Below the pieces are notes generated by a model. It was not told the origin of the DNA. It made no database searches and saw only the letters and a list, made by a program, of their open reading frames with translations. A stretch of DNA of 64,000 nucleotides from the NCBI GenBank assembly GCA_964649665.1, contig CAZYPU010000001.1:16428-80427 (forward strand), in the 5' to 3' direction. The position numbers and the translations under genes were made by a program. Below, piece after piece: positions 1-64,000 of the stretch (position 1 is its first letter; every line of letters starts with the position of its first letter). Source of the DNA: an uncultured Planctomycetia bacterium. Lineage in GTDB: Bacteria; Omnitrophota; Gorgyraeia; JABMRN01; RBG-13-46-9.

Positions 1-51
1 AGGAACACTGGAAAAGCGCCTAAAGATTCTATTGAGCGGATCAGCGGCAGG

Positions 52-3000
52 ATGAACGACGAGAACGAAGATATAGCGTATGAGGCCATCAAAGGCACCG
101 GATGCATTTACGCGGCTATGGTAGAGAGCGGACAACCTGTTCCCATAGGAAGCATAGTGAATAAATTAATGGCAGATAGAGACAAACCGGTAGTTCCCGC
201 CAGATACGCCGCCATAGAGGCGGTTGCCGCTATATGCATAGCCATGATAAATAGAGGGATAGATCCGCCGAGGGCAGCGATATCAGGATTGGAATGGCAA
301 TTTAAAGATTCAAAATTATCCGCTTGCAATAGCAGACGTGAGGCACTATGGGCATTATGTTCGATTTATCGGGTCATGGCAGACCACGATATGGATGTGC
401 CGTTTGAAAAAATTTGCCAGTACGCAGAAAATATCTTCGCATGGGTTAATGGCAAGGAATCGGCGGCATTCAGCGCTCTTTGTGTCACTCTTATTAATAA
501 AGGGATAAACGTCCCGCACTCTATGTTTAGGAATGCCTTAAACGAAGACTGGCTATTTTTTGTTCGGGATATCCTGATGTCCCAAGAACCGGTATATGAG
601 GCTTTGTTTGAGCGCGGTGACGTGCCGTTACACGATCTGGAAGAGAGGTTACGTGACGACCTTTATATAACCCCTGATATTGCAAAACCGGCAACGGCTT
701 TCATGGGATTAGCGTATGCGGCCCTTATCCGCCAGAATAGACTATCGGAACGCGACTGGCAGATATACGAGATGTGGTTAAAGTCGAGGTTTCCCAGGAC
801 ACCATGGATCCTGGAAGAATGCCTCTCGTCACCCGATCCGCTGACATACATAACCGATCTTGCGCGCGAATCCGAACTCCTTCTAAAAAACGGTTTTGAT
901 CCGGACAACGAAAAGGCGCTCTGGCGCGTCTATGTGGGTCTAAGGAGAGCAGGCATAGATATTAACTTTGGAGGCTTAAAAGAAAATGTCGAACACCTCA
1001 TGGCTTTTGACAAAAAACATCCGGGTTATTTCGCGAACATGTTTAATAAGGCAGGGATTTTAAGCCAGATACAGATAAGCGGAAAAGGCGGAGTTATTTT
1101 AGACGCGAGCGGAGTAGATGCGGGTAAGTTGGACAAGAATCTCGCTAAGCTTAAAGGCATGAAAGAGAGAATAGACAGCTTGAGATGGCTGGAAGAGGAC
1201 TTTCCCGGAAACAAGGTATTTAATTTGAAAAATATCTATTACCTTTTAAAACGCAGAGAGGCGGAAGCGTCCGGCGCGCATAAAGGCGGAAGGTTTGTTG
1301 TCACGTACCCGTCCGAAGACGCCATGGGAGAATATATTCTTCAGAATAGCCCTCTTTATTACCGGCTTGTTTTTGAACTTGCGCTCGCGCGCATGGGCGA
1401 CGGGGTATTAGGCAAAAGATGCTTTGCCCTGGCAAGGGATCTTATTGTGAGTGAGGCTCTTTCGGATGAAATTCTGGTTGGACGGATGGGATCGGCGGAT
1501 ACAGACGTAAAAACAGAAGCGTTCAAGAACTTTTACGAGAATTATAAAAACCATCTGCCGGATTCTGCCGGTGTAAGGCTGGCGAAGATAAAAGGCATGC
1601 CCGAGGCATTTGGTGAACTGTCGGGAGAAGTATATTCGGAGATCTCTAAGGTAAAGGTGACTAAAAATAGAAGCGAGGGGGCCTACCGGCTCGTCCCGCA
1701 GGGTTTCTTGAGCGTATTTCGCGGCATAGCCGGAATCAAGGACTGCTCTTACGGGCTGCGCGAGGCCTGTCCGAGGCCTATGCATGAGGACACGCTTTAC
1801 TATTTTGTCTATAAAGGCGAAGAATTAAAGGGGTACATAGGGATGTGCGTCGGTAAGACGCGGCTTGGCAAAAAGATATTGACAATAGATACCGTGCAAT
1901 CTCCTTCGCTTGACGGCGAGGAACTGCTCGCATGCCTATTTTGGGCCCTGGACGCGCAGGCGAAAGAATTAGGCTGCGCAGGCATAGCCCTGCCGAGGGA
2001 CCTTGCCCCGTCATTCAATTTTAGCAATAAGGATACCATATCCAGGATGAAGGCATATAGCCGAGGCCGCCGGATAAGAGTTACGCCGGTTCACAGTGGA
2101 AGCTGGAAAACGATGAATGACTATTTTGGCGAGGACGAATACAATTCAATCGAAGACGGACAATTTGTCTCGTTAAATTTCAAATATTTATCGAAACCGG
2201 AATCACCGCAAGACAGCGTAATCTCAGGCGGCGCGCGTCGAAGGCACAGGCCGGTGTATTTGATGAGTCTGCCCGGCGCGGGCACGCCGGAAGGCACGGG
2301 TGTGCCCGCAGACCCGCAACCTGACAATGCTAACCCGTTTATAAAAGATGGAAAAGAGATCGCTCCTGAGCGGATAAGGCAAGCCGCGACGCTTGCAAAA
2401 GGCATTTTTCCGGATCTACGAAAAGAACAGGAGATATGGATTTTAAAAACAGCGAAAGATGTAAAACAGCTTCGCGCCCAAGGAGCGAAAATAGCCGGAT
2501 CAATAGGTTTCAGCCGGGCGGCCAGGGACCGGTACGCCGGAGCATTAAGAAATAGTTTTGCGTTTAATGTGGCTGGCATTATCTGTTTAATTCCTAGAAA
2601 CGCAGATTCTTCCGGGGGAACGGCCGTTACAGATATGATAATAGCGCACGAGACAGGTGAGACATATCTTTTTCAATTGGGAATTACGCAAGAGATGGCA
2701 GAGCTTGCTTCAGACATTATCAGAAAAGCGAACTTAAGCAAAAAAGATGAGTGGGCAGGGGGTAATTTCGCGTGCGACCTTCTGATAAACAAGATGATTC
2801 TGGATAAAGGGAAAAACCGCTTTGCAGAGCAATATAGGATATTTTTTGACGCAAGAAAAAAACACTACAAAGCCAAGCGGCCGCATTTATTCAAAAGTTA
2901 CAATTTATACCTAAGGGCTCTCGAGATAGTAGCGGATATCGAGGAGGGAACGTTCTCTGAGCCCGATGACTCTCTCGAGGAAAAAGCGCTTCTTGTCGCA

Positions 3001-4992
3001 ATATCGGCAAAACTCGTAGTCGATAGTATACAAAAAAATGGCATGTCGCGTGTAGATGAAATCGCTAAAGCGGTTCGGAAGTTTTCGCCCGGCATGATCG
3101 AAGCGTTCGTAGATGAGATAAAAAGGGCGCCGGCTTCCCCCGCCGCGCCGAAGGACGCGAAGCTCGGCCCGCCATCGGGGCAAGCCACGCCTGTATTGAA
3201 AAGACCGCCCCCGTATGCAGACGAAAGTCAGGCTAAAGAACCATTTTGGAAAAATTCTGCATTAGAAAAAGCATTTGTAGAATTCATGCATAGCCCGCTC
3301 GCGCGCGTTAGCGAGAAAAGGAAGCTAACGCTTGTCAAGGCCATTGAGCAATATGAACTCGCCGCGGTCAAAATAATGAGCCGTGCGAGCCGGATTGAAG
3401 GAATTCCACGTGACATGCTGCCTGAACGCAGACGCGTCACCCATTTCGAAATCATACGGCTTTCCGACGGCAAATTGTTATACCAGATATTTAAGGAACA
3501 ACACATTAAGGTTGTTAAACATTTCGATAACGAAAATTTTGTCGATACGTTTATTGAAGTCGACAGCAGAGGATTGATTGGGCGCCACATTTTTATCCGT
3601 AAGACACGCGAAAACCAATACTACTATTCTCAAGGCTTGAAAATGTTTAAAGGCGCTGAAAGGTATATCCATGTCCAGCATATTGAAGAAGAAGATTACC
3701 AGCGGCATTTTTCTGATCCATATTTATCGGTCAGTCCCGAGTTGAGCAGTGAGCTGAAGCGTTTTAATGCCGCATTGGATGCCATTAATCGTAAACGTTC
3801 CGCCTTGATGGTACATTCGCACTTCCCGCACGCTTGCGGGTTTTCAGCAAAAATTATTCATGAGACTTTACTAAAGAATGGCTTTAAGGGTGCTTTACCG
3901 GAACGGCATAGCGACTCGGAAACGGATACGGTTCAAAACTACGTTTCGGTCGATGTAGCGGGTACGAATTTCATCGTCGATATGAACGCTGAAACATCTG
4001 AATGGCGATTGGTAGATGCAATAAATAATGTATGGGAGATGCGCGATGTTGGCGTGGTTGTTTTGCCACGCTGGTATTTGAAAGCTAATTATTCAAAATA
4101 TCAAAGGACATATTCAAGTAATTCTCTCATTGAAACATTGGCCAGTGTTCAGCATGGTGACATCACTTTGCCTGACGGGACACGCGTCATGGCTAATGAT
4201 AACACCGGCGTGCTGCAAGCCCCCGCCGCGCCGGAGGAGGGTGACATGAAACAACTAATGGAAGCCCGTGACGCGCTAAACGGGCTTTCGAAAAATAGCG
4301 AGTTAAATAGTCCCTTAAGCGAACTAGGCGGCAGGTGCCAGCGGAGGAAGGATATAGCGAAACTCCATTTCTTCGTACCGTGGACGGTCCTTAATAATTC
4401 CGCGGACATTGCGCTTACACTTGATGGATTAGGCGGGATGCAAGGCGGTATCCCGTTTGAGTTAATTGTGACAGGCGTTCCTAAGGAAGACGTCGCGATA
4501 GTGAACGGCCTGAATAGAGAGGATGTAAAACAGGCGCTTAATATTCCGAAAAACGTAACCGTGAAAATAATAGAAGAAAGCGATATTCGTAAAAGGGCCG
4601 AATTCTTAGGGATAGACGCGCCCGATCCTGAAACGAAGACAGGCATAGTTAAGACCCTGTATTTAGAGATGCTCGAAAAACAGTCGCTTCCCTCCGGTGA
4701 ATTCATGGCCATAGCGACGGAGGCGGTTAGTAAAGAGGCCGCGGAGGGGCTGGAGAACCGGCTCAAATCCAAGCTTGCGGAAAACATTTCCATACGCGTG
4801 CTCGTAAAACCCGAAAAGGGGAGAAGCGTCTTTTCACTTTCCGCCATAATCAATGATTGGTTAAAGGATATCCAGGACGGCAATAAATCCACTATCGCTA
4901 TGGTTTTCCCCACCTTTATTTCCCCCGACGTGATGATCGAGAAGCTTGACGAGGCCGTAAGGAAACTTTGGCGGATTCTGGCGAACGCGTAG
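52..4992 (+). CDS. Giant hypothetical multi-domain protein (1646 aa in window); the reading frame is open from nt 1 to the first ATG, so the gene may start upstream of the window
   Basis: Uninterrupted 4.9 kb ORF. No stop codon between nt 1 and the ATG at nt 52 in this frame. Helical-repeat-like N-terminal region, Pro/Ala-rich linkers (AAPAAPKD, APAAPEEG) like those in the two downstream giant ORFs, and a GNAT-like stretch (YFVYKGEELKGYIGMCVGKTRLGKKIL). No confident domain assignment. Confidence 0.65.
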   Translation: MNDENEDIAYEAIKGTGCIYAAMVESGQPVPIGSIVNKLMADRDKPVVPARYAAIEAVAAICIAMINRGIDPPRAAISGLEWQFKDSKLSACNSRREALWALCSIYRVMADHDMDVPFEKICQYAENIFAWVNGKESAAFSALCVTLINKGINVPHSMFRNALNEDWLFFVRDILMSQEPVYEALFERGDVPLHDLEERLRDDLYITPDIAKPATAFMGLAYAALIRQNRLSERDWQIYEMWLKSRFPRTPWILEECLSSPDPLTYITDLARESELLLKNGFDPDNEKALWRVYVGLRRAGIDINFGGLKENVEHLMAFDKKHPGYFANMFNKAGILSQIQISGKGGVILDASGVDAGKLDKNLAKLKGMKERIDSLRWLEEDFPGNKVFNLKNIYYLLKRREAEASGAHKGGRFVVTYPSEDAMGEYILQNSPLYYRLVFELALARMGDGVLGKRCFALARDLIVSEALSDEILVGRMGSADTDVKTEAFKNFYENYKNHLPDSAGVRLAKIKGMPEAFGELSGEVYSEISKVKVTKNRSEGAYRLVPQGFLSVFRGIAGIKDCSYGLREACPRPMHEDTLYYFVYKGEELKGYIGMCVGKTRLGKKILTIDTVQSPSLDGEELLACLFWALDAQAKELGCAGIALPRDLAPSFNFSNKDTISRMKAYSRGRRIRVTPVHSGSWKTMNDYFGEDEYNSIEDGQFVSLNFKYLSKPESPQDSVISGGARRRHRPVYLMSLPGAGTPEGTGVPADPQPDNANPFIKDGKEIAPERIRQAATLAKGIFPDLRKEQEIWILKTAKDVKQLRAQGAKIAGSIGFSRAARDRYAGALRNSFAFNVAGIICLIPRNADSSGGTAVTDMIIAHETGETYLFQLGITQEMAELASDIIRKANLSKKDEWAGGNFACDLLINKMILDKGKNRFAEQYRIFFDARKKHYKAKRPHLFKSYNLYLRALEIVADIEEGTFSEPDDSLEEKALLVAISAKLVVDSIQKNGMSRVDEIAKAVRKFSPGMIEAFVDEIKRAPASPAAPKDAKLGPPSGQATPVLKRPPPYADESQAKEPFWKNSALEKAFVEFMHSPLARVSEKRKLTLVKAIEQYELAAVKIMSRASRIEGIPRDMLPERRRVTHFEIIRLSDGKLLYQIFKEQHIKVVKHFDNENFVDTFIEVDSRGLIGRHIFIRKTRENQYYYSQGLKMFKGAERYIHVQHIEEEDYQRHFSDPYLSVSPELSSELKRFNAALDAINRKRSALMVHSHFPHACGFSAKIIHETLLKNGFKGALPERHSDSETDTVQNYVSVDVAGTNFIVDMNAETSEWRLVDAINNVWEMRDVGVVVLPRWYLKANYSKYQRTYSSNSLIETLASVQHGDITLPDGTRVMANDNTGVLQAPAAPEEGDMKQLMEARDALNGLSKNSELNSPLSELGGRCQRRKDIAKLHFFVPWTVLNNSADIALTLDGLGGMQGGIPFELIVTGVPKEDVAIVNGLNREDVKQALNIPKNVTVKIIEESDIRKRAEFLGIDAPDPETKTGIVKTLYLEMLEKQSLPSGEFMAIATEAVSKEAAEGLENRLKSKLAENISIRVLVKPEKGRSVFSLSAIINDWLKDIQDGNKSTIAMVFPTFISPDVMIEKLDEAVRKLWRILANA

Positions 4993-5030
4993 GATTCTTG
5001 ATAATGTAAAATATTGTGGACACTTTGTTT

Positions 5031-5175
5031 CTCCGTCATTGCGAGGACCCCGAGCAAGCGGCCGAAGGCCGCGCGTCGAGGGGGACGAAGCAATCTCAAA
5101 CGAAGAGATTGCTTCGGTCTGCTTCGCAGACCTCGCAATGACGGAATAAAGGCTTCGCGGCCTCGCAATGACGAA
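5031..5175. mobile_element. MITE-like palindromic element, copy 1 (TIR CTCCGTCATTGCGAGG / CCTCGCAATGACGGAG; internal core palindrome CGAAGCAATCTC..GAGATTGCTTCG; tandemly duplicated right terminus)
   Basis: This is the reverse complement of the element at 7768-7933 and is also related to 62409-62510. Terminal inverted repeats were read directly. It sits immediately 3' of the giant ORF stop and is preceded by the conserved flank GATAATGTAAAATATTGTGGRCACTTT. Confidence 0.75.
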
Positions 5176-5223
5176 GAAGCGAAATGTCCAATTATCTTGA
5201 TATTACAGGGCTTTTTTTCCGGC

Positions 5224-5252
5224 TTGATATTCCGTATCTTTGCAGGTATACT
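5224..5252 (+). promoter_or_regulatory. Sigma70-type promoter TTGATA-17 bp-TATACT upstream of the MFS transporter; the ATG lies about 9 nt after the -10, giving a leaderless or near-leaderless transcript
   Basis: -35 TTGATA at 5224-5229, 17 nt spacer, -10 TATACT at 5247-5252, ATG at 5261. The whole block is duplicated at 7985-8013. Confidence 0.55.
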
Positions 5253-5260
5253 CTACACAT

Positions 5261-6448
5261 ATGGGTGTACGCACTTTTTGCCTTCTGATGATGGCCGCGT
5301 TTTCCGCGTCGCTGGGCCTGGCGGTAATATCACCTTTCCTGCCGGAGCTTGCCCAAAACCACGGCGCCAACGGTTTCTGGATAGGCATGATATTCGCCGG
5401 TTTCGCGGTGTCTCGCGGTATTGTCACGCCTTTCATAGGAAAAATATCCGACAGGGTAGGGCGTAAAATATTTGTCGTCACCGGGCTTTTGCTCTATTCT
5501 CTCGCCTCTCTTCTTTATATCAAAGCCGATAATGTTTACCTTTTGACGCTGGTCCGGATTATCCACGGGCTCTCAGCCGGCATGATATTGCCTATCGTAA
5601 TGGCGTATGTCGGAGAGCTTGCCAGGCAGGGCAGGGAAGGCCTTACGGTAGGGGGATTGAATACGGTGCTATACCTGGGAGTGGCCGCGGGCCCGCTCCT
5701 CGGCGGAGAACTTGCCGAGCGTTACGGCTTCGACGCCGTTTTCTACGCCATGGCCCTTCTCGGGGCCACGACGCTTATTTTTGTAATATTCCTACTTCCC
5801 GAAGCGAAAGGCACGACCCCACAAAAAGCGCCCGGTATCGCGCCGTTTAATATATTGCTGAAATATAATTACGTAAAAGCTATTTTGATAATGGCGCTCA
5901 TTTCGACGGCGCTTTCAGCCGTCTTCATGTCATTTCTTCCGTCCATGGCCATAAGGGATTTTGTGGACGTCGCGCACACAGGCTTTATCATATCCGTATC
6001 TATATTTATCGCGGGGCTCCTGCAGATCCCGTTCGGCAAGTTCGCCGAACATCATGGCCGCCCGGGTAAACTTCTGCAGTCGAGCATGGGAATTTCCGTT
6101 TCCATGCTGGCCATATTTGTTCTGCCGCTTTGCCCGAGTTACTGGGCCCTTTTCGCGGCGGGATGTTTTATGGGGCTCGGTATTGCCATATGCGTGCCCG
6201 CTGTGACGAGCCTTTCCATGGAGATAGGCAGAAAAGTCGGCATGGGAATGTGGATGGGCGTATTCTGGGCAGTAATGAGCGCGGGGATTGTCGCCGCGCC
6301 GATAACGGCGGGCATCATAATGGACCGCCTCGGGATTGATTCCGTGTTTTATTCTTTCGCTATCTTTACCTTTTTCAGCGTACTTCTTTGTCTGTATTAC
6401 ATATTTCGAAAGACAACCGCAGAAAAGCGCCTAAAGTATTTAAAATGA
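5261..6448 (+). CDS. MFS transporter (major facilitator superfamily)
   Basis: 12-TM-like hydrophobic profile. MFS signature G-x-x-SDRxGRK (GKISDRVGRKIFVV) between TM2 and TM3. The ORF track begins at a TTG at 5240 that overlaps the -10; ATG 5261 (MGVRTF..) or ATG 5288 is more likely the true start. Confidence 0.85.
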   Translation: MGVRTFCLLMMAAFSASLGLAVISPFLPELAQNHGANGFWIGMIFAGFAVSRGIVTPFIGKISDRVGRKIFVVTGLLLYSLASLLYIKADNVYLLTLVRIIHGLSAGMILPIVMAYVGELARQGREGLTVGGLNTVLYLGVAAGPLLGGELAERYGFDAVFYAMALLGATTLIFVIFLLPEAKGTTPQKAPGIAPFNILLKYNYVKAILIMALISTALSAVFMSFLPSMAIRDFVDVAHTGFIISVSIFIAGLLQIPFGKFAEHHGRPGKLLQSSMGISVSMLAIFVLPLCPSYWALFAAGCFMGLGIAICVPAVTSLSMEIGRKVGMGMWMGVFWAVMSAGIVAAPITAGIIMDRLGIDSVFYSFAIFTFFSVLLCLYYIFRKTTAEKRLKYLK

Positions 6449-7707
6449 ACAAAAAAATCCCATTTTTACTTATATTTATGGTCGGCTGTTTCATTACCGG
6501 CAACATGATAGGCGCCGGAATACTGGGCCTACCCATAAAAACCGGCGTGGCAGGCTTTTGGCCGTCTATGGTAGGGCTTCTTGCGCTCAGCGCGGCGCTT
6601 TTTTTCACGGCGATCGTGCTCGCAAAAGAATCAATAAAGCGCCGCCAGGAGATTTTTCACTATCCCAGCCTATACCAGGAGTATTTCGGCCACGCGGGAA
6701 AATGGGTTGCCACCCTGGCGAATCTCACCATACTCTACGGCCTTCTTACCGTGTACCTTACCGGTTCGGCGACGGTTATCGCGAGGCTTCTAAACATTCC
6801 CGTTCCGAGATTCGTGATTCTACTGGTGTTTTTCGCGATCTTTACAGGTATCACGTTCCTCAAGCCGAAGCTGCTTTTTAAGCTTAGCACTTTGTTCGTA
6901 GTGCTTTTGTGGATTTCGTTTGGCATTCTTGTAGTCATGGGGGAGAGATACGTGGACGCCTCGCGTTTTGCCTACCAGGACTGGAAAATGCTGCCGGCCG
7001 CGCTCCCGATCATAGTAATAGCGGCAAACTTCCACAACATCATACCTACTATATGCAAGAAGCTCAACTGGAATCTCAGGGATATATTGCTGGCTTTTCT
7101 TTTCGGCGCTGTTGTGGGATTTGTGATGAACGCGATATGGATCCAGATAGGCATAGGGGTGCTGCCGCTTAAAGGAGCCGGAGGTATTTTACACGCCCTT
7201 CAAAAAAGCCTCCCGGCGACCGTGCCCCTCGCAAATGCGATAAAAACGCCGCTTTTTATCCAGGCGGCGCTCATGTTCACCCTTACGGCCATTATAACCT
7301 CGTATATCTCGATAGGCCGCACCCAGATTGATTTTATCGATGATGTCATTACGAATTATACCAGAATGCCGAGAAGCGCGGCTCTCAACTTTGCGCTGGC
7401 CTTCGCTCCGCCGCTCATTATATCGCTTGTGTACCCGGATATCTTTCTTGACGCTCTCGATTTTGTCGGAGGAATAGGGAAGGTCATACTCTTTGGTATT
7501 TTCCCCTGCATACTTGCCATAAGAAGCATGCGGTCATTGGCAAAGCGCCTGTTGATTGCGGTACCGGCGCTTCTTCTCTTCTGCGTTATCCTGATATTTA
7601 AAGTCGGACAGGGATTAGGTTTGTCACATATCAAGCGGGGAGTGAACTACTGGACGAATAATTTCAGGCCCCACAACTACAAACCTCAAGACGAATTTCG
7701 AAAGTAG
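6445..7707 (+). CDS. Aromatic amino acid permease, HAAAP family (TnaB/Mtr/TyrP-like)
   Basis: The N-terminal motif GNMIGAGILGLP resembles IIGAGMFSLP of Mtr/TnaB. The protein is about 420 aa and polytopic. The ATG overlaps the MFS stop (ATGA), indicating translational coupling. The track start at 6388 is an in-frame upstream extension. Confidence 0.7.
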   Translation: MNKKIPFLLIFMVGCFITGNMIGAGILGLPIKTGVAGFWPSMVGLLALSAALFFTAIVLAKESIKRRQEIFHYPSLYQEYFGHAGKWVATLANLTILYGLLTVYLTGSATVIARLLNIPVPRFVILLVFFAIFTGITFLKPKLLFKLSTLFVVLLWISFGILVVMGERYVDASRFAYQDWKMLPAALPIIVIAANFHNIIPTICKKLNWNLRDILLAFLFGAVVGFVMNAIWIQIGIGVLPLKGAGGILHALQKSLPATVPLANAIKTPLFIQAALMFTLTAIITSYISIGRTQIDFIDDVITNYTRMPRSAALNFALAFAPPLIISLVYPDIFLDALDFVGGIGKVILFGIFPCILAIRSMRSLAKRLLIAVPALLLFCVILIFKVGQGLGLSHIKRGVNYWTNNFRPHNYKPQDEFRK

Positions 7708-7712
7708 GAAAA

Positions 7713-7761
7713 AGGTGCCAGGCACCTTAGTTGAATTTATTTAAGGTGCCTGGCACCTTTT
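7713..7761 (+). terminator. Twin palindromic hairpins (AGGTGCCAGGCACCT and AGGTGCCTGGCACCT), the second followed by a T-run; a rho-independent terminator after the permease gene
   Basis: Perfect 7 bp stem palindromes at 7715-7729 and 7745-7759, then TTTTTC. Confidence 0.6.
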
Positions 7762-7767
7762 TCTATT

Positions 7768-7933
7768 TTGCGAGGTCTGCGAAGCCTTTACTCCGTCATT
7801 GCGAGGTCTGCGAAGCCTTTACTCCGTCATTGCGAGGTCTGCGAAGCAGACCGAAGCAATCTCTTCGTTTGAGATTGCTTCGTCCCCCTCGACGCGCGGC
7901 CTTCGGCCGTTTACTCGGGGTCCTCGCAATGAC
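7768..7933. mobile_element. MITE-like palindromic element, copy 2 (orientation opposite to copy 1; left end carries 2.5 tandem copies of a 31 bp unit TTGCGAGGTCTGCGAAGCCTTTACTCCGTCA)
   Basis: Its reverse complement matches 5031-5175 almost base for base. Same TIRs and the same core palindrome. Confidence 0.75.
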
Positions 7934-7984
7934 GGAGAAGCAAAGTACCTAATTATCTTGACATTACTGGGCTTTTTTTGCGGC

Positions 7985-8100
7985 TTGATATTTCGTATCT
8001 TTGCAGGTATACTTTACACATATGGGCGTACGTACTTTCTGCCTTCTGATGATGGCCGCGTTTTTCGCGTCGCTGGGCCTGGCGGTAATATCACCTTTTT
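7985..8100 (+). pseudogene. Duplicated MFS promoter (TTGATA-17-TATACT at 7985-8013) plus a 5' fragment of the MFS gene (first ~27 codons, ATG 8022), degenerating after ~8100
   Basis: Nucleotides 7934-8100 align to 5173-5339 with only a few substitutions, including the promoter, the ATG and MGVRTFCLLMMAAF(S/F)ASLGLAVISPF. The frame then diverges and terminates (SHNIVPRGPTTFSNI*). Confidence 0.7.
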
Positions 8101-8156
8101 CCCACAATATTGTCCCGCGCGGGCCGACAACGTTTTCGAATATATAAGGAGATGTT

Positions 8157-8426
8157 ATGAAAAAACTGGTAGTGTTAATTTTGGGATTTTGTCTTTTGTC
8201 CGGTTTTGCATACGGTATGTACGATGAGGGTACCGAACCTTCCGAGAGGGACTCGCAATATGCGCGGGATAAGGAAGATCCGGAAGATGTGACCCTGCCT
8301 GAAATGCAGACAGAGATGCCGGAAGCCATGCAGGATATAAGCGAAGAGCAGGAGGGTGATCCCCAGGAAGAATATGTCGAAGATAATGTAGGTGAAGACG
8401 AACGCGAAGCTCTTAATCTTGATTAA
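8157..8426 (+). CDS. Small secreted acidic protein (signal peptide plus a Glu/Asp-rich disordered tail)
   Basis: Good RBS (AAGGAG) 8 nt upstream. N-terminal MKKLVVLILGFCLLSGFAYG signal peptide. It may be transcribed from the duplicated MFS promoter upstream. Confidence 0.6.
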   Translation: MKKLVVLILGFCLLSGFAYGMYDEGTEPSERDSQYARDKEDPEDVTLPEMQTEMPEAMQDISEEQEGDPQEEYVEDNVGEDEREALNLD

Positions 8427-8462
8427 TCAAAGGCGCCGTATAGCCATGGGGGTAATTTAAAT

Positions 8463-9134
8463 ATGAAATTTATAAAACTTCTTTCAGTTTTAACAATTTT
8501 AATCGTAATGCCGCAGTTTGCTAAGGCCCAAGACGTCAAACCCCTGCAGCTTGCGGTTTTTAATCCCGTTCAGCTTGTTCCCGAGGAGGACTCCATTAAG
8601 GGCGCGCGCCTCGGCCTGTTTTACACCGTTAATGAAGATGTCACCGGATTGAGCCTTGTATGGGTCGGTGTGAATAGAGCTACGGGGGACGTGCGGGGAG
8701 TTGAGATCGGCCTTGGAAACTGGGTTGATGGTTCTTCGTATGGAGGGCAACTCGGCGTTCTCAACAATGTCGGGGAGCGTTTTGTCGGTTTGCAATACGG
8801 CGCGGTGAATGTCGCGGGAGGCGATTTCACCGGCCTGCAGTGGAGTTTCGTGAACTGGACGGAAGGATTCATGCATGGCGCACAGTGCGGCCTTGTGAAT
8901 ATTTCGAAGGGACAGTCAGTCGGCGTAAATTTAGGCATAGTGAATTATAACGTAGGGTCGTTCAAAGGTTTCCAGGGCGGATTTGTCAATTACGCCGATG
9001 AAATGCGCGGATTTCAACTGGGACTGGTTAACTATACCGAATCTCTTGACGGCGGCCTCCAAATAGGCCTCGCTAACTACAACGGCAATAAGGAACCCCT
9101 GGAGTTTATGGTTCTTGTCAATTGGTCGTTCTAA
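8463..9134 (+). CDS. Secreted repeat protein with about 9 tandem 15-residue repeats, G-[LFA]-Q-x-G-x-V-N-x7 (a beta-solenoid-like adhesin or outer-membrane protein)
   Basis: Signal peptide MKFIKLLSVLTILIVMPQFAKA. The repeats include GLQYGAVNVAGGDFT, GLQWSFVNWTEGFMH, GFQLGLVNYTESLDG and GLQIGLANYNGNKEP. I could not assign a named family. Confidence 0.6.
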   Translation: MKFIKLLSVLTILIVMPQFAKAQDVKPLQLAVFNPVQLVPEEDSIKGARLGLFYTVNEDVTGLSLVWVGVNRATGDVRGVEIGLGNWVDGSSYGGQLGVLNNVGERFVGLQYGAVNVAGGDFTGLQWSFVNWTEGFMHGAQCGLVNISKGQSVGVNLGIVNYNVGSFKGFQGGFVNYADEMRGFQLGLVNYTESLDGGLQIGLANYNGNKEPLEFMVLVNWSF

Positions 9135-9183
9135 TTGTTAAACAAAACCCTGCCCCGATGTTAAAATAGGGAGAAAGGCATAT

Positions 9184-9378
9184 ATGAACTGGAAGGTTGC
9201 ATTAATATTGATATTACTGCTTATCGTAGTGATATTTACGGCCCAGAACTATGAAATAGTTGAAATTAAATTTCTATTCTGGACCTTTGCGGCAAGCAGG
9301 GCCATCGTATTGTTTTTGACTTTGTGCATTGGAATTGCCGTAGGCTGGATAATCTCCTTTGTTATGCGCAAGGAATAG
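9184..9378 (+). CDS. LapA-like small inner-membrane protein (DUF1049 family)
   Basis: 64 aa with two TM segments and the FTAQN..V.V.FLFW pattern typical of LapA/DUF1049. Confidence 0.6.
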   Translation: MNWKVALILILLLIVVIFTAQNYEIVEIKFLFWTFAASRAIVLFLTLCIGIAVGWIISFVMRKE

Positions 9379-9380
9379 AC

Positions 9381-9602
9381 GTGGATAAGATCATCCGGGT
9401 AAGGGCAATCCCGAAATCCCGGAAAAACAAAGTGGAGAAATTCGGCGAAGGTTATAAGGTCCGCCTTACCGCCCCGCCCGTAGAGGGAAAGGCGAACAGG
9501 GCCCTCATAGAGGCGCTGGCAAACCATTTTAATCTAAAGAAATCACAGGTAAGGATTGCAAAAGGCGGCAAATCGAAAGACAAGCTCGTAAGACTTGGAT
9601 AA
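9381..9602 (+). CDS. DUF167 (YggU/UPF0235) family protein
   Basis: VRLTAPPVEGKANRALIEALANHFNLKKSQVRIAKGGKSKDKLVRL matches the YggU signature. The probable GTG start at 9381 lies directly after the LapA stop. The track ORF (9324) overlaps LapA. Confidence 0.7.
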   Translation: MDKIIRVRAIPKSRKNKVEKFGEGYKVRLTAPPVEGKANRALIEALANHFNLKKSQVRIAKGGKSKDKLVRLG

Positions 9603-9607
9603 TTACC

Positions 9608-9994
9608 ATGGGCATACAAAAGTTTACGGTAGAGACCTCGAAGAAAGAAGAATTTATTGACATAACCGCAGAGGTCCGTGATGCGCTGCGAAAACTGAAG
9701 CGCCGGGACGCCATTTGCACCGTATTTACGCCGCACACAACAGCGGCAATTACGATAAATGAGAACGCCGACCCCAGTGTGGCGCGCGACATGCTGCAGG
9801 GCCTGCGAAAAATGGTCCCTGAAACAGGGCACCATCATGCGGAAGGCAATTCCCCAGCCCACATTAAATCAAGTATTATAGGCTGTTCCGAGCAGATCCC
9901 GGTTGAAAACGGCGACTTGGCGCTCGGAACCTGGCAGGGCATATATTTTTGCGAATTCGACGGACCCCGAGAGCGCAGCGTATTTGTAAAATAA
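9608..9994 (+). CDS. YjbQ/UPF0047 family protein (secondary thiamine-phosphate synthase-like)
   Basis: Conserved TTAAITINENADPSV, HHAEGNSPAHIKSS and LGTWQGIYFCEFDGPRERSV blocks. Confidence 0.85.
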   Translation: MGIQKFTVETSKKEEFIDITAEVRDALRKLKRRDAICTVFTPHTTAAITINENADPSVARDMLQGLRKMVPETGHHHAEGNSPAHIKSSIIGCSEQIPVENGDLALGTWQGIYFCEFDGPRERSVFVK

Positions 9995-10070
9995 ACCCTC
10001 GGCCTGCGTTTCGGCAGAAATACCCATTATCGAATTTATCGCGGAAAAGTAGATAGTTACAACAAAATGC

Positions 10071-10099
10071 TTGAAATTTTTGCGTAAAAGGTCTATAAT
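10071..10099 (+). promoter_or_regulatory. Sigma70 consensus-like promoter TTGAAA-17-TATAAT
   Basis: TTGAAA at 10071-10076, 17 nt spacer, TATAAT at 10094-10099. The RBS AAAAAGGAGG and the ATG at 10157 follow. Confidence 0.6.
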
Positions 10100-10156
10100 T
10101 GAGCAACTTATATAGCGGAAGATTTGGAATATTTACGGAACCAAAAAGGAGGTAAC

Positions 10157-10321
10157 ATGGGAGATTATCAAAGCGGCGGATTCGACAGGCCCCCGCGCGA
10201 AATGCACAAGGCGATCTGCTCGGAATGCAAGAAAGAGTGCGAAGTTCCTTTCAAGCCAAGCGGTGATCGTCCGGTATATTGCAAGGAGTGCTTTTCAAAG
10301 CGCAGGAACCAGGACCGTTAA
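10157..10321 (+). CDS. Small zinc-ribbon protein (CxxC-x17-CxxC)
   Basis: Strong RBS. CSECKKECEVPFKPSGDRPVYCKEC. The track start (10124) is an upstream extension. Confidence 0.65.
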   Translation: MGDYQSGGFDRPPREMHKAICSECKKECEVPFKPSGDRPVYCKECFSKRRNQDR

Positions 10322-10358
10322 AAGCAGCCGAACGAAACACAGGAGCTTTTATTCAAAT

Positions 10359-10389
10359 GCCCTCTTTTTGAAAGAGGGCATTTTTTTTC
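10359..10389 (+). terminator. Rho-independent terminator (GCCCTCTTT-TTGA-AAGAGGGC plus T8)
   Basis: Perfect 9 bp stem followed by TTTTTTTT immediately after the zinc-ribbon gene. Confidence 0.8.
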
Positions 10390-10462
10390 GGACAACATGC
10401 AAAAGGCGGAGTGCCGGCAAAAGTTCTTTTAAAGTACACATTTTAGGAGTATAATCTAAGCT

Positions 10463-10957
10463 ATGGAAACATTTGACGCTATATCCAAAAGAGCGAGTGT
10501 CAGGAAATATCAATCAAAGCCGATTGATAAAGCCCTGCTCGAAAAACTTGTCGACGCCGCCAGGCGCGCCCCTACCGCGCGGGCGGTCGAGCCGTGGGAA
10601 TTTGTCGTTGTAACCGAGAAGAAGGCGCTTGAGGCGCTGGGGCGGATAGCCGCGACGGGAGCTTTCATAAAAGACGCGGCCTGCTGCATAGCGGTCTATT
10701 GTAAAGACACTAAATATTATCTCGAAGACGGCTCGGCGGCCACGGAAAATATTTTACTTGCCGCCGCGGGGTGCGGCCTTGGGACGTGCTGGGTCGCCGG
10801 GGATAAAAAGCCCTATGCGGGCCGGGTGTCGGAACTTTTGGGCGCGCCGCAGGAAATGAAACTGGTCAGTCTTATACCCGTGGGCTGGCCCGAAAAAGAA
10901 CCCGAGCAGATCAAAAATAGAAAACTAAAAGACGTAATCCATTGGGAAAAGTTTTAG
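10463..10957 (+). CDS. Nitroreductase family protein
   Basis: N-terminal SKRASVRKY (the FMN-binding R-x-S-x-R motif), the nitroreductase fold signature, and a C-terminal GWP motif. Confidence 0.85.
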   Translation: METFDAISKRASVRKYQSKPIDKALLEKLVDAARRAPTARAVEPWEFVVVTEKKALEALGRIAATGAFIKDAACCIAVYCKDTKYYLEDGSAATENILLAAAGCGLGTCWVAGDKKPYAGRVSELLGAPQEMKLVSLIPVGWPEKEPEQIKNRKLKDVIHWEKF

Positions 10958-11155
10958 TTTTAAAAAGATGCGGCAACACGCAGGGCACTCCGAAGATTCG
11001 TTGCGGGTACTCCGGGGATTGAGAGAGAACAGGATAATAGGCGAATAAAGCGGTGCCGAGAGAAAAAATCATAAGAAGGCAGAAGAACGTCTCCAGGCTC
11101 TTGAGGGAGAAAAGAGAGCAATATAAGAGCAAGCTGAAAACGCTCAGAAAGAAAC

Positions 11156-11419
11156 ATGTTAAAAATGGATTCCGGGGACACGGTAATTAATCCGGTTAAA
11201 TGGTACCGCAGGCCGGCTACGGTTATTATGGCGATTCTATGCACGGGGGCGTTAGCGCTGCCCCTTTTATGGACAAGCCCGGCTTTCAGCAAAAAGCTTA
11301 AAATCGTTATAACGCTGCTGGTTGTTGCCCTTAGCTTATGGCTCGTAAAGGCATCCGTGGATTTATATGCAATATGTTTGAACCGGCTGCAGGAATTGCG
11401 GAAGGTATTGGATTATTGA
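11156..11419 (+). CDS. Hypothetical small membrane protein
   Basis: ORF with two predicted TM helices and no recognisable family. It is followed by the hairpin AGAAGGCCTTCT plus TTTCTT (11433-11450). Confidence 0.35.
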   Translation: MLKMDSGDTVINPVKWYRRPATVIMAILCTGALALPLLWTSPAFSKKLKIVITLLVVALSLWLVKASVDLYAICLNRLQELRKVLDY

Positions 11420-11679
11420 GGTGAATTCGCGCAGAAGGCCTTCTTTTCTTCAGGCCGCCGGCTTACTTTGTAGGTATAACGATGGTAGTCGCCGGATTAA
11501 CCGGCTTTTGCTTGTTGGAGAAGTTCTTTAACAAGTTAGGCTGAAAAAGTCGTGTAGTTTGAAGTAACAGTTGAATTTCGGGGGCGTAGTGCTTAATTCT
11601 GACGCAGGATGTGCGCGAATTGGGCATTGAGCCCCTATAATTCTTCACGTTAGTAATGAAAAAGGAAGCTGGATTTTTG

Positions 11680-11708
11680 TTGACTTAACCGACCATATGT
11701 GCTACGAT
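11680..11708 (+). promoter_or_regulatory. Sigma70-type promoter TTGACT-17-TACGAT upstream of the hydrolase/acyl-CoA ligase cluster
   Basis: -35 at 11680-11685, 17 nt spacer, -10 at 11703-11708. The ATG of the next gene is at 11758. Confidence 0.5.
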
Positions 11709-11757
11709 ATGACTGCTTTGGCTGGCCTCACAACGACAGCTCAAAAACGGAATAAAG

Positions 11758-12573
11758 ATGAAAAAGTGCGGGAAAAGAAACATATTTTACAGGCAATGGG
11801 GATGCTCTGCCCCTAAGGCCGCCCTGCTTCTGATTCACGGCCTCGGCGGACACAGTAATAACTGGGAGTACTTTTCGGACTATTTTGTCCATAACGGCAT
11901 TGCCTGTTACGCGCTTGAGCTAAAAGGCTTTGGCGAGGATGTAAAGAACCGCGTTAAGGGGCACATAGATTCGCTCGATACCTATGTAAAGGATGTTCGC
12001 CGGCTTCACCATATCATAAAAAGAGAGCACAGGGGAAAGAAGGTTTTTGTGGCCGGCGAAAGCATGGGTGGGCTCATCGCTTTCATAGCGGCGATTAAAA
12101 AGCCGGATTTGTTCAGCGGGCTTATATGCATATCGCCCGGCTTCGGAAGCCTCTTGAAATTTTCATTTCTGGATTATACAAAAATGACGCTGGCATGGCT
12201 TCATAAACCGAAAAAACAGTTTGTCATGCCGTTTGACTCCGAGATGTGCACCCGCGATCCGAAATGCCGCAAGCAGATGGATTCGGATCCGCTCGAGCAC
12301 AGGTTTGCCACGCCGGGCCTTCTCCTGAACGTATTGCTCGGCCAGATGTATTCAAGCCTCCTGAAACGTAAAGTCAGGATGCGCACGCTTTTTTTGCTCG
12401 GCGAAAAGGACACCTTCGTGTGCGGCCGGTCCAGTCGGAAGATTTTCGAGGGCCTCAAAACGAAAGATAAGCAATTAATCAAATACTCCGAAATGCGCCA
12501 CACCCTTACGGCGGAGCTCGGGAGGGAAAAAGTTTTCGGCGATGCCTTCGAATGGGTTGAAAAAAGAATATAA
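11758..12573 (+). CDS. Alpha/beta hydrolase, lysophospholipase / monoacylglycerol lipase-like
   Basis: HGLGGHS oxyanion region, GESMGG nucleophile elbow and a C-terminal His block (EMRHTL). It is a paralog of the gene at 14363. Confidence 0.8.
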   Translation: MKKCGKRNIFYRQWGCSAPKAALLLIHGLGGHSNNWEYFSDYFVHNGIACYALELKGFGEDVKNRVKGHIDSLDTYVKDVRRLHHIIKREHRGKKVFVAGESMGGLIAFIAAIKKPDLFSGLICISPGFGSLLKFSFLDYTKMTLAWLHKPKKQFVMPFDSEMCTRDPKCRKQMDSDPLEHRFATPGLLLNVLLGQMYSSLLKRKVRMRTLFLLGEKDTFVCGRSSRKIFEGLKTKDKQLIKYSEMRHTLTAELGREKVFGDAFEWVEKRI

Positions 12574-12574
12574 A

Positions 12575-14287
12575 ATGATCAACTCAATGGTAAAAACCGT
12601 TTTGCAGAACCTTACCATAAGGGATATCCTGGAGGCGATAAATAAAAAATATGGTCAAAGGCCGGCTCTCAGGGTTAAGACAAAAGATGGGCGTTTAAAA
12701 GATATTTCGTATGTCAAACTGGGACGCAGGGTAGTTACCGTCTCTTCGGCGCTTATGGAGCTCGGCGTAAAAAAAGCCGATAAAGTCGCCATACTTTCCG
12801 AGAACAGGCCCGAGTGGGCGCTCGCGTACTTCGGTATCATATCCTGCGCCGGCATAGTGGTGCCCATCGATGTCAAGCTGAGCACAAAGGAAATCCAGTT
12901 CATAATGAATGACAGCCGGGTAAAATGCGTGTTTGTGAGCGCAAAATACATCCCCGTGATAGATGAGTTGAAAACAGTCCTTCCCAATCTCGAACATATA
13001 ATCCTTTTGGACAGAGCGGGCCGCGGGGATGTAATGCTTCTGAAAAACCTGAGCCGGCACAGGGGAAAACAAAGAGGCCGTCCCGTATATCCCGACGATA
13101 CCTCGCTGATCGTATACACATCCGGCACAACGGGCGTCGCCAAGGGTGTCGAGATAAGCTACAGAAACCTCTTATTTCAGGTGCTGGCCTTCAGCGAGAT
13201 AATTCACTCGAGCCCCGACGATAACCTCCTTTCGGTTTTGCCGTTAAATCACATGCTTGAAATAACAGGCGGCCTGATAGCCCCCTTATACGGCGGCGCA
13301 TGCATTACTTACTCCGACAACCTTAAGGCCGGCACGCTTTTGCCGCTCATGAAAGAGACAAAAACCACCGTGATGATTTGCGTGCCTCTTGTATTAAAGT
13401 TGATGCACGGCGGCATCATGAAAAAAATCGCCAGGCTTTCACCGGGCAGGCGAAAGGCGTTCGGGGCGGCTCTTGCGCTTTCAAGGGCTCTTCTTAAACT
13501 CAACGTAAGGGTGGGAAAGGCGCTTTTCGCGCCCATTCACGAGGAATTCGGCGGGCACTTGCGCGGATTCATAAGCGGCGGGGCGCCGCTTGACGCTGAT
13601 GTGGAGGTAGATTTAAACGCCCTGGGCTTCAGGGTACTGCAGGGCTACGGCCTTACGGAAACCGCGCCGGTCATATCGGTCAATACTTTTAATAATAATA
13701 AATTTGCCTCCGTGGGAAAACCCCTGTCGGGAGTCGAGGTAAAGATCCTTAAAAAGAACAAATTTTCCCGCGAAGGCGAAATTATAACCCGCGGGCCGCA
13801 CGTGATGAAGGGCTACTTTAACAATCCGGAAAAGACCGCGGAGGTAATAAGGGGCGGCTGGCTCCATACCGGCGACATAGGTTATTTCGACAGGGACAAT
13901 TTCCTGTTGATATCCGGCCGGATCAAAAATTTGATCGTCCTTGGCACCGGCAAAAAAGTTTTTCCGGAAGAAGTGGAAGCCGTAATGGAGAAGAGCCCTT
14001 ACATAAAAGAGATATCGGTCCTCGGAAGAATTGCCGGGCGCGGCATCCGTAAGGGCCATGAGGAAGTTTACGCTGTTATCGTGCCCGATCTCGAGGCGTT
14101 CGGAGAAAGCGAAAGCCCCGACAGTGAAAACATAAGAAAAAAGATATCCGCGGAAGTAAGCCGCCTGGGCAGGAATTTAGCCGAGTACAAAAGGATAACG
14201 GACTTTCAGATCCGGTTTCAGGAGCTTCCGAGAACAGTAACAAAGAAAATAAAGCGAAAAGCCGTTCGCGAGATGATCAACGTTTAA
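12575..14287 (+). CDS. Long-chain fatty acid-CoA ligase (AMP-binding, FadD-like)
   Basis: AMP-binding motif YTSGTTGVAKGV, the GYGLTET motif and the C-terminal ..GDIGYFD.. block. The ATG at 12575 lies just after the upstream stop. Confidence 0.85.
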   Translation: MINSMVKTVLQNLTIRDILEAINKKYGQRPALRVKTKDGRLKDISYVKLGRRVVTVSSALMELGVKKADKVAILSENRPEWALAYFGIISCAGIVVPIDVKLSTKEIQFIMNDSRVKCVFVSAKYIPVIDELKTVLPNLEHIILLDRAGRGDVMLLKNLSRHRGKQRGRPVYPDDTSLIVYTSGTTGVAKGVEISYRNLLFQVLAFSEIIHSSPDDNLLSVLPLNHMLEITGGLIAPLYGGACITYSDNLKAGTLLPLMKETKTTVMICVPLVLKLMHGGIMKKIARLSPGRRKAFGAALALSRALLKLNVRVGKALFAPIHEEFGGHLRGFISGGAPLDADVEVDLNALGFRVLQGYGLTETAPVISVNTFNNNKFASVGKPLSGVEVKILKKNKFSREGEIITRGPHVMKGYFNNPEKTAEVIRGGWLHTGDIGYFDRDNFLLISGRIKNLIVLGTGKKVFPEEVEAVMEKSPYIKEISVLGRIAGRGIRKGHEEVYAVIVPDLEAFGESESPDSENIRKKISAEVSRLGRNLAEYKRITDFQIRFQELPRTVTKKIKRKAVREMINV

Positions 14288-14362
14288 CCGACTTGCCCTC
14301 CGAAGCGCTGCCTGTTCCGCTTGCAAAAATCCCTTTTTACAAGTATATTTAGGTAAGGGGCA

Positions 14363-15175
14363 ATGATAAAAGAACACAAAAAAACGGGCACTTTGTACAG
14401 GAAATGGGCCGCCGAGTCGCCGAAAGCGGCGCTTCTATTGGTGCACGGCCTCGGCACGCACAGCGATTCCTGGAAATTTACGGGGGATTTTTTTCTTAAA
14501 AGAAATATATCCTCTTATGCCGTGGAATTAAGGGGATTCGGGGAGACCAAAGGCCTTAAGGGGCACATAGATTCTTTCGACACCTATTATAAGGACATAA
14601 AGACGCTGCGCGAGGTAATAACAGAGGAAAACGGCAATATAAAAGTTTTCCTCGCGGGCCAGAGTATGGGCGGCGTGATCGTTTTTACCGCCTCGGCGCT
14701 CTATCCGCGCATTTTTGACGGGATCATATGCGTCGCGCCGGCTTTTACGACGAAGATTAAATTCAGCGCCATAGAACGCGCGGATATTTTCGCGTCGTTT
14801 TTTTATAACGGGAAAAAGAACTTCAACCTGCCGTTTTCCGCGGAAATGTGCACGAGGGACCCCCATCACCGAAAGACCATGGATTCCGACCACCGGGAGA
14901 TAAGGTTCGCGACATCGAACCTTCTTGTGTCAATATTCCTGGCGGGCCTGCGGGGAAGGATCTTAAAAAACAGGATCAAGCCCCCCGTATTGTTTCTTCT
15001 GGCGGGGGAGGACGCGCTGGTTTCTTCCGGGGCGTGCAGAAAGGTATTTAAGGGCCTGAAGGTAAGAGATAAAACGCTGATAGAGTATCCCGGCATGTAC
15101 CACGCCCTGAACGTAGAGCTGGGCCGCGAGAAGGTTTTTGAGGATATCTTTAAATGGATAAAACATCGGTCGTGA
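14363..15175 (+). CDS. Alpha/beta hydrolase, lysophospholipase-like (paralog of 11758..12573)
   Basis: HGLGTHS, GQSMGG and the same C-terminal motif layout (HALNVELGREKVFEDIFKWI versus HTLTAELGREKVFGDAFEWV). Confidence 0.8.
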   Translation: MIKEHKKTGTLYRKWAAESPKAALLLVHGLGTHSDSWKFTGDFFLKRNISSYAVELRGFGETKGLKGHIDSFDTYYKDIKTLREVITEENGNIKVFLAGQSMGGVIVFTASALYPRIFDGIICVAPAFTTKIKFSAIERADIFASFFYNGKKNFNLPFSAEMCTRDPHHRKTMDSDHREIRFATSNLLVSIFLAGLRGRILKNRIKPPVLFLLAGEDALVSSGACRKVFKGLKVRDKTLIEYPGMYHALNVELGREKVFEDIFKWIKHRS

Positions 15176-15990
15176 GGAAGTATCTATATTTCAGCCTGTT
15201 TTTTTGCGCGATAATCTGCTTATGCACAAGCGTTGTTACCGCCCGGGCGCTCGCGGAGCCGGTAAAGGGCGCGCTTCTGACAGAGGACGGGGTTTCGATC
15301 GCGTACGAGCGGTACAAAAACGGGTTTGAAAAAGTAATTATAATATGCCCGGGTTTCTACAACAGCAAGAAAAACAGGTGGATGCGCAAAACCGCGGATT
15401 TTATATCTTCCAGGTATGACGTTATAATCTTTGACCCGAGGGGCCACGGCGAAAGCGGCGGGAAATTTACCTGGTCAGCCAAAGAGCACTGCGATCTGAA
15501 CGCCGTTATTGATTACGCGATAGCCGAAGGGTACGGGGCCGTGGGGGTGGTGGCTTTTTCCCTCGGAGCGGCCTCGGCTATTAATGCTGCCTCGGGCAGG
15601 GGCGATATAGACAGCATGGTATTGATAAGCGCCCCGTCGAGTTTCAGGATGGTCAACTTCCACTTCTGGGAGCCGGGAATGCTCTCGGACCTGAAAGACA
15701 ATATAGACTGTAAATGGGAAGGTAAGGGCGCGAGGTTCGGCAGTATCTTTACGCCGAAGGACAGGCCCATAGACACGATAGGCCTGATAAAGACCACACC
15801 GATGCTTTTTATACACGGTGACAGGGACTGGCTCATTAAGGACCGCCATTCCAGGAAGCTTTATCGGGCGGCGCGGGTTTATAAAAAAATAGAAATAATC
15901 AAAAACGGGCTTCACGCGGAGAGGATTATCCAGTTTAATCCCGATAAGATAAAGAAACTTATACTCGAGTGGTTTTCGGAAACGCTTTAA
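15154..15990 (+). CDS. Secreted alpha/beta hydrolase
   Basis: Signal peptide. The hydrolase fold shows HGESGG and AFSLGAA (a GxSxG variant), then a DRD..H block. Confidence 0.65.
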   Translation: MDKTSVVRKYLYFSLFFCAIICLCTSVVTARALAEPVKGALLTEDGVSIAYERYKNGFEKVIIICPGFYNSKKNRWMRKTADFISSRYDVIIFDPRGHGESGGKFTWSAKEHCDLNAVIDYAIAEGYGAVGVVAFSLGAASAINAASGRGDIDSMVLISAPSSFRMVNFHFWEPGMLSDLKDNIDCKWEGKGARFGSIFTPKDRPIDTIGLIKTTPMLFIHGDRDWLIKDRHSRKLYRAARVYKKIEIIKNGLHAERIIQFNPDKIKKLILEWFSETL

Positions 15991-16062
15991 GTCTGATAAT
16001 TTTATTTGAAATTACGCATTTTATGCGATATACTTTATACCGCTTCTGTAAATCAGGAATAA

Positions 16063-16434
16063 ATGGTTAACATGAAAAGATTTACGTTATATTTACTGAG
16101 ATGGCAGCTTAGCACGCCGATTCTCTGGCTGGTGATCAGGCGTTTAGGCGTGGGAATATGGCCCACGATTATAGCCAACTTTATCGGGGGGAGCATATTT
16201 TTCTGGGTGGACAAATTTATTTTTACGTCTAAAGCGGTTGAGATGTGGCATTTTAAAGAAAATGGAAAATGCGATAACTGCGGGAAAGTTACCAGCCTCT
16301 GGAGGCTGGTCCTGGCCCCGAACTACGACAAGAGCCGCGCCAAGCCGAAATTTTTCTGCATGGAATGTTCGAAGAAAAGAACGGACGAACTGAGGCGCGA
16401 GGGAATAAAAATCCGCGGAAAAAGCGGCAGGTAA
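16063..16434 (+). CDS. Membrane protein with a weakly GtrA-like N-terminus and a C-terminal CxxC..CxxC zinc ribbon
   Basis: Two or three TM helices (LWLVIRRLGVGIWPTIIANFIGGSIFFWV), then CDNCGK ... CMECSKK. Low sequence-family certainty. Confidence 0.5.
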   Translation: MVNMKRFTLYLLRWQLSTPILWLVIRRLGVGIWPTIIANFIGGSIFFWVDKFIFTSKAVEMWHFKENGKCDNCGKVTSLWRLVLAPNYDKSRAKPKFFCMECSKKRTDELRREGIKIRGKSGR

Positions 16435-16443
16435 GGAGAGTTC

Positions 16444-17394
16444 TTATTTTCCCGGAATTCGATCAATCAGGCGGATCAGGTCGCGATACGAGCCTACCCT
16501 CGAGATGCGGTCGCGGATTCTCGCGGCCTCAGGGATGCCTTTAAGATACCACATTGCTACCTTGCCCATGAAGCCCGCCTTGCTGGAATCCGCTATATCC
16601 TTGTATTTTTCTATGTAAGCCAGGTGGGTTTTCAGTGTTTTTTTCTTTACGGATAGCTCCGGATCCTCAGGGGCCACGCCGTTTTTAAGATATCTTTCAA
16701 TATTTCCGAATATCCAGGGATTGCCGAGCGCGCCCCTTGCCACCAGTATCCCGTCGCACCCGGTTTCATCAAGCATTTTTTTGGCCATTGAAGGATTGAA
16801 TATATTGCCGCTTCCGAAGACGGGTATTCTTAGAGCGGTTTTCACCTTTTTTATCGATTCGTAATCGATATCGCCGGAATAGCCCTGCGATACCGTCCTG
16901 CCGTGTATAAAAAGAATGGACGCCCCGTTATCCTGGCATATTTCGGCGATCCTGACGGATTCATCCGCATCCCTTTTGTAAAAACCACTTCGCAGCTTGA
17001 CCGTGATCGGGATACGCAGCCCGGAAGCCAGTTTCTTAACAATTTTACCCAGCTGCCGCGGATTTTTTAAGAGCGCCGCGCCGGCGCTTTTTTTGAGTAC
17101 TTTTTTTGCGGGGCAGGCGCTGTTTATGTCCAGAAAGGATATATCAGCAAAGTTTGGCAGTTTTTGAGCGGCCTCAAGCATTACCGAAGGGTCATGCCCC
17201 AGTAACTGCGCTGCCAGCGGCGAATCTTTCTTAAGGGTTTTCAGCAGGCGCCTGTTTTTCGGATGATCGTAAAGCAGGGCCCTCGCGTCAAGCATTTCAA
17301 AAAAACAATGCGCGGCGCCCAGCGAGCGGCTTACAAGCCGGAAAGAAAGGTCGGTTACCCCTGACATGGGGGCCAGATATATTCCAGGATCCAT
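16444..17394 (-). CDS. dus: tRNA-dihydrouridine synthase (Dus family)
   Basis: TIM-barrel Dus motifs: APMSGVTD at the N-terminus, and the FMN/catalytic region ..NSACPAKKV.. with the conserved Cys. The only minus-strand gene in the window. Confidence 0.85.
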   Translation of the reverse strand: MDPGIYLAPMSGVTDLSFRLVSRSLGAAHCFFEMLDARALLYDHPKNRRLLKTLKKDSPLAAQLLGHDPSVMLEAAQKLPNFADISFLDINSACPAKKVLKKSAGAALLKNPRQLGKIVKKLASGLRIPITVKLRSGFYKRDADESVRIAEICQDNGASILFIHGRTVSQGYSGDIDYESIKKVKTALRIPVFGSGNIFNPSMAKKMLDETGCDGILVARGALGNPWIFGNIERYLKNGVAPEDPELSVKKKTLKTHLAYIEKYKDIADSSKAGFMGKVAMWYLKGIPEAARIRDRISRVGSYRDLIRLIDRIPGK

Positions 17395-17458
17395 CACGCT
17401 ATTATACTATGAATTTCGTTGATAGAGAAGAGAGTTTCTGGTATTATATTATCCTCTC

Positions 17459-18694
17459 ATGGAAAAAATCGACGCAATCATAATCGGTGCCGGACCGGCC
17501 GGCATGATGGCTGCCATTCGCGCCGCGGAAAGAAAGAAAAGAGTTCTCCTCCTTGAGCGCAGCGATACCCCCGGCAGGAAGCTCCTCATCTCGGGAAAGG
17601 GCCGGTGCAACCTGACGAATTCCCGCGATGTCGCGGATTTTCTCGGAAAATTTTCGCCCTCGGGGAATTTTTTAAGAAACGCATTCGCGAGATTTTTCAG
17701 CGCCGACCTTATATCGTTTTTTGAAGGCTCCGGCCTTAAGCTTAAGACAGAACGCGGCGGCCGCGTATTTCCACAAAGCGATAGGGCGGGCGATGTCCTC
17801 GCCGTATTAGAATCAAAGCTGAAAAACAGGAATATTAAAATCCTCCGCGCCCAGCGCGCGCGCGAAATCGTCGTGAAGAACAAAAAAATAGAAGGTGTCC
17901 TGACGTATTCCGGCAGGCGTTTCAGGGCTCCGCACGTCGCCATTGCCACGGGCGGCCTTTCCTATCCACGGACGGGCTCAACGGGAGATGGATACGCCCT
18001 CGCTGAAAAACTAAAACATGACGTCATACCTTTAAAGCCGGCGCTTTCGCCCATTCTCATCAAAGAAAAATTTATACGGCCCTGGCAGGGCGTATCGCTT
18101 AAAAACGCGCGCTTAACGCTTTTTTCCGGGGGCAAAAAAATAGACGAAAGATTCGGCGAAATGGTGTTTACCCACTTTGGTCTATCGGGCCCGGTTGTCC
18201 TCGACATAAGCGCCTCTGTGTACGACGCGCTAAAAGAAAAAGGCGAGGCATCGATATCCATTAACTTCAAGCCCGCCCTGGACCACAAAAAACTGGACGC
18301 GAGACTATTGCGCGAATTTGAGGCGGCTCCGAGAAAAAGCGTAAAAAGCATATTTAAGAATCTGCTGCCGCGGGGCATAGTAGAACGATTCCTCGAATAT
18401 TGCGGCATGGACCCGAATAAAAACGCGTGCCGGATCACCTCCGGGGAAAGAAAAAAACTTATAAACGGATTATTTGATCTAAGGTTAAGCGTATCCGGCG
18501 TAATGCCGGTCAAAGAGGGTATCATCACAAGGGGCGGCGTGAATACAAAGGAAATAAACCCCAAGACCATGGAGTCAAAAATTGTAAAGGGGCTTTTTTT
18601 TGCGGGCGAAGTAATAGACGTGGATGCCGCGACAGGCGGATACAACATGCAGGCGGCATTTTCCATGGGATGGGTTTGCGGGGATAACATATGA
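17459..18694 (+). CDS. NAD(P)/FAD-dependent oxidoreductase, HI0933/BaiN family flavoprotein
   Basis: N-terminal GAGPAGMMAAI Rossmann motif and a C-terminal GEVIDVDAATGGYNMQAAFSMG block typical of the HI0933 family. Confidence 0.85.
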   Translation: MEKIDAIIIGAGPAGMMAAIRAAERKKRVLLLERSDTPGRKLLISGKGRCNLTNSRDVADFLGKFSPSGNFLRNAFARFFSADLISFFEGSGLKLKTERGGRVFPQSDRAGDVLAVLESKLKNRNIKILRAQRAREIVVKNKKIEGVLTYSGRRFRAPHVAIATGGLSYPRTGSTGDGYALAEKLKHDVIPLKPALSPILIKEKFIRPWQGVSLKNARLTLFSGGKKIDERFGEMVFTHFGLSGPVVLDISASVYDALKEKGEASISINFKPALDHKKLDARLLREFEAAPRKSVKSIFKNLLPRGIVERFLEYCGMDPNKNACRITSGERKKLINGLFDLRLSVSGVMPVKEGIITRGGVNTKEINPKTMESKIVKGLFFAGEVIDVDAATGGYNMQAAFSMGWVCGDNI

Positions 18695-19278
18695 AACACA
18701 GAATAATATTGGCCTCGGCGTCAAAGAGGCGTTCAAGGATACTCAGGGAATGCGGCATACCGCACAGAGTTCTTGTAAGCGGGGCGCCTGAAAAAATGGA
18801 ACACAAAAAAGGCGCGAGGTTCAACGCTCTTTGCAACGCCCGCGGCAAGGCCCAAAGAATAGCGTACAGGCAGGGGGAAGGTTTTATTATCGGCGCCGAT
18901 ACCATTGTGCTGCTGGGAAAGCGCCTTATCGGAAAGCCAAAGACGGGAAAAGAGGCAAAGCGCCTCCTTAAAGCGTTCTCGGCGAAGACAATCCTTGTCT
19001 ATACCGGACTCTGCGTAATAGACGCCGCAAAAGGAAAATCGGCATGCGCTGTCGAGGTATCAAAAATCCGCGTCAAAAAACTATCGCGTAAAGAAATAAA
19101 CGAATTTGTAAAAATAGCGGGCCCGCATGACAAGGCGGGCGGTTTTTCGATAGAGGGTCCAGGCGCGTTCATATTCGATAATGTAGAAGGCTCGTTCTAT
19201 AATATACTGGGACTGCCGCCGGCGAAACTCCATGAACTTTTTGAGAAATTAGGCGTGGACCTGTGCAAAATAACCTGA
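18691..19278 (+). CDS. maf: Maf-like nucleoside triphosphate pyrophosphatase
   Basis: ILASASKRRSRIL at the N-terminus and GADTIV in the catalytic region, both typical of Maf. The ATG overlaps the upstream TGA. Confidence 0.85.
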   Translation: MKHRIILASASKRRSRILRECGIPHRVLVSGAPEKMEHKKGARFNALCNARGKAQRIAYRQGEGFIIGADTIVLLGKRLIGKPKTGKEAKRLLKAFSAKTILVYTGLCVIDAAKGKSACAVEVSKIRVKKLSRKEINEFVKIAGPHDKAGGFSIEGPGAFIFDNVEGSFYNILGLPPAKLHELFEKLGVDLCKIT

Positions 19279-19886
19279 AATTGATATGCGAGCGCGCCAT
19301 GCTGGAGGGGCGGAAGATAGACCTCGCCGGCTGTCATTACGGCAGGACCACCGGGCCGCTCCCGTTTCTAAAGAGGCCGACCAACTATTATTATTTTCTG
19401 GCCGGGCTTGTCCGCTCACGGGCAATGACGGATATACTGGAGATAGGAACGCATTTCGGCGGGGCCATCATGTCCATGCGGAGGGGCCTAAAGGCGGAAA
19501 GCGCGCCCCGGAGCAGGCTTGTGACCGTGGATATAGAGCGCAAAAATCCGGACGGTTTCGGGGAATATTCCGATATCGAGCGCATTACGGGCGATTCGCT
19601 GGACGCGGATGTCGCGAAAAAAGTATGTGAATGTTTCGGCGGGGCCATAGACCTTATTTTCATAGATTCGCTTCACGAATATGAGCATACCAGAAAAAAT
19701 ATAGATATTTACGCCGGAGAGCTTAATCCGCGGTATATCGCGCTGGATGATATAAGGCAATGCGATTCGATGGCGCGCTTATGGAGGGACCTCCTTACGG
19801 AGTTTAAAGAAAACGCGTTCGACGCCTCGAATGTCTCTATCAGGAAAGGCGCCGGGTTCGGCGTCATAAAGTGGAGAAAAACTTAA
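19263..19886 (+). CDS. Class I SAM-dependent methyltransferase (CmcI/TylF/Methyltransf_24-like)
   Basis: ILEIGTHFGGAIMSM (motif I) ... LIFIDSLHEYEHTRKNIDIY. Start is a GTG at 19263 overlapping maf; an in-frame ATG at 19299 is an alternative. Confidence 0.6.
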   Translation: MQNNLKLICERAMLEGRKIDLAGCHYGRTTGPLPFLKRPTNYYYFLAGLVRSRAMTDILEIGTHFGGAIMSMRRGLKAESAPRSRLVTVDIERKNPDGFGEYSDIERITGDSLDADVAKKVCECFGGAIDLIFIDSLHEYEHTRKNIDIYAGELNPRYIALDDIRQCDSMARLWRDLLTEFKENAFDASNVSIRKGAGFGVIKWRKT

Positions 19887-19975
19887 TAAAAGCGGCCGGC
19901 TCGCTTGCAAATTATCCTTTCCGCAGGTATACTTTTAATAAGTTGCCGGGATCGCGAAAGGAGGAGGGTTAAAGC

Positions 19976-20341
19976 ATGTTCTTATTGACCAGACTTATCG
20001 GTATTATTTCTCTGGGCGCGGGGCTCATTTTTCTTTTGAATCCCGCGACGATGAAGAACGTTATTTCTTACGCGCTGAAGGGCAAAAGAATCTATGGAAT
20101 AGGCGTTGTTAGGATTGCGGTGGGCCTTGTATTGCTCATGGCCGCTTCGCAGTGCAGGGTAATATGGGCTATAATCGTAATCGGAATTTTACCGCTTACA
20201 GGCGGTATCGGTATTTTCATCCTCGGGATTGAAAAGTGCAAAGACATGATTAAAAAATGGCAGGGTAAGCCGCGGAAGATTCTGCGCCTGGTGAGCTTTG
20301 CCCCTATAATCTTCGGATTACTGATCCTTTATTTTGCCTGA
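19976..20341 (+). CDS. Hypothetical membrane protein (3-4 TM helices)
   Basis: Hydrophobic ORF. No family recognised. Confidence 0.45.
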   Translation: MFLLTRLIGIISLGAGLIFLLNPATMKNVISYALKGKRIYGIGVVRIAVGLVLLMAASQCRVIWAIIVIGILPLTGGIGIFILGIEKCKDMIKKWQGKPRKILRLVSFAPIIFGLLILYFA

Positions 20342-20363
20342 GAAGCGGAAAGAAACGGATAAA

Positions 20364-21029
20364 ATGGCGCCGCCGAGGCGCAGCGTAAAAATATACGCCG
20401 CACTTCTGCTCATTCTTGCTCTCGGTCTATTTTTTGCGGCCGGGTTGTGCCATGCGGATAAAGATGTTATTTCTCTTAAAGGCACTATCCGGCGCTTTTC
20501 ATACGGCGACAGCTTTTACGGCATAGACGGCGATGACGGAAGGCAATACAGGCCCGTGGGGCTTACGCCCGGATTCAAAATCGAGGGCCTGAAAGTAGAA
20601 GTCCGCGGCCGCCTCATCAGGAAAAAATTACTTTTCAAACCGCAGTGCATCCCGATAGAGATTATTGATATTAAAAGGGCCGGCCGCGATGAAGTAGCGG
20701 GGAAAAGGGTATATTCCGACCCGTCGATGCCCGTCAGCGTAAGAGCCGGCGAGAACTTTATCATAAAACTCGCATCCAACCGGACAACCGGCTTTCTCTG
20801 GAAGCTCACTTCGCCCGTCGATAAGAAAATCCTCAAGTGCGAAAATGTGAACTACATAAGCGGAGACGAAACCGGCATTATCATTGCGGGTTTCGCAGGC
20901 GAAGAGAGGTGGACTTTCAAGGCGGCCGGCCCGGGAAAAACGGAGGTATTTTTCGACTATATCCGGCCCTGGGAGAAAGACACGGCACCCGCCAAAAGCC
21001 TGACCTTTAAGATCAACGTTGACGATTGA
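20364..21029 (+). CDS. Secreted protein with a C-terminal chagasin-like cysteine-peptidase inhibitor (I42) domain
   Basis: Signal peptide. The C-terminal domain has NRTTGFLWKL, matching the chagasin NPTTGY.W motif, plus a downstream GxGxxxxxF block. Confidence 0.65.
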   Translation: MAPPRRSVKIYAALLLILALGLFFAAGLCHADKDVISLKGTIRRFSYGDSFYGIDGDDGRQYRPVGLTPGFKIEGLKVEVRGRLIRKKLLFKPQCIPIEIIDIKRAGRDEVAGKRVYSDPSMPVSVRAGENFIIKLASNRTTGFLWKLTSPVDKKILKCENVNYISGDETGIIIAGFAGEERWTFKAAGPGKTEVFFDYIRPWEKDTAPAKSLTFKINVDD

Positions 21030-21064
21030 GTAGTTTTTTCCGCCATTTCGCGCGAGCCCCCTTT

Positions 21065-21125
21065 GTCATTTCGAGGGTGCCCTTCGCTTTGATTCGGGAT
21101 AAACAGAAGGGCGCGCTCAGGATGA
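21065..21125. repeat. MITE-like palindromic element, short variant (TIR GTCATTTCGAGG ... CTCAGGATGAC)
   Basis: Same TIR family as 36429-36512 and related to the CATTGCGAGG elements. Confidence 0.55.
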
Positions 21126-21215
21126 CAGAGAAAACTATTTTGACGATTTTGATTGAAGTTTAAGCCGACTCATATTACAATATATTCCCGAGATGAAAAG
21201 GATGAACGAAGATAA

Positions 21216-21977
21216 ATGAGCAAGGATAAAGGCGAAAAGGGCTTGAATCCCGTCTACATAGAGGCGCTTGATCTTGATGACGCCTGGTTCCGGTGCCTGT
21301 CGGAAATACTGCGGCACGGTTATGTTTACAAGATTGACCGGGGAAGCTACGCGGGACAAAAGCGCCTTGAGTTTGATTTCATAACGGTCCGCGTCAAAAA
21401 CCCCGCCCATCAGATAATTCCCCTCATACCGGAAGGTTCCGGGATACCCGCCCCCACCGACATGAACTACATACAGCAGTATCTCTCGTATCTTCTCACG
21501 AGCCAGAAGACCAAGACCGAAGATTATACCTACGGCGAACGTCTGGTGGACCCGAAGGCAAAAATCGAAACGGAAGTTGACGGCAAAAAAATGGTTAAAG
21601 ATATGCCGCTCAAGTGCAATCAGGTGGAGGAGGTCATAAAGATTTACAAGACCCAGGGATTCGGGACCAACCAGGCTGTCATGGAAATAGGCATGCCATC
21701 GGACATAATGCTCGAGGACCCGCCGTGCCTGCGCATAATAGATACGCGCGTGCGCTACGGAAAACTGCATTTTTTCCTGTACTTCCGCTCCTGGGATCTC
21801 TGGGGAGGTTTTCCTTCGAATCTCGGCGGGCTTGAACTTGTGAAGCAATACATGGCGGACGAGATAGGGGTGGGAAACGGCGAAATCGTGGCGTGCTCCA
21901 AAGGGCTTCACCTCTACGAATACGCCTGGGAACTAGCCAAACAGAGAACCCATAAATACGACCTGGAAATAAAATGA
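21216..21977 (+). CDS. Thymidylate synthase family protein (ThyA fold, short archaeal-like type with a P-C-L active-site triad)
   Basis: EDPPCLRIIDTRV (nucleophile Cys), GKLHFFLYFRSWDLWGGFPSNLGGLELV (the RSxD..G.P.N block), and CSKGLHLYEY (the D.H.Y block). Confidence 0.6.
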   Translation: MSKDKGEKGLNPVYIEALDLDDAWFRCLSEILRHGYVYKIDRGSYAGQKRLEFDFITVRVKNPAHQIIPLIPEGSGIPAPTDMNYIQQYLSYLLTSQKTKTEDYTYGERLVDPKAKIETEVDGKKMVKDMPLKCNQVEEVIKIYKTQGFGTNQAVMEIGMPSDIMLEDPPCLRIIDTRVRYGKLHFFLYFRSWDLWGGFPSNLGGLELVKQYMADEIGVGNGEIVACSKGLHLYEYAWELAKQRTHKYDLEIK

Positions 21978-21991
21978 TCCCGCAGGAATAG

Positions 21992-23002
21992 ATGCAAAAA
22001 GTAAGATATGAAATCGACCCACATAACAGGCTTGTTATCAAAGATACCGGCCGAAAAACCCGCCTTCACGCCTTCAGAAGATCCCTGGACGGCAAATTCA
22101 AGATAGGCAAAAACAATACGCTGACCTACCGCGTAAAGGCCCCGATGCCCCGCGACGCGAATATTCCGCATCAGGTTAAATTAAGGGGAAAATGGTCGCT
22201 AAACAAGCGCCGCGATTTAATATTGACCCTCGATAAATGGGGCAGGCAGACCTTCGGCGACAGGCTGACGCTTACGGGGAACATAATAGGCGTAAATAAA
22301 GACGCGCTTCTTTTTGCCGTTTCCACCCGGACCAAAGAAGGCACCCGCTCGACTTACTGCCTGAAACTCAGCGGTTCGTGGCGGGCCGACCGGCATAACC
22401 GCCTTACGTTCAGGGTAAAAAAAGAGCGCGGAAGGCACGACATTCTAATCCTTGACGGGATATGGGAGATAGGCAAAAACCATCAAATTATATATCGCTA
22501 TGAAAAAGCCCGCCTCATACGTAAATCGAAAAAAATACATACTCTGAACTTTAAGGGGCACTGGGACATTAAGGGCAAAGCGCGAATTTCGTACGTTTTC
22601 GAAGGAAATACGGGCCCGAGTTTTGATTTCAGAACCGGCGCGGGCCTCTTCCGGGAAAACTATATAAAATACGAAATAGGCATAGGCCTCTCGCGGAGAG
22701 CCGGGCCCGCCAGGCGGATAGTCGCCCTTTTCGGCAGATGGAAAATAAACAGAAGAAAAGAGTTAATGTTCGAAGTAAAATATGAAAACGGAAAAATTCA
22801 CGCCATCGCTTTCAGCGCGGACATAAAAATAACGGATAAAGACACGATATTATTCAGGCTCAGGGCCAATAGCGGCAGGGATATAAGCGCGAATCTGAAA
22901 CTTTCCCGCAGTATGTTAGGGGGAAGCGCCGAGGCATTCGCGCGGGCGCTTAAATCGAAGCGGGAGTCCGCCGTTTATGCCGGCGCGGCTCTTGAATGGT
23001 AA
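21992..23002 (+). CDS. Hypothetical basic beta-rich protein with internal ~45-aa repeats
   Basis: Repeating L-x-G-x-W-x-[IL]-x-K blocks. No family recognised. Confidence 0.45.
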   Translation: MQKVRYEIDPHNRLVIKDTGRKTRLHAFRRSLDGKFKIGKNNTLTYRVKAPMPRDANIPHQVKLRGKWSLNKRRDLILTLDKWGRQTFGDRLTLTGNIIGVNKDALLFAVSTRTKEGTRSTYCLKLSGSWRADRHNRLTFRVKKERGRHDILILDGIWEIGKNHQIIYRYEKARLIRKSKKIHTLNFKGHWDIKGKARISYVFEGNTGPSFDFRTGAGLFRENYIKYEIGIGLSRRAGPARRIVALFGRWKINRRKELMFEVKYENGKIHAIAFSADIKITDKDTILFRLRANSGRDISANLKLSRSMLGGSAEAFARALKSKRESAVYAGAALEW

Positions 23003-23079
23003 CAATAATAGATAAATAAAACTTGAGGGTTCTTACCTATAGGGGTATAATCAAAGTTACAAACAAAGGAGGGACCGAA

Positions 23080-24270
23080 ATGAAAGAAAATCGGTTTTTA
23101 TCCCCGGCTTTATTGCTCACATTTCTCGGCGTATTCCTTTCAGGGTGTTCCTACTTTCCCATCCAGACAGCCACCCCCTACATCAAAGACCTGTATAGAC
23201 GCATTCCGTATAAGATGGACGGCCACTACAGGGTAATCAGTATTTTCTACGCGACATGCCGTAAGGTTGAAAAAGGGAAAGATTTTTCGTCGTCTTTCCT
23301 GCCGAAACTCGGGGACAAAACCTCATACGGTAAAATGGATGTCAAAGTGAACCCCCGCCTTAAAATAGGAAAGATGCAGCCCGCGAGCCTTAAGAAAAGG
23401 GGCATGATAGAAATGGATGGCCTCGAGGAAATGGGAAGCGATAATTTTATAGAGCGCCTGGACGAGGCGGTCAAAAACTCCCCGCATAATTCCCTCCTTG
23501 TGCTCGCGTTCGGTTACAAGGACGATTTTGAGGTGACGGCGATAAAGGCCGCTTACTTCGCCTATCTGCTTGATGTCAATACGCCGGTTCTTCTTTTTGA
23601 CTGGCCCGGCGACCAGCCGGTAAGCATAGGCGGCTATAAGAAGGCGCAATCCCTCGCTGTGGAGTCCGGGCCCTACATGGGGAGGCTCCTGGCGAAAATC
23701 GCGCGGGAGATAAAACCACAGAAGCTCTGGGTCGAGTCATCCAGCCTGGGATGCCAGGTTGTGTGCTCGGCTTTCGAGCACATGTGTAAGTATAATGACT
23801 GTGCAGATCCGGATTTTGAGATAGACCATGTGATACTTTCCGCGCCCGATGTCAGCAAAGAAGAGTTTGACAACTCGTTTGAGAACGAAATCTCGGCGCT
23901 TACGAGATATCTGACAATGTATGTTTCCTCGGACGACGAAGCGCTTCTTCTCAGCGGAATTATAGACGGCGAAAAAAAACTCGGCCGCCAGGTGATAAAG
24001 CCCACTGAGCACGTAAAGGACCATGAACAGTTCCAAGAGATGAAAAGTCTTATGTATCTTAAATCGCTTCATTCGGATAAAATTTCCCTGGTTGACGTAA
24101 CCCCGGTAAACAGGGCAAGCAACCGCCACGGCTATTACCTTGAATCGCCCGATTACTTCGACGATTTCTACATACGCATTTTGGCAAAACAGCCAAACTT
24201 AAACCGGCGACTCTACCTTATGAAAGTCAGGGAAAAGGTTGATTGCTGGGTTCTGCTGGGAGAGAGATAA
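23080..24270 (+). CDS. Lipoprotein, putative alpha/beta hydrolase (DUF900-like layout)
   Basis: Lipobox LSGC after the signal peptide. Domain order VLAFGYKDDF ... LLFDWPGDQ ... ESSSLGCQ (a candidate nucleophile elbow). The true start is the ATG at 23080 after the RBS AAGGAGGG. Confidence 0.5.
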   Translation: MKENRFLSPALLLTFLGVFLSGCSYFPIQTATPYIKDLYRRIPYKMDGHYRVISIFYATCRKVEKGKDFSSSFLPKLGDKTSYGKMDVKVNPRLKIGKMQPASLKKRGMIEMDGLEEMGSDNFIERLDEAVKNSPHNSLLVLAFGYKDDFEVTAIKAAYFAYLLDVNTPVLLFDWPGDQPVSIGGYKKAQSLAVESGPYMGRLLAKIAREIKPQKLWVESSSLGCQVVCSAFEHMCKYNDCADPDFEIDHVILSAPDVSKEEFDNSFENEISALTRYLTMYVSSDDEALLLSGIIDGEKKLGRQVIKPTEHVKDHEQFQEMKSLMYLKSLHSDKISLVDVTPVNRASNRHGYYLESPDYFDDFYIRILAKQPNLNRRLYLMKVREKVDCWVLLGER

Positions 24271-24316
24271 AAAATATTACAGATTCATGCGGATAAAACA
24301 AAAGAGGGAGGAAGGG

Positions 24317-24589
24317 ATGGCGCAGATAAAGATTGAAAAATTGCCGGAAGAAAAACTTAAAAAAATGGGCGTTTTTTCATGGCCCGTATGGGAAAAGGAA
24401 GTATCGCGCTTTGATTGGCATTACAATGATACCGAAATGTGCTATATCATTGAGGGAAAAGTAAGCGTGGAAACGGAGCCCGGAAAGGGCGTGAGCTTCG
24501 GCCCGGGAGATTTTGTTACATTTCCGAAAGGCCTGAAGTGCGTCTGGGACATAAAGGAGCCTGTTAAGAAGCATTACAACTTTAAATAA
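24317..24589 (+). CDS. Cupin domain protein (cupin_3/DUF861-like)
   Basis: GVFSWPVWEKEVSRFDWHYNDTEMCYIIEGKVSV...GDFVTFPKGLKCVWDIKEPVKKHY. Confidence 0.7.
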   Translation: MAQIKIEKLPEEKLKKMGVFSWPVWEKEVSRFDWHYNDTEMCYIIEGKVSVETEPGKGVSFGPGDFVTFPKGLKCVWDIKEPVKKHYNFK

Positions 24590-25599
24590 TGAAAAAGCCG
24601 TACATAACCCTGAAATTCGCCCAGACGCTGGACGGTAAAATTGCCGCGCCCGACGGCTCATCGAAGTGGATAAGCGGCCCGCAGGCGCGAAAATTCGCCC
24701 ACGGATTACGCGCAAAAAATGACGCCGTTCTTGTCGGGATAAGAACTATCCTGCGTGACAACCCCGCCCTTACCGTCCGCCTTGTAAAGGGGGGAAACCC
24801 CGCCAGGGTCGTTATTGACCGCAGGCTTCGCGTGCCGCTTGAGGCGCGCGTTGTGAAAGAAGCTAACCTCGCGAAAACAATTATTATTACTACGCCAAAA
24901 GCCCCGGAAAGCAAGATGAAACGGCTTAAAGCGGCGGGTGTCGAAATTATAGTTTTACCGGCCTCAAAAGGAGGGTATATTGACTTACACAGGATTATCC
25001 GTATACTCTATAAGAAGGGAATCAGGAGGATGCTTGTTGAAGGCGGCGCTCGCGTTATCGCCTCTTTCCTGAAAGCGCGCCTCGCGGATAGGATCATAAC
25101 GGTTATATCACCCAGGATTCTGGGAAGGGGCGTGGAAAGCGCGGGGGACATGGGTATCGGGAATATAAAAAATGCCGTTAAGTTACGAATAAAAAACGTA
25201 AAGCGCCTCGGTAAAGACATAATTTACACCTCGGCGGGCTTTACCCTTTTTGAAATAATGGTAGTTATTCTTATCGTCGGCTTCCTCGCGATGATAGCCA
25301 TACCCAATTACATGCAGGCCCGCCTTAAGACACAAGAGGAGTTGTGCCTCGCAAACCAGAAAGCGATCTTTGTCGCGGCCGCGGGATATGTTTTAAATGA
25401 GGCGGATTCCCTGGCGGCGATGAGTAATGACGAGCGTCTTGACGCACTTGTGGAGAGGGGATACCTTAGAAGCGCGGAATGGCAGGGATGCCCCTCGGCC
25501 CCCGGCGGAAACGGCAAGGATTATACCCTGGTATTCGACGGCGATGCTATTACCGACGTGGAGTGCGACATAAAAGGCGGCCAGCACCAGTGGCCGTAA
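24589..25599 (+). CDS. RibD C-terminal-type reductase domain (5-amino-6-ribosylamino-uracil reductase-like), in frame with a complete type IV pilin/pseudopilin-like domain
   Basis: Residues 1-215 have the RibD_C/DHFR-like pattern (LKFAQTLDGKIA ... LVEGGARV ... RLGKDIIY). This is followed directly by GFTLFEIMVVILIVGFLAMIAIPNY (a prepilin N-terminal methylation motif with E5) and a C-terminal Cys pair. Confidence 0.6.
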   Translation: MKKPYITLKFAQTLDGKIAAPDGSSKWISGPQARKFAHGLRAKNDAVLVGIRTILRDNPALTVRLVKGGNPARVVIDRRLRVPLEARVVKEANLAKTIIITTPKAPESKMKRLKAAGVEIIVLPASKGGYIDLHRIIRILYKKGIRRMLVEGGARVIASFLKARLADRIITVISPRILGRGVESAGDMGIGNIKNAVKLRIKNVKRLGKDIIYTSAGFTLFEIMVVILIVGFLAMIAIPNYMQARLKTQEELCLANQKAIFVAAAGYVLNEADSLAAMSNDERLDALVERGYLRSAEWQGCPSAPGGNGKDYTLVFDGDAITDVECDIKGGQHQWP

Positions 25600-25600
25600 T

Positions 25601-26140
25601 ATGAATTCGAAATCCGGATCTTATATTTTATCCGGATTTTTATTTTTGTCATTTGCTATTACAACAGGGGGTAATGCCATGGCGCTTCGATTAACGAGCC
25701 CCGCTTTTAAAGACGGGGAATTTATTCCGGATAAATATACGGGTAAAGGCGAGGATATTTCGCCGCCCCTTGAATGGGTGGACGCGCCAGGCGGGACGAA
25801 GAGCTTTGCGCTTATTTCCGATGACCCTGACGCGCCGATGGGCACGTGGGTTCATTGGGTTTTGTATGGCATACCCGCGGACAAAAAAAATCTCCCGGAG
25901 GGGGTAAAAAAAGACGGCGTTTTACCTGACGGCGCCATGCAGGGTATGACCAATTTCGGAAGTGTCGGCTACGGAGGGCCGTATCCGCCCCCCGGCCCGG
26001 CGCACAGGTATTTTTTCAGACTCTACGCCGTCGGAGCGAAATTGAATTTAAAATCGGGCCTCACGAAGAAAGCGCTTTTGGAGGCGATAAAAGAACATAT
26101 TATCGCGAAAGCTGAGCTTATGGGGAAATACCGGAGGTGA
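25601..26140 (+). CDS. YbhB/YbcL family PEBP (Raf kinase inhibitor-like) protein, secreted
   Basis: DDPDAPMGTWVHWV (D-P-D-x-P motif) and the GYGGPYPPPGPAHRYFFRLYA (His-containing YxGP region) PEBP signatures. Signal peptide. Confidence 0.85.
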   Translation: MNSKSGSYILSGFLFLSFAITTGGNAMALRLTSPAFKDGEFIPDKYTGKGEDISPPLEWVDAPGGTKSFALISDDPDAPMGTWVHWVLYGIPADKKNLPEGVKKDGVLPDGAMQGMTNFGSVGYGGPYPPPGPAHRYFFRLYAVGAKLNLKSGLTKKALLEAIKEHIIAKAELMGKYRR

Positions 26141-26784
26141 AACCCGCGAAAGAACGCGTCGCCGGCATTATAAGGGCGCTGCGCGGGGAGTATCCGGGAG
26201 CGAAAACGACGCTCAGTCATAAATCAGCTTTTGAGCTTCTTATCTCCACGATCCTTTCCGCGCAGTGTACCGACGCGCGCGTAAATAAAATAACGCCCGG
26301 ACTTTTCAGAAAGCATAAAAACCCGGGCGCTTTTGCCCGCGTAAAACAGGGCGTTTTGGAAAAAGAAATACGCTCTACGGGATTCTACAGGAACAAGGCG
26401 AAGAATATCATAGCGGCTTCAAAAAAGATAGTGAAGGAATTCGACGGCAAGGTTCCCGAGACAATGGACACCCTTACGAGCCTTCCGGGCGTGGCGCGAA
26501 AGACCGCCAATATAGTGCTTTCGAGTTCTTTCCGCAAGGCCGAGGGCATAGCGGTCGATACCCATGTCAAGCGGCTCTCGGGAAGGATCGGCCTGAGCGC
26601 GGAAAGGGACCCGGTCAAGATAGAAAAAGACCTTATGGAAATAGTCCCGCGCGGGGACTGGCTTGATTTTAATCACCTTCTTGTCAGTCATGGCCGCAAG
26701 ATCTGCAGCGCGCGAAAACCTCTCTGCGCGGAGTGCGTGATAAAATACCTCTGTCCTTCAGTGGGGACAGGCGCGGGCCCGTAG
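26137..26784 (+). CDS. nth: Endonuclease III (Nth)
   Basis: HhH-GPD motif LPGVARKTANIVL, catalytic Lys, and the 4Fe-4S loop C-x6-C-x2-C-x5-C (CSARKPLCAECVIKYLC). GTG start overlapping the upstream stop. Confidence 0.85.
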   Translation: MKPAKERVAGIIRALRGEYPGAKTTLSHKSAFELLISTILSAQCTDARVNKITPGLFRKHKNPGAFARVKQGVLEKEIRSTGFYRNKAKNIIAASKKIVKEFDGKVPETMDTLTSLPGVARKTANIVLSSSFRKAEGIAVDTHVKRLSGRIGLSAERDPVKIEKDLMEIVPRGDWLDFNHLLVSHGRKICSARKPLCAECVIKYLCPSVGTGAGP

Positions 26785-26793
26785 GGGGAGTAT

Positions 26794-27798
26794 ATGCAAA
26801 AAGAAGCGATGCTATACGAAACGTTAGATAACGATCGCGCGCATTGCTTCCTGTGCGCCCACAATTGCAAAATTGACGATTCGAAATACGGCGTTTGCGG
26901 CGTTCGCAGAAACGAAAAAGGGGCCCTTTATACGTGCGTGTACGCCGAAGCAATCGCCGCTCACGTGGACCCTATCGAGAAAAAGCCGTTTTATCACTTT
27001 CTCCCCGGCACCCGGGCGTTTTCTATCGCGACGATCGGCTGCAATTTCCACTGTCCATTCTGCCAGAACTGGCAGATATCGCAGGAATCAAAAAGAAACG
27101 GCGCTTTCGCAGGAAGGGAACTCAAACCCGAAGAAATCGTAAGGCAGGCGAAAAAAAACAAATGTAAGAGCATATCCTATACCTATACGGAGCCAACCGT
27201 ATTTTTTGAATATGCGTACGATACCTCCAAACTGGCGAAAAAAGAAGGGCTCTTTAACACCTTCGTGACAAACGGTTACATGAGCGCGGAGGCGCTGGAG
27301 ACGATAAAACCGTATCTCGACGCCTGCAATGTGGACCTTAAATTTTTTAACGAGCAAATGTATAAAAAGATATGCGGAGGGTCCCTTGGGCCGGTCCTTG
27401 AATCCATTCGCCTGATGAAGAAGCTCGGTATATGGGTTGAGGTTACGACACTGATCGTGCCGGGGCTGAACGACAGCGACGGGGAGCTTAAAGGCATCGC
27501 GGGATTCATAAAAAGCGTTGACGCGGCGGTTCCCTGGCATATAAGCAGGTTTCATCCCGATTATAAATTTACGGATACGGAAGACACCCCGCTTGCGGCT
27601 CTCAAGAGGGCCGAATCCATCGGGAAAGCAGAGGGCCTCAAATACATATATTTAGGCAACGTCGCCGAAGAAGGCAATACCCTCTGCGGTAAATGCGGCA
27701 AGGTTCTCATATCGAGGGCCGGTTATGCTATCGCGGAGAATAGCATAAAAAACGGAAAGTGCCCCGCGTGCGCCGCGGCGGTAGAAGGCGTGTGGTGA
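26794..27798 (+). CDS. AmmeMemoRadiSam system radical SAM enzyme
   Basis: CNFHCPFCQN radical SAM cluster motif and the N-terminal CFLCAHNC..GVCGVR cysteine motif characteristic of this family. Confidence 0.8.
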   Translation: MQKEAMLYETLDNDRAHCFLCAHNCKIDDSKYGVCGVRRNEKGALYTCVYAEAIAAHVDPIEKKPFYHFLPGTRAFSIATIGCNFHCPFCQNWQISQESKRNGAFAGRELKPEEIVRQAKKNKCKSISYTYTEPTVFFEYAYDTSKLAKKEGLFNTFVTNGYMSAEALETIKPYLDACNVDLKFFNEQMYKKICGGSLGPVLESIRLMKKLGIWVEVTTLIVPGLNDSDGELKGIAGFIKSVDAAVPWHISRFHPDYKFTDTEDTPLAALKRAESIGKAEGLKYIYLGNVAEEGNTLCGKCGKVLISRAGYAIAENSIKNGKCPACAAAVEGVW

Positions 27799-27799
27799 T

Positions 27800-28822
27800 A
27801 TGTATATAGTGTGGATTAAATTCGCGATATGCGCGTGCTTTATTCTTTTCGCGGGCAAGCGGATAGCCATGTACGCCGATGTCATAGCCGAGAAAACAGG
27901 CCTCGGCGGATTATGGATAGGCCTCGTTCTCGTGGCGGTAGCGACAAGCCTTCCCGAGCTTTTTACCGGTATCGGCAGCGTTGTCTTTCTCGATGCGCCG
28001 GATCTTACGATAGGGAACCTTTTCGGCGCAAATTCATATAATCTGCTCAATATCGGATTTCTTGATCTAATTACAAAGGGAAGCCCCCTTCTTTGCTCGC
28101 TCGGGTCCGGCCAGCTTTTAACGGCTGTTTTTACACTGATACCTATTTTGCTGGCTGCGCTCGGAATAATCTTCTGGAAAAGCGGTTTTCACGTATGGAG
28201 CATAGGTAACGTAGGATTCTTCAGTATTGCCATTATCATTTCGTATTGCGTTATTACGAAAATTATATATAATTTTGAAAAAAGAAAAGCCGTAAAAAAA
28301 GAGAATACCCGCCTGCCCGCTCCGCCGAAGGCCAAATATGATGACATTTCCCTTAAGAAAGCGTATATCCATTATGGGATTTCCGCCGGGGTGATCATAC
28401 TGAGCGGCATTTGGCTTGCATATATAGGTAAGGAGATATCGGAAATTATGGGCCTTAACCAGAGTTTCGTAGGCAGTCTCTTCATAGGCCTCGCTACGAC
28501 GCTTCCGGAAATCACGGTTTCCGTAGCGGCGCTCCTTATAGGGGCGCGAGAAATTGCCGTGGCCAATATGCTCGGAAGCAACCTCTTTAATACCGCGATT
28601 ATTTTTGTAAATGATGTTTTATACCGAAAATCCCCGATACTCGAGGCCGTTTCGCCGGGCCACCTGCGGCAGGCTTTCTGTGTTATGGCCATGACAGCCG
28701 TGGTGATTCTCGGCATGACAATGAAGCCGAAAAAAAAGTTTCTTAATATAAGCTGGTACGTTCCGGTGCTTTTTATTATCTTTCTGGTAAGCGCGTATTT
28801 TAATTTCCTTGGAGGGGGGTAA
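27800..28822 (+). CDS. Na+/Ca2+ exchanger family (CaCA/YrbG-like) membrane protein
   Basis: Two alpha-repeat signatures, ATSLPE and ATTLPE, in a 10-TM protein. Confidence 0.8.
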   Translation: MYIVWIKFAICACFILFAGKRIAMYADVIAEKTGLGGLWIGLVLVAVATSLPELFTGIGSVVFLDAPDLTIGNLFGANSYNLLNIGFLDLITKGSPLLCSLGSGQLLTAVFTLIPILLAALGIIFWKSGFHVWSIGNVGFFSIAIIISYCVITKIIYNFEKRKAVKKENTRLPAPPKAKYDDISLKKAYIHYGISAGVIILSGIWLAYIGKEISEIMGLNQSFVGSLFIGLATTLPEITVSVAALLIGAREIAVANMLGSNLFNTAIIFVNDVLYRKSPILEAVSPGHLRQAFCVMAMTAVVILGMTMKPKKKFLNISWYVPVLFIIFLVSAYFNFLGGG

Positions 28823-28824
28823 AA

Positions 28825-29247
28825 ATGTTAATACCGATGAATATCATAGTCCTGCGTCTTTTCCTGGCCGCCGTGTGCGGTGCCATAGTAGGGCTGGAAC
28901 GGGAAATCAGCGACAAAGCGGCGGGCCTCAGAACGCATATTTTGGTTTGCATAGGTTCCTGCATGTTCGGATTGCTGGGGATTGAATTAACGGTGAATTA
29001 CCCCGAGGCCGATATATTGCGGCTTGCGCAGGGGCTTCTGATAGGCGTGGGATTTCTCGGCGGCGGCGTTATAATGCGTGAGGGCGCTTCCGTGAAGGGC
29101 CTTACGACAGCGGCCGGAATATGGGTAATGGGCGTTATCGGCCTTTCAATCGGCGTCGGAAGATATTACATATCGTTAGTGGGGACCCTCTTCATTTTTC
29201 TTGTCATAGGTTTCTTCGGAAAAGTGGGGAAGATGGTGAAGAAATGA
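28825..29247 (+). CDS. MgtC/SapB family membrane protein
   Basis: RLFLAAVCGAIVGLERE (MgtC signature) and about 4 TM helices. Confidence 0.8.
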   Translation: MLIPMNIIVLRLFLAAVCGAIVGLEREISDKAAGLRTHILVCIGSCMFGLLGIELTVNYPEADILRLAQGLLIGVGFLGGGVIMREGASVKGLTTAAGIWVMGVIGLSIGVGRYYISLVGTLFIFLVIGFFGKVGKMVKK

Positions 29248-29897
29248 GTTTTAAAGGCGCGATATTCGATTTGGACGGCGTTATCGTAGATACCGTGCCG
29301 TTTCATTTCAAGGCGTGGAAGAAAATGTTTTCCGAATACGGCAGGGATTTTACCCATGAGGATTACAAGCGGAAAGTCGACGGCATACCGCGGCTTGACG
29401 GCGCGAGGGCTATTCTTACGGATCTCGGCGCCGTGGAGCTTGAAGAGGCCGCCGCGAAAAAGCAGCGATATTACCTCGCGCTGGTTGATTCCGGAGAGAT
29501 CGAGACCTATCCTTCCACGGTGGAGCTGATAAACGAACTTAAGAAAAACGGAGTAAAAATCGCCGCCGCCTCTTCAAGCAGGAATTGCAGATACATACTG
29601 GAAAAGGTGAAGCTCGTTACGCTTTTTGACACTATTGTAGGCGGAGGAGATTTTAAAAAAGGAAAACCGGACCCAGAAATATTTCTTCTGGCCGCTTCGA
29701 GGCTCGGGTTTTCCGCGCCCGAGGTAGTGGTTTTTGAAGACGCGATACTCGGCGTGGAAGCCGCCGAAAACGGCGGCATGCGCTGCGTCGGCATCGCAAG
29801 AAAGGAAGGCAAGCAGGTTCTTAAAAAAGCGGATATCGTGGTAAGGGACTTAGTCGAGGTTGATTACGCGAAACTGAAAGGACTTTTCAAGGCATGA
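29244..29897 (+). CDS. HAD-family hydrolase, beta-phosphoglucomutase-like
   Basis: DLDGVIVDT (HAD motif I), a downstream Ser/Thr motif II, and FEDA..GVEAA...GM (motifs III/IV). The ATG at 29244 overlaps the mgtC stop. Coupled to the GH65 gene downstream. Confidence 0.8.
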   Translation: MSFKGAIFDLDGVIVDTVPFHFKAWKKMFSEYGRDFTHEDYKRKVDGIPRLDGARAILTDLGAVELEEAAAKKQRYYLALVDSGEIETYPSTVELINELKKNGVKIAAASSSRNCRYILEKVKLVTLFDTIVGGGDFKKGKPDPEIFLLAASRLGFSAPEVVVFEDAILGVEAAENGGMRCVGIARKEGKQVLKKADIVVRDLVEVDYAKLKGLFKA

Positions 29898-32206
29898 AGA
29901 GCAGGTTTTATAAATATCTGGCGGATAAAAGCTGGCTCATTGTGGAAAACGGGTATTCCCCCCGCGGCTTAAAAGTGAAGGAGAGCCTATTTACGCTCGG
30001 GAACGGCTATATCGGCTCAAGGGGTATTTACGAAGAAATACCCGACGGTACAGAAGCGGGTACTTACATAGCGGGCATTTATGATAAAGCGGTTTCCATG
30101 GTCCCGGAACTGGTAAACGCCCCTAACCCGATCGATTTTCGCATTGCGGTAGAAGGCGAAAAGCTGGATATCGGCAGGATGGATATTGTCGAAAACAAAA
30201 GAGTGCTCGACTTGAAAAATGGTATCCTTGCGAGAAGAACGATATTTTCGGACACGAAAAAAAGAAGGTTTTTATACGAATCGCTTCGCTTTTTCAGCCT
30301 GCGCGAGGCGCACATCGGGGCGATGCAGGTTTACCTGAAAGCCATGGATAGGCCCGCCAGGATTATCGTCCAGGATACGGTGGATGATTCGGTGACAAAT
30401 CCCGGGGGCATCCTTGAAGGGAGAAAGAGGCACACACAGCTTGTGGATGTCTCGGCCGCTCCGGACGTAAATTATCTTTGCGTCAAGACGTTTACGAACA
30501 AAATCTGGATTGCTTACGCCTCGTTTCTTGCGATCGGAAGGGGCCTGGGCCAGGGCGTGGGCACGCTGAACAAGATCTTTAACATGTCGTTAAAGCGGGG
30601 CGAAACGGTATGTTTCACGAAAATTTTCTCAATACGCACCTCCAAGCATATCAGGCGCGAAAAGCTGAAAAGGATAACGGTAAAGGAACTGCAGCGGGCA
30701 AAGCAGACAGGATTCACGGCGCTTCTGAAAAGCCATACCGCGGCGTGGCGGGAGAGATGGAAGACGGTGGACATAAAAATAGCGCAAGACAAAGAAGCCC
30801 AGAAGGCCCTGCGTTTCAACATATACCACCTGCTCATAGCCGGCAAGGAAGGCGATGGCGACGTAAGTATAGGCGCGAAGACTTTGAGCGGGTACGGCTA
30901 CAGGGGGCACATTTTCTGGGACACGGAAATTTTCATACTGCCGTTTTTTATATATACAAACCCCCACATAGCCAGGAATCTTCTGATGTACAGGTTTCGC
31001 CGGCTTGGCGCGGCCCGGGAGATAGCTAAAGCCAAAGGATACAGGGGCTCGCTTTTCCCCTGGGAATCCGCCGACACCGGCCGTGAGACAACCCCGCCGT
31101 ACGCGAAAAACCTGGATGGTTCCATTATAGAAATCCACACTGGCGAGATGGAACATCACATCGTCTCCGATATCGCCTACGGCGTCTGGCATTATTTCAA
31201 CATCACAGGCGATGTTGACTTTATGCTGGAGGCGGGGCTTGAGATGCTGTTTGAGGCGGCCAGGTTCTGGGCCAGCCGCGTGACGCGCAAACGCAGGAGA
31301 AAGAAATTCGACATAAACGGCGTCATCGGCCCGGATGAATTTCATGAAAACGTAAACAATAACGCCTATACCAACAAAATGGCCCGATGGAACCTCCTCA
31401 TGGCGAAAGATCTTCACAAGCGCTTTTGCAAACAAAGGCCGCGCGCCCTGAGAAGGGTAATGAGGAAAATTTCGCTCAAGGAAGAGGAGCTTAAGCACTG
31501 GGCGTACGTAGCGGAAAATATGAAATTCCCATTTTCGCAATCGAAAGGAATTATCGAGGAGTTCGACGGATATTTCAGAAAAAGGGATGTCATCCCGAAA
31601 AAATTCAACCACTACTTTATGCCGATCGTCCCCCACGATATTTCCCTTTCCGACATCGCGAAAACACAGCTGGTAAAACAGGCCGATGTCGTGATGCTCA
31701 TGTATCTTCTTTCGGAGAATTTCAGGGAAAGCCAGAAAGCGAAAAACTATTTATATTACGTGAAAAGAACCCTGCACAAATCTTCATTGAGTCCGAGTAT
31801 TCATTCAATAATCGCTTCCGAAGTTAAAGACCGCACAAGGAGCTATCTGTACTTTCTTTTTTCGCTCTACGCGGACTTGAAAAATACCCACTCCAATACG
31901 GGAGACGGCATACACGCCGCCTCGCTTGGCGGCACGTGGCAGGCGGCGATAATGGGATTCGCCGGCTTCAGGAACATACATAATCTGCCCTCCTTCGAGC
32001 CGCGCCTTCCCGCGCACTGGAAAAATATGAAATTCTGCCTTAAGTGGAGAAAATGCATCCTGAAGATCTTGGTCAGCAATAAAAGGGTAAAAATTTACGC
32101 CGAAAACCAAAAAAAAGGCGCCATGCTCATCAAATGTTTTAATTCGGTTTATAAAATACCATTTAACAAAACGCACACATTTTACGATAAAAAAGAAAAG
32201 AGGTGA
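29894..32206 (+). CDS. Glycoside hydrolase family 65 disaccharide phosphorylase (maltose/trehalose/kojibiose phosphorylase type)
   Basis: N-terminal LFTLGNGYIGSRG, a central (alpha/alpha)6 region (HIFWDTE, the GPDE catalytic region) and about 770 aa, all typical of GH65. Confidence 0.85.
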   Translation: MKSRFYKYLADKSWLIVENGYSPRGLKVKESLFTLGNGYIGSRGIYEEIPDGTEAGTYIAGIYDKAVSMVPELVNAPNPIDFRIAVEGEKLDIGRMDIVENKRVLDLKNGILARRTIFSDTKKRRFLYESLRFFSLREAHIGAMQVYLKAMDRPARIIVQDTVDDSVTNPGGILEGRKRHTQLVDVSAAPDVNYLCVKTFTNKIWIAYASFLAIGRGLGQGVGTLNKIFNMSLKRGETVCFTKIFSIRTSKHIRREKLKRITVKELQRAKQTGFTALLKSHTAAWRERWKTVDIKIAQDKEAQKALRFNIYHLLIAGKEGDGDVSIGAKTLSGYGYRGHIFWDTEIFILPFFIYTNPHIARNLLMYRFRRLGAAREIAKAKGYRGSLFPWESADTGRETTPPYAKNLDGSIIEIHTGEMEHHIVSDIAYGVWHYFNITGDVDFMLEAGLEMLFEAARFWASRVTRKRRRKKFDINGVIGPDEFHENVNNNAYTNKMARWNLLMAKDLHKRFCKQRPRALRRVMRKISLKEEELKHWAYVAENMKFPFSQSKGIIEEFDGYFRKRDVIPKKFNHYFMPIVPHDISLSDIAKTQLVKQADVVMLMYLLSENFRESQKAKNYLYYVKRTLHKSSLSPSIHSIIASEVKDRTRSYLYFLFSLYADLKNTHSNTGDGIHAASLGGTWQAAIMGFAGFRNIHNLPSFEPRLPAHWKNMKFCLKWRKCILKILVSNKRVKIYAENQKKGAMLIKCFNSVYKIPFNKTHTFYDKKEKR

Positions 32207-32210
32207 TTTT

Positions 32211-32591
32211 ATGCTTTATGTAAGGGACGTTATGAAAAAAGAAATCATTGCCGCTAAAATACACGAGCCCATACAGCATATCAGCAAGGTCCTCACGGAA
32301 AAAAAGATAAGCAATATGCCCGTTATGGACACAAGGGGCAGGCTCATAGGCGTTGTTTCCGAGCAGGACATCATAAGGGCGATGGAATCGGAGAATTTCA
32401 TGAAGCTTACGGCAAAAGACATCATGACAAAGACGGTTCGTTCCGTGAAGGAGAACGATTCGCTTGAATATGTTTCGAAAATTTTCGTAGAGCACCCCTT
32501 CAGGCGGCTTCCCGTTACGCGAAACAAAAAAGTAGTGGGCGCCGTAACGCGCGAGGACATAATAAACAGCTTTATGAGCGAGTATTATTAA
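32211..32591 (+). CDS. CBS domain pair protein
   Basis: Two CBS motifs (VRDVM ... PVMD..GRLIGVVS; AKDIMT ... LPVT..KKVVGAVT). Confidence 0.85.
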   Translation: MLYVRDVMKKEIIAAKIHEPIQHISKVLTEKKISNMPVMDTRGRLIGVVSEQDIIRAMESENFMKLTAKDIMTKTVRSVKENDSLEYVSKIFVEHPFRRLPVTRNKKVVGAVTREDIINSFMSEYY

Positions 32592-32656
32592 TAAAAAAAC
32601 TTGTCATTTCGGAGGATTGTGGTATAATCCTCTTTATTGAAAGGCGGGGTAAGAAA

Positions 32657-32848
32657 ATGGGTAAAACTTTAAGTATTGCAATGGGCGCTCTGGCAGCGTT
32701 CGTAGGGCTCGTCCTTCTCATAGCCTGGTGGTATGAATTTCTTTTTATGCTGAGAGCCGCTGTTCCGGTCCTGCTTATAGCCGGCGGACTTATCGCGCTT
32801 TTTGCCGGGTTCAGCGAGTTCAGGGATACGCTGAAAAGCCGGAAATAG
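32657..32848 (+). CDS. Small two-TM membrane protein
   Basis: 63 aa ORF with upstream purine-rich RBS-like sequence (AAGGCGGGG). Two hydrophobic helices. Confidence 0.4.
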   Translation: MGKTLSIAMGALAAFVGLVLLIAWWYEFLFMLRAAVPVLLIAGGLIALFAGFSEFRDTLKSRK

Positions 32849-32903
32849 CCCGCAAAAACCGCCATCCATAACTACTACAAATAGTAGCTTTCCACGTCGA
32901 CAT

Positions 32904-32919
32904 CTACAATATATTGTGT
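32904..32919. promoter_or_regulatory. Candidate NrdR box (CTACAATATATTGTGT) upstream of the ribonucleotide reductase gene
   Basis: It matches the NrdR-box consensus acaCwAtATaTwGtgt at 14 of 16 positions and contains the perfect palindrome ACAATATATTGT. A second, degenerate palindrome (TACTACAAATAGTAGC, 32873-32888) lies about 31 bp upstream, as in tandem NrdR boxes. Confidence 0.5.
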
Positions 32920-32927
32920 TTTCCCCC

Positions 32928-32955
32928 TTGACAAAGTGACTTTTTATGATATACT
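32928..32955 (+). promoter_or_regulatory. Promoter of nrdJ: TTGACA-16-(TGa)TATACT, an extended -10
   Basis: TTGACA at 32928-32933, TG at 32947-32948, TATACT at 32950-32955, RBS GGGAGG, ATG at 32981. Confidence 0.5.
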
Positions 32956-32980
32956 TATTTTCACCGGGAGGAAATCTGAA

Positions 32981-35251
32981 ATGAAAAATAAAAATTTACA
33001 TTTTTCGGAAAACGCAATGAAAGTCATGAAAAGAAGATACCTTGCGAAAAACGAAAAAGGCGAGAGTCGCGAGTCCCCGGAGGAAATGTTTCGCCGCGTG
33101 GCCGCAAATATCGCCTCGGCTGACGCGCTGTACGATAAAAGTAAGGATACCCGCAAAACCGAAGACGAATTTTATAACGTAATGACGGGCCTGGAATTCC
33201 TGCCGAATTCTCCCACCCTGATGAACGCCGGCAGAGACCTCCAGCAATTAAGCGCTTGTTTCGTCCTGCCGATAGAAGATTCGATGAATTCCATATTTGA
33301 AACCATTAAAGATACGGCCATGATCCACAAGTCAGGCGGCGGCACCGGCTTCAGTTTCTCGCGCCTCAGGCCGAAGAATTCCCCCGTCCGCTCTACCGGC
33401 GGGATCTCAAGCGGCCCGGTTTCTTTCATGAAAGTGTTCAACGCCGCCACACAGGCGGTAAAACAGGGAGGCACAAGGCGCGGGGCGAACATGGGCATAC
33501 TGCGCGTTGATCATCCGGATATACTTGAATTTATCACCTGCAAGGAGAACGACAAAGAGATAACCAATTTTAACATTTCGATAGGCCTGACCGAAGATTT
33601 TATCTCCCGCGCCTCCGAAAACCGGGAATACGAACTTATCGATCCGCACACGAAAACACCCTCCGGCAAATTGAATGCCAGGTCGGTTCTGGATCTGATC
33701 ATTAAAATGGCGTGGAAAAACGGCGAGCCGGGCATTGTCTTCATTGACCGGCTGAATAAGAATAATCCTACGCCCGAACTCGGCGAGATAGAATCAACCA
33801 ATCCCTGCGGCGAGCAGCCTTTACTGCCTTACGAAAGCTGCAACCTCGGCTCAATCAATCTTTCGCTGATGGTAGATGAGGAATCGAAAAAAATAAATTG
33901 GGAAAAACTCGCAAAAACCGTAAAGATCGCCGTGCATTTCCTGGATAACGTGATTGACATGAACAGATACCCTTTAAAGCGCATAGAGGAAACGACAAAA
34001 GGCAACCGCAAGATCGGCCTCGGCGTGATGGGTTTCGCGGACATGCTGATAAAACTCGACGTAAAATATGACTCCGAGGAAGCCGTGAGGGTCGCGGAAA
34101 ACACGATGAAATTCATCCTGGAAAAAGCGCTTGAGGCCTCTCGCGTTCTCGCGGAAGAAAGAGGAACTTTTCCGAATATTGAAAAGAGCATCTATGCCAA
34201 ACACCCCCGACTCCGGCTTAGAAACGCGACTCTTACGACAATCGCGCCGACCGGCTCCATAAGCATCATCACCGGCTGTTCCAGCGGCATAGAGCCGCTT
34301 TTCGCGCTTTCGTACGTCAGGAAAATTCTGGATAACGAAATCCTGGCCGAGGCCCACCCGATTTTTGAAAAAACCGCAAAAAGAGAAGAATTCTATTCAC
34401 CCGAACTTATGAAAAAAATAGCCGAAACCGGCTCGATAAAAGACATAGAAGAAATACCGCCTCACATAAGGGACGTTTTCGTTACGTCCTTTGATATAAC
34501 GCCACCCTGGCACATAAGGATGCAGGCGGCTTTCCAGAGGCACACGCATAACGCCGTATCCAAGACCGTGAATTTTCCGAACTCAAGTACCGAGGCCGAT
34601 ATAAACGAGGTGTACATGCTAGCGTATAAGACGGGCTGTAAGGGCGTTACCGTGTACAGGGACAAATCGCGCCAGGAGCAGGTATTAAATATCGGAAAAA
34701 AAGAGGAAGACAAAACCGCAGCGCTCACTTCGAATATAGTTCCGAGGCCCAGGCCCGACGTCATCTACGGCACGACCACGAAAATAGCCACCGGATGCGG
34801 CAATCTTTATGTCACTATAAACGAAGACGAAAACGGACTTCCCTTCGAGGTATTCATGCAGATGGGAAAAGCCGGCGGATGCGCAATGAGCCAGCTTGAA
34901 GCCATTGGCAGGCTTCTGTCTTTGGCCCTGAGAAGCGGCATAGAGACGGGCTCCATCATCGAGCAGTTGAGGGGGATAAGATGCCCGTCGCCGAGCTGGG
35001 AAAAGGGCGGAAGGATATTTTCCTGCAGCGACGCTATCGCGCGCGTCATAGAAAGGCGCCTCGTTAAAGTAAAAAGAAAAGAAGAAAGCGAAGCGAAACC
35101 CGAGCCGCTGTCCCCGCCGGAGACAGGCGGTGTGGCCGTGAAAAAGAAAGCGGGCAGTGTTGTCGGCGTGTGCCCGGATTGCGGCGGGGCGCTGTGGCAC
35201 ATCGAAGGATGCATGGTCTGCAGGTCCTGCGGGTATTCCAAATGCGGATAA
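32981..35251 (+). CDS. nrdJ: Adenosylcobalamin-dependent (class II) ribonucleoside-diphosphate/triphosphate reductase
   Basis: Class II RNR blocks (NSPTLMNAG, CFVL, SNPCGEQPL with the catalytic Cys, TIAPTGS) and a C-terminal zinc ribbon CPDCGG...CMVCRSCGYSKC. The true start is the ATG at 32981. Confidence 0.9.
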   Translation: MKNKNLHFSENAMKVMKRRYLAKNEKGESRESPEEMFRRVAANIASADALYDKSKDTRKTEDEFYNVMTGLEFLPNSPTLMNAGRDLQQLSACFVLPIEDSMNSIFETIKDTAMIHKSGGGTGFSFSRLRPKNSPVRSTGGISSGPVSFMKVFNAATQAVKQGGTRRGANMGILRVDHPDILEFITCKENDKEITNFNISIGLTEDFISRASENREYELIDPHTKTPSGKLNARSVLDLIIKMAWKNGEPGIVFIDRLNKNNPTPELGEIESTNPCGEQPLLPYESCNLGSINLSLMVDEESKKINWEKLAKTVKIAVHFLDNVIDMNRYPLKRIEETTKGNRKIGLGVMGFADMLIKLDVKYDSEEAVRVAENTMKFILEKALEASRVLAEERGTFPNIEKSIYAKHPRLRLRNATLTTIAPTGSISIITGCSSGIEPLFALSYVRKILDNEILAEAHPIFEKTAKREEFYSPELMKKIAETGSIKDIEEIPPHIRDVFVTSFDITPPWHIRMQAAFQRHTHNAVSKTVNFPNSSTEADINEVYMLAYKTGCKGVTVYRDKSRQEQVLNIGKKEEDKTAALTSNIVPRPRPDVIYGTTTKIATGCGNLYVTINEDENGLPFEVFMQMGKAGGCAMSQLEAIGRLLSLALRSGIETGSIIEQLRGIRCPSPSWEKGGRIFSCSDAIARVIERRLVKVKRKEESEAKPEPLSPPETGGVAVKKKAGSVVGVCPDCGGALWHIEGCMVCRSCGYSKCG

Positions 35252-35259
35252 TCAACTTG

Positions 35260-35373
35260 CCATTGCGAGCGACCGTCTCCGACCCTACAGGTCGTAGACC
35301 CGGAGGGAAGGGGGCGAAGCAATCTCATAGTTTTAGATTGCTTCGCCCCGACTTCGTCGGGGCTCGCAATGAC
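35260..35373. repeat. Divergent MITE-like palindromic element (TIR CCATTGCGAGCG ... GCTCGCAATGAC; core CGAAGCAATCTCATAGTTTTAGATTGCTTCG)
   Basis: Same core palindrome and TIR family as copies 1-3. Intergenic between nrdJ and ychF. Confidence 0.6.
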
Positions 35374-35387
35374 GAATAATATATGTA

Positions 35388-36407
35388 ATGAAAATCGCGA
35401 TAATCGGTTTTCCGGGGTGCGGCAAGTCGACCTGTTTCAAAGCCATTACGCGAAAGAAAAAAGAAGAGACCCAAACCCTTGACCCCACCAAACCGCATCT
35501 CGGCGCGGTAAAAATTCCCGACCCGAGGCTTGAAAAATTAAGAGCCCTCTTTAATCCAAAAAAACTCACGAACGCCGAAATTATTTTTGAGGACCTGCCG
35601 GGCTTTCACATTCCGCAGATCAAAGAAGTAGAGGCCCTTGTGGAGGTTCTGGGTATTTTTTCCGGAAGGGACCCTATTAAAGACATTGAAAACGCGGACG
35701 TTGAATTTATGTTGAGCGATCTGGAAATAATCAATCACAGGCTCTCAACCCTGGAGAAGGAACTGAAGGTCCCCAACCCGCCGAGAGAAAGGCTGAGAGA
35801 GCGCGATACACTGCTGGAGTGCAGGGAATTTCTTGAGCAAAACAGGCCGCTCAGGGATTTGGAATTGAAAAAAGACAGGGAGAGGGAAATCCGCGGCTTT
35901 CAGTTTTTAAGCCGGAAACCGGTCTTTATTCTCGCCAATATAGATGAAAACCGCAAAGCCGCCGACATAACGGAAAAGACAGAAAAATTTTGCCACGGGA
36001 AAAAAATCAAATGCATGGAGTTCTGCGCGAAACTCGAATCCGAAATCGCCGATCTTGAAGAAAAAGAAAGGGATGTCTATATTGAGGAAATGGGGCTCGA
36101 GAAAGAATCCCCGGAAAGGATGATCAGCTCCGCCTATGGCGCCCTTGGCTATATAACGTTTTTCACGGTTAAAGGAAACGAAACAAAAGCCTGGGCCGTT
36201 AAAGCCGGCACCTCCGCCATAGATGCTTCGGGGAAGATACATTCGGACATACAGAAAGGATTCATAAAAGCCGGGGTCATAGGTTTTGATGATTTACTTG
36301 CGTGCGGTTCGATGCAGGGCGCGAAGAAAAAAGGGTTGTTGAAATTAGAGGGAAAAGATTATACAATAAGAGACGGGGATATAGTTGACTTCCGATTCAG
36401 CGTTTAA
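35388..36407 (+). CDS. ychF: YchF/Obg-family ribosome-associated ATPase with C-terminal TGS domain
   Basis: G1-like IIGFPGCGKST, a D-P-R-L ... F.DLPGF arrangement as in YchF, and a C-terminal TGS-like block (FIKAGVIGFDDLLACGSMQGAKKKGLLKLEGKDYTIRDGDIV). Confidence 0.7.
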   Translation: MKIAIIGFPGCGKSTCFKAITRKKKEETQTLDPTKPHLGAVKIPDPRLEKLRALFNPKKLTNAEIIFEDLPGFHIPQIKEVEALVEVLGIFSGRDPIKDIENADVEFMLSDLEIINHRLSTLEKELKVPNPPRERLRERDTLLECREFLEQNRPLRDLELKKDREREIRGFQFLSRKPVFILANIDENRKAADITEKTEKFCHGKKIKCMEFCAKLESEIADLEEKERDVYIEEMGLEKESPERMISSAYGALGYITFFTVKGNETKAWAVKAGTSAIDASGKIHSDIQKGFIKAGVIGFDDLLACGSMQGAKKKGLLKLEGKDYTIRDGDIVDFRFSV

Positions 36408-36428
36408 ATACGAAAAAGTCCTCCAATT

Positions 36429-36512
36429 GTCATTCTGAGGCGCTTCGCCGCCGAAGGCGGCAGGGCGCCGAAGAATCTTAACGATAAGATCCTTCGCTCG
36501 GCTCAGGATGAC
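36429..36512. repeat. MITE-like palindromic element (TIR GTCATTCTGAGG ... CTCAGGATGAC)
   Basis: Read directly. Same family as 21065-21125. Confidence 0.55.
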
Positions 36513-36584
36513 AGGTGGAATGGCTTTTTCAATAGTTGTTGCACTTTTTCGACAAACAATTTAAATTCAAATGGCAAAATTCAA

Positions 36585-37142
36585 ATGTTTCAGACACTGC
36601 TTTTAATTTTGATCCTGTCAGTTCCGCTCACCGGGTGCGGCCGCGTGAGCGAAAGTAAAATAAGCGAAATTCTCAAGAAAGATCCCTCGTTCGAAAAAGA
36701 TTTAAGCAGAAAAAAACAGATAGCTTCGAAAATCTCGGATTTAAAAAACTCCCACCGGGAAGAGAAGCGCGATATTGCCCAAAAAATACGCACGCTCGAA
36801 ACAAGTTTGAAGGATAAAAGGAATGCTCTCAACACGGCGATTCTTTCGCTGGAGGCCGGAATTCAGCCGAACATACGCGAACTGCGCGCCGGGCTGAAAG
36901 GGAAACGCTCCGAATACGCCTTAAAGAATAAGGAATTTAAAAGTTCCATCGCGAAGGCGGAAAATATAAGAAAACTTCTTGAGAAGAAAAAAGAACTTGC
37001 CCTTTCATCGGACGAACTTTCCGTCTGGAATAAGAGGGTGCAAAAGCTTGAAGAGAAAATCACCGCCCTCCGCAAAACGCTTGAAGAAATCCGGGCCAAG
37101 ATCCGCCTCATCAAAACCGAGATCCGCATCCTCGAAGAGTAA
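36585..37142 (+). CDS. Coiled-coil lipoprotein, hypothetical
   Basis: Signal peptide plus the lipobox LTGC, then a highly charged heptad-like sequence. Confidence 0.55.
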   Translation: MFQTLLLILILSVPLTGCGRVSESKISEILKKDPSFEKDLSRKKQIASKISDLKNSHREEKRDIAQKIRTLETSLKDKRNALNTAILSLEAGIQPNIRELRAGLKGKRSEYALKNKEFKSSIAKAENIRKLLEKKKELALSSDELSVWNKRVQKLEEKITALRKTLEEIRAKIRLIKTEIRILEE

Positions 37143-37184
37143 AACCACACTCCATCGTGAAGTCTTCCGGCATGCATTTTAGGG

Positions 37185-37493
37185 CTTTGCTTTGGGGTGC
37201 ATTCTTCCGCTTGCCGCTCGAAAAAGGATGCGCGCCTTTTTCTCGCTGTGACAAAAATCACTCATGTTCTAAATGGCGCGATTGTATTCGCGATTTTTGA
37301 CAGTCGCTCCAGAACACACCCCAAAGCAAAGCTTCTAGTTACAATAGGGGACGTTTCACTTTGACGTAACAGCTTGCGAATAAAGATGTTAGAACACGTC
37401 ATTTTCCGCTTTTTTTCTACAAAAGTGGAAAATGGCAAGTTGTATATTATTGTAACACAATGAGTTATGGCAAAGTGAAACGTCCCCTATTGT
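37185..37493. repeat. Nested long inverted repeats in the 540 bp leader region of the 4284-aa giant gene
   Basis: IR-A: GCTTTGCTTTGGGGTG (37185-37200) with CACCCCAAAGCAAAGC (37317-37332). IR-B: a perfect 23 bp pair, ACAATAGGGGACGTTTCACTTTG (37341-37363) with CAAAGTGAAACGTCCCCTATTGT (37471-37493). There is also an inner imperfect IR (CATTTTCC..GGAAAATG). Confidence 0.7.
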
Positions 37494-37578
37494 CATTAAA
37501 TCAACCCAAGCTAGCGTGCACTTCTCCGTGAATAGTTGACCCGTGTTAAAGATAAAAAAGCCAGATTAAATATTACAC

Positions 37579-37615
37579 TCCTGTGACACGCCGAAGCCGT
37601 GGATATGCTATATTA
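37579..37615 (+). promoter_or_regulatory. Conserved bipartite upstream motif TCCTGTGACAC-N15-ATGCTATATTA (extended -10 TGcTATATT), shared with the second giant gene
   Basis: Identical motif halves and identical 15 nt spacing are found at 50589-50625, upstream of the 3897-aa ORF. Confidence 0.55.
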
Positions 37616-37681
37616 CTCAAGACAATATTGCGGAGCCGCACACGCGCTTCAATAGTATTATAAAAGGCAAGATATAACCAT

Positions 37682-40600
37682 ATGGGTCAAAATAAAAGCA
37701 TAATATTTAAGGCTATATGTTTCTCCCTTGTAATCACGTTTTGCTTTGAGAACATTCTCTGGGCGAACCCGGAAGCTTTTAAAAAGAATGTCTCAAATGG
37801 CACCCTTCAGGTCCAGTCCAAAATTAACCCCATCGCCACTCCTGAGCTTCTTCATCAGGGGCTTATAGAGTTCTCGCTTAGATACATCGTTCAGGCCGTA
37901 GATGATATCGCGAACATCAATTTCCCCCTAACGCCGGAGGCCCCGCATTACGCCAAAGACATAAAAATCGTCCTTGATTTCAGCCCGCCGACTGAAAATA
38001 AAAAAGAGGGTAAACATAAAGAAGGCGACAACTGGATAGTGCCCTGCACTATTTTTGACAGCCGCGGCCGCTATTTCTGGACGTACGAGGCGGTTATACA
38101 TCCGGATAAAAGTATCTCGTGGAAGAAAAAGATATCCGCGGAATCCGCCATCGTTCCCGAACCCCAACCCCCCGCGCCTCCGGTCGAAGAACCAACCCTA
38201 GCCCCGCAGGCTTCAAGGCCCTTACCTAACCCAAGTGCCTTCCGGGATTTACACCGTAGCGAGGAGGGTGCGCGGTGGCCGTTCGGAAAACGTCAACTCG
38301 CAACCCAAGACCCGAGAAGAGATTCGGACAGGGTGGAACATGCCCTTGGGAAAACGAGGCAAAGATATGAATTAACACAGGTTATGGATAGAATCGTGCA
38401 GGGCGTAAAAGAAAAATTCGGATCAGGATTCGTATTAGCCATAGACGGGCAAAAAGCAACACGCAAAACGACACTTTCAGAAATAATGTCAAAAGGCATT
38501 AGCGATATATCGTCCGGAGACATAGAAGTGCTTAGTTACACAAAAGGTATGTATGAACGGGAAAGAGATTATATGAGAGTTGTCAAAAGGGCCTTACGCG
38601 AGAAGAAGTTAGTTGTTTGCGAGGGGCAGAGCATGGTGCAGATTCTGGAAGAAGGAAACATCTTTCCGGATTTAATCCTTTACCATAAAGCCAACTTAAT
38701 GACGCAATTATATTCCAGTTTTCTTAGGTCCTTTTTATTATCAAAGGCTTACAGGGAACGTATGTTAGATGACGAGAAAAAAGGCCTTTCATTATTGTTG
38801 ACGCTTTGCGATTGGGCGCCGTTCGGACTAATATTCTTTATATGGGAAGTTTATAAAATATTCACAGAAAAAAAATCCGATAAGGAAACGCTTAATGAGT
38901 TGTCAAAAAGGCCTAACTGCGTTACGCTGAATTTCAGTACTTATAAGTTGGGCGGATTAACAATAGAAGATGTATATGGAATCATGACAAGCGTGGCAGA
39001 TTCGGCTAGTTATCCGTCCGTTGCCACAGTCGAACATGGTCTGATAAGCGAGGTCCCGGGTGCGCCTCTTACAGCCGAGGATTACGTCAGGCAAAAAGAA
39101 AAAGAGGGAGCTGAATTTATTCTCCTCTACAGCAGGGAAGGGCGCCTGGTGCGTTGCATGTCGATAAAAGAAGCCAAATACGCCGCCGGAAATATGGAGA
39201 TAGCGGGTATTGCCCTGAGAATCAAGGAGGGAGAGACACAGTTCTTTGAGGCTGGCCGAACCGACTTTGAGACCGGGAAAATCGTAGAGTCGCTGGACTA
39301 CACCGCGGAGATGAAAGAGCCGAAAAAGGTCTATTTCGTAGTACCGATGCACAAGGAAATGAAGCGGCTCCTTCCGGAAACGAAAGACAACCCTTATGGC
39401 GAGGACGCGTTGCGGAAAACGGTATGGCAGCTTCAGGAAGGAAGCAGAATAAACAGGCGTTTCAAATGGCAGCTTATCCTGGTAGATGACGGCACTCCCG
39501 GAAACGCCTCAGCAAAGCTTGCGGAAAAACTTTGGGCCGAAATTCAGGAAGAATATGCGTCCTGGGGAGAAACGCTTGATCCATCGCAGGTTATAATCGA
39601 AAAAATTACGCCTCGGGAAAAAAAGAAAATGAAAAGCCGAAAGGGAGGCGCCGTTCTCCGCGGGTTTAATATTGCCCTGAAAAGCGCATCGCCCGGCGAT
39701 TACATAGGATATACGGACCTGGACATCTCAACCGATATGCGCCAGACAGGGTTTCTATTAAAAGCGCTGGCCGAAGGTGATGCGGAGGTGGCCATAGGTT
39801 CCCGCTGGGCAAAAGGCGGAAAGGGAGAAAAAGTCCCTCCTTCAGGCATAGTATCAAGCAAGGTCTACAACCTTTTGGTCCAAACACTTATGCCGCCTTT
39901 ACGCGGTATTCAGGATACGCAGCGCAGCTTCAAGCTTTTTACAAAGCGCGCGGCAGAAGAAATCTTACGTCACGCCAAAGATAACGGCTTTGCCTTTGAC
40001 ACGGAGCTCCTGCTTTTGGCGAAGCTCTTGAGTTATCGGACAAGTGAGGTCCCAATCGCCTGGATTGATTCGCCCGGGGCCACTACTCTGAGCATGTTTA
40101 CCGACGGGCCAAAGATGGTTTGGAGCCTGTTTAGACAGCGCAGACACATGTTCGGGAAGATGTTCCGCTCCTCGTACATCATGACCCGGTCAGGCGCCAC
40201 AAGCGGTTCCGGCGAAGGGGAACGTCCCCTTGGGCTTATCGGGAAGTGGATGCTGACGCCGGAAGCTAAATTTAAAGAGGACCACCCGGGATGCCGCGCC
40301 GGGGATATAACGTTCATGGCCAGGCGCATAGATTATCCCGAGAGGGATGAGATTGAGATAAAGCTTCGGGCGAGGTGCGTGCCGTTCACGGAGTTTGATA
40401 ATTTCCGGAGGACAGGTGTGGAGGAAATCGATAGCGCGCTGAAAGAATTCCTCTACGCTTTCACATCACTTAAGGTCAAAGGCGTGACGCTTTACATGGA
40501 ACCCAACCGGTACGGCATATACGGCATAGGCACAAAGGACATTATTGCCGTAAGAGGCCCTCTCAGGTTCAGTAAAATTGCCAAAACCCATGAAATAATG

Positions 40601-43600
40601 CATGCGGCCCTTGACGCGGGCGCGCTGACCCTCAAAACAGTGATAGACAACATAAAAGGCGGCGAAAAGGCGCTGAATGAATATATAGGAAAAAATCCGC
40701 GCAGGCAGGTGCCCGGCATGCGGGCTCATTATGCCCTCCGCCTTCTTTTTAGGCAGAGAAATCCAATAAGAGACAAACTTCTTACGAGGTTTTTAAAAAT
40801 TATCCAGCCCGTAAGGGATTTTCTTGACATCCGGCTGTTCGGCGGCTTGAGCTTAGCAGGGCGTGCGGGAATCCTGGCGGTATTCGCGTATGTCCTTGAG
40901 AGTTACGTAGGAACAAATCGATGGCTTTTGCTCTCGGTCATCGCGGTATCTTCGATTATATTAGTGGATGTATGGTATTCTTTATGGGAAAAATGGGAAA
41001 AAACCGGTGAACTTATAAACGGTCTCTTGGGCACGCGAAAAGGGCACGAAACTTTAACGGCAGAAGTAAACGAGATCGTGTTTGATCGGTATCCGGGACG
41101 ACGGTGGATTCCTGGTAATGTGAAAGAAGCGTTGAAGCTTGATGATCCATCGGCGGATACGACATACATAATAGCGAGTTTTAAAAAGAGTAATGTTCCC
41201 ATTGGGTACCTCGCCTTTACGGCCAAATCAACAGACGCGGCGATTACATGCGTGAATCTTTGGATTAATGAAAAACACCGGCACAAGGGTATAGCCCTGA
41301 AGCTATTGGAAAGATTTTTGGAGGAGGCGGAACGCAGGCAGAAAAAAAGCGCAATATTTAGATTGAAAAAAAACGAGGGCATCAATCTGGATGTCGTAAC
41401 AGGGCTTCTGAAGGCCGCCGCGGCTTTGCGGGGAGCGAGGATTGCGATTGTCCCAACAAGTTACGGTCGGCTGATACGCATATGGTTGTATAAATCAAGG
41501 CCGCGGACGCAACTTCTTTCAGCGGCGCTGCCTTTGTCCCTACTGGCCATAGAAGCCGCGAAGGAAGAGCCGATTATCATAAAGCCGTGGATGGAGGCCG
41601 CGTTTATGGCAGGTTTTGCTTTTCTATGCTTGTGTGAAATTATCCGGAAGTATTGGGATGCGATCAAAGAAAACAGGGCGGTTGGATACGCGATTGAAAG
41701 ATTCGCCAATTTGATCAAATGGCTTGATGACTTTTTACCGATCGTATTTTTAGCCGCTATTTTGAGCTTTGTGCCGTGTCCGAAAGTAAGTCCATCCGCG
41801 CATGCCGCCATGGTGACACAACCGCCCGCCGCGGCGGGGGTTGTTAATACCTTGCCAGTTGCAGCGCAAGTAGGCGCGGCCGATATTTCGTCAACGCTGC
41901 TAGACTTCATATCGACACCTGTGTCAATCGGGTTAATGATAGGACTGATTTTTGCTATCTTATGCATGATGTACAGAAAAGTGGCGGCCGCTCTGTTTAA
42001 CAACACGTGCGTATATATAAAAGAGATGCTGGGAGATAAGTATATTAGGTTCTGGGCGCGTTTTCAGGAAGACCGCGAGGCGCTCGAACGGCTTTTTGCA
42101 GAGTCAAGAAAGACCGCGCAGAAATATTCGTCATCGCCGCAAGATAGCGTGGAATTTTATGCCATAGAATGTTACCTTATAGCGCGTCGGAAGGGCAAAG
42201 TCAAGTATATACACTTTTCACAAGAACTGGCCAAAGCGTTTCGTAGAGATCGTCGATTTATCGGGCGGTCTATCGCATGGTACAGATTCAGGGTGCGACT
42301 TAAGTCCCTTTGGGCGCGGATATTGCTTAAAGGTGAAGGATTGGCCGGCGACGGGCTCGAGGATCTGCAAAAAAGTATAAGATACTGCGAATCATTATTA
42401 AGGTTGGACACGTTGATTTACAAAAATAGGGAACAATACGCACGGCAAATATTCGACGCAATAATTAATAACCCCGAGCGTTTCCCGGGCATCAAAGAAG
42501 TTCCCGATCCGGATGATCCCGGAACGCACATGTTGGTGTACGAATCTCCGAATAGTTCCGGCGTAAGAAATCCCAAAGACGGTTTTATAAAACCGCTTTT
42601 AATACCCACTTTAACCGGTATCGCCGCGCCGGCGGCGGGGGCGGTATTAGCGGCTCCCTACTTTGCGGAAATTCCCACATATATTAGTGACATTTTAAAC
42701 TGGTTTGCCTCTATCGGCGCGGGTGGCGCACTTTCGTGGAAGACAATAGCTATATTAGTTACCTTTGTCCCGCTTTTCATTTCCATCGTATCCGCTGTTA
42801 AAGGGGAATCGTTGTCAGGAAAATACCGGGGTATCTGGCGGGAAAGGCTTGAAAAAGCCCTGAGGAAGCACTCGAAACTTAACAAAGACGGCGTAATTCC
42901 GGATCTCGCGACACTTTTGAGTATCCGACACAAATTATTTAGATCAGAAAGAGCAAGCGGCAGTCTTTTGGCAATTTTGCAGGCATATCAAGATTTGCTA
43001 TCCGGCGGAATTATCAAAAAACCGAAATTCGCGCCTTTACACATTTTCGTCCTTCGTGACTTGGGTTTCGTCACTGACGAATTGTGGGCGGAATATGAAG
43101 TGTATATAACCTCAAAGAACAATGATGAAATCAGTGAACCACGGATAAAACTGTGGCATTCTTTGGTGCGGGCGGTTCTTAAAAAAGAAGATATGCTGGG
43201 TAAAGACGGAACTATCGACGATGTAAAAAAGCTGGAGGGCATCAAACCGGACTTCTTTACATCCAGAAAAGGGCGGGCTGGAATCAACGAGGTATACGAA
43301 GCCTTTCAGCGCGCGGCCAAAAAGAAAAACATTCCATATAGGTACGCGCACAAAAGAAAATTCGTATTATATGTGCTTAGGATTCTGGGTTTTTTGACGG
43401 ATGAGATGTGTGGGATAGTCGAGAATATTGATTTCACATTTCCATCGGACAAATTAAAGAAAAAATACCACGCCGCATTGGCGCCGGTGTTACGAAAAAA
43501 GGATATTTTGAACGAGAAGGGGAAAGTGCGGGACATTGATGCTCTTTTACGTGTCAACGTTAAATTATTCCGGGCGCGTAAGGAAGAAGGGAAGGGCGTC

Positions 43601-46600
43601 AGTTTATACAGTATTTTTATTAGCTATCAGAAAAAAGCGAGACTCAGCAGGATAAAGAAGCCGAAGCACGCGACATGGCCTTGCTTTATCCTGTATAGTT
43701 TGGGGTTCGTAACTGATGAAGTATGGAAAGGTTATTTATCCTACCGCAGGAAATTACTGCTAAAAAGAGAGACACGGGCTGCTGAAAGGCAATCTAAACC
43801 GGTGCCCTTTCCCGCTTCATTCAATGTAACGCAGGCGCAGTTATCGGGTGTCCGAAAAGCGCTCGAAAAAATACACGTCCTTGACGAAAAAGGCATGATA
43901 AAATCGCTCGGCGCATTTGATAGTATAACCAGGCAGTCAATTGTTGAAGGCGGAGGCGGCCCCGCGTACGGCATTTTTAAATCAGGCATACAAAGGACAG
44001 AGCAGGCGCTGCCCGGAGGAACGGACTTGTGTCACTATATGCTTTATCACCTGGGCTTTGTAAGCGAGGCTGTGTGGCTGGAATACACACAATATCTGAA
44101 GATAAAAGAAGCGCTGAAAAAAGTCAACATGCTCAACCGCCGGGGCAAAATCCGCGATATCACCGCTCTTCTACGCGTAAATGCAACGTTTTTAAGCAAT
44201 CAGGGCATCTTAGGCGTATACCTATCCTACGTAAGAGCGCATTATGAGTTTAAGCGGGATACGCCTAAAGGCATAAAATTACACTATTACGCGCTATATC
44301 GCCTCGGGTTAGTTACCGAAGAATTATTGCGCGAATACAAATGGTATATCCGGCTGGAGAAGGCGTTACGGACAAGGTTAAAACTTGACCAAAACGGGAA
44401 AATTCGCGACCACGCGACCCTTTTAAGCATAAATACGAATTTCCTTGAAAAAGAAGGCCTTTTGGAAGGATACAGGCTTTATATGGAAGCCCATCCCGAA
44501 CTTGCCAAAGAAACACCCGAAGGCACGGAACCCCATCATTACCTTCTACGCCATTTAGGGTTATTTGCCAAGGCGCTATTCACGCAGGAGAGCGAGGGAT
44601 ACGCACAGCTTAAAAACGCGCTTAAGGAGAGCGAAAAGCTTACCCCCGAAGGCGAAGTCCGCGACCTCAAGGCTCTTTTAAGCATAAACATAGAGTTTTT
44701 CGAAAAGAAAAAAGTTCTTGAAGCCTATCAATCCTGTCTGAAAACCGTCGCCGAAGAATTACCGGAAGGCGCAGAGGGCTGTCATTACGTCTTATACAGT
44801 TTAGGGCTTGTTTCGGGCAACCTCTGGACCGAATACACATGGTACTGCCGCCTGAAAAAGGCGCTCAAAGGCGCCGGGAAGCTCAGCCCCGAAGGCATTA
44901 TTAAAAACCTCACCAGCCTGCGCGGCATAGACTACGCATTTTTTAATGAGCATGGCATTGTGAGAATATCGCAATTCTATACACGCCGGTATCCCGGATT
45001 CTGGAGAGGGATTCCGCGCGGCGCGGATGGGTGGCGCTATCTTTTATACAATCTCGGGTTCGTTGACGATGAGTTGTGGCAAAACTATCTATGGTATGCG
45101 AAGATAAGCGTCACGCTTAAAGCGGCCGGAAAACTCGATAAGCAGGGAGCAATCAGGGACATAAACACCCTTTCAAACATCGGCGCAGCGTTTTTTAAAG
45201 AACACGACATCTCGGGCATATACCAGGCATATTTAGAAGAAAACCCTGATTTTATTCAAAGCGTGCCGGAAGGGGTGGAACCGCGGCATTATTTTTTGTT
45301 TATTTTAGATTTCATGCCGGACAAATTCTTGCGCGAATACAAATGCTGCAGCGAGATGAAAAGAGCGTTAGAAAAAGCCGGAAAACTGAATAAGGCAGGG
45401 GAGATTCCCGATTTGGCGACGCTGCTCGGCATGAATAAAAAATTCTTCTCTGAAATTGGCGCATTACCTGCATACGAGGCATACCTTGAGTTTTACCCCG
45501 AGCTTGAGCATCATGCGCCTGAGAAGGAGTCCGCGGAGTGCGATGCGCTTCACCGGATGGGGTTTGTTTCAAAAGAGCTCTATCAGAAATACATGCTGCA
45601 CCTCAAGGTAAAACAAATTTTGAAAAACTCCGGAAAACTCGACAAAACGGGTAAATTCCGAGATATAGACAGCTTCTTGAGCGTAAACTCTGGTTTCTTA
45701 AGGGAACATAAAATCTTAAACAGTGCCGACGCTTTTTTCAGGAAAAACCCGGAACTGATGAAGAAAATGCTCGCCACTGCGGACATATCCCACTGTTTCC
45801 TGTATTGTTTAGGTCTTGTTTCCGAAGAACTTTGGAATAAGTACGAAACGCGTTGCCCGTTCAAAGCGGTGCTGTGGAAAGAAAGGCTCCTTGATTCGCA
45901 CAGAAGAATTCGCGATTATGACGCACTGTTTAGTATAAACGCCGCGTTTTTGAAGAAGCACGGACTGCTAAGCTTATATCAATCTTACGTACAAGAGCAT
46001 CCGGGTTTTGCTGAAAAACTGCCGGAGGGAGCGAATCCGCGACACTATTTCCTGTACCGGATGTACCGGATGGGGCTTGTGTCTGACGAGGTATGGAACG
46101 GATACATAAAGTGCGTGACCACGCCGGAGTTTCTTAAGCTAAACGACGAGAAGCGAATGTGGTATGTTACACGCCGCTATTGTCTTGAGGCCGCGCGGAT
46201 AATAAGGCCGGGAGAGATTATACAGGAGGCCGCGATCCTCTTAAACATAAGGGAACCGGTTTTTCGCCGCAAAAAAACAAAAGAGACGTGGCGTGAAGCG
46301 ACGAGATATTACAGCAGGCAATGGGAAGAAGGGCTATTGGGAAAATTTGAGCTCGAAAACCTTGATATATATATACTAAAGGACCTGGGACTTGCGACAG
46401 CGTCATCATGGGATGAGTATCTTGCCTATTCTGCCCGGGAGAGAGCGGCGCGGATTGAGAAATCCGCTATGACTGCGAGGGGAAGCGTTCTTAACAGAAT
46501 CAAAGGCCTGGCTGTGGATATCCAAAAAGCTATCGAGGAAGGCGATATCGCTTCCGCGGCGGCCGCCCTTGATATGATCGATAAGCTGTGTGAAGGACAT

Positions 46601-49600
46601 GGCGGTAGAATATCGCTTCCGGAGCAAATTAAAATCCTTCTCGACGGATTCAGAGAACAAACCTCTCAAATGATCGACGCGGGAATGCGTGAATTCGCGG
46701 ACGCGCGCCGGGAAATAGAAAAAGGTATATATGCCGCGTATGCCGATTTAGTAAATTTAGTAGACAATATAGACGCTCTTGCCAATCCTCCGGTAGGAGA
46801 GGAGGGGGTAGAAGAAGAAGATCGGGCCACACACGAGCTTTTGATAATCCTTCAGTTTAAGCGGGAGTCTCTCGATAGTTTAAAAACGCTGGAAGATGAC
46901 CTGGAAGTTATCAGGAAAAAAATAACAGAACTGGTCGGCGAATCAGGCAATTTTGAAAATACGCTCGCGGCCCGTGCCGTTATCCAGCTCGAAGAGCTGG
47001 AGGAAGGAATCCCTAAGTTGCCGGCAAAAATTGAAAAATTGTTTAGCCGGTTATTAGGAGAAAACTCTGGAAAAGAAGAAGCGCAAGAACCTATCGAGGA
47101 TATTGAAGTTATTGTAGATATTGAGGTAGAGCCGGGGGCAGCGAAAGGGCCGGACTTAGAAATAGCAGCCGATATAACGATTGAGGAAATGCCGGACGAA
47201 GAGCCGAAAACCACGGAAACTGAAAACATAAAAGAACGAAGATTGGACCTGGAGTTTGCCCGGGACTTATTATCGATGTTTGATAGCGGTGTGCCTGTAA
47301 CCGAAGGTGAAATACAGGACGAGATAGACTATATCGAGTCTAATCTGGAGGCAATAAGAGGGGAGAGCAAAAAGCTGTGGGAGACGGCAAAAATGCTTTT
47401 AGAAAGGCTGAAAAAAGCAAGGTGGATAGTAAGGATAAAAGCCAGGAAGTGCCTCGCTGGAGCCAGGAAAACTACGGAACAACCTTCATCAGAGTTAATA
47501 GCGAGCCGCACTATTGGGGGATTCTTGAGGCAAAATCCTGACAAAACATTGCTCCAGATTATGCCGTTAGTCGTCAGAACCGGGAATTGGGTAGCTGTGG
47601 AAATCGCGATAGGAATGATCAGAGAAGACGAAACACTAAAGCTTAAAAAGGATGACGCGGCCTATTTAGCGGAAATCGAAGCACAACTGCTCAAAGCGCA
47701 AAAAGCACAAAAGGGCGCTAAAAAAACTGCCAAAAGCAAGCCCACCAGAAATCCCAAAGACGGTTTTATAAAACCGCTTTTAATACCCACTTTAACCGGT
47801 ATCGCCGCGCCTGCGGCGGGGGCGGTATTAGCGGCTCCCTACTTGTCGAAATCATTCGGTTTGCCGCTCGTGGCGGGCGTGGCGATAATAGCCATCATCC
47901 TTATTTTGTATTCACGATACAGCAAAGAGATAAAAGCCTTATGGAAAATGACCTGTATCAATTTAGGTGACTTATACGAAGATTTTTCTATTGAGATCAT
48001 GGAGCGCCTTAGAAAAGACCACGAAACATTTAAGTGGCTTTTTGATTATGTCGATGAACTTGTGAAACTTCCGATGTCATTTGAAAACGCCGAGAAATTA
48101 TTCGCGGTAAAATGCTATTTGTTAATTCGTAAAAAAGGTCGTGTTAATTGCGACCGATTTTTGAGAACGTTGACAAGCGCTTTGAGGGACGACATAGAGT
48201 ATTCCAGGCAATCCATAGTCTGGAACAATTCCATGATAGGGCGGAAGAAATTTTGGGTGCATCTTTTACGGCGGAGCGACGATAGTACAACCAAAAGGGA
48301 AATCAGGGACCTTGAATCCGAAATAGAACGCGAAAGAATCTTAAGCGAGATGGAGATAGAGGGGGCGCAAGACATGCTTAATGGTAAGGAAAATTCTGTC
48401 AGGCGGATATTCGACCTGGTATGCGCTAACCCGGATTTTTTTCCGGGAATAAAGAAGATACCCGATTCAAAGAATCCCGAAATAGGGGCGCTTGCGTACA
48501 TGCCGGCGGCGCCGGAAAGCTCGGTCGCTGACATGGGCATTTGTAAACACGTGCTTTTAAGCGTGTCTCCGAGGGAAGAGACAACGCTTGAAAAACAGAC
48601 CCAAGAGGCGCTTTCAAGGGCAAAGAAACTTTTGACGGACATGGGATACAATGAGAGCGCCGTAGTGAAACAAACCGTTTTTTTGAGGAGCGTTTCGGAT
48701 AAGGCAGAATGCAAAGAGATAATCGAAGCGCATTACGACAGGGGCCCGCCTCCGGCCACAAGCTACATAAAGGAACCGCCCGCCGACGGAAGCGATGTTA
48801 CGATTGAGATATTGGCCATAAAAGGCGAAAACACAAATGTCAGAAGAGTAAACGAATTTCTCACCGTTGTAGAACAGGAAAATCTCAAATGGGCCTACGT
48901 CGCCGGCATCGAGCCGGATGAAACGATACCGGATGAAACGATAGAAGATACCTATGAGCAGGCGCTTAATGCTTTCCGGAAAATGAAGGATGTCCTCGAG
49001 GAGAATGGATTCAATTTTGAAGACGTGATACGAACATGGATTTACGAGCGCGATCTTTTAAAGACAGAAAACGGAAGCCAGAGATATCAGCTTTTGAATG
49101 ACGCGAGAAGCGAGTTTTTTAATACAGGGGACAATGGTAAAAAGATACATTTTGGCAGGAATTTCAGGAATTTAATAAGAGACCCGCAATTGAAAGAAGA
49201 GATTCTGCCTCCCGCTTCCACAGGTATTGGCATGTCAGGCGGAACGTTTGTCATGGAATGCCTGGCGCTTTCCACGACGAGAAACGACGTAAGCATCACG
49301 CCTTTGGAAAATCCCGACCAGGTACCCGCGCACAAATACAGCAAAAAAGTGTTGAGAAAAGGAAGGAGCGAAGAGGAAAAAACATCACCCATGTTTTCGC
49401 GGGGGATGGTTGTTAATATCGGCGGTTATAAAATGACTTTGATTTCCGGCACCGCCTCAATAAAGGGCCCTAAAACCGTACACAAAAGAAGTGTTAAAAA
49501 ACAGACAAAAACCACCATAGAAAATATCTTAAGGGTTATAGAGCAGGCGGGTGCGAGCCTGGCGGATATACCACAACTCAGGGTTTACATCAAAAATTCG

Positions 49601-50536
49601 AAACATTATAAAGCGATACGGAAAATCGTGGAAGAAAGATTCCCGGGTAAAGCGTGCGTGTATTTAATAGCTGACGTCTGCCGGGATAATCTCCTCGTGG
49701 AAATCGAGGCAGTGGCGTATACATACCAAAAGCCTGAAGCCGTAACCGAAGAGACGGTTTTGCAAGAGACAGATCCGCCGAAGGAAGCCGCAAGAAGAGA
49801 AGGTAAGAAAGACCGGCCGGCTGATGAACCGCATGAACCGGGCGTACCGGTTGCAGAAACGAAGGGGAGCCCGGAAGACGTAATGCAATTCTTGAGGAAT
49901 CTTCGGATCCCCAAAGAGCTCGCGCAACGTTTTGTGGAAAGCATAACTTCGCGCGCCTTGGGCAAAAAAGAAATTATTCTGGCGTTCGAGGATGCGATAG
50001 GAAGCGGCAGTGATAAAAGCCCCCTCAGCATCTTCGAGGCGTTGAAAAAACTGAGAAAAAACCCCACATTCTGCCTTCTTCTTAAAAACGTTGACGTTGT
50101 TATTGGTTCATCGAATAGTCTTCATAATAAGCTCCAGCGGCATTTCGCAAAACCCGATACGGAGGTATTCCTGTTCGCGAGGGCAGATTCCAGGGAGAGA
50201 TTGAGAGGGGTAGAAGGCAAGCGAGGCGTGCATTCCTTCTACATAAAAGATAAGGGTTTTAACATAAAAGATAAGGATTTTACCAAAAACGCCTATTATC
50301 CCCTTCTGGAGATAGTGACAATTGCCCTAAAACAGCATATTGCTGATTTAGTTTCGGTCAGCGTTGGGCTCGATAAACTAGGCATAGAGCTTGAGCAATT
50401 GGGAATAGAATCGATACTGGAAGAAGAATCCACGGGTGTTTTGGTTTTCACACTTCTGCCTAACGCGAAAGCGCATGACAAACAAGCCCTTATCAAGCGA
50501 TACGCCGACTTAAAGCGCTTCATCCGCTCTGCGTAG
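37682..50536 (+). CDS. Giant multi-domain membrane-associated protein (4284 aa): GT2, GNAT, ~13 novel ~80-aa repeats and tandem RidA-like domains
   Basis: Single uninterrupted 12.9 kb ORF. N-terminal signal-anchor homologous to that of the next giant ORF (ILWANP versus ISWAYP). Domain calls are listed as separate features. Confidence 0.85.
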   Translation: MGQNKSIIFKAICFSLVITFCFENILWANPEAFKKNVSNGTLQVQSKINPIATPELLHQGLIEFSLRYIVQAVDDIANINFPLTPEAPHYAKDIKIVLDFSPPTENKKEGKHKEGDNWIVPCTIFDSRGRYFWTYEAVIHPDKSISWKKKISAESAIVPEPQPPAPPVEEPTLAPQASRPLPNPSAFRDLHRSEEGARWPFGKRQLATQDPRRDSDRVEHALGKTRQRYELTQVMDRIVQGVKEKFGSGFVLAIDGQKATRKTTLSEIMSKGISDISSGDIEVLSYTKGMYERERDYMRVVKRALREKKLVVCEGQSMVQILEEGNIFPDLILYHKANLMTQLYSSFLRSFLLSKAYRERMLDDEKKGLSLLLTLCDWAPFGLIFFIWEVYKIFTEKKSDKETLNELSKRPNCVTLNFSTYKLGGLTIEDVYGIMTSVADSASYPSVATVEHGLISEVPGAPLTAEDYVRQKEKEGAEFILLYSREGRLVRCMSIKEAKYAAGNMEIAGIALRIKEGETQFFEAGRTDFETGKIVESLDYTAEMKEPKKVYFVVPMHKEMKRLLPETKDNPYGEDALRKTVWQLQEGSRINRRFKWQLILVDDGTPGNASAKLAEKLWAEIQEEYASWGETLDPSQVIIEKITPREKKKMKSRKGGAVLRGFNIALKSASPGDYIGYTDLDISTDMRQTGFLLKALAEGDAEVAIGSRWAKGGKGEKVPPSGIVSSKVYNLLVQTLMPPLRGIQDTQRSFKLFTKRAAEEILRHAKDNGFAFDTELLLLAKLLSYRTSEVPIAWIDSPGATTLSMFTDGPKMVWSLFRQRRHMFGKMFRSSYIMTRSGATSGSGEGERPLGLIGKWMLTPEAKFKEDHPGCRAGDITFMARRIDYPERDEIEIKLRARCVPFTEFDNFRRTGVEEIDSALKEFLYAFTSLKVKGVTLYMEPNRYGIYGIGTKDIIAVRGPLRFSKIAKTHEIMHAALDAGALTLKTVIDNIKGGEKALNEYIGKNPRRQVPGMRAHYALRLLFRQRNPIRDKLLTRFLKIIQPVRDFLDIRLFGGLSLAGRAGILAVFAYVLESYVGTNRWLLLSVIAVSSIILVDVWYSLWEKWEKTGELINGLLGTRKGHETLTAEVNEIVFDRYPGRRWIPGNVKEALKLDDPSADTTYIIASFKKSNVPIGYLAFTAKSTDAAITCVNLWINEKHRHKGIALKLLERFLEEAERRQKKSAIFRLKKNEGINLDVVTGLLKAAAALRGARIAIVPTSYGRLIRIWLYKSRPRTQLLSAALPLSLLAIEAAKEEPIIIKPWMEAAFMAGFAFLCLCEIIRKYWDAIKENRAVGYAIERFANLIKWLDDFLPIVFLAAILSFVPCPKVSPSAHAAMVTQPPAAAGVVNTLPVAAQVGAADISSTLLDFISTPVSIGLMIGLIFAILCMMYRKVAAALFNNTCVYIKEMLGDKYIRFWARFQEDREALERLFAESRKTAQKYSSSPQDSVEFYAIECYLIARRKGKVKYIHFSQELAKAFRRDRRFIGRSIAWYRFRVRLKSLWARILLKGEGLAGDGLEDLQKSIRYCESLLRLDTLIYKNREQYARQIFDAIINNPERFPGIKEVPDPDDPGTHMLVYESPNSSGVRNPKDGFIKPLLIPTLTGIAAPAAGAVLAAPYFAEIPTYISDILNWFASIGAGGALSWKTIAILVTFVPLFISIVSAVKGESLSGKYRGIWRERLEKALRKHSKLNKDGVIPDLATLLSIRHKLFRSERASGSLLAILQAYQDLLSGGIIKKPKFAPLHIFVLRDLGFVTDELWAEYEVYITSKNNDEISEPRIKLWHSLVRAVLKKEDMLGKDGTIDDVKKLEGIKPDFFTSRKGRAGINEVYEAFQRAAKKKNIPYRYAHKRKFVLYVLRILGFLTDEMCGIVENIDFTFPSDKLKKKYHAALAPVLRKKDILNEKGKVRDIDALLRVNVKLFRARKEEGKGVSLYSIFISYQKKARLSRIKKPKHATWPCFILYSLGFVTDEVWKGYLSYRRKLLLKRETRAAERQSKPVPFPASFNVTQAQLSGVRKALEKIHVLDEKGMIKSLGAFDSITRQSIVEGGGGPAYGIFKSGIQRTEQALPGGTDLCHYMLYHLGFVSEAVWLEYTQYLKIKEALKKVNMLNRRGKIRDITALLRVNATFLSNQGILGVYLSYVRAHYEFKRDTPKGIKLHYYALYRLGLVTEELLREYKWYIRLEKALRTRLKLDQNGKIRDHATLLSINTNFLEKEGLLEGYRLYMEAHPELAKETPEGTEPHHYLLRHLGLFAKALFTQESEGYAQLKNALKESEKLTPEGEVRDLKALLSINIEFFEKKKVLEAYQSCLKTVAEELPEGAEGCHYVLYSLGLVSGNLWTEYTWYCRLKKALKGAGKLSPEGIIKNLTSLRGIDYAFFNEHGIVRISQFYTRRYPGFWRGIPRGADGWRYLLYNLGFVDDELWQNYLWYAKISVTLKAAGKLDKQGAIRDINTLSNIGAAFFKEHDISGIYQAYLEENPDFIQSVPEGVEPRHYFLFILDFMPDKFLREYKCCSEMKRALEKAGKLNKAGEIPDLATLLGMNKKFFSEIGALPAYEAYLEFYPELEHHAPEKESAECDALHRMGFVSKELYQKYMLHLKVKQILKNSGKLDKTGKFRDIDSFLSVNSGFLREHKILNSADAFFRKNPELMKKMLATADISHCFLYCLGLVSEELWNKYETRCPFKAVLWKERLLDSHRRIRDYDALFSINAAFLKKHGLLSLYQSYVQEHPGFAEKLPEGANPRHYFLYRMYRMGLVSDEVWNGYIKCVTTPEFLKLNDEKRMWYVTRRYCLEAARIIRPGEIIQEAAILLNIREPVFRRKKTKETWREATRYYSRQWEEGLLGKFELENLDIYILKDLGLATASSWDEYLAYSARERAARIEKSAMTARGSVLNRIKGLAVDIQKAIEEGDIASAAAALDMIDKLCEGHGGRISLPEQIKILLDGFREQTSQMIDAGMREFADARREIEKGIYAAYADLVNLVDNIDALANPPVGEEGVEEEDRATHELLIILQFKRESLDSLKTLEDDLEVIRKKITELVGESGNFENTLAARAVIQLEELEEGIPKLPAKIEKLFSRLLGENSGKEEAQEPIEDIEVIVDIEVEPGAAKGPDLEIAADITIEEMPDEEPKTTETENIKERRLDLEFARDLLSMFDSGVPVTEGEIQDEIDYIESNLEAIRGESKKLWETAKMLLERLKKARWIVRIKARKCLAGARKTTEQPSSELIASRTIGGFLRQNPDKTLLQIMPLVVRTGNWVAVEIAIGMIREDETLKLKKDDAAYLAEIEAQLLKAQKAQKGAKKTAKSKPTRNPKDGFIKPLLIPTLTGIAAPAAGAVLAAPYLSKSFGLPLVAGVAIIAIILILYSRYSKEIKALWKMTCINLGDLYEDFSIEIMERLRKDHETFKWLFDYVDELVKLPMSFENAEKLFAVKCYLLIRKKGRVNCDRFLRTLTSALRDDIEYSRQSIVWNNSMIGRKKFWVHLLRRSDDSTTKREIRDLESEIERERILSEMEIEGAQDMLNGKENSVRRIFDLVCANPDFFPGIKKIPDSKNPEIGALAYMPAAPESSVADMGICKHVLLSVSPREETTLEKQTQEALSRAKKLLTDMGYNESAVVKQTVFLRSVSDKAECKEIIEAHYDRGPPPATSYIKEPPADGSDVTIEILAIKGENTNVRRVNEFLTVVEQENLKWAYVAGIEPDETIPDETIEDTYEQALNAFRKMKDVLEENGFNFEDVIRTWIYERDLLKTENGSQRYQLLNDARSEFFNTGDNGKKIHFGRNFRNLIRDPQLKEEILPPASTGIGMSGGTFVMECLALSTTRNDVSITPLENPDQVPAHKYSKKVLRKGRSEEEKTSPMFSRGMVVNIGGYKMTLISGTASIKGPKTVHKRSVKKQTKTTIENILRVIEQAGASLADIPQLRVYIKNSKHYKAIRKIVEERFPGKACVYLIADVCRDNLLVEIEAVAYTYQKPEAVTEETVLQETDPPKEAARREGKKDRPADEPHEPGVPVAETKGSPEDVMQFLRNLRIPKELAQRFVESITSRALGKKEIILAFEDAIGSGSDKSPLSIFEALKKLRKNPTFCLLLKNVDVVIGSSNSLHNKLQRHFAKPDTEVFLFARADSRERLRGVEGKRGVHSFYIKDKGFNIKDKDFTKNAYYPLLEIVTIALKQHIADLVSVSVGLDKLGIELEQLGIESILEEESTGVLVFTLLPNAKAHDKQALIKRYADLKRFIRSA
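39329..40150 (+). other. Domain: family 2 glycosyltransferase (DPM1-like polyprenol-phosphate glycosyltransferase)
   Basis: YFVVPMHKE ... LVDDGTPGNAS ... YTDLDIS (DxD) ... QRSFKLFTK. Confidence 0.7.
41150..41345 (+). other. Domain: GNAT N-acetyltransferase
   Basis: IGYLAF...VNLWINEKHRHKGIALKLLERFLEEA (motif A, R-x-x-G-x-A-type). Confidence 0.55.
43040..46430 (+). repeat. Intragenic array of ~13 divergent tandem repeats of ~75-85 aa (K-A-L-x-K-x-G-x-I-R-D-x-x-x-L-L-x-I-N ... P-E-G-x-E-x-x-H-Y-x-L-Y-x-L-G-[FL]-V-[ST]-[DE]-E-x-W-x-x-Y)
   Basis: Recurrent LGFVTDELW, LGFVSEAVW, LGLVTEELL and LGLVSEELW units read in the translation. No known family recognised. Confidence 0.7.
48533..48826 (+). 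other. Domain: RidA/YjgF/L-PSP-like (first copy)
   Basis: AVVKQTVFLRSVSDKAECKEIIEAHYD..PPATSYIKEPPADGSDVTIEILAI. Confidence 0.55.
49394..49722 (+). other. Domain: RidA/YjgF/L-PSP-like (second copy)
   Basis: LISGTASIKGP..TIENILRVIEQAGASLADIPQLRVYIKN..HYKAIRKIVEERFPGKACVYLIADVCRDNLLVEIEAVAY. Confidence 0.65.
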
Positions 50537-50588
50537 CACGCCGTAACAGCGTGTAAATCAACCCTGTTAGTATTTTCAATAGTTACCT

Positions 50589-50625
50589 TCCTGTGACACT
50601 TGCCCCACTATTTTATGCTATATTA
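50589..50625 (+). promoter_or_regulatory. Second copy of the TCCTGTGACAC-N15-ATGCTATATTA motif, directly upstream of the 3897-aa giant ORF (ATG 9 nt after TATATT, so likely leaderless)
   Basis: See 37579-37615. Confidence 0.55.
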
Positions 50626-50633
50626 AATCTTAT

Positions 50634-53600
50634 ATGTTGCATATAAAACGTAGTATTTGGGTAAAATTTATAGCAATGGGCATGGCCTGCCTATTTTTTC
50701 TTGACACCATCTCGTGGGCGTATCCCGTTGACCGGTCCGAAATTACCACTCTCGCCGCGCAAAGCATGTTCAACTCCATTCTCGACGCCATTACAAAAAA
50801 GCCCTCCGAACGCTACTCATACCGAAAGCGTCTGGAAAAAGAAATGGTCTGCATTATCGAAATGGCGCTTAGGGCGCTGGATAGGAAGAACCCTGACATT
50901 GACTGGGGAAGCCACCTCAACATTAACGCGGCGCTTAACACGATGCAGCATGACGGGCGTTACCGCAAGCTGATGGAAGTCCTGGATATACCGAGGCGCC
51001 TGGAGGACGAAAAAGGGGAGTACATCGAAATACTCGTAAAAACCACAAGGCCAAGCGGAAGACAAAAAGAATTTACGATTAAATTCCGCGGCGAAAAACT
51101 CGATGACCTCTCTGATCGGGGCAAGATTGAGATTATATCCGCGGAAGGGAATACTGCGCCGGCGCCAAATACGGATATCGAGGCGCCGAAAGGACCGTAC
51201 GGAACCGGGGTAAAAAGGGTTAAGGTACCATTCAAGGAAAAGAATCTGGAGGCGCGAAAAAAGAAAGCGCTTTCCTTTATTAAAATAAAATCCGCCGAAT
51301 ACTGCCACAGTGAACTTTGGGATAATATCTGGAACAGCCTTGTTTATAATGGGGGCGTAGCTGAAATAGGAGCGGTTTTAAAAAGGAAGATAAATCGGGT
51401 TCTGCGCTCGCCCCCGGTGGTTAGGAAAAAAGAAGTTGCCATGGAGGCGGTGAAGAGCCTTGCGACTTCTCTTGCCCTAAAAGAGAACTCCGGCAGCGTT
51501 GACCGCGCGTTAATGCGTGATTTTAGAATAGCGGTTCTTTTATTGCTGGATATCTTTGTGCCGGGCATACATGAGGAATTTAAAAAGCAAGATATTTTGG
51601 ACGGCGAACATTTCTTTCCCGGGATATTCGACCGCCTCTCGATTCGCGGTATCCCTGCCGCCCCGGCCGCAGACATGGCCGAGCCGCAATCGCCAAAACC
51701 TGAAGGCCCAGCGCAGGGGCCGAAAGCCGAATTCATGATTCCGGGCGCGGCGCCGGACATGGGCGCGGCGGCGCTCGGAGCGCTCTGGCCGTTCGGGTTA
51801 GTCGGCGCTCTGCCGAGAACACCGCGGCGCCGGTTCGGGGAGCCCCTTATAGATTCGTTATTTAATCGCGGCAAGCGCTTCATGCAGCCGGCTATCCCGC
51901 CCGAGATGGGCGGCGCCGTAGCCGAGCCGGCATCGCCGAAGCCCGCACATGGGACAGGTACAAGCTCGGATTTGAAAGCGTCCCTACCGTCCTATACCGA
52001 AGAGACCCTGTATGCGCTGGAACAAGCAGGAGGCAATCAGGCAAAAGCAGCCGGCATACTTAACATAGGCCTATCAGCTGTCTCAGAGAGAAAAAGCCGC
52101 ATAAGACGAGTCGCCGTCAAAATAAACGATAATGCCACGCTCAAACGGCTGCTACCCCTACCGTCCTATACCGAAGAGACCCTGGAGGCGCTGAAAAAAG
52201 TAGGGGGTAATCAAGTAAAAGCAGCTCGTGTGCTTAGTATAATCCAACAAACTGTTTCACAGAGAATAATCGCCATAAGACGGGCCGCCGCCAGAATAGG
52301 CGATAAGGCCACGCTTGAACGACTTGCTAAAGCGCTATTATCATTACCTGCTTATACCGAAGCAACCCTGGAGGCGCTGGAACAATCGCAAGGCAAGCAG
52401 AAAGAAGCAGCCGGTATACTTAAGATAAGCCAAGCAACTGTTTCACGAAGAATAAGCGCCATAAGATCAATCGCCACCAGAATAGACGATAAGACTACAC
52501 TTGAACGGTTTAATGAAGTGTTAAAAGTCTCAAAAGGCGCCGCCCCAGGCGACAGCGTATCGTCAAGAGGTCGTCAAGGCGCCGCAATCGGCGCGGGACT
52601 TACCACTTTAAGCTGGCAGGCGGGATTATGCTTCTTCGCGTTCCTATTCGTTTATGAGATCGCCCGGCAGGTCTGGTATGCGAGATTCTACAAGAATTTA
52701 CTCGATAGCCACCCCAAGGCTACGCGAATAATCAATTCCTTCTTCTCAAGCTCCTTCCATTTCCCGCGGGTCATAGAAGATTTTATAAAGAACCATATCA
52801 CGCAGCCGTTACTGAATATATTCTCAAGAATAAGATTTCAAAGCCCGATCGTGCAGGTCCGATTAGCCGGCATTGGCCGCACGATTACCGTTTTCAGAAT
52901 GCCGGTGGAACTAATGATGTCTGAGAAATCGCCGCAGAAGCCGCCGGGCCATGCGCTAGGAGAGCTGCCGGCGTCCACCGCAGTCCCGTCCGAGCCGCTA
53001 GGCGCGCCGGAGGGAGCACACTCCCAACCTGACAAACTCGAACAGGTTAGGATCTTGTTGCGCACGCTCATCCAAAAAATAAATTTATTCTTTTTTGGAA
53101 TATTTTCGCAAAAGAAACAATCGCGCGAAGTTGGCCTTGAAGATTTGGTTTTTGAAAGGGCCGTTATAATCGGCGAAGGATCGTTCTCCCGTGTATTCAG
53201 AGTCCCGCATAAAGACAATGGCGTCGATTACGCGTTAAAACTTTATTGCAAGGCGCCTCCGGGTTATTCTCTGAAGAGCGCCGTTGAATTGATCGATTAT
53301 CAAATGCGCATCGCCCGCGAGTATCCGCAACTGATTAAATCCGGAATCATGCCCAAGTATTTTACAAAAGGCAGTTGTTATTTTGACGGCGATAGGCTCA
53401 GCCTTGCACCAATAAGCGAAAAAGCATACCCATGCCTGCTGATGGAGTATATCAAGGGAGATGATCTATCTTCTCTATCAGATCTGGATTATCACGTAGG
53501 GACAAAACTTGTTAGGGATGCATTGGCGGAGGGGCAAGACCAATATATTATCGCTGCCCTATATAATATTCTGCGTGATAAGCTGGACGAGGCATATTCT

Positions 53601-56600
53601 ATAGCGCAGGCAGTTAATGCCTGTCATAGCGCAGAGCCTCATGGCACTTTTCCCGGGGGATTACTGATTAAGGAGCTCAAGCCGACTAACATTAAAGTAC
53701 GGCCAGACAAAACCGTTTGCCTGGTGGATCTCGAAAGTGCGGTCCCGCTAAATTATGACTGGGTGCGTAATCCTTCCGGAGTGCCGCCGGTAGCGAGACT
53801 GGTGATGACCAGCGCTTTCAGCGAGGATAAAAACGCTTTTAAAGACAAATCCAAAGCGGGCTTAATCCTCTTAGGGCAAAAATTGGATGTGCCGTGGGAT
53901 ATTTATAGTTTTGGCGTGGTATTATCGAGGATGCTGCATGAATATAACATAACGCTGGATGACGCCGCAGAGATTAAGGAAGCAGCAGTACAAACCGATA
54001 CGATGAGAAGGTTCTTGGAAAGAGCAGAATTTGCCAAGGGACAATTTAAGCGGTCGATCGCCGGCATGAAGGAGATTATAAAGAAATGCACGATAAAAGA
54101 TCGAACGAAGCGCTACCGGGATATGGGCGAGGTCATCGAGGCGCTTAAAGATTGCATTGGCGTGGTTGATAAAGAATTCAGGGGCAAAATTCCCGCTGAG
54201 CTGCCGTCGCAGGAACCGCGCGGCACCACGTCCCAAGAGAGCATTGAGCCTAAAGCAGCCGCGGCCGAGCCGCCGGCGCCGCGAGTCGCGCCAAAGGCGA
54301 CAGAGCCATTGCCGGAAACTGCAGGAACAAATTCAGGCCCAGATTCGAAATCGCCTCTGTCCCCGTCTATGCTTCCGGGCGGGGAAGAACAGCCGTATAA
54401 GCCCGGCCAATACGTATACGAACACCCGTATAAGTGGTTTTTAATTTCCGCAGCAGGGTTGTCAGCCAATTTGCTTGCGGCGGCCTTATGCCTGGTCCCG
54501 GCTATATTGATTTCATCTTCCATCAACCTTTCCACGCCACCGCTTATAGCGCTCGGCGGCGCGCTATTATATTGCGCAGGCGCTCTGAACGCGATAATAT
54601 TTGCCGTTAACATTCTCGAAGCCGGCATGGCGTTTATCCGGGGAGACGTTGTGGTAAAAGACATCCCGTCGGAAACGGATAAAATTAAAAAATACCTTTA
54701 TACCGCCAGCATACCGCACGAACTGGGCCACTATCTTATGGCGAGGTTATTCGGATTAAATGTGAAATTTTCCACAATCGGGGTTGATTGTAAAGATATC
54801 GACGTGTTTGAAGTAACCGATTATACGAATATGCGCTACGCGATTAATATGATGAAAGAACGCGGCCTTTTCCCATTCTCAAGCTCGCAACCCGGCAAAT
54901 TTAATCGGGTTAAAATCGGGGGGAGTAATGAATTCGTTTTTAATGTTACCGAAAAAGACAGATATTTGTTAGAGCAAATGGTTCGGGCCTGGGCTTCGGA
55001 GAAAAGCCTTGACGCCGGCATTGAAGTGACAATGGATAACCGTCTCATCAACGTTTATAAAGGCCATGACCAGTACGCAATTCTGAGTTATTCGGTGGGG
55101 ATGGGAGAAAATTCAGAAATTGAAATCACTATCTATAATCAACGCGTAGAGTATCCATATAAAAGTCAGGGATTGATGGCGCTTTTACAAACCTATATCT
55201 TTTATCTGTCTAAATCGGACAAAGTCACTTATTGGAACATAGAAGGTACGGACGGAAAGGTATTCGCGAAAACAATGGAGGATAAAGGTATCTTAACGGA
55301 TGTAAAATACAAGAAAACTTCCCGCCTCGAAGATCATACCGAAGTGCGCTATGCGGAAGCGAGCATTAATAAAAACGTAGTGGCACAAAGAGCCAAGGAC
55401 TATCCGTTCGCGGCCGAGCCGCCGTCGCCGCAGGGTCCGAAAGCCGAATTCATGGTCCCGGGCGCGGCGCTGGATACAGGCGCGGCGGCGCTCGGAGCGC
55501 TCTGGCCGCTCGGGTTAGTCGGCGCTCTGCCGAGAACACTGCGGCGCCGGTTCGGGGAGCCCTTTATGGATTCGATATTTAACCGCGGCAGGTGCTTTAT
55601 GCAGCCGGCTATCCCGCCCGAGATGGGTGGCAGCGCGACCGAGTGCGAGGCGCCGAAGCCTGTGAATATTAGCGCTGAAAAAAAGGAGGCGTTTTTTAAT
55701 GAATTAGGTATAGGAGAGGAAGCCCTCGCAGCCGCTATCTTGAAATCCCCTACACTCGCAGGGCTTAACCCAGCCCGTGTAAGGAGGGCCTGGAGAGATA
55801 AATTAGGCATAGAAAAAGAAGCCCTCGCGGCCGCTATCTTGAAATGGCCTAAAATTGCAGGCTATAATGTTCCAAATAATATCAAGCCGAAACTGCAGAT
55901 TCTCAAGATGTTTAATGTCGGAAAAAATAAAATAATGGACTTCCTTATCAGGATAGTTGATTTTAACAGCAAGGCATTGGAATTTATTTTAGAGGCCTCA
56001 AAAGCGTCTTCTTTTGAGATAAAAGACATCAAGACATTAATAAGGATCTATAGAAAACTGAATAAAGCTGTCAAAGCTAAGACAAAAGTTACACTTGCCG
56101 GATGGTTCCGGGAACGAATAACCGATGATATTAATTTGACGGTGAAGCCAATTCTGTCGGATATTATAACCGAATTGCAGTCAGAAGAGACTGTGGATGA
56201 GGATTTGTGGGCAATGATAAAAGAAGCGAAGGCAATATTTGAGAGACAAGAAGAGAATGCCGTTGCCAGAGGCGAAAGAGAAGAACCTCGTAAATTTTCT
56301 CCTATTGCCTTATTTAGAATAGATTCGGCCCTTTACTATAGAGCCAGAAGAATAGGAATGTTGCGCAGGCTGCATTATATTAAACCCAGGTTAGGGTTGC
56401 GCAAGGAAGATACCGGCAGGCTTATTCAGGAGATAATGAAAGCAGAAGAAGAGTTTGACCGGCGTGAAGAGCGGGATGTCCGACGAGGATTTAGGGACAG
56501 CGCCCGCCCATGGATTCGTAGAAGGCTTTGGGAAATCAACCCATACCTGTATGATTTTTTACATAATCATAGGCCGGATTTACTCAAAACCTGCGTGCCT

Positions 56601-59600
56601 GCCGGCCTCCCGGGAAAGGGAAACCGCCACCAAAAGCTTCCAGATAACATATCTCTGGTAGGAAGAGAGGTTGATACTGAAGGGTTGGATTTAGATAATG
56701 TTTACTCTGACGTCAAGTTTTCCAAACCCGCTAAAGCGTCCGGTATAGGTATTTTTGCAAGAAACGAAGAATTGCTGGCAAAGATTGAAGAGATGATATC
56801 CGCCGGTGTCTGGGATCGGCGTGAAGCGTTCATTGTGAAGGAACGGTTGGGACTTAATCCGGAGGGAGCCAGGCGTTCCCTGCAGGAAATTGCGCATGCC
56901 CTGCGCATTACCAGAAACAGGGTATGGCAGATTGAGACAGACGCTATCCGGAAAGCGCAATTTTGGCTGAGGAAATCCCAACACCCTGTATTGAACGCAG
57001 AAAACGATGGACCGGCGTCTGGCACTGCGTCTGAACAGACAACAGCTACCGCCTCGGCCAAGTTGGCACCGCAAAAAGAACATGGTGGCACGTCGTCAGG
57101 AAATTCTTACGGCGCCGCAATCGGCGCGGGGCTTACCGGATTAAGCTGGCAGGCGGGATTATGCTTCTTCGCGTTCCTATTCGTTTACGAGATAGCCCGG
57201 CAGGTCTGGTACGCGAGATTCTACAAGAATTTACTCGAGAGCCACTCCGGGCCTGCCCGAATAATCAATTCCTTCTTCTCAAGCTCCTTCCATTTCCCGC
57301 GGGTCATAGAAGATTTCATAAAGGACCATATCACGCAGACGCTACTTAGCGTCGTTTCAAGAATAAGATTCCAAAGCCCGATCGCCAAAGCTCGGCTGGT
57401 TGATGGTTCAGTGGCACAGTTTCTTCAGATGCCGGTTGTATTTATGAGCACGGATTCAGGCGGCGAGGCTATAAAACGACCCGCCACCCTGCCTGTGAGG
57501 GTAAAAGAATTTTCTCAGTTGGATTCGATGCCGCTACACGGCTCGATAATGGAGTTGCCGATTTCCAGTAGAATTAAAAAAAGGTTGGCACGTGGAGGCG
57601 TCAAAACTATCGATGAACTTAAAAACATGACGCTCGACAAAATTCGTCAAATTTACGGGATTGGCGAAAAATCCATGACTATTATAAAAGCTATAAAGGA
57701 TAGGCTTGATGAATTGGCTGATATAGAGATGATGAAAAAAGAGCAATTAGCTAAGGAAGAGAAAAAGGCAGAAAATAAAAGGCGGCGGGAAAGACTAAAA
57801 TATATACGTGACGAGTTAGGCGTTAGCAGACTAAAATTCATTTCACTATTAAATGCCGCTGGGGCCGCATCCACGATAGAGATGTTGGGATATCTAAGAG
57901 GGTTAACCATTATCCCGGATCGGGTTATCGATAGTGCGGAGAATTTATTGCGACACGAGCGCGAAATAGCAAGAACAAGAGCGGTTCAGCTAGAAGCAAA
58001 AAGACAATTGGTTTCCTGCATTACGGCGTTTGAACAATTAAAAGAAAAACTTAAGACAGCAGATTTTGATGAGAGGAGGAGCGAACTTACGATTGCGCAA
58101 ATCTGGGTTGAGCCGGATTACCATACAAAGGAAATAGGCATTCACGGTTTTATGGATACAATCGCTGATAAAATAATCGCTCTAGATATTAAACCTCAAA
58201 ACCACAAGGCATTAAGGGCGCTTTTTGAATTAAGTGTAAGATATTTCAGCGGCAATATCAATGTTTTTAGAACCGTTTTGGCAAATATAAATAATGTAGA
58301 AGAACTGATAGAATTCCCTGCTTATATTGGATCCAACGGATTTAATCGCGAAAGCATAGATGAAGAAATGCGGCGTTTCCGAGAATGGCTACGTTCTAGA
58401 AGGGCAATACTTCCTTTCGAAACGGGCACATTTTCGTGTCCTTCTTGGTGGCCGTATGTGCCGAATGAGCTGGCTCCCGTCACAAGTGTCGGCAGGAGAA
58501 AATATTCCAAGGACGAAAGAGTTTCCGTAGGATATGGAGGATTTTTTGAAGGGTATTTAGATTTTATTATTGTCGGCGATACAATGCGAATTGGCGAGAT
58601 TCACGGTAAAATAGAAATGCACAGATTAATCCCAGAGGTTCGAAAGAAAGTAAGCGGCTGGGAAAAGTTGGCGCTAGAAGAAGCCATTAAAGAGGCCGGG
58701 CGGCGAGGGGTCAAGACGATTTTGTTCTCCCCTCCATTCGCGCAATACAGAGCGCTTAGCCAATGGAATACGTCTAACCCCGATTCGGATATAGCTTACA
58801 GGATTTATAGTAACCTGCCTTTTGATTCAGGGTTTAGATTAAAGATTAGAGAAAAAATCGTTTTTAGCGAAAATTTCCGCAATCAATTATTCTCTCATCT
58901 TGTATGGCAAAGAGACGCCGCCCCGGCCGCAGTCGCGGCCGAGCCGCCGGCGCCTCTGGCATCGGCCGGAGCCGCGGGCGAAACCCAAACACCCGCCGCG
59001 CGGAGGATAGTCGATACTATAAATGGTTATGAAGAAATCTTCCCGGGAGGCAACGCAGTCGGCCGTTATATAGATCCTGAAGGTAATCCGAGGAATTGCA
59101 CACTAAGCAGGGCGTGTTATGACAATGACTTCTGCAGAATACTGGCGGCGGATATCGGCAATGGCAACGCCGGAAAGAAAGCCCTCTCCATAGGCGCGGG
59201 CTCGGGTGTGCTTGAGAGTCGGCTAAACGAGGCCCATGGCCTTGAAGTTACATGTATAGATATAATCTCGAAATTCATGCCGTGGGATATGCGGGGGTCC
59301 ATGGCGTTTACTCTTGCCGACGGTGAGCATCTTCCGTTTGCGGACAATAGCTTCGATATTGTCATCTTATCGGAAAGCATAGGGCATATGAAACTTGATA
59401 TCGCCCTGGCTGAAGCGTTCAGGGTCTTGAAGCCGGGAGGAGTGATTCATATACTGACGCCTGATCCTGCGAACAAACTGTCCTGCGATCCCAGTTTGTT
59501 CGCGGCGCTAAAATATTCTCCCTATGATATCGCTCAAATTATACATGGATTGAAGAATTCAGGTTTTGAAAATGGTGAAAGAATAAAAGATGACAACCGC

Positions 59601-62327
59601 TCGGCATTCCTGGGGCTTATATATGTGCGGGCCGAAAAGGCTGCGATAACCATTCCCTCCGAGCCGGCGCCGGCCACGCAGTCAGGTCACGCGACCGCCG
59701 CCGTAAAAATACGCGAACTTACAGTTGATGAGTTAGGCGGATATTCAGTTGACCTGATAGCGTTGGAAGATAAGATGCCGCCGGCTGCCAGGGAAGATTT
59801 AGTAATACTATTGGAAGAGATTAAGAGGTGCGCTTCTCAATGTCAGCATTTTGTAATTTTAGGCGCTTTTGATAACGGTCAATTGATAGGATACACGATA
59901 GGTATGTCCGTATCATGGCTTATCGACTATTTCACGAATAAAAAGATAGCCGCTCCGGCATTCATATCCAGAATAGCAAAAGACAGCAAGAATTGGTTTA
60001 TTCCCAGGATAGTAGTTTTACCGGAATACAGAAAACATGCCGTGGCTTACAGGCTCTTTCAGCAACTATCAGGTATGGCCCGAGATAGAAACGCTCAAAG
60101 GTTTTATGCTGTTCTATTGGACGAGAGATTAGCCGCGACCCTTGAGGAATTAGGCGCTAAGCGGATAAGTCGATGGTTTAGTCTGTTAACTTCCCTCAAA
60201 GGTCAAGGCGGCGTGCATCTGAAAATACCCGTAAATTTATTTTCCGCCGGCCACACAGGTAACACAGGCGGACAGAAAAAGTACCGTTCAAAAGCCGCCG
60301 ACCCGACCGCAGGCGCGGCCGAGCCGCCGGCGACGGAACCAGCGCCGGGGGCAAGTCCAAGCTCAGATTCGGAGGAGTCTATTTCGGTACATAGTGATTT
60401 TGGAAGACGACAGTTGCTCGGATTACCCGATAAAGCACGAATGCTGAAATACATCGCTGGTAACAAAGTTATTGAGTTAGGATGCGGAGGAGGTTCGGTT
60501 ACGGGATTGATAAAACAAAGGCTTCCTGATGGCCGTGTTGTAGGCATAGATTTTGAAGAAAGATTTTTAAGAAAAGCGAGAAACGATTACCCGACTTGCG
60601 AGTTTTATCATAGAAACCTTCTGGAATGGGATGACATCGATAGCTTTAAAGGGCAATTCAGCACGGTAATATTATCAAGCGCATTACACGAGATAGAAGG
60701 TGAAGACACCAGAGAGAGGGTATTAAGGACAGCATATGAACTATTGGAGAATGGCGGCGTTATAATTTTCCGTGATGGAGTGAAACCCAAAAACAAGGAA
60801 GAAGAGGTTGAAGTAATATTAAAAACCCCATATGCAAAAGAAAAGTTTGAGCTATTTGTCAAGGAATATAGACATAGAAAAATTAGGTTCATCTATACGG
60901 ATGAAACGCATACGCGTATTCGTATTACCAGTTATGATCTGCATGATCTCCTCTGTAAATATTATTTTGAGGGTGAACTTTGGAAAAGAGACATGAGTGA
61001 GTCTTTCGGACAAATGAATATGGGGGAATATCTTGATTTAATCGGCAGGTATTTTGCTATTACGCATCATGAAAAATACATAGCGCCTTACCTAAAAGAA
61101 TTGTGGGAAAAAGATTTTGAAGTAGTAAACAAAGACTATCCCGAAAGCCATACCCTTATAGTAGCGTCAAAACCGGCCGAGCCGCAAATTTCTAAGCCGG
61201 ATGGTACGAGAACCGAAATTCTGCAGGCCGCAGCCGCGGCCGAGCCGACATCGTCGAAGCCTGCCGAGGGCGGCAGAACGATATTCAAATTTTTTTCAAG
61301 TCAAAAGGAAGTAGTTGAGATATATCGGGATGGAACGCTTAAGGTGGCAATAAAAAGACCGGACAGGGACCTCCGGGATATTTTTGAAGAATGGCTTAAG
61401 AACGAACAAGACCCCAACGTGAAGGAAGCGATTAATTTAGCGCTTGCAAAATTGCCCTTTGACACCGATAGACAAGAAGGGGTCGATACAAAAGGCGCCG
61501 CCGCGGCCGAGCCGCCGGCGACGGGGGACTATAAAACGAATATGCAGGCAATTATAAAGCCCGGTGATATCTCAATCGAAGACAGCAAATTTCTTTTAAG
61601 CCGCGCTTCGGAATACCTCAAGGAGAAGCCGGTCGATATGTCGATAGACCTTTCCCTGATACCGAAGGAAGACATGGAGAGGAACATGGAAATATGGGCC
61701 TATATAATAGCACTTCATGATAAATACGGGTTTAATGCCCACTATATATTTGAAGGGAAGGATAAGAAATATAAAGCATCGGCGGAGGAAACGCTTCTCG
61801 CGAAAATAAAAGATTTATCCTTTTGGAAACGCCTTGATGTTAAGGCCATAAAGGCGCGCGTAACCGATGAATCGCGGCCGGCCGCTATGAGAATAAGCAT
61901 CATGCCGCTCAAGAAACTGGAGGCAATGCCCGTGATACCCGAAAATACTTTTCCGGTGGCCATGTCAGAAGGGCAAAACTTAGACGGCGTACCCTTGTGG
62001 GATTTTGTGGGCGCGGCGAGCCTGGGCCTCGCGCAGGCGGCTTGCGCGAAATTAATAAGGGAAAATAAAGCCGGCTATTTGGAAACCATAGAGCGTAAGT
62101 TTCTCCCGAGAATGCAGGCTATATACGAAAGGCTATTTCCAGGGAAGGAAGTAAAAGAAATAGTTACGAGGCAAACAATCCTCGAAATGGTAAACGAAGA
62201 TCCTTCCGCCGTAAGGGCGCGAATAAACCTGCTCATAGAGCTTGCCTTGCCGCCCATCGTGCGCCTGGCCCTGCGGGATCTAGACGACTACTACGCCAGT
62301 CTCCGCACCCTGCTAAGAGCCGCGTAA
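50634..62327 (+). CDS. Giant multi-domain membrane-associated protein (3897 aa): Fis-type HTH x3, Hanks-kinase-like, M50-like HExxH, sigma70 region-4-like, RNAP alpha-CTD-like, two SAM-methyltransferase domains and a GNAT domain
   Basis: Single uninterrupted 11.7 kb ORF. N-terminal leader homologous to that of the previous giant ORF. Multiple hydrophobic segments. AAAEPPAP-type linkers occur between modules. Confidence 0.85.
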   Translation: MLHIKRSIWVKFIAMGMACLFFLDTISWAYPVDRSEITTLAAQSMFNSILDAITKKPSERYSYRKRLEKEMVCIIEMALRALDRKNPDIDWGSHLNINAALNTMQHDGRYRKLMEVLDIPRRLEDEKGEYIEILVKTTRPSGRQKEFTIKFRGEKLDDLSDRGKIEIISAEGNTAPAPNTDIEAPKGPYGTGVKRVKVPFKEKNLEARKKKALSFIKIKSAEYCHSELWDNIWNSLVYNGGVAEIGAVLKRKINRVLRSPPVVRKKEVAMEAVKSLATSLALKENSGSVDRALMRDFRIAVLLLLDIFVPGIHEEFKKQDILDGEHFFPGIFDRLSIRGIPAAPAADMAEPQSPKPEGPAQGPKAEFMIPGAAPDMGAAALGALWPFGLVGALPRTPRRRFGEPLIDSLFNRGKRFMQPAIPPEMGGAVAEPASPKPAHGTGTSSDLKASLPSYTEETLYALEQAGGNQAKAAGILNIGLSAVSERKSRIRRVAVKINDNATLKRLLPLPSYTEETLEALKKVGGNQVKAARVLSIIQQTVSQRIIAIRRAAARIGDKATLERLAKALLSLPAYTEATLEALEQSQGKQKEAAGILKISQATVSRRISAIRSIATRIDDKTTLERFNEVLKVSKGAAPGDSVSSRGRQGAAIGAGLTTLSWQAGLCFFAFLFVYEIARQVWYARFYKNLLDSHPKATRIINSFFSSSFHFPRVIEDFIKNHITQPLLNIFSRIRFQSPIVQVRLAGIGRTITVFRMPVELMMSEKSPQKPPGHALGELPASTAVPSEPLGAPEGAHSQPDKLEQVRILLRTLIQKINLFFFGIFSQKKQSREVGLEDLVFERAVIIGEGSFSRVFRVPHKDNGVDYALKLYCKAPPGYSLKSAVELIDYQMRIAREYPQLIKSGIMPKYFTKGSCYFDGDRLSLAPISEKAYPCLLMEYIKGDDLSSLSDLDYHVGTKLVRDALAEGQDQYIIAALYNILRDKLDEAYSIAQAVNACHSAEPHGTFPGGLLIKELKPTNIKVRPDKTVCLVDLESAVPLNYDWVRNPSGVPPVARLVMTSAFSEDKNAFKDKSKAGLILLGQKLDVPWDIYSFGVVLSRMLHEYNITLDDAAEIKEAAVQTDTMRRFLERAEFAKGQFKRSIAGMKEIIKKCTIKDRTKRYRDMGEVIEALKDCIGVVDKEFRGKIPAELPSQEPRGTTSQESIEPKAAAAEPPAPRVAPKATEPLPETAGTNSGPDSKSPLSPSMLPGGEEQPYKPGQYVYEHPYKWFLISAAGLSANLLAAALCLVPAILISSSINLSTPPLIALGGALLYCAGALNAIIFAVNILEAGMAFIRGDVVVKDIPSETDKIKKYLYTASIPHELGHYLMARLFGLNVKFSTIGVDCKDIDVFEVTDYTNMRYAINMMKERGLFPFSSSQPGKFNRVKIGGSNEFVFNVTEKDRYLLEQMVRAWASEKSLDAGIEVTMDNRLINVYKGHDQYAILSYSVGMGENSEIEITIYNQRVEYPYKSQGLMALLQTYIFYLSKSDKVTYWNIEGTDGKVFAKTMEDKGILTDVKYKKTSRLEDHTEVRYAEASINKNVVAQRAKDYPFAAEPPSPQGPKAEFMVPGAALDTGAAALGALWPLGLVGALPRTLRRRFGEPFMDSIFNRGRCFMQPAIPPEMGGSATECEAPKPVNISAEKKEAFFNELGIGEEALAAAILKSPTLAGLNPARVRRAWRDKLGIEKEALAAAILKWPKIAGYNVPNNIKPKLQILKMFNVGKNKIMDFLIRIVDFNSKALEFILEASKASSFEIKDIKTLIRIYRKLNKAVKAKTKVTLAGWFRERITDDINLTVKPILSDIITELQSEETVDEDLWAMIKEAKAIFERQEENAVARGEREEPRKFSPIALFRIDSALYYRARRIGMLRRLHYIKPRLGLRKEDTGRLIQEIMKAEEEFDRREERDVRRGFRDSARPWIRRRLWEINPYLYDFLHNHRPDLLKTCVPAGLPGKGNRHQKLPDNISLVGREVDTEGLDLDNVYSDVKFSKPAKASGIGIFARNEELLAKIEEMISAGVWDRREAFIVKERLGLNPEGARRSLQEIAHALRITRNRVWQIETDAIRKAQFWLRKSQHPVLNAENDGPASGTASEQTTATASAKLAPQKEHGGTSSGNSYGAAIGAGLTGLSWQAGLCFFAFLFVYEIARQVWYARFYKNLLESHSGPARIINSFFSSSFHFPRVIEDFIKDHITQTLLSVVSRIRFQSPIAKARLVDGSVAQFLQMPVVFMSTDSGGEAIKRPATLPVRVKEFSQLDSMPLHGSIMELPISSRIKKRLARGGVKTIDELKNMTLDKIRQIYGIGEKSMTIIKAIKDRLDELADIEMMKKEQLAKEEKKAENKRRRERLKYIRDELGVSRLKFISLLNAAGAASTIEMLGYLRGLTIIPDRVIDSAENLLRHEREIARTRAVQLEAKRQLVSCITAFEQLKEKLKTADFDERRSELTIAQIWVEPDYHTKEIGIHGFMDTIADKIIALDIKPQNHKALRALFELSVRYFSGNINVFRTVLANINNVEELIEFPAYIGSNGFNRESIDEEMRRFREWLRSRRAILPFETGTFSCPSWWPYVPNELAPVTSVGRRKYSKDERVSVGYGGFFEGYLDFIIVGDTMRIGEIHGKIEMHRLIPEVRKKVSGWEKLALEEAIKEAGRRGVKTILFSPPFAQYRALSQWNTSNPDSDIAYRIYSNLPFDSGFRLKIREKIVFSENFRNQLFSHLVWQRDAAPAAVAAEPPAPLASAGAAGETQTPAARRIVDTINGYEEIFPGGNAVGRYIDPEGNPRNCTLSRACYDNDFCRILAADIGNGNAGKKALSIGAGSGVLESRLNEAHGLEVTCIDIISKFMPWDMRGSMAFTLADGEHLPFADNSFDIVILSESIGHMKLDIALAEAFRVLKPGGVIHILTPDPANKLSCDPSLFAALKYSPYDIAQIIHGLKNSGFENGERIKDDNRSAFLGLIYVRAEKAAITIPSEPAPATQSGHATAAVKIRELTVDELGGYSVDLIALEDKMPPAAREDLVILLEEIKRCASQCQHFVILGAFDNGQLIGYTIGMSVSWLIDYFTNKKIAAPAFISRIAKDSKNWFIPRIVVLPEYRKHAVAYRLFQQLSGMARDRNAQRFYAVLLDERLAATLEELGAKRISRWFSLLTSLKGQGGVHLKIPVNLFSAGHTGNTGGQKKYRSKAADPTAGAAEPPATEPAPGASPSSDSEESISVHSDFGRRQLLGLPDKARMLKYIAGNKVIELGCGGGSVTGLIKQRLPDGRVVGIDFEERFLRKARNDYPTCEFYHRNLLEWDDIDSFKGQFSTVILSSALHEIEGEDTRERVLRTAYELLENGGVIIFRDGVKPKNKEEEVEVILKTPYAKEKFELFVKEYRHRKIRFIYTDETHTRIRITSYDLHDLLCKYYFEGELWKRDMSESFGQMNMGEYLDLIGRYFAITHHEKYIAPYLKELWEKDFEVVNKDYPESHTLIVASKPAEPQISKPDGTRTEILQAAAAAEPTSSKPAEGGRTIFKFFSSQKEVVEIYRDGTLKVAIKRPDRDLRDIFEEWLKNEQDPNVKEAINLALAKLPFDTDRQEGVDTKGAAAAEPPATGDYKTNMQAIIKPGDISIEDSKFLLSRASEYLKEKPVDMSIDLSLIPKEDMERNMEIWAYIIALHDKYGFNAHYIFEGKDKKYKASAEETLLAKIKDLSFWKRLDVKAIKARVTDESRPAAMRISIMPLKKLEAMPVIPENTFPVAMSEGQNLDGVPLWDFVGAASLGLAQAACAKLIRENKAGYLETIERKFLPRMQAIYERLFPGKEVKEIVTRQTILEMVNEDPSAVRARINLLIELALPPIVRLALRDLDDYYASLRTLLRAA
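51981..52530 (+). other. Three tandem ~56-aa repeats, each a Fis-type (HTH_8-like) helix-turn-helix
   Basis: LPSYTEETLYALEQAGGNQAKAAGILNIGLSAVSERK, LPSYTEETLEALKKVGGNQVKAARVLSIIQQTVSQR and LPAYTEATLEALEQSQGKQKEAAGILKISQATVSRR resemble the NtrC/Fis C-terminal HTH (AL..TGGN..KAA..LGI.R.TL.RK). Confidence 0.55.
53135..54170 (+). other. Domain: eukaryotic-like (Hanks-type) Ser/Thr protein kinase fold with an atypical catalytic loop (IKELKPTN in place of HRDLKPxN); possible pseudokinase
   Basis: Gly loop IGEGSFSRVF, the YALKL Lys, helix-C Glu, hinge LLMEYIKGDDL, VDLES in the DFG position, and subdomain IX DIYSFGVVL. The catalytic Asp is replaced by Glu (GAG at about 53673-53675). Confidence 0.7.
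54714..54746 (+). other. HExxH zinc-metalloprotease-like motif (PHELGHYLMAR) in a transmembrane context, similar to site-2 protease (M50)
   Basis: HELGH followed by ..AR, as in RseP/SpoIVFB, and preceded by hydrophobic helices. No downstream LDG motif was found, so this is tentative. Confidence 0.35.
56815..56970 (+). other. Domain: sigma-70 region 4-like HTH
   Basis: RREAFIVKERLGLNPEGARRSLQEIAHALRITRNRVWQIETDAIRKAQ fits the r4 pattern (ER...L.LRYGL.....TLEEIG...gvTRERIRQIE.kALRKL). Confidence 0.6.
57519..57720 (+). other. Domain: RNA polymerase alpha-subunit C-terminal domain (alpha-CTD, HhH)-like
   Basis: MELPISSRIKKRLARGGVKTIDELKNMTLDKIRQIYGIGEKSMTIIKAIKDRL against the alpha-CTD pattern LELSVRSANCLK.A.I.TVGELV..TE.EL..I.NFG.KSL.EIKE.L. 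Confidence 0.6.
59180..59465 (+). other. Domain: class I SAM-dependent methyltransferase (Methyltransf_11-like), first copy
   Basis: LSIGAGSGV (motif I), LPFADNSFDIVI, LKPGGVI. Confidence 0.65.
59855..60165 (+). other. Domain: GNAT-like acetyltransferase
   Basis: QLIGYTIGM ... IVVLPEYRKHAVAYRLFQQL. Confidence 0.45.
60463..60785 (+). other. Domain: class I SAM-dependent methyltransferase, second copy
   Basis: VIELGCGGGSVT (motif I) ... VVGIDFEERFL ... FSTVILSSALHEI ... LENGGVIIF. Confidence 0.65.
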
Positions 62328-62408
62328 TCATTAAGTGATAAAGAAACTGTGTCCGACCGCGTAAGTCGGACCTACGCGGTGATAATGTAAAATATTGTGG
62401 GCACTTTC

Positions 62409-62510
62409 AACATGTCATTGCGAGGTCTGCGAAGCAGACCGAAGCAATCTCTTCGTTTGAGATTGCTTCGGCCGCAAACGAAGAACAGGGCGGCCTCGCA
62501 ATGACGGAGA
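62409..62510. mobile_element. MITE-like palindromic element, copy 3 (same orientation as copy 2; shortened right arm), with conserved left and right flanks
   Basis: CATGTCATTGCGAGGTCTGCGAAGCAGACCGAAGCAATCTCTTCGTTTGAGATTGCTTCG ... CCTCGCAATGACGGAG. Left flank GATAATGTAAAATATTGTGGGCACTTT and right flank GAGAAGCAAAG..CAATTATCTTGACACTAC match those of copy 1. A double hairpin (GTCCGACCGCGTAAGTCGGACCTACGCGG, 62351-62376) precedes it. Confidence 0.7.
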
Positions 62511-62555
62511 AGCAAAGCGCCCAATTATCTTGACACTACTTACGCGGTCGAATTC

Positions 62556-62585
62556 TTGGAAATTCGGGCCCGCTTGTGGTATAAT
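62556..62585 (+). promoter_or_regulatory. folC promoter TTGGAA-18-(TGg)TATAAT; ATG 10 nt after the -10, so near-leaderless
   Basis: TTGGAA at 62556-62561, TG at 62577-62578, TATAAT at 62580-62585, ATG at 62596. Confidence 0.5.
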
Positions 62586-62595
62586 TAAATTTCTT

Positions 62596-63963
62596 ATGGA
62601 CCAAAAAGAGGCGCTTCAATATCTGGATTCGTTCGTAAACTACGAGAAAATCGGCTACAGGGAACAGGGCTTATTTGAGCTCGGAAGGATGCGCCGCCTG
62701 GCCGGGCTTTTCGGCGATCCGCAGGATTCTTTTCCCGTAATTCACATCGCGGGCACAAAGGGCAAGGGCTCTATAGCGGCCTTTACCTCGAGCATGCTTA
62801 AATCCGCGAACTTCAAAACGGGCCTTTATACGTCACCGCATCTTATTGACTTTCGAGAAAGGGTGAAATTCAATGACGAGATGATACCGGAGGCGGATTT
62901 TGCTTTTCACGCGAACATGATAAAGGATAAGCTCGAAGTAGAGAATTTAGGGTTTTCACCGACATTTTTTGAGATTTTCACGATTCTCGCCTTTAATTAC
63001 TTCAAGGCGAAAAAAATAGACATAGGGGTAATAGAAGCGGGCCTTGGCGGGCGATTGGACGCGACGAATATCGTAAACCCGGCAGTTTCCGTCATATCCC
63101 CCATAAGCTACGACCACACAGAGGTCCTGGGCGAAAGCCTGGAGAAAATAGCCGCGGAGAAAAGCGATATTATAAAAAAAGGGTGCGTCTGCATCAGCGC
63201 GCCGCAGGACGAAAAGGTTTTAGAAATAATACGGGAGAAATGCGATTCGCTCGGTGTTAAACTTATCCAGGCGGGGAGGGATATAGGCGTTGGGGAAATC
63301 TCTTACACCGACGACAAAGAGGTATTCGACATTCGGGGCACGTTCGGAGAATATAAAGCTTGCGAAAGCCGCCTTATAGGCAGGCATCAGCTCATGAACG
63401 CCGCCTCGGCCGTCGCTGCAATCGAAAGCTTGTCAGCCGACGCAGCTGATTGGGGTCGGCTAACATCAGCCGACCCCAATCAGCTGCGTCGGCTGACAAA
63501 GGGTCGGCTGACGCGCAACATAAAGAAAGGGCTGGAGAAAACACGGAATCCGGCAAGGTGCGAGGTAATAGCAAGGAACCCTTATATCATCTTCGACGGC
63601 GCACAGAATAGGGCGAGCGCGAACGCCCTAAAAGAAACGATTAAAAGAAATTTTAACCATAAACGGCTTATTTTAATATTGGGTATTTCGAAGGAAAAGG
63701 ACATAAAAGGCGTATGCGAAGAACTTGCGCCCCTGGCCGATCATGTTATTTTAACAAAGGCGATGATAGAACGCGCTGAAGAGCCGCGCTCTATCGCGCG
63801 CTTTGTAGCGGGAAAAAACGTGATTTTAACAAATTCCGTAAGCGAAGCGATGGAAAAAGCGCGTTCTTTGGCGGGAGAGGGCGACATGATATTGATTGCG
63901 GGATCTTTTTATGTGGCGGGTGAGGCATGGAAGACACAATCGTTGCTATATCAACACCGGTAG
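62596..63963 (+). CDS. folC: Folylpolyglutamate synthase / dihydrofolate synthase (FolC), carrying a ~23-codon in-frame palindromic insertion
   Basis: Mur-ligase P-loop HIAGTKGKGS, YTSPHL, the RLDATN-region motif, HQ..NAA.A.AA, ..DGAQNRASANAL.. The true start is the ATG at 62596. Confidence 0.85.
   Translation: MDQKEALQYLDSFVNYEKIGYREQGLFELGRMRRLAGLFGDPQDSFPVIHIAGTKGKGSIAAFTSSMLKSANFKTGLYTSPHLIDFRERVKFNDEMIPEADFAFHANMIKDKLEVENLGFSPTFFEIFTILAFNYFKAKKIDIGVIEAGLGGRLDATNIVNPAVSVISPISYDHTEVLGESLEKIAAEKSDIIKKGCVCISAPQDEKVLEIIREKCDSLGVKLIQAGRDIGVGEISYTDDKEVFDIRGTFGEYKACESRLIGRHQLMNAASAVAAIESLSADAADWGRLTSADPNQLRRLTKGRLTRNIKKGLEKTRNPARCEVIARNPYIIFDGAQNRASANALKETIKRNFNHKRLILILGISKEKDIKGVCEELAPLADHVILTKAMIERAEEPRSIARFVAGKNVILTNSVSEAMEKARSLAGEGDMILIAGSFYVAGEAWKTQSLLYQHR
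63431..63498. repeat. Perfect 68 bp palindrome (31 bp arms TGTCAGCCGACGCAGCTGATTGGGGTCGGCT, 6 bp loop AACATC) inside the folC coding sequence
   Basis: Read directly. arm2 is the exact reverse complement of arm1. It encodes SLSADAADWGRLTSADPNQLRRLTK between two conserved FolC blocks. A partial repeat, GTCGGCTGAC, recurs at 63503-63512. Confidence 0.85.
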
Positions 63964-64000
63964 GCGAGGGCGGAATCGGCATAGTCCGTTTAAGCGGTAG
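63927..64000 (+). CDS. mnmE: tRNA modification GTPase MnmE (TrmE), N-terminal fragment running off the window end
   Basis: MEDTIVAISTPVGEGGIGIVRLSG matches the MnmE N-terminus (..IAAIATPPGRGGIGIVRISG). It overlaps the folC 3' end in a different frame. Confidence 0.6.
   Translation, partial: MEDTIVAISTPVGEGGIGIVRLSG

Follow-up and report, generated by a model that had tools for sequence, protein, structure and literature searches.

In REP/RAYT systems, such as E. coli TnpA-REP (PDB 4ER8) and Pseudomonas REPINs, short imperfect hairpins with an internal loop and co-varying stems are dispersed at mostly intergenic sites, and copies directly flank a Y1/HUH transposase gene. The repeat family described here resembles them in these respects, with the transposase gene in a constant position beside groEL in two genomes, and is best classed as being of the REP/RAYT type. 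It differs from the described systems in that it lacks the GTAG/CGTC end tag, its units are singlets rather than inverted doublets, its known copy number is small (at least 7 in a sister MAG) and far under that of classical REP families, and its transposase scores under the NCBIfam RAYT equivalog cut-off. Specifically, a REPIN consists of two full inverted REPs and a short spacer while the doublet analyzed here consists of one full unit and a 29-nt fragment, and a MITE is ~70-300 bp in length with terminal inverted repeats and a target-site duplication while the unit in folC is 45 nt and without duplication. The earlier note on this DNA had drawn a comparison to Rickettsia palindromic elements. 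Those of the RPE-1 type, which are palindromic repeats at surface positions of housekeeping proteins, are alike in their in-frame habit only. RPE-1 elements are much longer than the 45-nt folC unit and no dedicated transposase is known for them, whereas a RAYT is associated with the Omnitrophota unit. The comparison holds for the in-frame habit, but REP/RAYT with its known intragenic REPs is a better match than the long RPE-1 type (PMC3733652).

Intragenic in-frame REPs are known from Opitutus terrae, Thauera, Thioalkalivibrio uvrA, and R. conorii (RPE-4/RPE-6) (Di Nocera et al. 2013, PMC3733652). As in folC, a REP-type hairpin is translated in frame in a known enzyme and the proteins are presumed functional; moreover, these REPs frequently occur as dimers that code for 20-30 aa, compared to 27 aa for the 1.6-unit insert in folC. 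The folC case differs in that the host gene is not a replication/repair gene, the insertion is common to four lineages at 64-79% FolC identity, and the "dimer" consists of one unit and a perfect, but partial, inverted copy of it rather than of two full units. In-frame intragenic REPs, often as dimers, have been described already, and the folC case is a further example, in a phylum for which our literature search found no earlier report of REP/RAYT.

The folC palindrome and the encoded protein

The element lies in folC in a 64,000-nt stretch of DNA, which was analyzed as a whole and is referred to as the window. The relevant features are:

62596-63963, + strand: folC (folylpolyglutamate/dihydrofolate synthase), 455 aa, ATG at 62596 and stop at 63963; host gene of the element
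63430-63461 and 63468-63499, no strand: arms of a perfect 70-nt palindrome with the spacer AACATC at 63462-63467, from repeat search and folding
63430-63432, + strand: TTG, the codon of Leu279 of FolC, which is invariant in the orthologue alignment; codon phase from the sequence
63433-63461, - strand: lineage-specific inverted duplicate (29 nt) of hairpin positions 3-31 (63468-63496)
63466-63511, + strand: resident REP-like hairpin, the family unit of 46 nt (covariance model R1, 68.7 bits, E = 4.5e-23)
63480-63496, + strand: inner part of the hairpin, a "G-type" stem-loop (TCAGCTGCGTCGGCTGA) that recurs without any difference in the copies flanking RAYT P0125 in L033/L034
63501-63511, + strand: 3' side of the hairpin's outer stem, GGGTCGGCTGA, which is not included in the perfect palindrome; it and the new left arm compete for pairing

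FolC contains the Pfam domains Mur_ligase_M (residues 51-275) and Mur_ligase_C (321-438), and among its 7731 homologues the source-named ones are Omnitrophota FolC. The palindrome is in frame with folC and has arms of 32 nt each, which are 100% complementary and separated by 6 nt. The earlier note had described it as a perfect palindrome of 31+6+31 = 68 nt (63431-63498) in the folC frame; the description is correct except for the size, which is 70 nt with one more base on each side. In shuffles of the window, the expected number of such arms was 0 and none reproduced the arm. The DNA single-strand fold has an energy of -48.5 kcal/mol (z = -14.8) and the RNA fold, which forms a 32-bp perfect duplex, -74.8 kcal/mol (z = -14.1). 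Comparison of the RNA at 63430-63511 to Rfam gave only sub-threshold generic hairpin matches (miRNA precursors, isrG), and no site resembling an intrinsic terminator (GC-rich hairpin followed by a T-run) was found in this interval. As also proposed previously, the element is unrelated to the CATTGCGAGG repeats, at which the covariance-model search gave only generic hairpin matches of 13.6 bits.

The motifs G.HQ..N and DGAQN are 54 residues apart in most orthologues (104 of 117) and 65, 65, and 67 residues apart in the closest three relatives; in the FolC of the window the spacing is 72. Accordingly, the suggested lineage-specific insertion of ~23 residues comprises real extra residues but has a size of 18 aa relative to the norm, of which only 7 aa are specific to the lineage of the window. 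Nor is the insertion unique to this lineage: the three relatives (P0002-P0004; 64-72% FolC identity) have the same hairpin at the same codon and in the same frame and orientation, with STDPNQPRRLIRGRLT-like peptides at the same site of FolC. Their DNA at this site is an imperfect palindrome, TCAACCGACCCCAATCAACC-GCGT-AGGTTGATCAGGGGTAGGTTGA, homologous to 63466-63511 of the window, and all carriers share the same boundaries, i.e. the Ser TCA codon on the left and a position two codons before ATA-AAG on the right.

In an AlphaFold model of FolC (pLDDT 88.9 and pTM 0.90 overall), the insert is placed between helices 263-281 and 304-315 with a pLDDT of 48-54. The insert is thus predicted to be a low-confidence surface linker between the middle and C-terminal Mur-ligase domains, which answers in the affirmative the earlier note's question of whether it falls in a surface loop. 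Because they would form a disordered surface loop, the 18 extra residues are likely tolerated by FolC, and the idea that an in-frame palindromic repeat is tolerated within a housekeeping enzyme holds. As far as FolC is concerned, the element is probably neutral and without function.

The hairpin family and the associated transposase

The resident hairpin has the sequence TCAGCCGACCC-CAA-TCAGCTG-CGT-CGGCTGA-CAAA-GGGTCGGCTGA and encodes S291-T306 of FolC (SADPNQLRRLTKGRLT). With a total length of 45-46 nt, it has an outer stem of 11 bp and, separated from this by an internal loop, an inner stem of 7 bp that closes a loop of 3 nt; the unit extends 12 nt beyond the right end of the palindrome. Its homologues include the folC copies of L001, L002, and L003 as well as intergenic and RAYT-flanking copies. 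Therefore, the mobile element is not the perfect palindrome of 68/70 bp, as had been suggested, but the family unit is the 45-46 nt hairpin at 63466-63511, and the left arm is a part of this unit that was duplicated locally, in inverted orientation, and in this lineage only.

A scan of species-representative genomes gave five exact matches in a single Omnitrophota MAG (the genome of P0002) and 10 other matches in unrelated phyla, where by our estimate ~9 are expected by chance. The covariance model added two copies in this same MAG, the sister MAG of the window's genome, which has at least 7 copies on 5 contigs, 6 of them extragenic; T-runs follow two of its intergenic copies (L007, L014). Across 16 copies, 94% of the cells are paired and compensatory changes are seen in 10 of 18 pairs, a level reached in 0 of 500 shuffles, and pairing drops to 11-51% in slid controls. 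The copies are singlets or same-orientation neighbors spaced by 60-75 nt, around RAYT genes three of them fall within 1 kb, and no direct repeat indicative of a target-site duplication flanks any of 17 copies. Using the covariance model (with filters off in the window), no second family copy was found in the 64-kb window or the 10 kb downstream of it, and no further copy of the palindrome arm with up to 3 mismatches is present elsewhere in the window; an extra 9-mer at 41466, considered as a family copy, is a chance match. A metagenome-wide scan with TCARCCGACCCNAATCARCYG gave 12 non-palindromic chance matches but also missed the window's own JGI contig and is, therefore, uninformative on copy number. 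Family membership in the window's genome is thus defined by one copy together with the sister genomes. The proposal of a second class of mobile element in this genome is borne out insofar as there is a dispersed family distinct from CATTGCGAGG, but with a single copy in the window and the 10 kb downstream it rests on the sister genomes.

Hairpin copies directly flank a gene for a 212-aa protein in L017, L033/34, L035, L036, and L037, i.e. at all five of the five loci with a close (70-100% identical) homologue, and lie ~5-25 nt from the ends of the ORF, on both sides where the contig permits. The protein matches Pfam Y1_Tnp with 34.6 bits (cut-off 23); its best NCBIfam match is the REP-associated tyrosine transposase (REP_Tyr_transpos) with 63.7 bits versus a cut-off of 80, compared to 16 bits for IS200, and its sole PDB match is 4ER8 (E. 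coli TnpA-REP; E = 2.4e-6). The HUH and Y-x-x-NP motifs are conserved. In two genomes, in which the two GroEL are 91% identical, the gene adjoins groEL in convergent orientation. A more distant RAYT (64% identity) has a different palindrome on both its sides, as expected if REP and RAYT co-evolve. In the flanks of 17 copies, there is no conserved GTAG/CGTC tag beside the hairpin; GTAG is present 7 nt upstream in two RAYT-upstream copies only, and CGTC only in the apical loop of G-type copies.

While the association of the hairpin with the RAYT gene is observed directly, we infer that the hairpin is mobilized by the RAYT. No RAYT was detected by tblastn in the window. The RAYT contig with G-type copies (L033/L034) may be part of the window's organism: it is from the same ENA sample as the contig identical to the window, and GC3 of its genes is 0.55-0.59 compared to 0.56-0.59 in the window and 0.46 in the folC of P0004; tetranucleotide correlation between this contig and the window did not discriminate.

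Origin of the left arm

The left-arm duplicate together with 4 nt (AACA) encodes S280-T290 (SADAADWGRLT). These 29 nt are the exact reverse complement of 63468-63496 and are missing from L001, L002, and L003, which instead have an unrelated linker of 12-18 nt; the covariance model gives a partial match at the arm (63429-63452, - strand, 23.5 bits). In agreement with the protein spacing of 72 versus 65, the distance between the Leu and Ser codons is 33 nt in the window and 12 nt in L002/L003, i.e. a difference of +21 nt. The outermost TTG of the palindrome is the codon of Leu279, for which the relatives have TTA, CTC, and TTA, and by coincidence complements CAA at 63497-63499, generating a 3-nt TTG/CAA microhomology at the outer junction of the duplication. 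Of the two junction microhomologies, the outer one is observed, and a second one would have been present at the inner junction.

We consider it likely that a RAYT-associated REP-like hairpin in folC was later duplicated in part, and in inverted orientation, by a template switch into a perfect palindrome. The starting state would have been the resident in-frame hairpin, on which a single replication error in the window's lineage would have copied positions 3-31 as reverse complement directly upstream. Such an error probably took the form of an intramolecular, fold-back template switch, in which the nascent minus strand, having just copied the hairpin, would fold back with a 6-nt loop, copy itself up to CAA, and then re-anneal on the TTG codon of Leu279. 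In this way, ~8 nt of the old 12-nt linker would be exchanged for 29 nt, lengthening the gene by a net 21 nt (7 codons), and the outcome would be the perfect palindrome with 32-bp arms. As judged from this one end state, a fold-back template switch most simply explains the left arm. Mutation by template switching is well established for quasipalindromes (PMC7202029, PMC8794818). As in the reported mutations (PMC7202029; PMC8794818; PMC8604942), the new sequence at folC exactly reverse-complements its neighbor, an imperfect hairpin is converted to a longer perfect one, there is microhomology at the junction, and the event is in coding sequence; it differs in that reported events typically involve few bases while here 29 nt are involved, on the hairpin of a mobile element.

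Alternatively, the left arm could be a second, truncated family copy that the RAYT inserted in inverted orientation beside the resident one, giving a REP dimer or REPIN-like doublet. Intragenic REPs are dimers or grouped repeats encoding 20-30 aa in >50% of cases (PMC3733652), the copies of this family cluster around RAYT genes (three within 1 kb), and REPs are known targets of further insertions. This explanation is nonetheless unlikely because the left arm contains only positions 3-31 and the 3 nt of the native Leu codon without either end of the unit, and because it matches the resident copy at 32 of 32 positions while the best other known family copy reaches 27 of 32. This match includes the CCCCAAT internal loop, which among known copies is otherwise only found in the folC hairpins of the window and P0002. 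Moreover, the clustered copies elsewhere are complete, in the same orientation, and 60-75 nt apart rather than abutting inverted fragments. A recent, lineage-specific mobile element (RPE- or MITE-like) that comprises the 68-70 bp palindrome itself would account for the perfect identity of the arms, which suggests youth, and for the in-frame insertion in a housekeeping gene; however, it is highly improbable given that the right arm is orthologous to sequence in three other lineages, the family unit overruns the palindrome, the outermost three bases of the palindrome belong to folC as an invariant codon, a target-site duplication is missing, and the arm is unique in the 64 kb (at up to 3 mismatches). 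Finally, chimeric reads classically give rise to perfect palindromes, but on sequence comparison an assembly or amplification artefact in the form of a foldback chimera is very unlikely, because the identical gene and palindrome are present in JGI contig 3300025824 (35 kb) and the ENA MEGAHIT contig ERZ27245787 (37 kb) does not differ from the window anywhere in their 11.4-kb overlap, these assemblies being independent and from different samples, with the exact FolC protein on 5 contigs; also, frame and colinearity resume past the palindrome with a net change of exactly +21 nt.

Age and persistence of the hairpin in folC

The resident folC copy appears to be old, as it is present at an identical codon in three related lineages. 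In a neighbor-joining (NJ) tree of FolC, hairpin carriers are not monophyletic (0% bootstrap for monophyly), and P0003 clusters with the hairpin-less P0013 and P0014 (94% and 99% bootstrap). These bootstrap values rule out a history of one gain and no loss; a single old insertion, therefore, needs two clean losses, and the two nested lineages without hairpin have clean empty sites and intact FolC. We also considered that the hairpin grew endogenously from native K-I-S codons by local duplication, which is ruled out by the near-identical hairpins in intergenic DNA and around RAYT genes. Between lineages, third positions of the 16 hairpin codons are 75-94% identical compared to 46-69% elsewhere in folC (binomial P of 8e-5, 0.002, and 0.02 in three of six pairs, which are not independent), and there are compensatory pair changes within folC (two AU-to-GC exchanges in the copy of the window and a GC-to-UA exchange in L003).

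This raised identity at third positions and the compensatory changes would fit a folC hairpin under selection as a nucleic-acid element, whether as an mRNA structure controlling folC-mnmE expression, such as an RNase III site or translational pause at the domain boundary, or as a working RAYT substrate, as would the perfect RNA duplex of 32 bp at -74.8 kcal/mol. A duplex of 32 bp is long enough for RNase III. We regard such selection as improbable: the two nested hairpin-less lineages keep an intact FolC, there is neither an Rfam family above threshold nor a terminator-like tail, and template switching between the arms as well as gene conversion by other copies also give paired changes and conservation without selection (PMC8794818). 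A tentative, somewhat speculative reading is that the folC hairpin is a live REP still serviced by the RAYT of this clade, with the family stem kept at third positions, the G-type stems shared with the copies around a RAYT that is possibly this organism's own, and seamless excision or re-insertion at the same codon in the nested lineages, and that the window captures the birth of a REPIN-like doublet. If so, fold-back replication would have turned a singlet REP within an essential gene into a REPIN-like inverted doublet.

Under the favored explanation of an old RAYT-associated hairpin extended by a template switch, one can trace the history of a hairpin that has stayed in the reading frame of an essential folate enzyme in several uncultured lineages of Omnitrophota, and in one lineage its growth into a long perfect palindrome by backward self-copying would be visible base by base. 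With its clean empty sites in nested lineages, the locus is a test case for whether RAYTs excise and re-insert single copies precisely and, for REP/REPIN biology, for the origin of inverted doublets. For annotation, we note as a warning that the 18 extra residues of FolC are repeat-encoded and not a functional motif.

A perfect palindrome in a FolC linker

The earlier note had described a perfect palindrome of 68 nt within folC. A repeat search of the window confirmed the palindrome, with two arms of 32 nt each (63430-63461 and 63468-63499) that are 100% complementary and separated by a 6-nt spacer, AACATC; the measured length is 70 nt. The host gene is as follows.

62596 (ATG) to 63963 (stop): folC ORF, 455 aa, palindrome inside

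The product contains Mur_ligase_M (residues 51-275) and Mur_ligase_C (321-438) domains, and its source-named homologues are Omnitrophota FolC. The palindrome region folds with -48.5 kcal/mol as single-strand DNA (z = -14.8) and with -74.8 kcal/mol as RNA (z = -14.1). The 64-kb window holds no further copy of the 32-nt arm with up to 3 mismatches, and 0 arm matches are expected in the shuffled window; the site at 63430-63511 has no terminator-like tail and matches nothing at the Rfam threshold. The palindrome is very unlikely to be an artefact, because independent contigs agree and the frame resumes. Specifically, the folC gene sequence of JGI contig Ga0208325_1000028 (35 kb) is identical to that of the window, a 37-kb MEGAHIT contig assembled from a second sample (ENA ERZ27245787) equals the window across their entire 11.4-kb overlap including the palindrome, the exact FolC protein is present on five contigs, and past the palindrome both reading frame and colinearity are restored.

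In an alignment of orthologues, 104 of 117 proteins have 54 residues from the G.HQ..N to the DGAQN motif and the window protein has 72, supporting the longer loop that had been proposed; its proposed restriction to this lineage did not hold, because the closest relatives, P0003, P0004 and P0002 (64-72% identity), have spacings of 65, 65 and 67, respectively. The STDPNQPGRLTGGRLT-like peptides of these relatives align with the window peptide SADPNQLRRLTKGRLT, which is encoded by the right arm and the sequence after it, while the left-arm peptide SADAADWGRL has no counterpart in any of the three. An AlphaFold model of the window FolC (pLDDT 88.9, pTM 0.90) places the insert, residues 280-306, between helix 263-281 and helix 304-315 with pLDDT of 48-54 (below 50 for residues 284-291). 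The insert is thus predicted to be a disordered surface linker joining two domains, which answers the earlier question of whether it falls in a surface loop, and this location would explain why it is tolerated.

A dispersed hairpin family and an associated transposase gene

At the same site, folC of the relatives carries an imperfect 46-nt palindrome, e.g. TCAACCGACCCGAATCAACC-GGGGC-GGTTGACAGGGGGTCGGTTGA in locus L002, and its homologue in the window is 63466-63511, extending 12 nt past the perfect palindrome. In all four hairpin-bearing folC genes (window, L001, L002 and L003) the unit opens with the Ser codon TCA and ends two codons ahead of ATA-AAG, with shared frame and orientation. A scan with TCARCCGACCCNAATCARCYG of one genome per species gave 15 matches, five of them in a single Omnitrophota MAG, MFD13423_ilm_asm_bin5, the genome encoding P0002; the remaining 10 lie in unrelated phyla and are not hairpins (chance expectation estimated at ~9). 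R1, a covariance model built from seven family copies, added two copies in MFD13423_ilm_asm_bin5 and found none in the window beyond that of folC and none in the 10 kb downstream. The non-folC copies in the sister MAG are intergenic and 45 nt long with the consensus TCAACCGACCCAAATCAACCG-NNNN-CGGTTGACTGGGGTCGGTTGA; a T-run comes directly after two of these copies. The hairpin consists of 11 bp, an internal loop, 7 bp and a 3-nt loop, is 94% paired over 16 copies and shows both-sided changes in 10 of 18 pairs; this pairing level was reached by 0 of 500 shuffles, and slid controls were 11-51% paired.

Three family copies surround a transposase gene.

L017, 2394-3032, minus strand: 212-aa transposase gene

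Against Pfam the protein scores 34.6 bits with Y1_Tnp (cut-off 23). In NCBIfam it fits 'REP-associated tyrosine transposase' (RAYT) best, at 63.7 bits, under the cut-off of 80, with IS200 at 16 bits. In the PDB it matches a single entry, 4ER8 (E. coli TnpA-REP), in an alignment spanning the HUH and catalytic Tyr motifs. Source-named proteins among its 2605 homologues mostly bear an Omnitrophota label. In 5/5 loci with a close homologue (70-100% identity) family copies adjoin the ORF, on both sides where the contig allows, the upstream copy lying between a TATA-like box and the ribosome-binding site. Two genomes have the gene in convergent orientation to groEL, and their GroEL proteins share 91% identity. 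A RAYT homologue of 64% identity has a different perfect palindrome on either side, ATTCTGACCGCGTAGGTC-T-GACCTACGCGGTCAGAAT, which contains GTAG (L042, JGI 3300009373, 2707-2743 and 3646-3682), and L042:2936-2972 is a diverged third copy; these palindromes suggest joint diversification of REP and RAYT across Omnitrophota.

Judged by sequence, hairpin copies together with a flanked Y1 transposase are hallmarks of a REP/RAYT system, the biology of which is well documented (PMC3116915, PMC5581495). The family departs from such systems in that its units are single, not paired in doublets, its known copy numbers are low, and its hairpin ends carry neither a GTAG nor a CGTC tag. In-frame intragenic REPs were described in 2013 in Opitutus, Thauera, Thioalkalivibrio and Rickettsia (RPE-4 and RPE-6) and are often dimers encoding 20-30 aa (PMC3733652). 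The in-frame hairpin in folC is therefore a kind of event already described; our literature search found no paper tying Omnitrophota to REP or RAYT.

History of the folC copy and origin of the palindrome

P0002 and P0004 form a sister pair (bootstrap 83%), and derived changes shared by their copies (a GCGTA loop and, at column 40, C to A) show that the hairpin was inherited vertically there. P0003 clusters with P0013 (94%) and P0014 (99%); in these two the site is cleanly empty and scar-free ('KIS|VPA' and 'KIA|PEA'), with 14 fewer codons. The pattern requires either a single old insertion that was lost seamlessly on two occasions or repeated hits on one codon, and this scar-free, patchy occurrence merits follow-up. 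At third positions, identity between lineages is 75-94% in the 16 hairpin codons compared with 46-69% in the remaining folC (binomial P = 8e-5, 0.002 and 0.02 for three pairs out of six, the pairs not being independent). Paired A-to-G and T-to-C substitutions in the two stems set the window copy apart from the other copies and give it the inner stem-loop of the copies flanking RAYT P0125. The P0125 contig (L033/L034; ENA ERZ27245787 / JGI 3300013089) carries G-type hairpins, and its ENA sample also yields the window-identical contig L046 and the P0004 folC contig L004; GC3 of the P0125-neighbouring genes is window-like (0.55-0.59), and that of P0004 folC is 0.46, so this contig may belong to the organism of the window. 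Taken together, these observations suggest that the folC hairpin is under nucleic-acid-level constraint or is homogenised.

The right arm of the perfect palindrome corresponds to hairpin positions 3-34, and the left arm repeats it without mismatch in reverse complement. The outer TTG of the left arm encodes the invariant Leu279 of FolC, which leaves 63433-63461 (29 nt) as the segment that was actually copied. The Leu-to-Ser codon gap is 33 nt in the window and 12 nt in L002 and L003, a net gain of 21 nt or seven codons that agrees with the spacing of 72 versus 65. Working back from this end state, the simplest account is a single fold-back template switch, a process established for quasipalindromes (PMC7202029, PMC8794818, PMC8604942): the nascent minus strand would have copied the hairpin, folded back onto itself across the 6-nt loop, copied itself up to CAA and re-annealed at TTG. 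The main rival is that the left arm is a second, truncated insertion made by RAYT, as dimers are frequent among intragenic REPs (PMC3733652). The left arm matches the resident copy at 32/32 positions versus at most 27/32 for any other known family copy, and among known copies the CCCCAAT internal loop occurs only in the window and P0002 folC hairpins. The singlet-to-doublet conversion, seen in one lineage, that of the window, merits follow-up.

Other features in and near the window

50634-62327, plus strand: giant 3897-aa ORF directly upstream of folC
5017-5190, 7791-7937, 62416-62505: MITE-like CATTGCGAGG...CCTCGCAATG repeats, ~90-150 nt with an inner hairpin
7708-7763: perfect palindrome, 22-nt arms, core AGGTGCCWGGCACCT, then a T-run; bidirectional-terminator-like
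37336-37498: imperfect inverted repeat, 78-nt arms, 73% complementary, 7-nt spacer
63927-63963 (L005:4332-4368): 37-nt overlap of the folC end with the called start of downstream mnmE/trmE

The giant ORF has precomputed Pfam matches to Pkinase and several methyltransferase families, with repeated segments inside its translation. It occupies the side that in the sister MAG (JBARPB010000078, L001:1-1414) holds, upstream of ychF-folC, a ribonucleotide reductase large subunit with an intein (Intein_splicing, LAGLIDADG_3). One MITE-like copy lies ~90 nt upstream of the folC start; R1 scores these repeats at just 13.6 bits, bearing out the earlier statement that the palindrome is unrelated to them. 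The 15-mer core AGGTGCCWGGCACCT also occurs at L012:346-360, abutting a truncated REP copy in the sister MAG, and this palindrome may represent a second conserved hairpin family. Because folC and mnmE overlap, any effect of the hairpin on folC mRNA could extend to mnmE.
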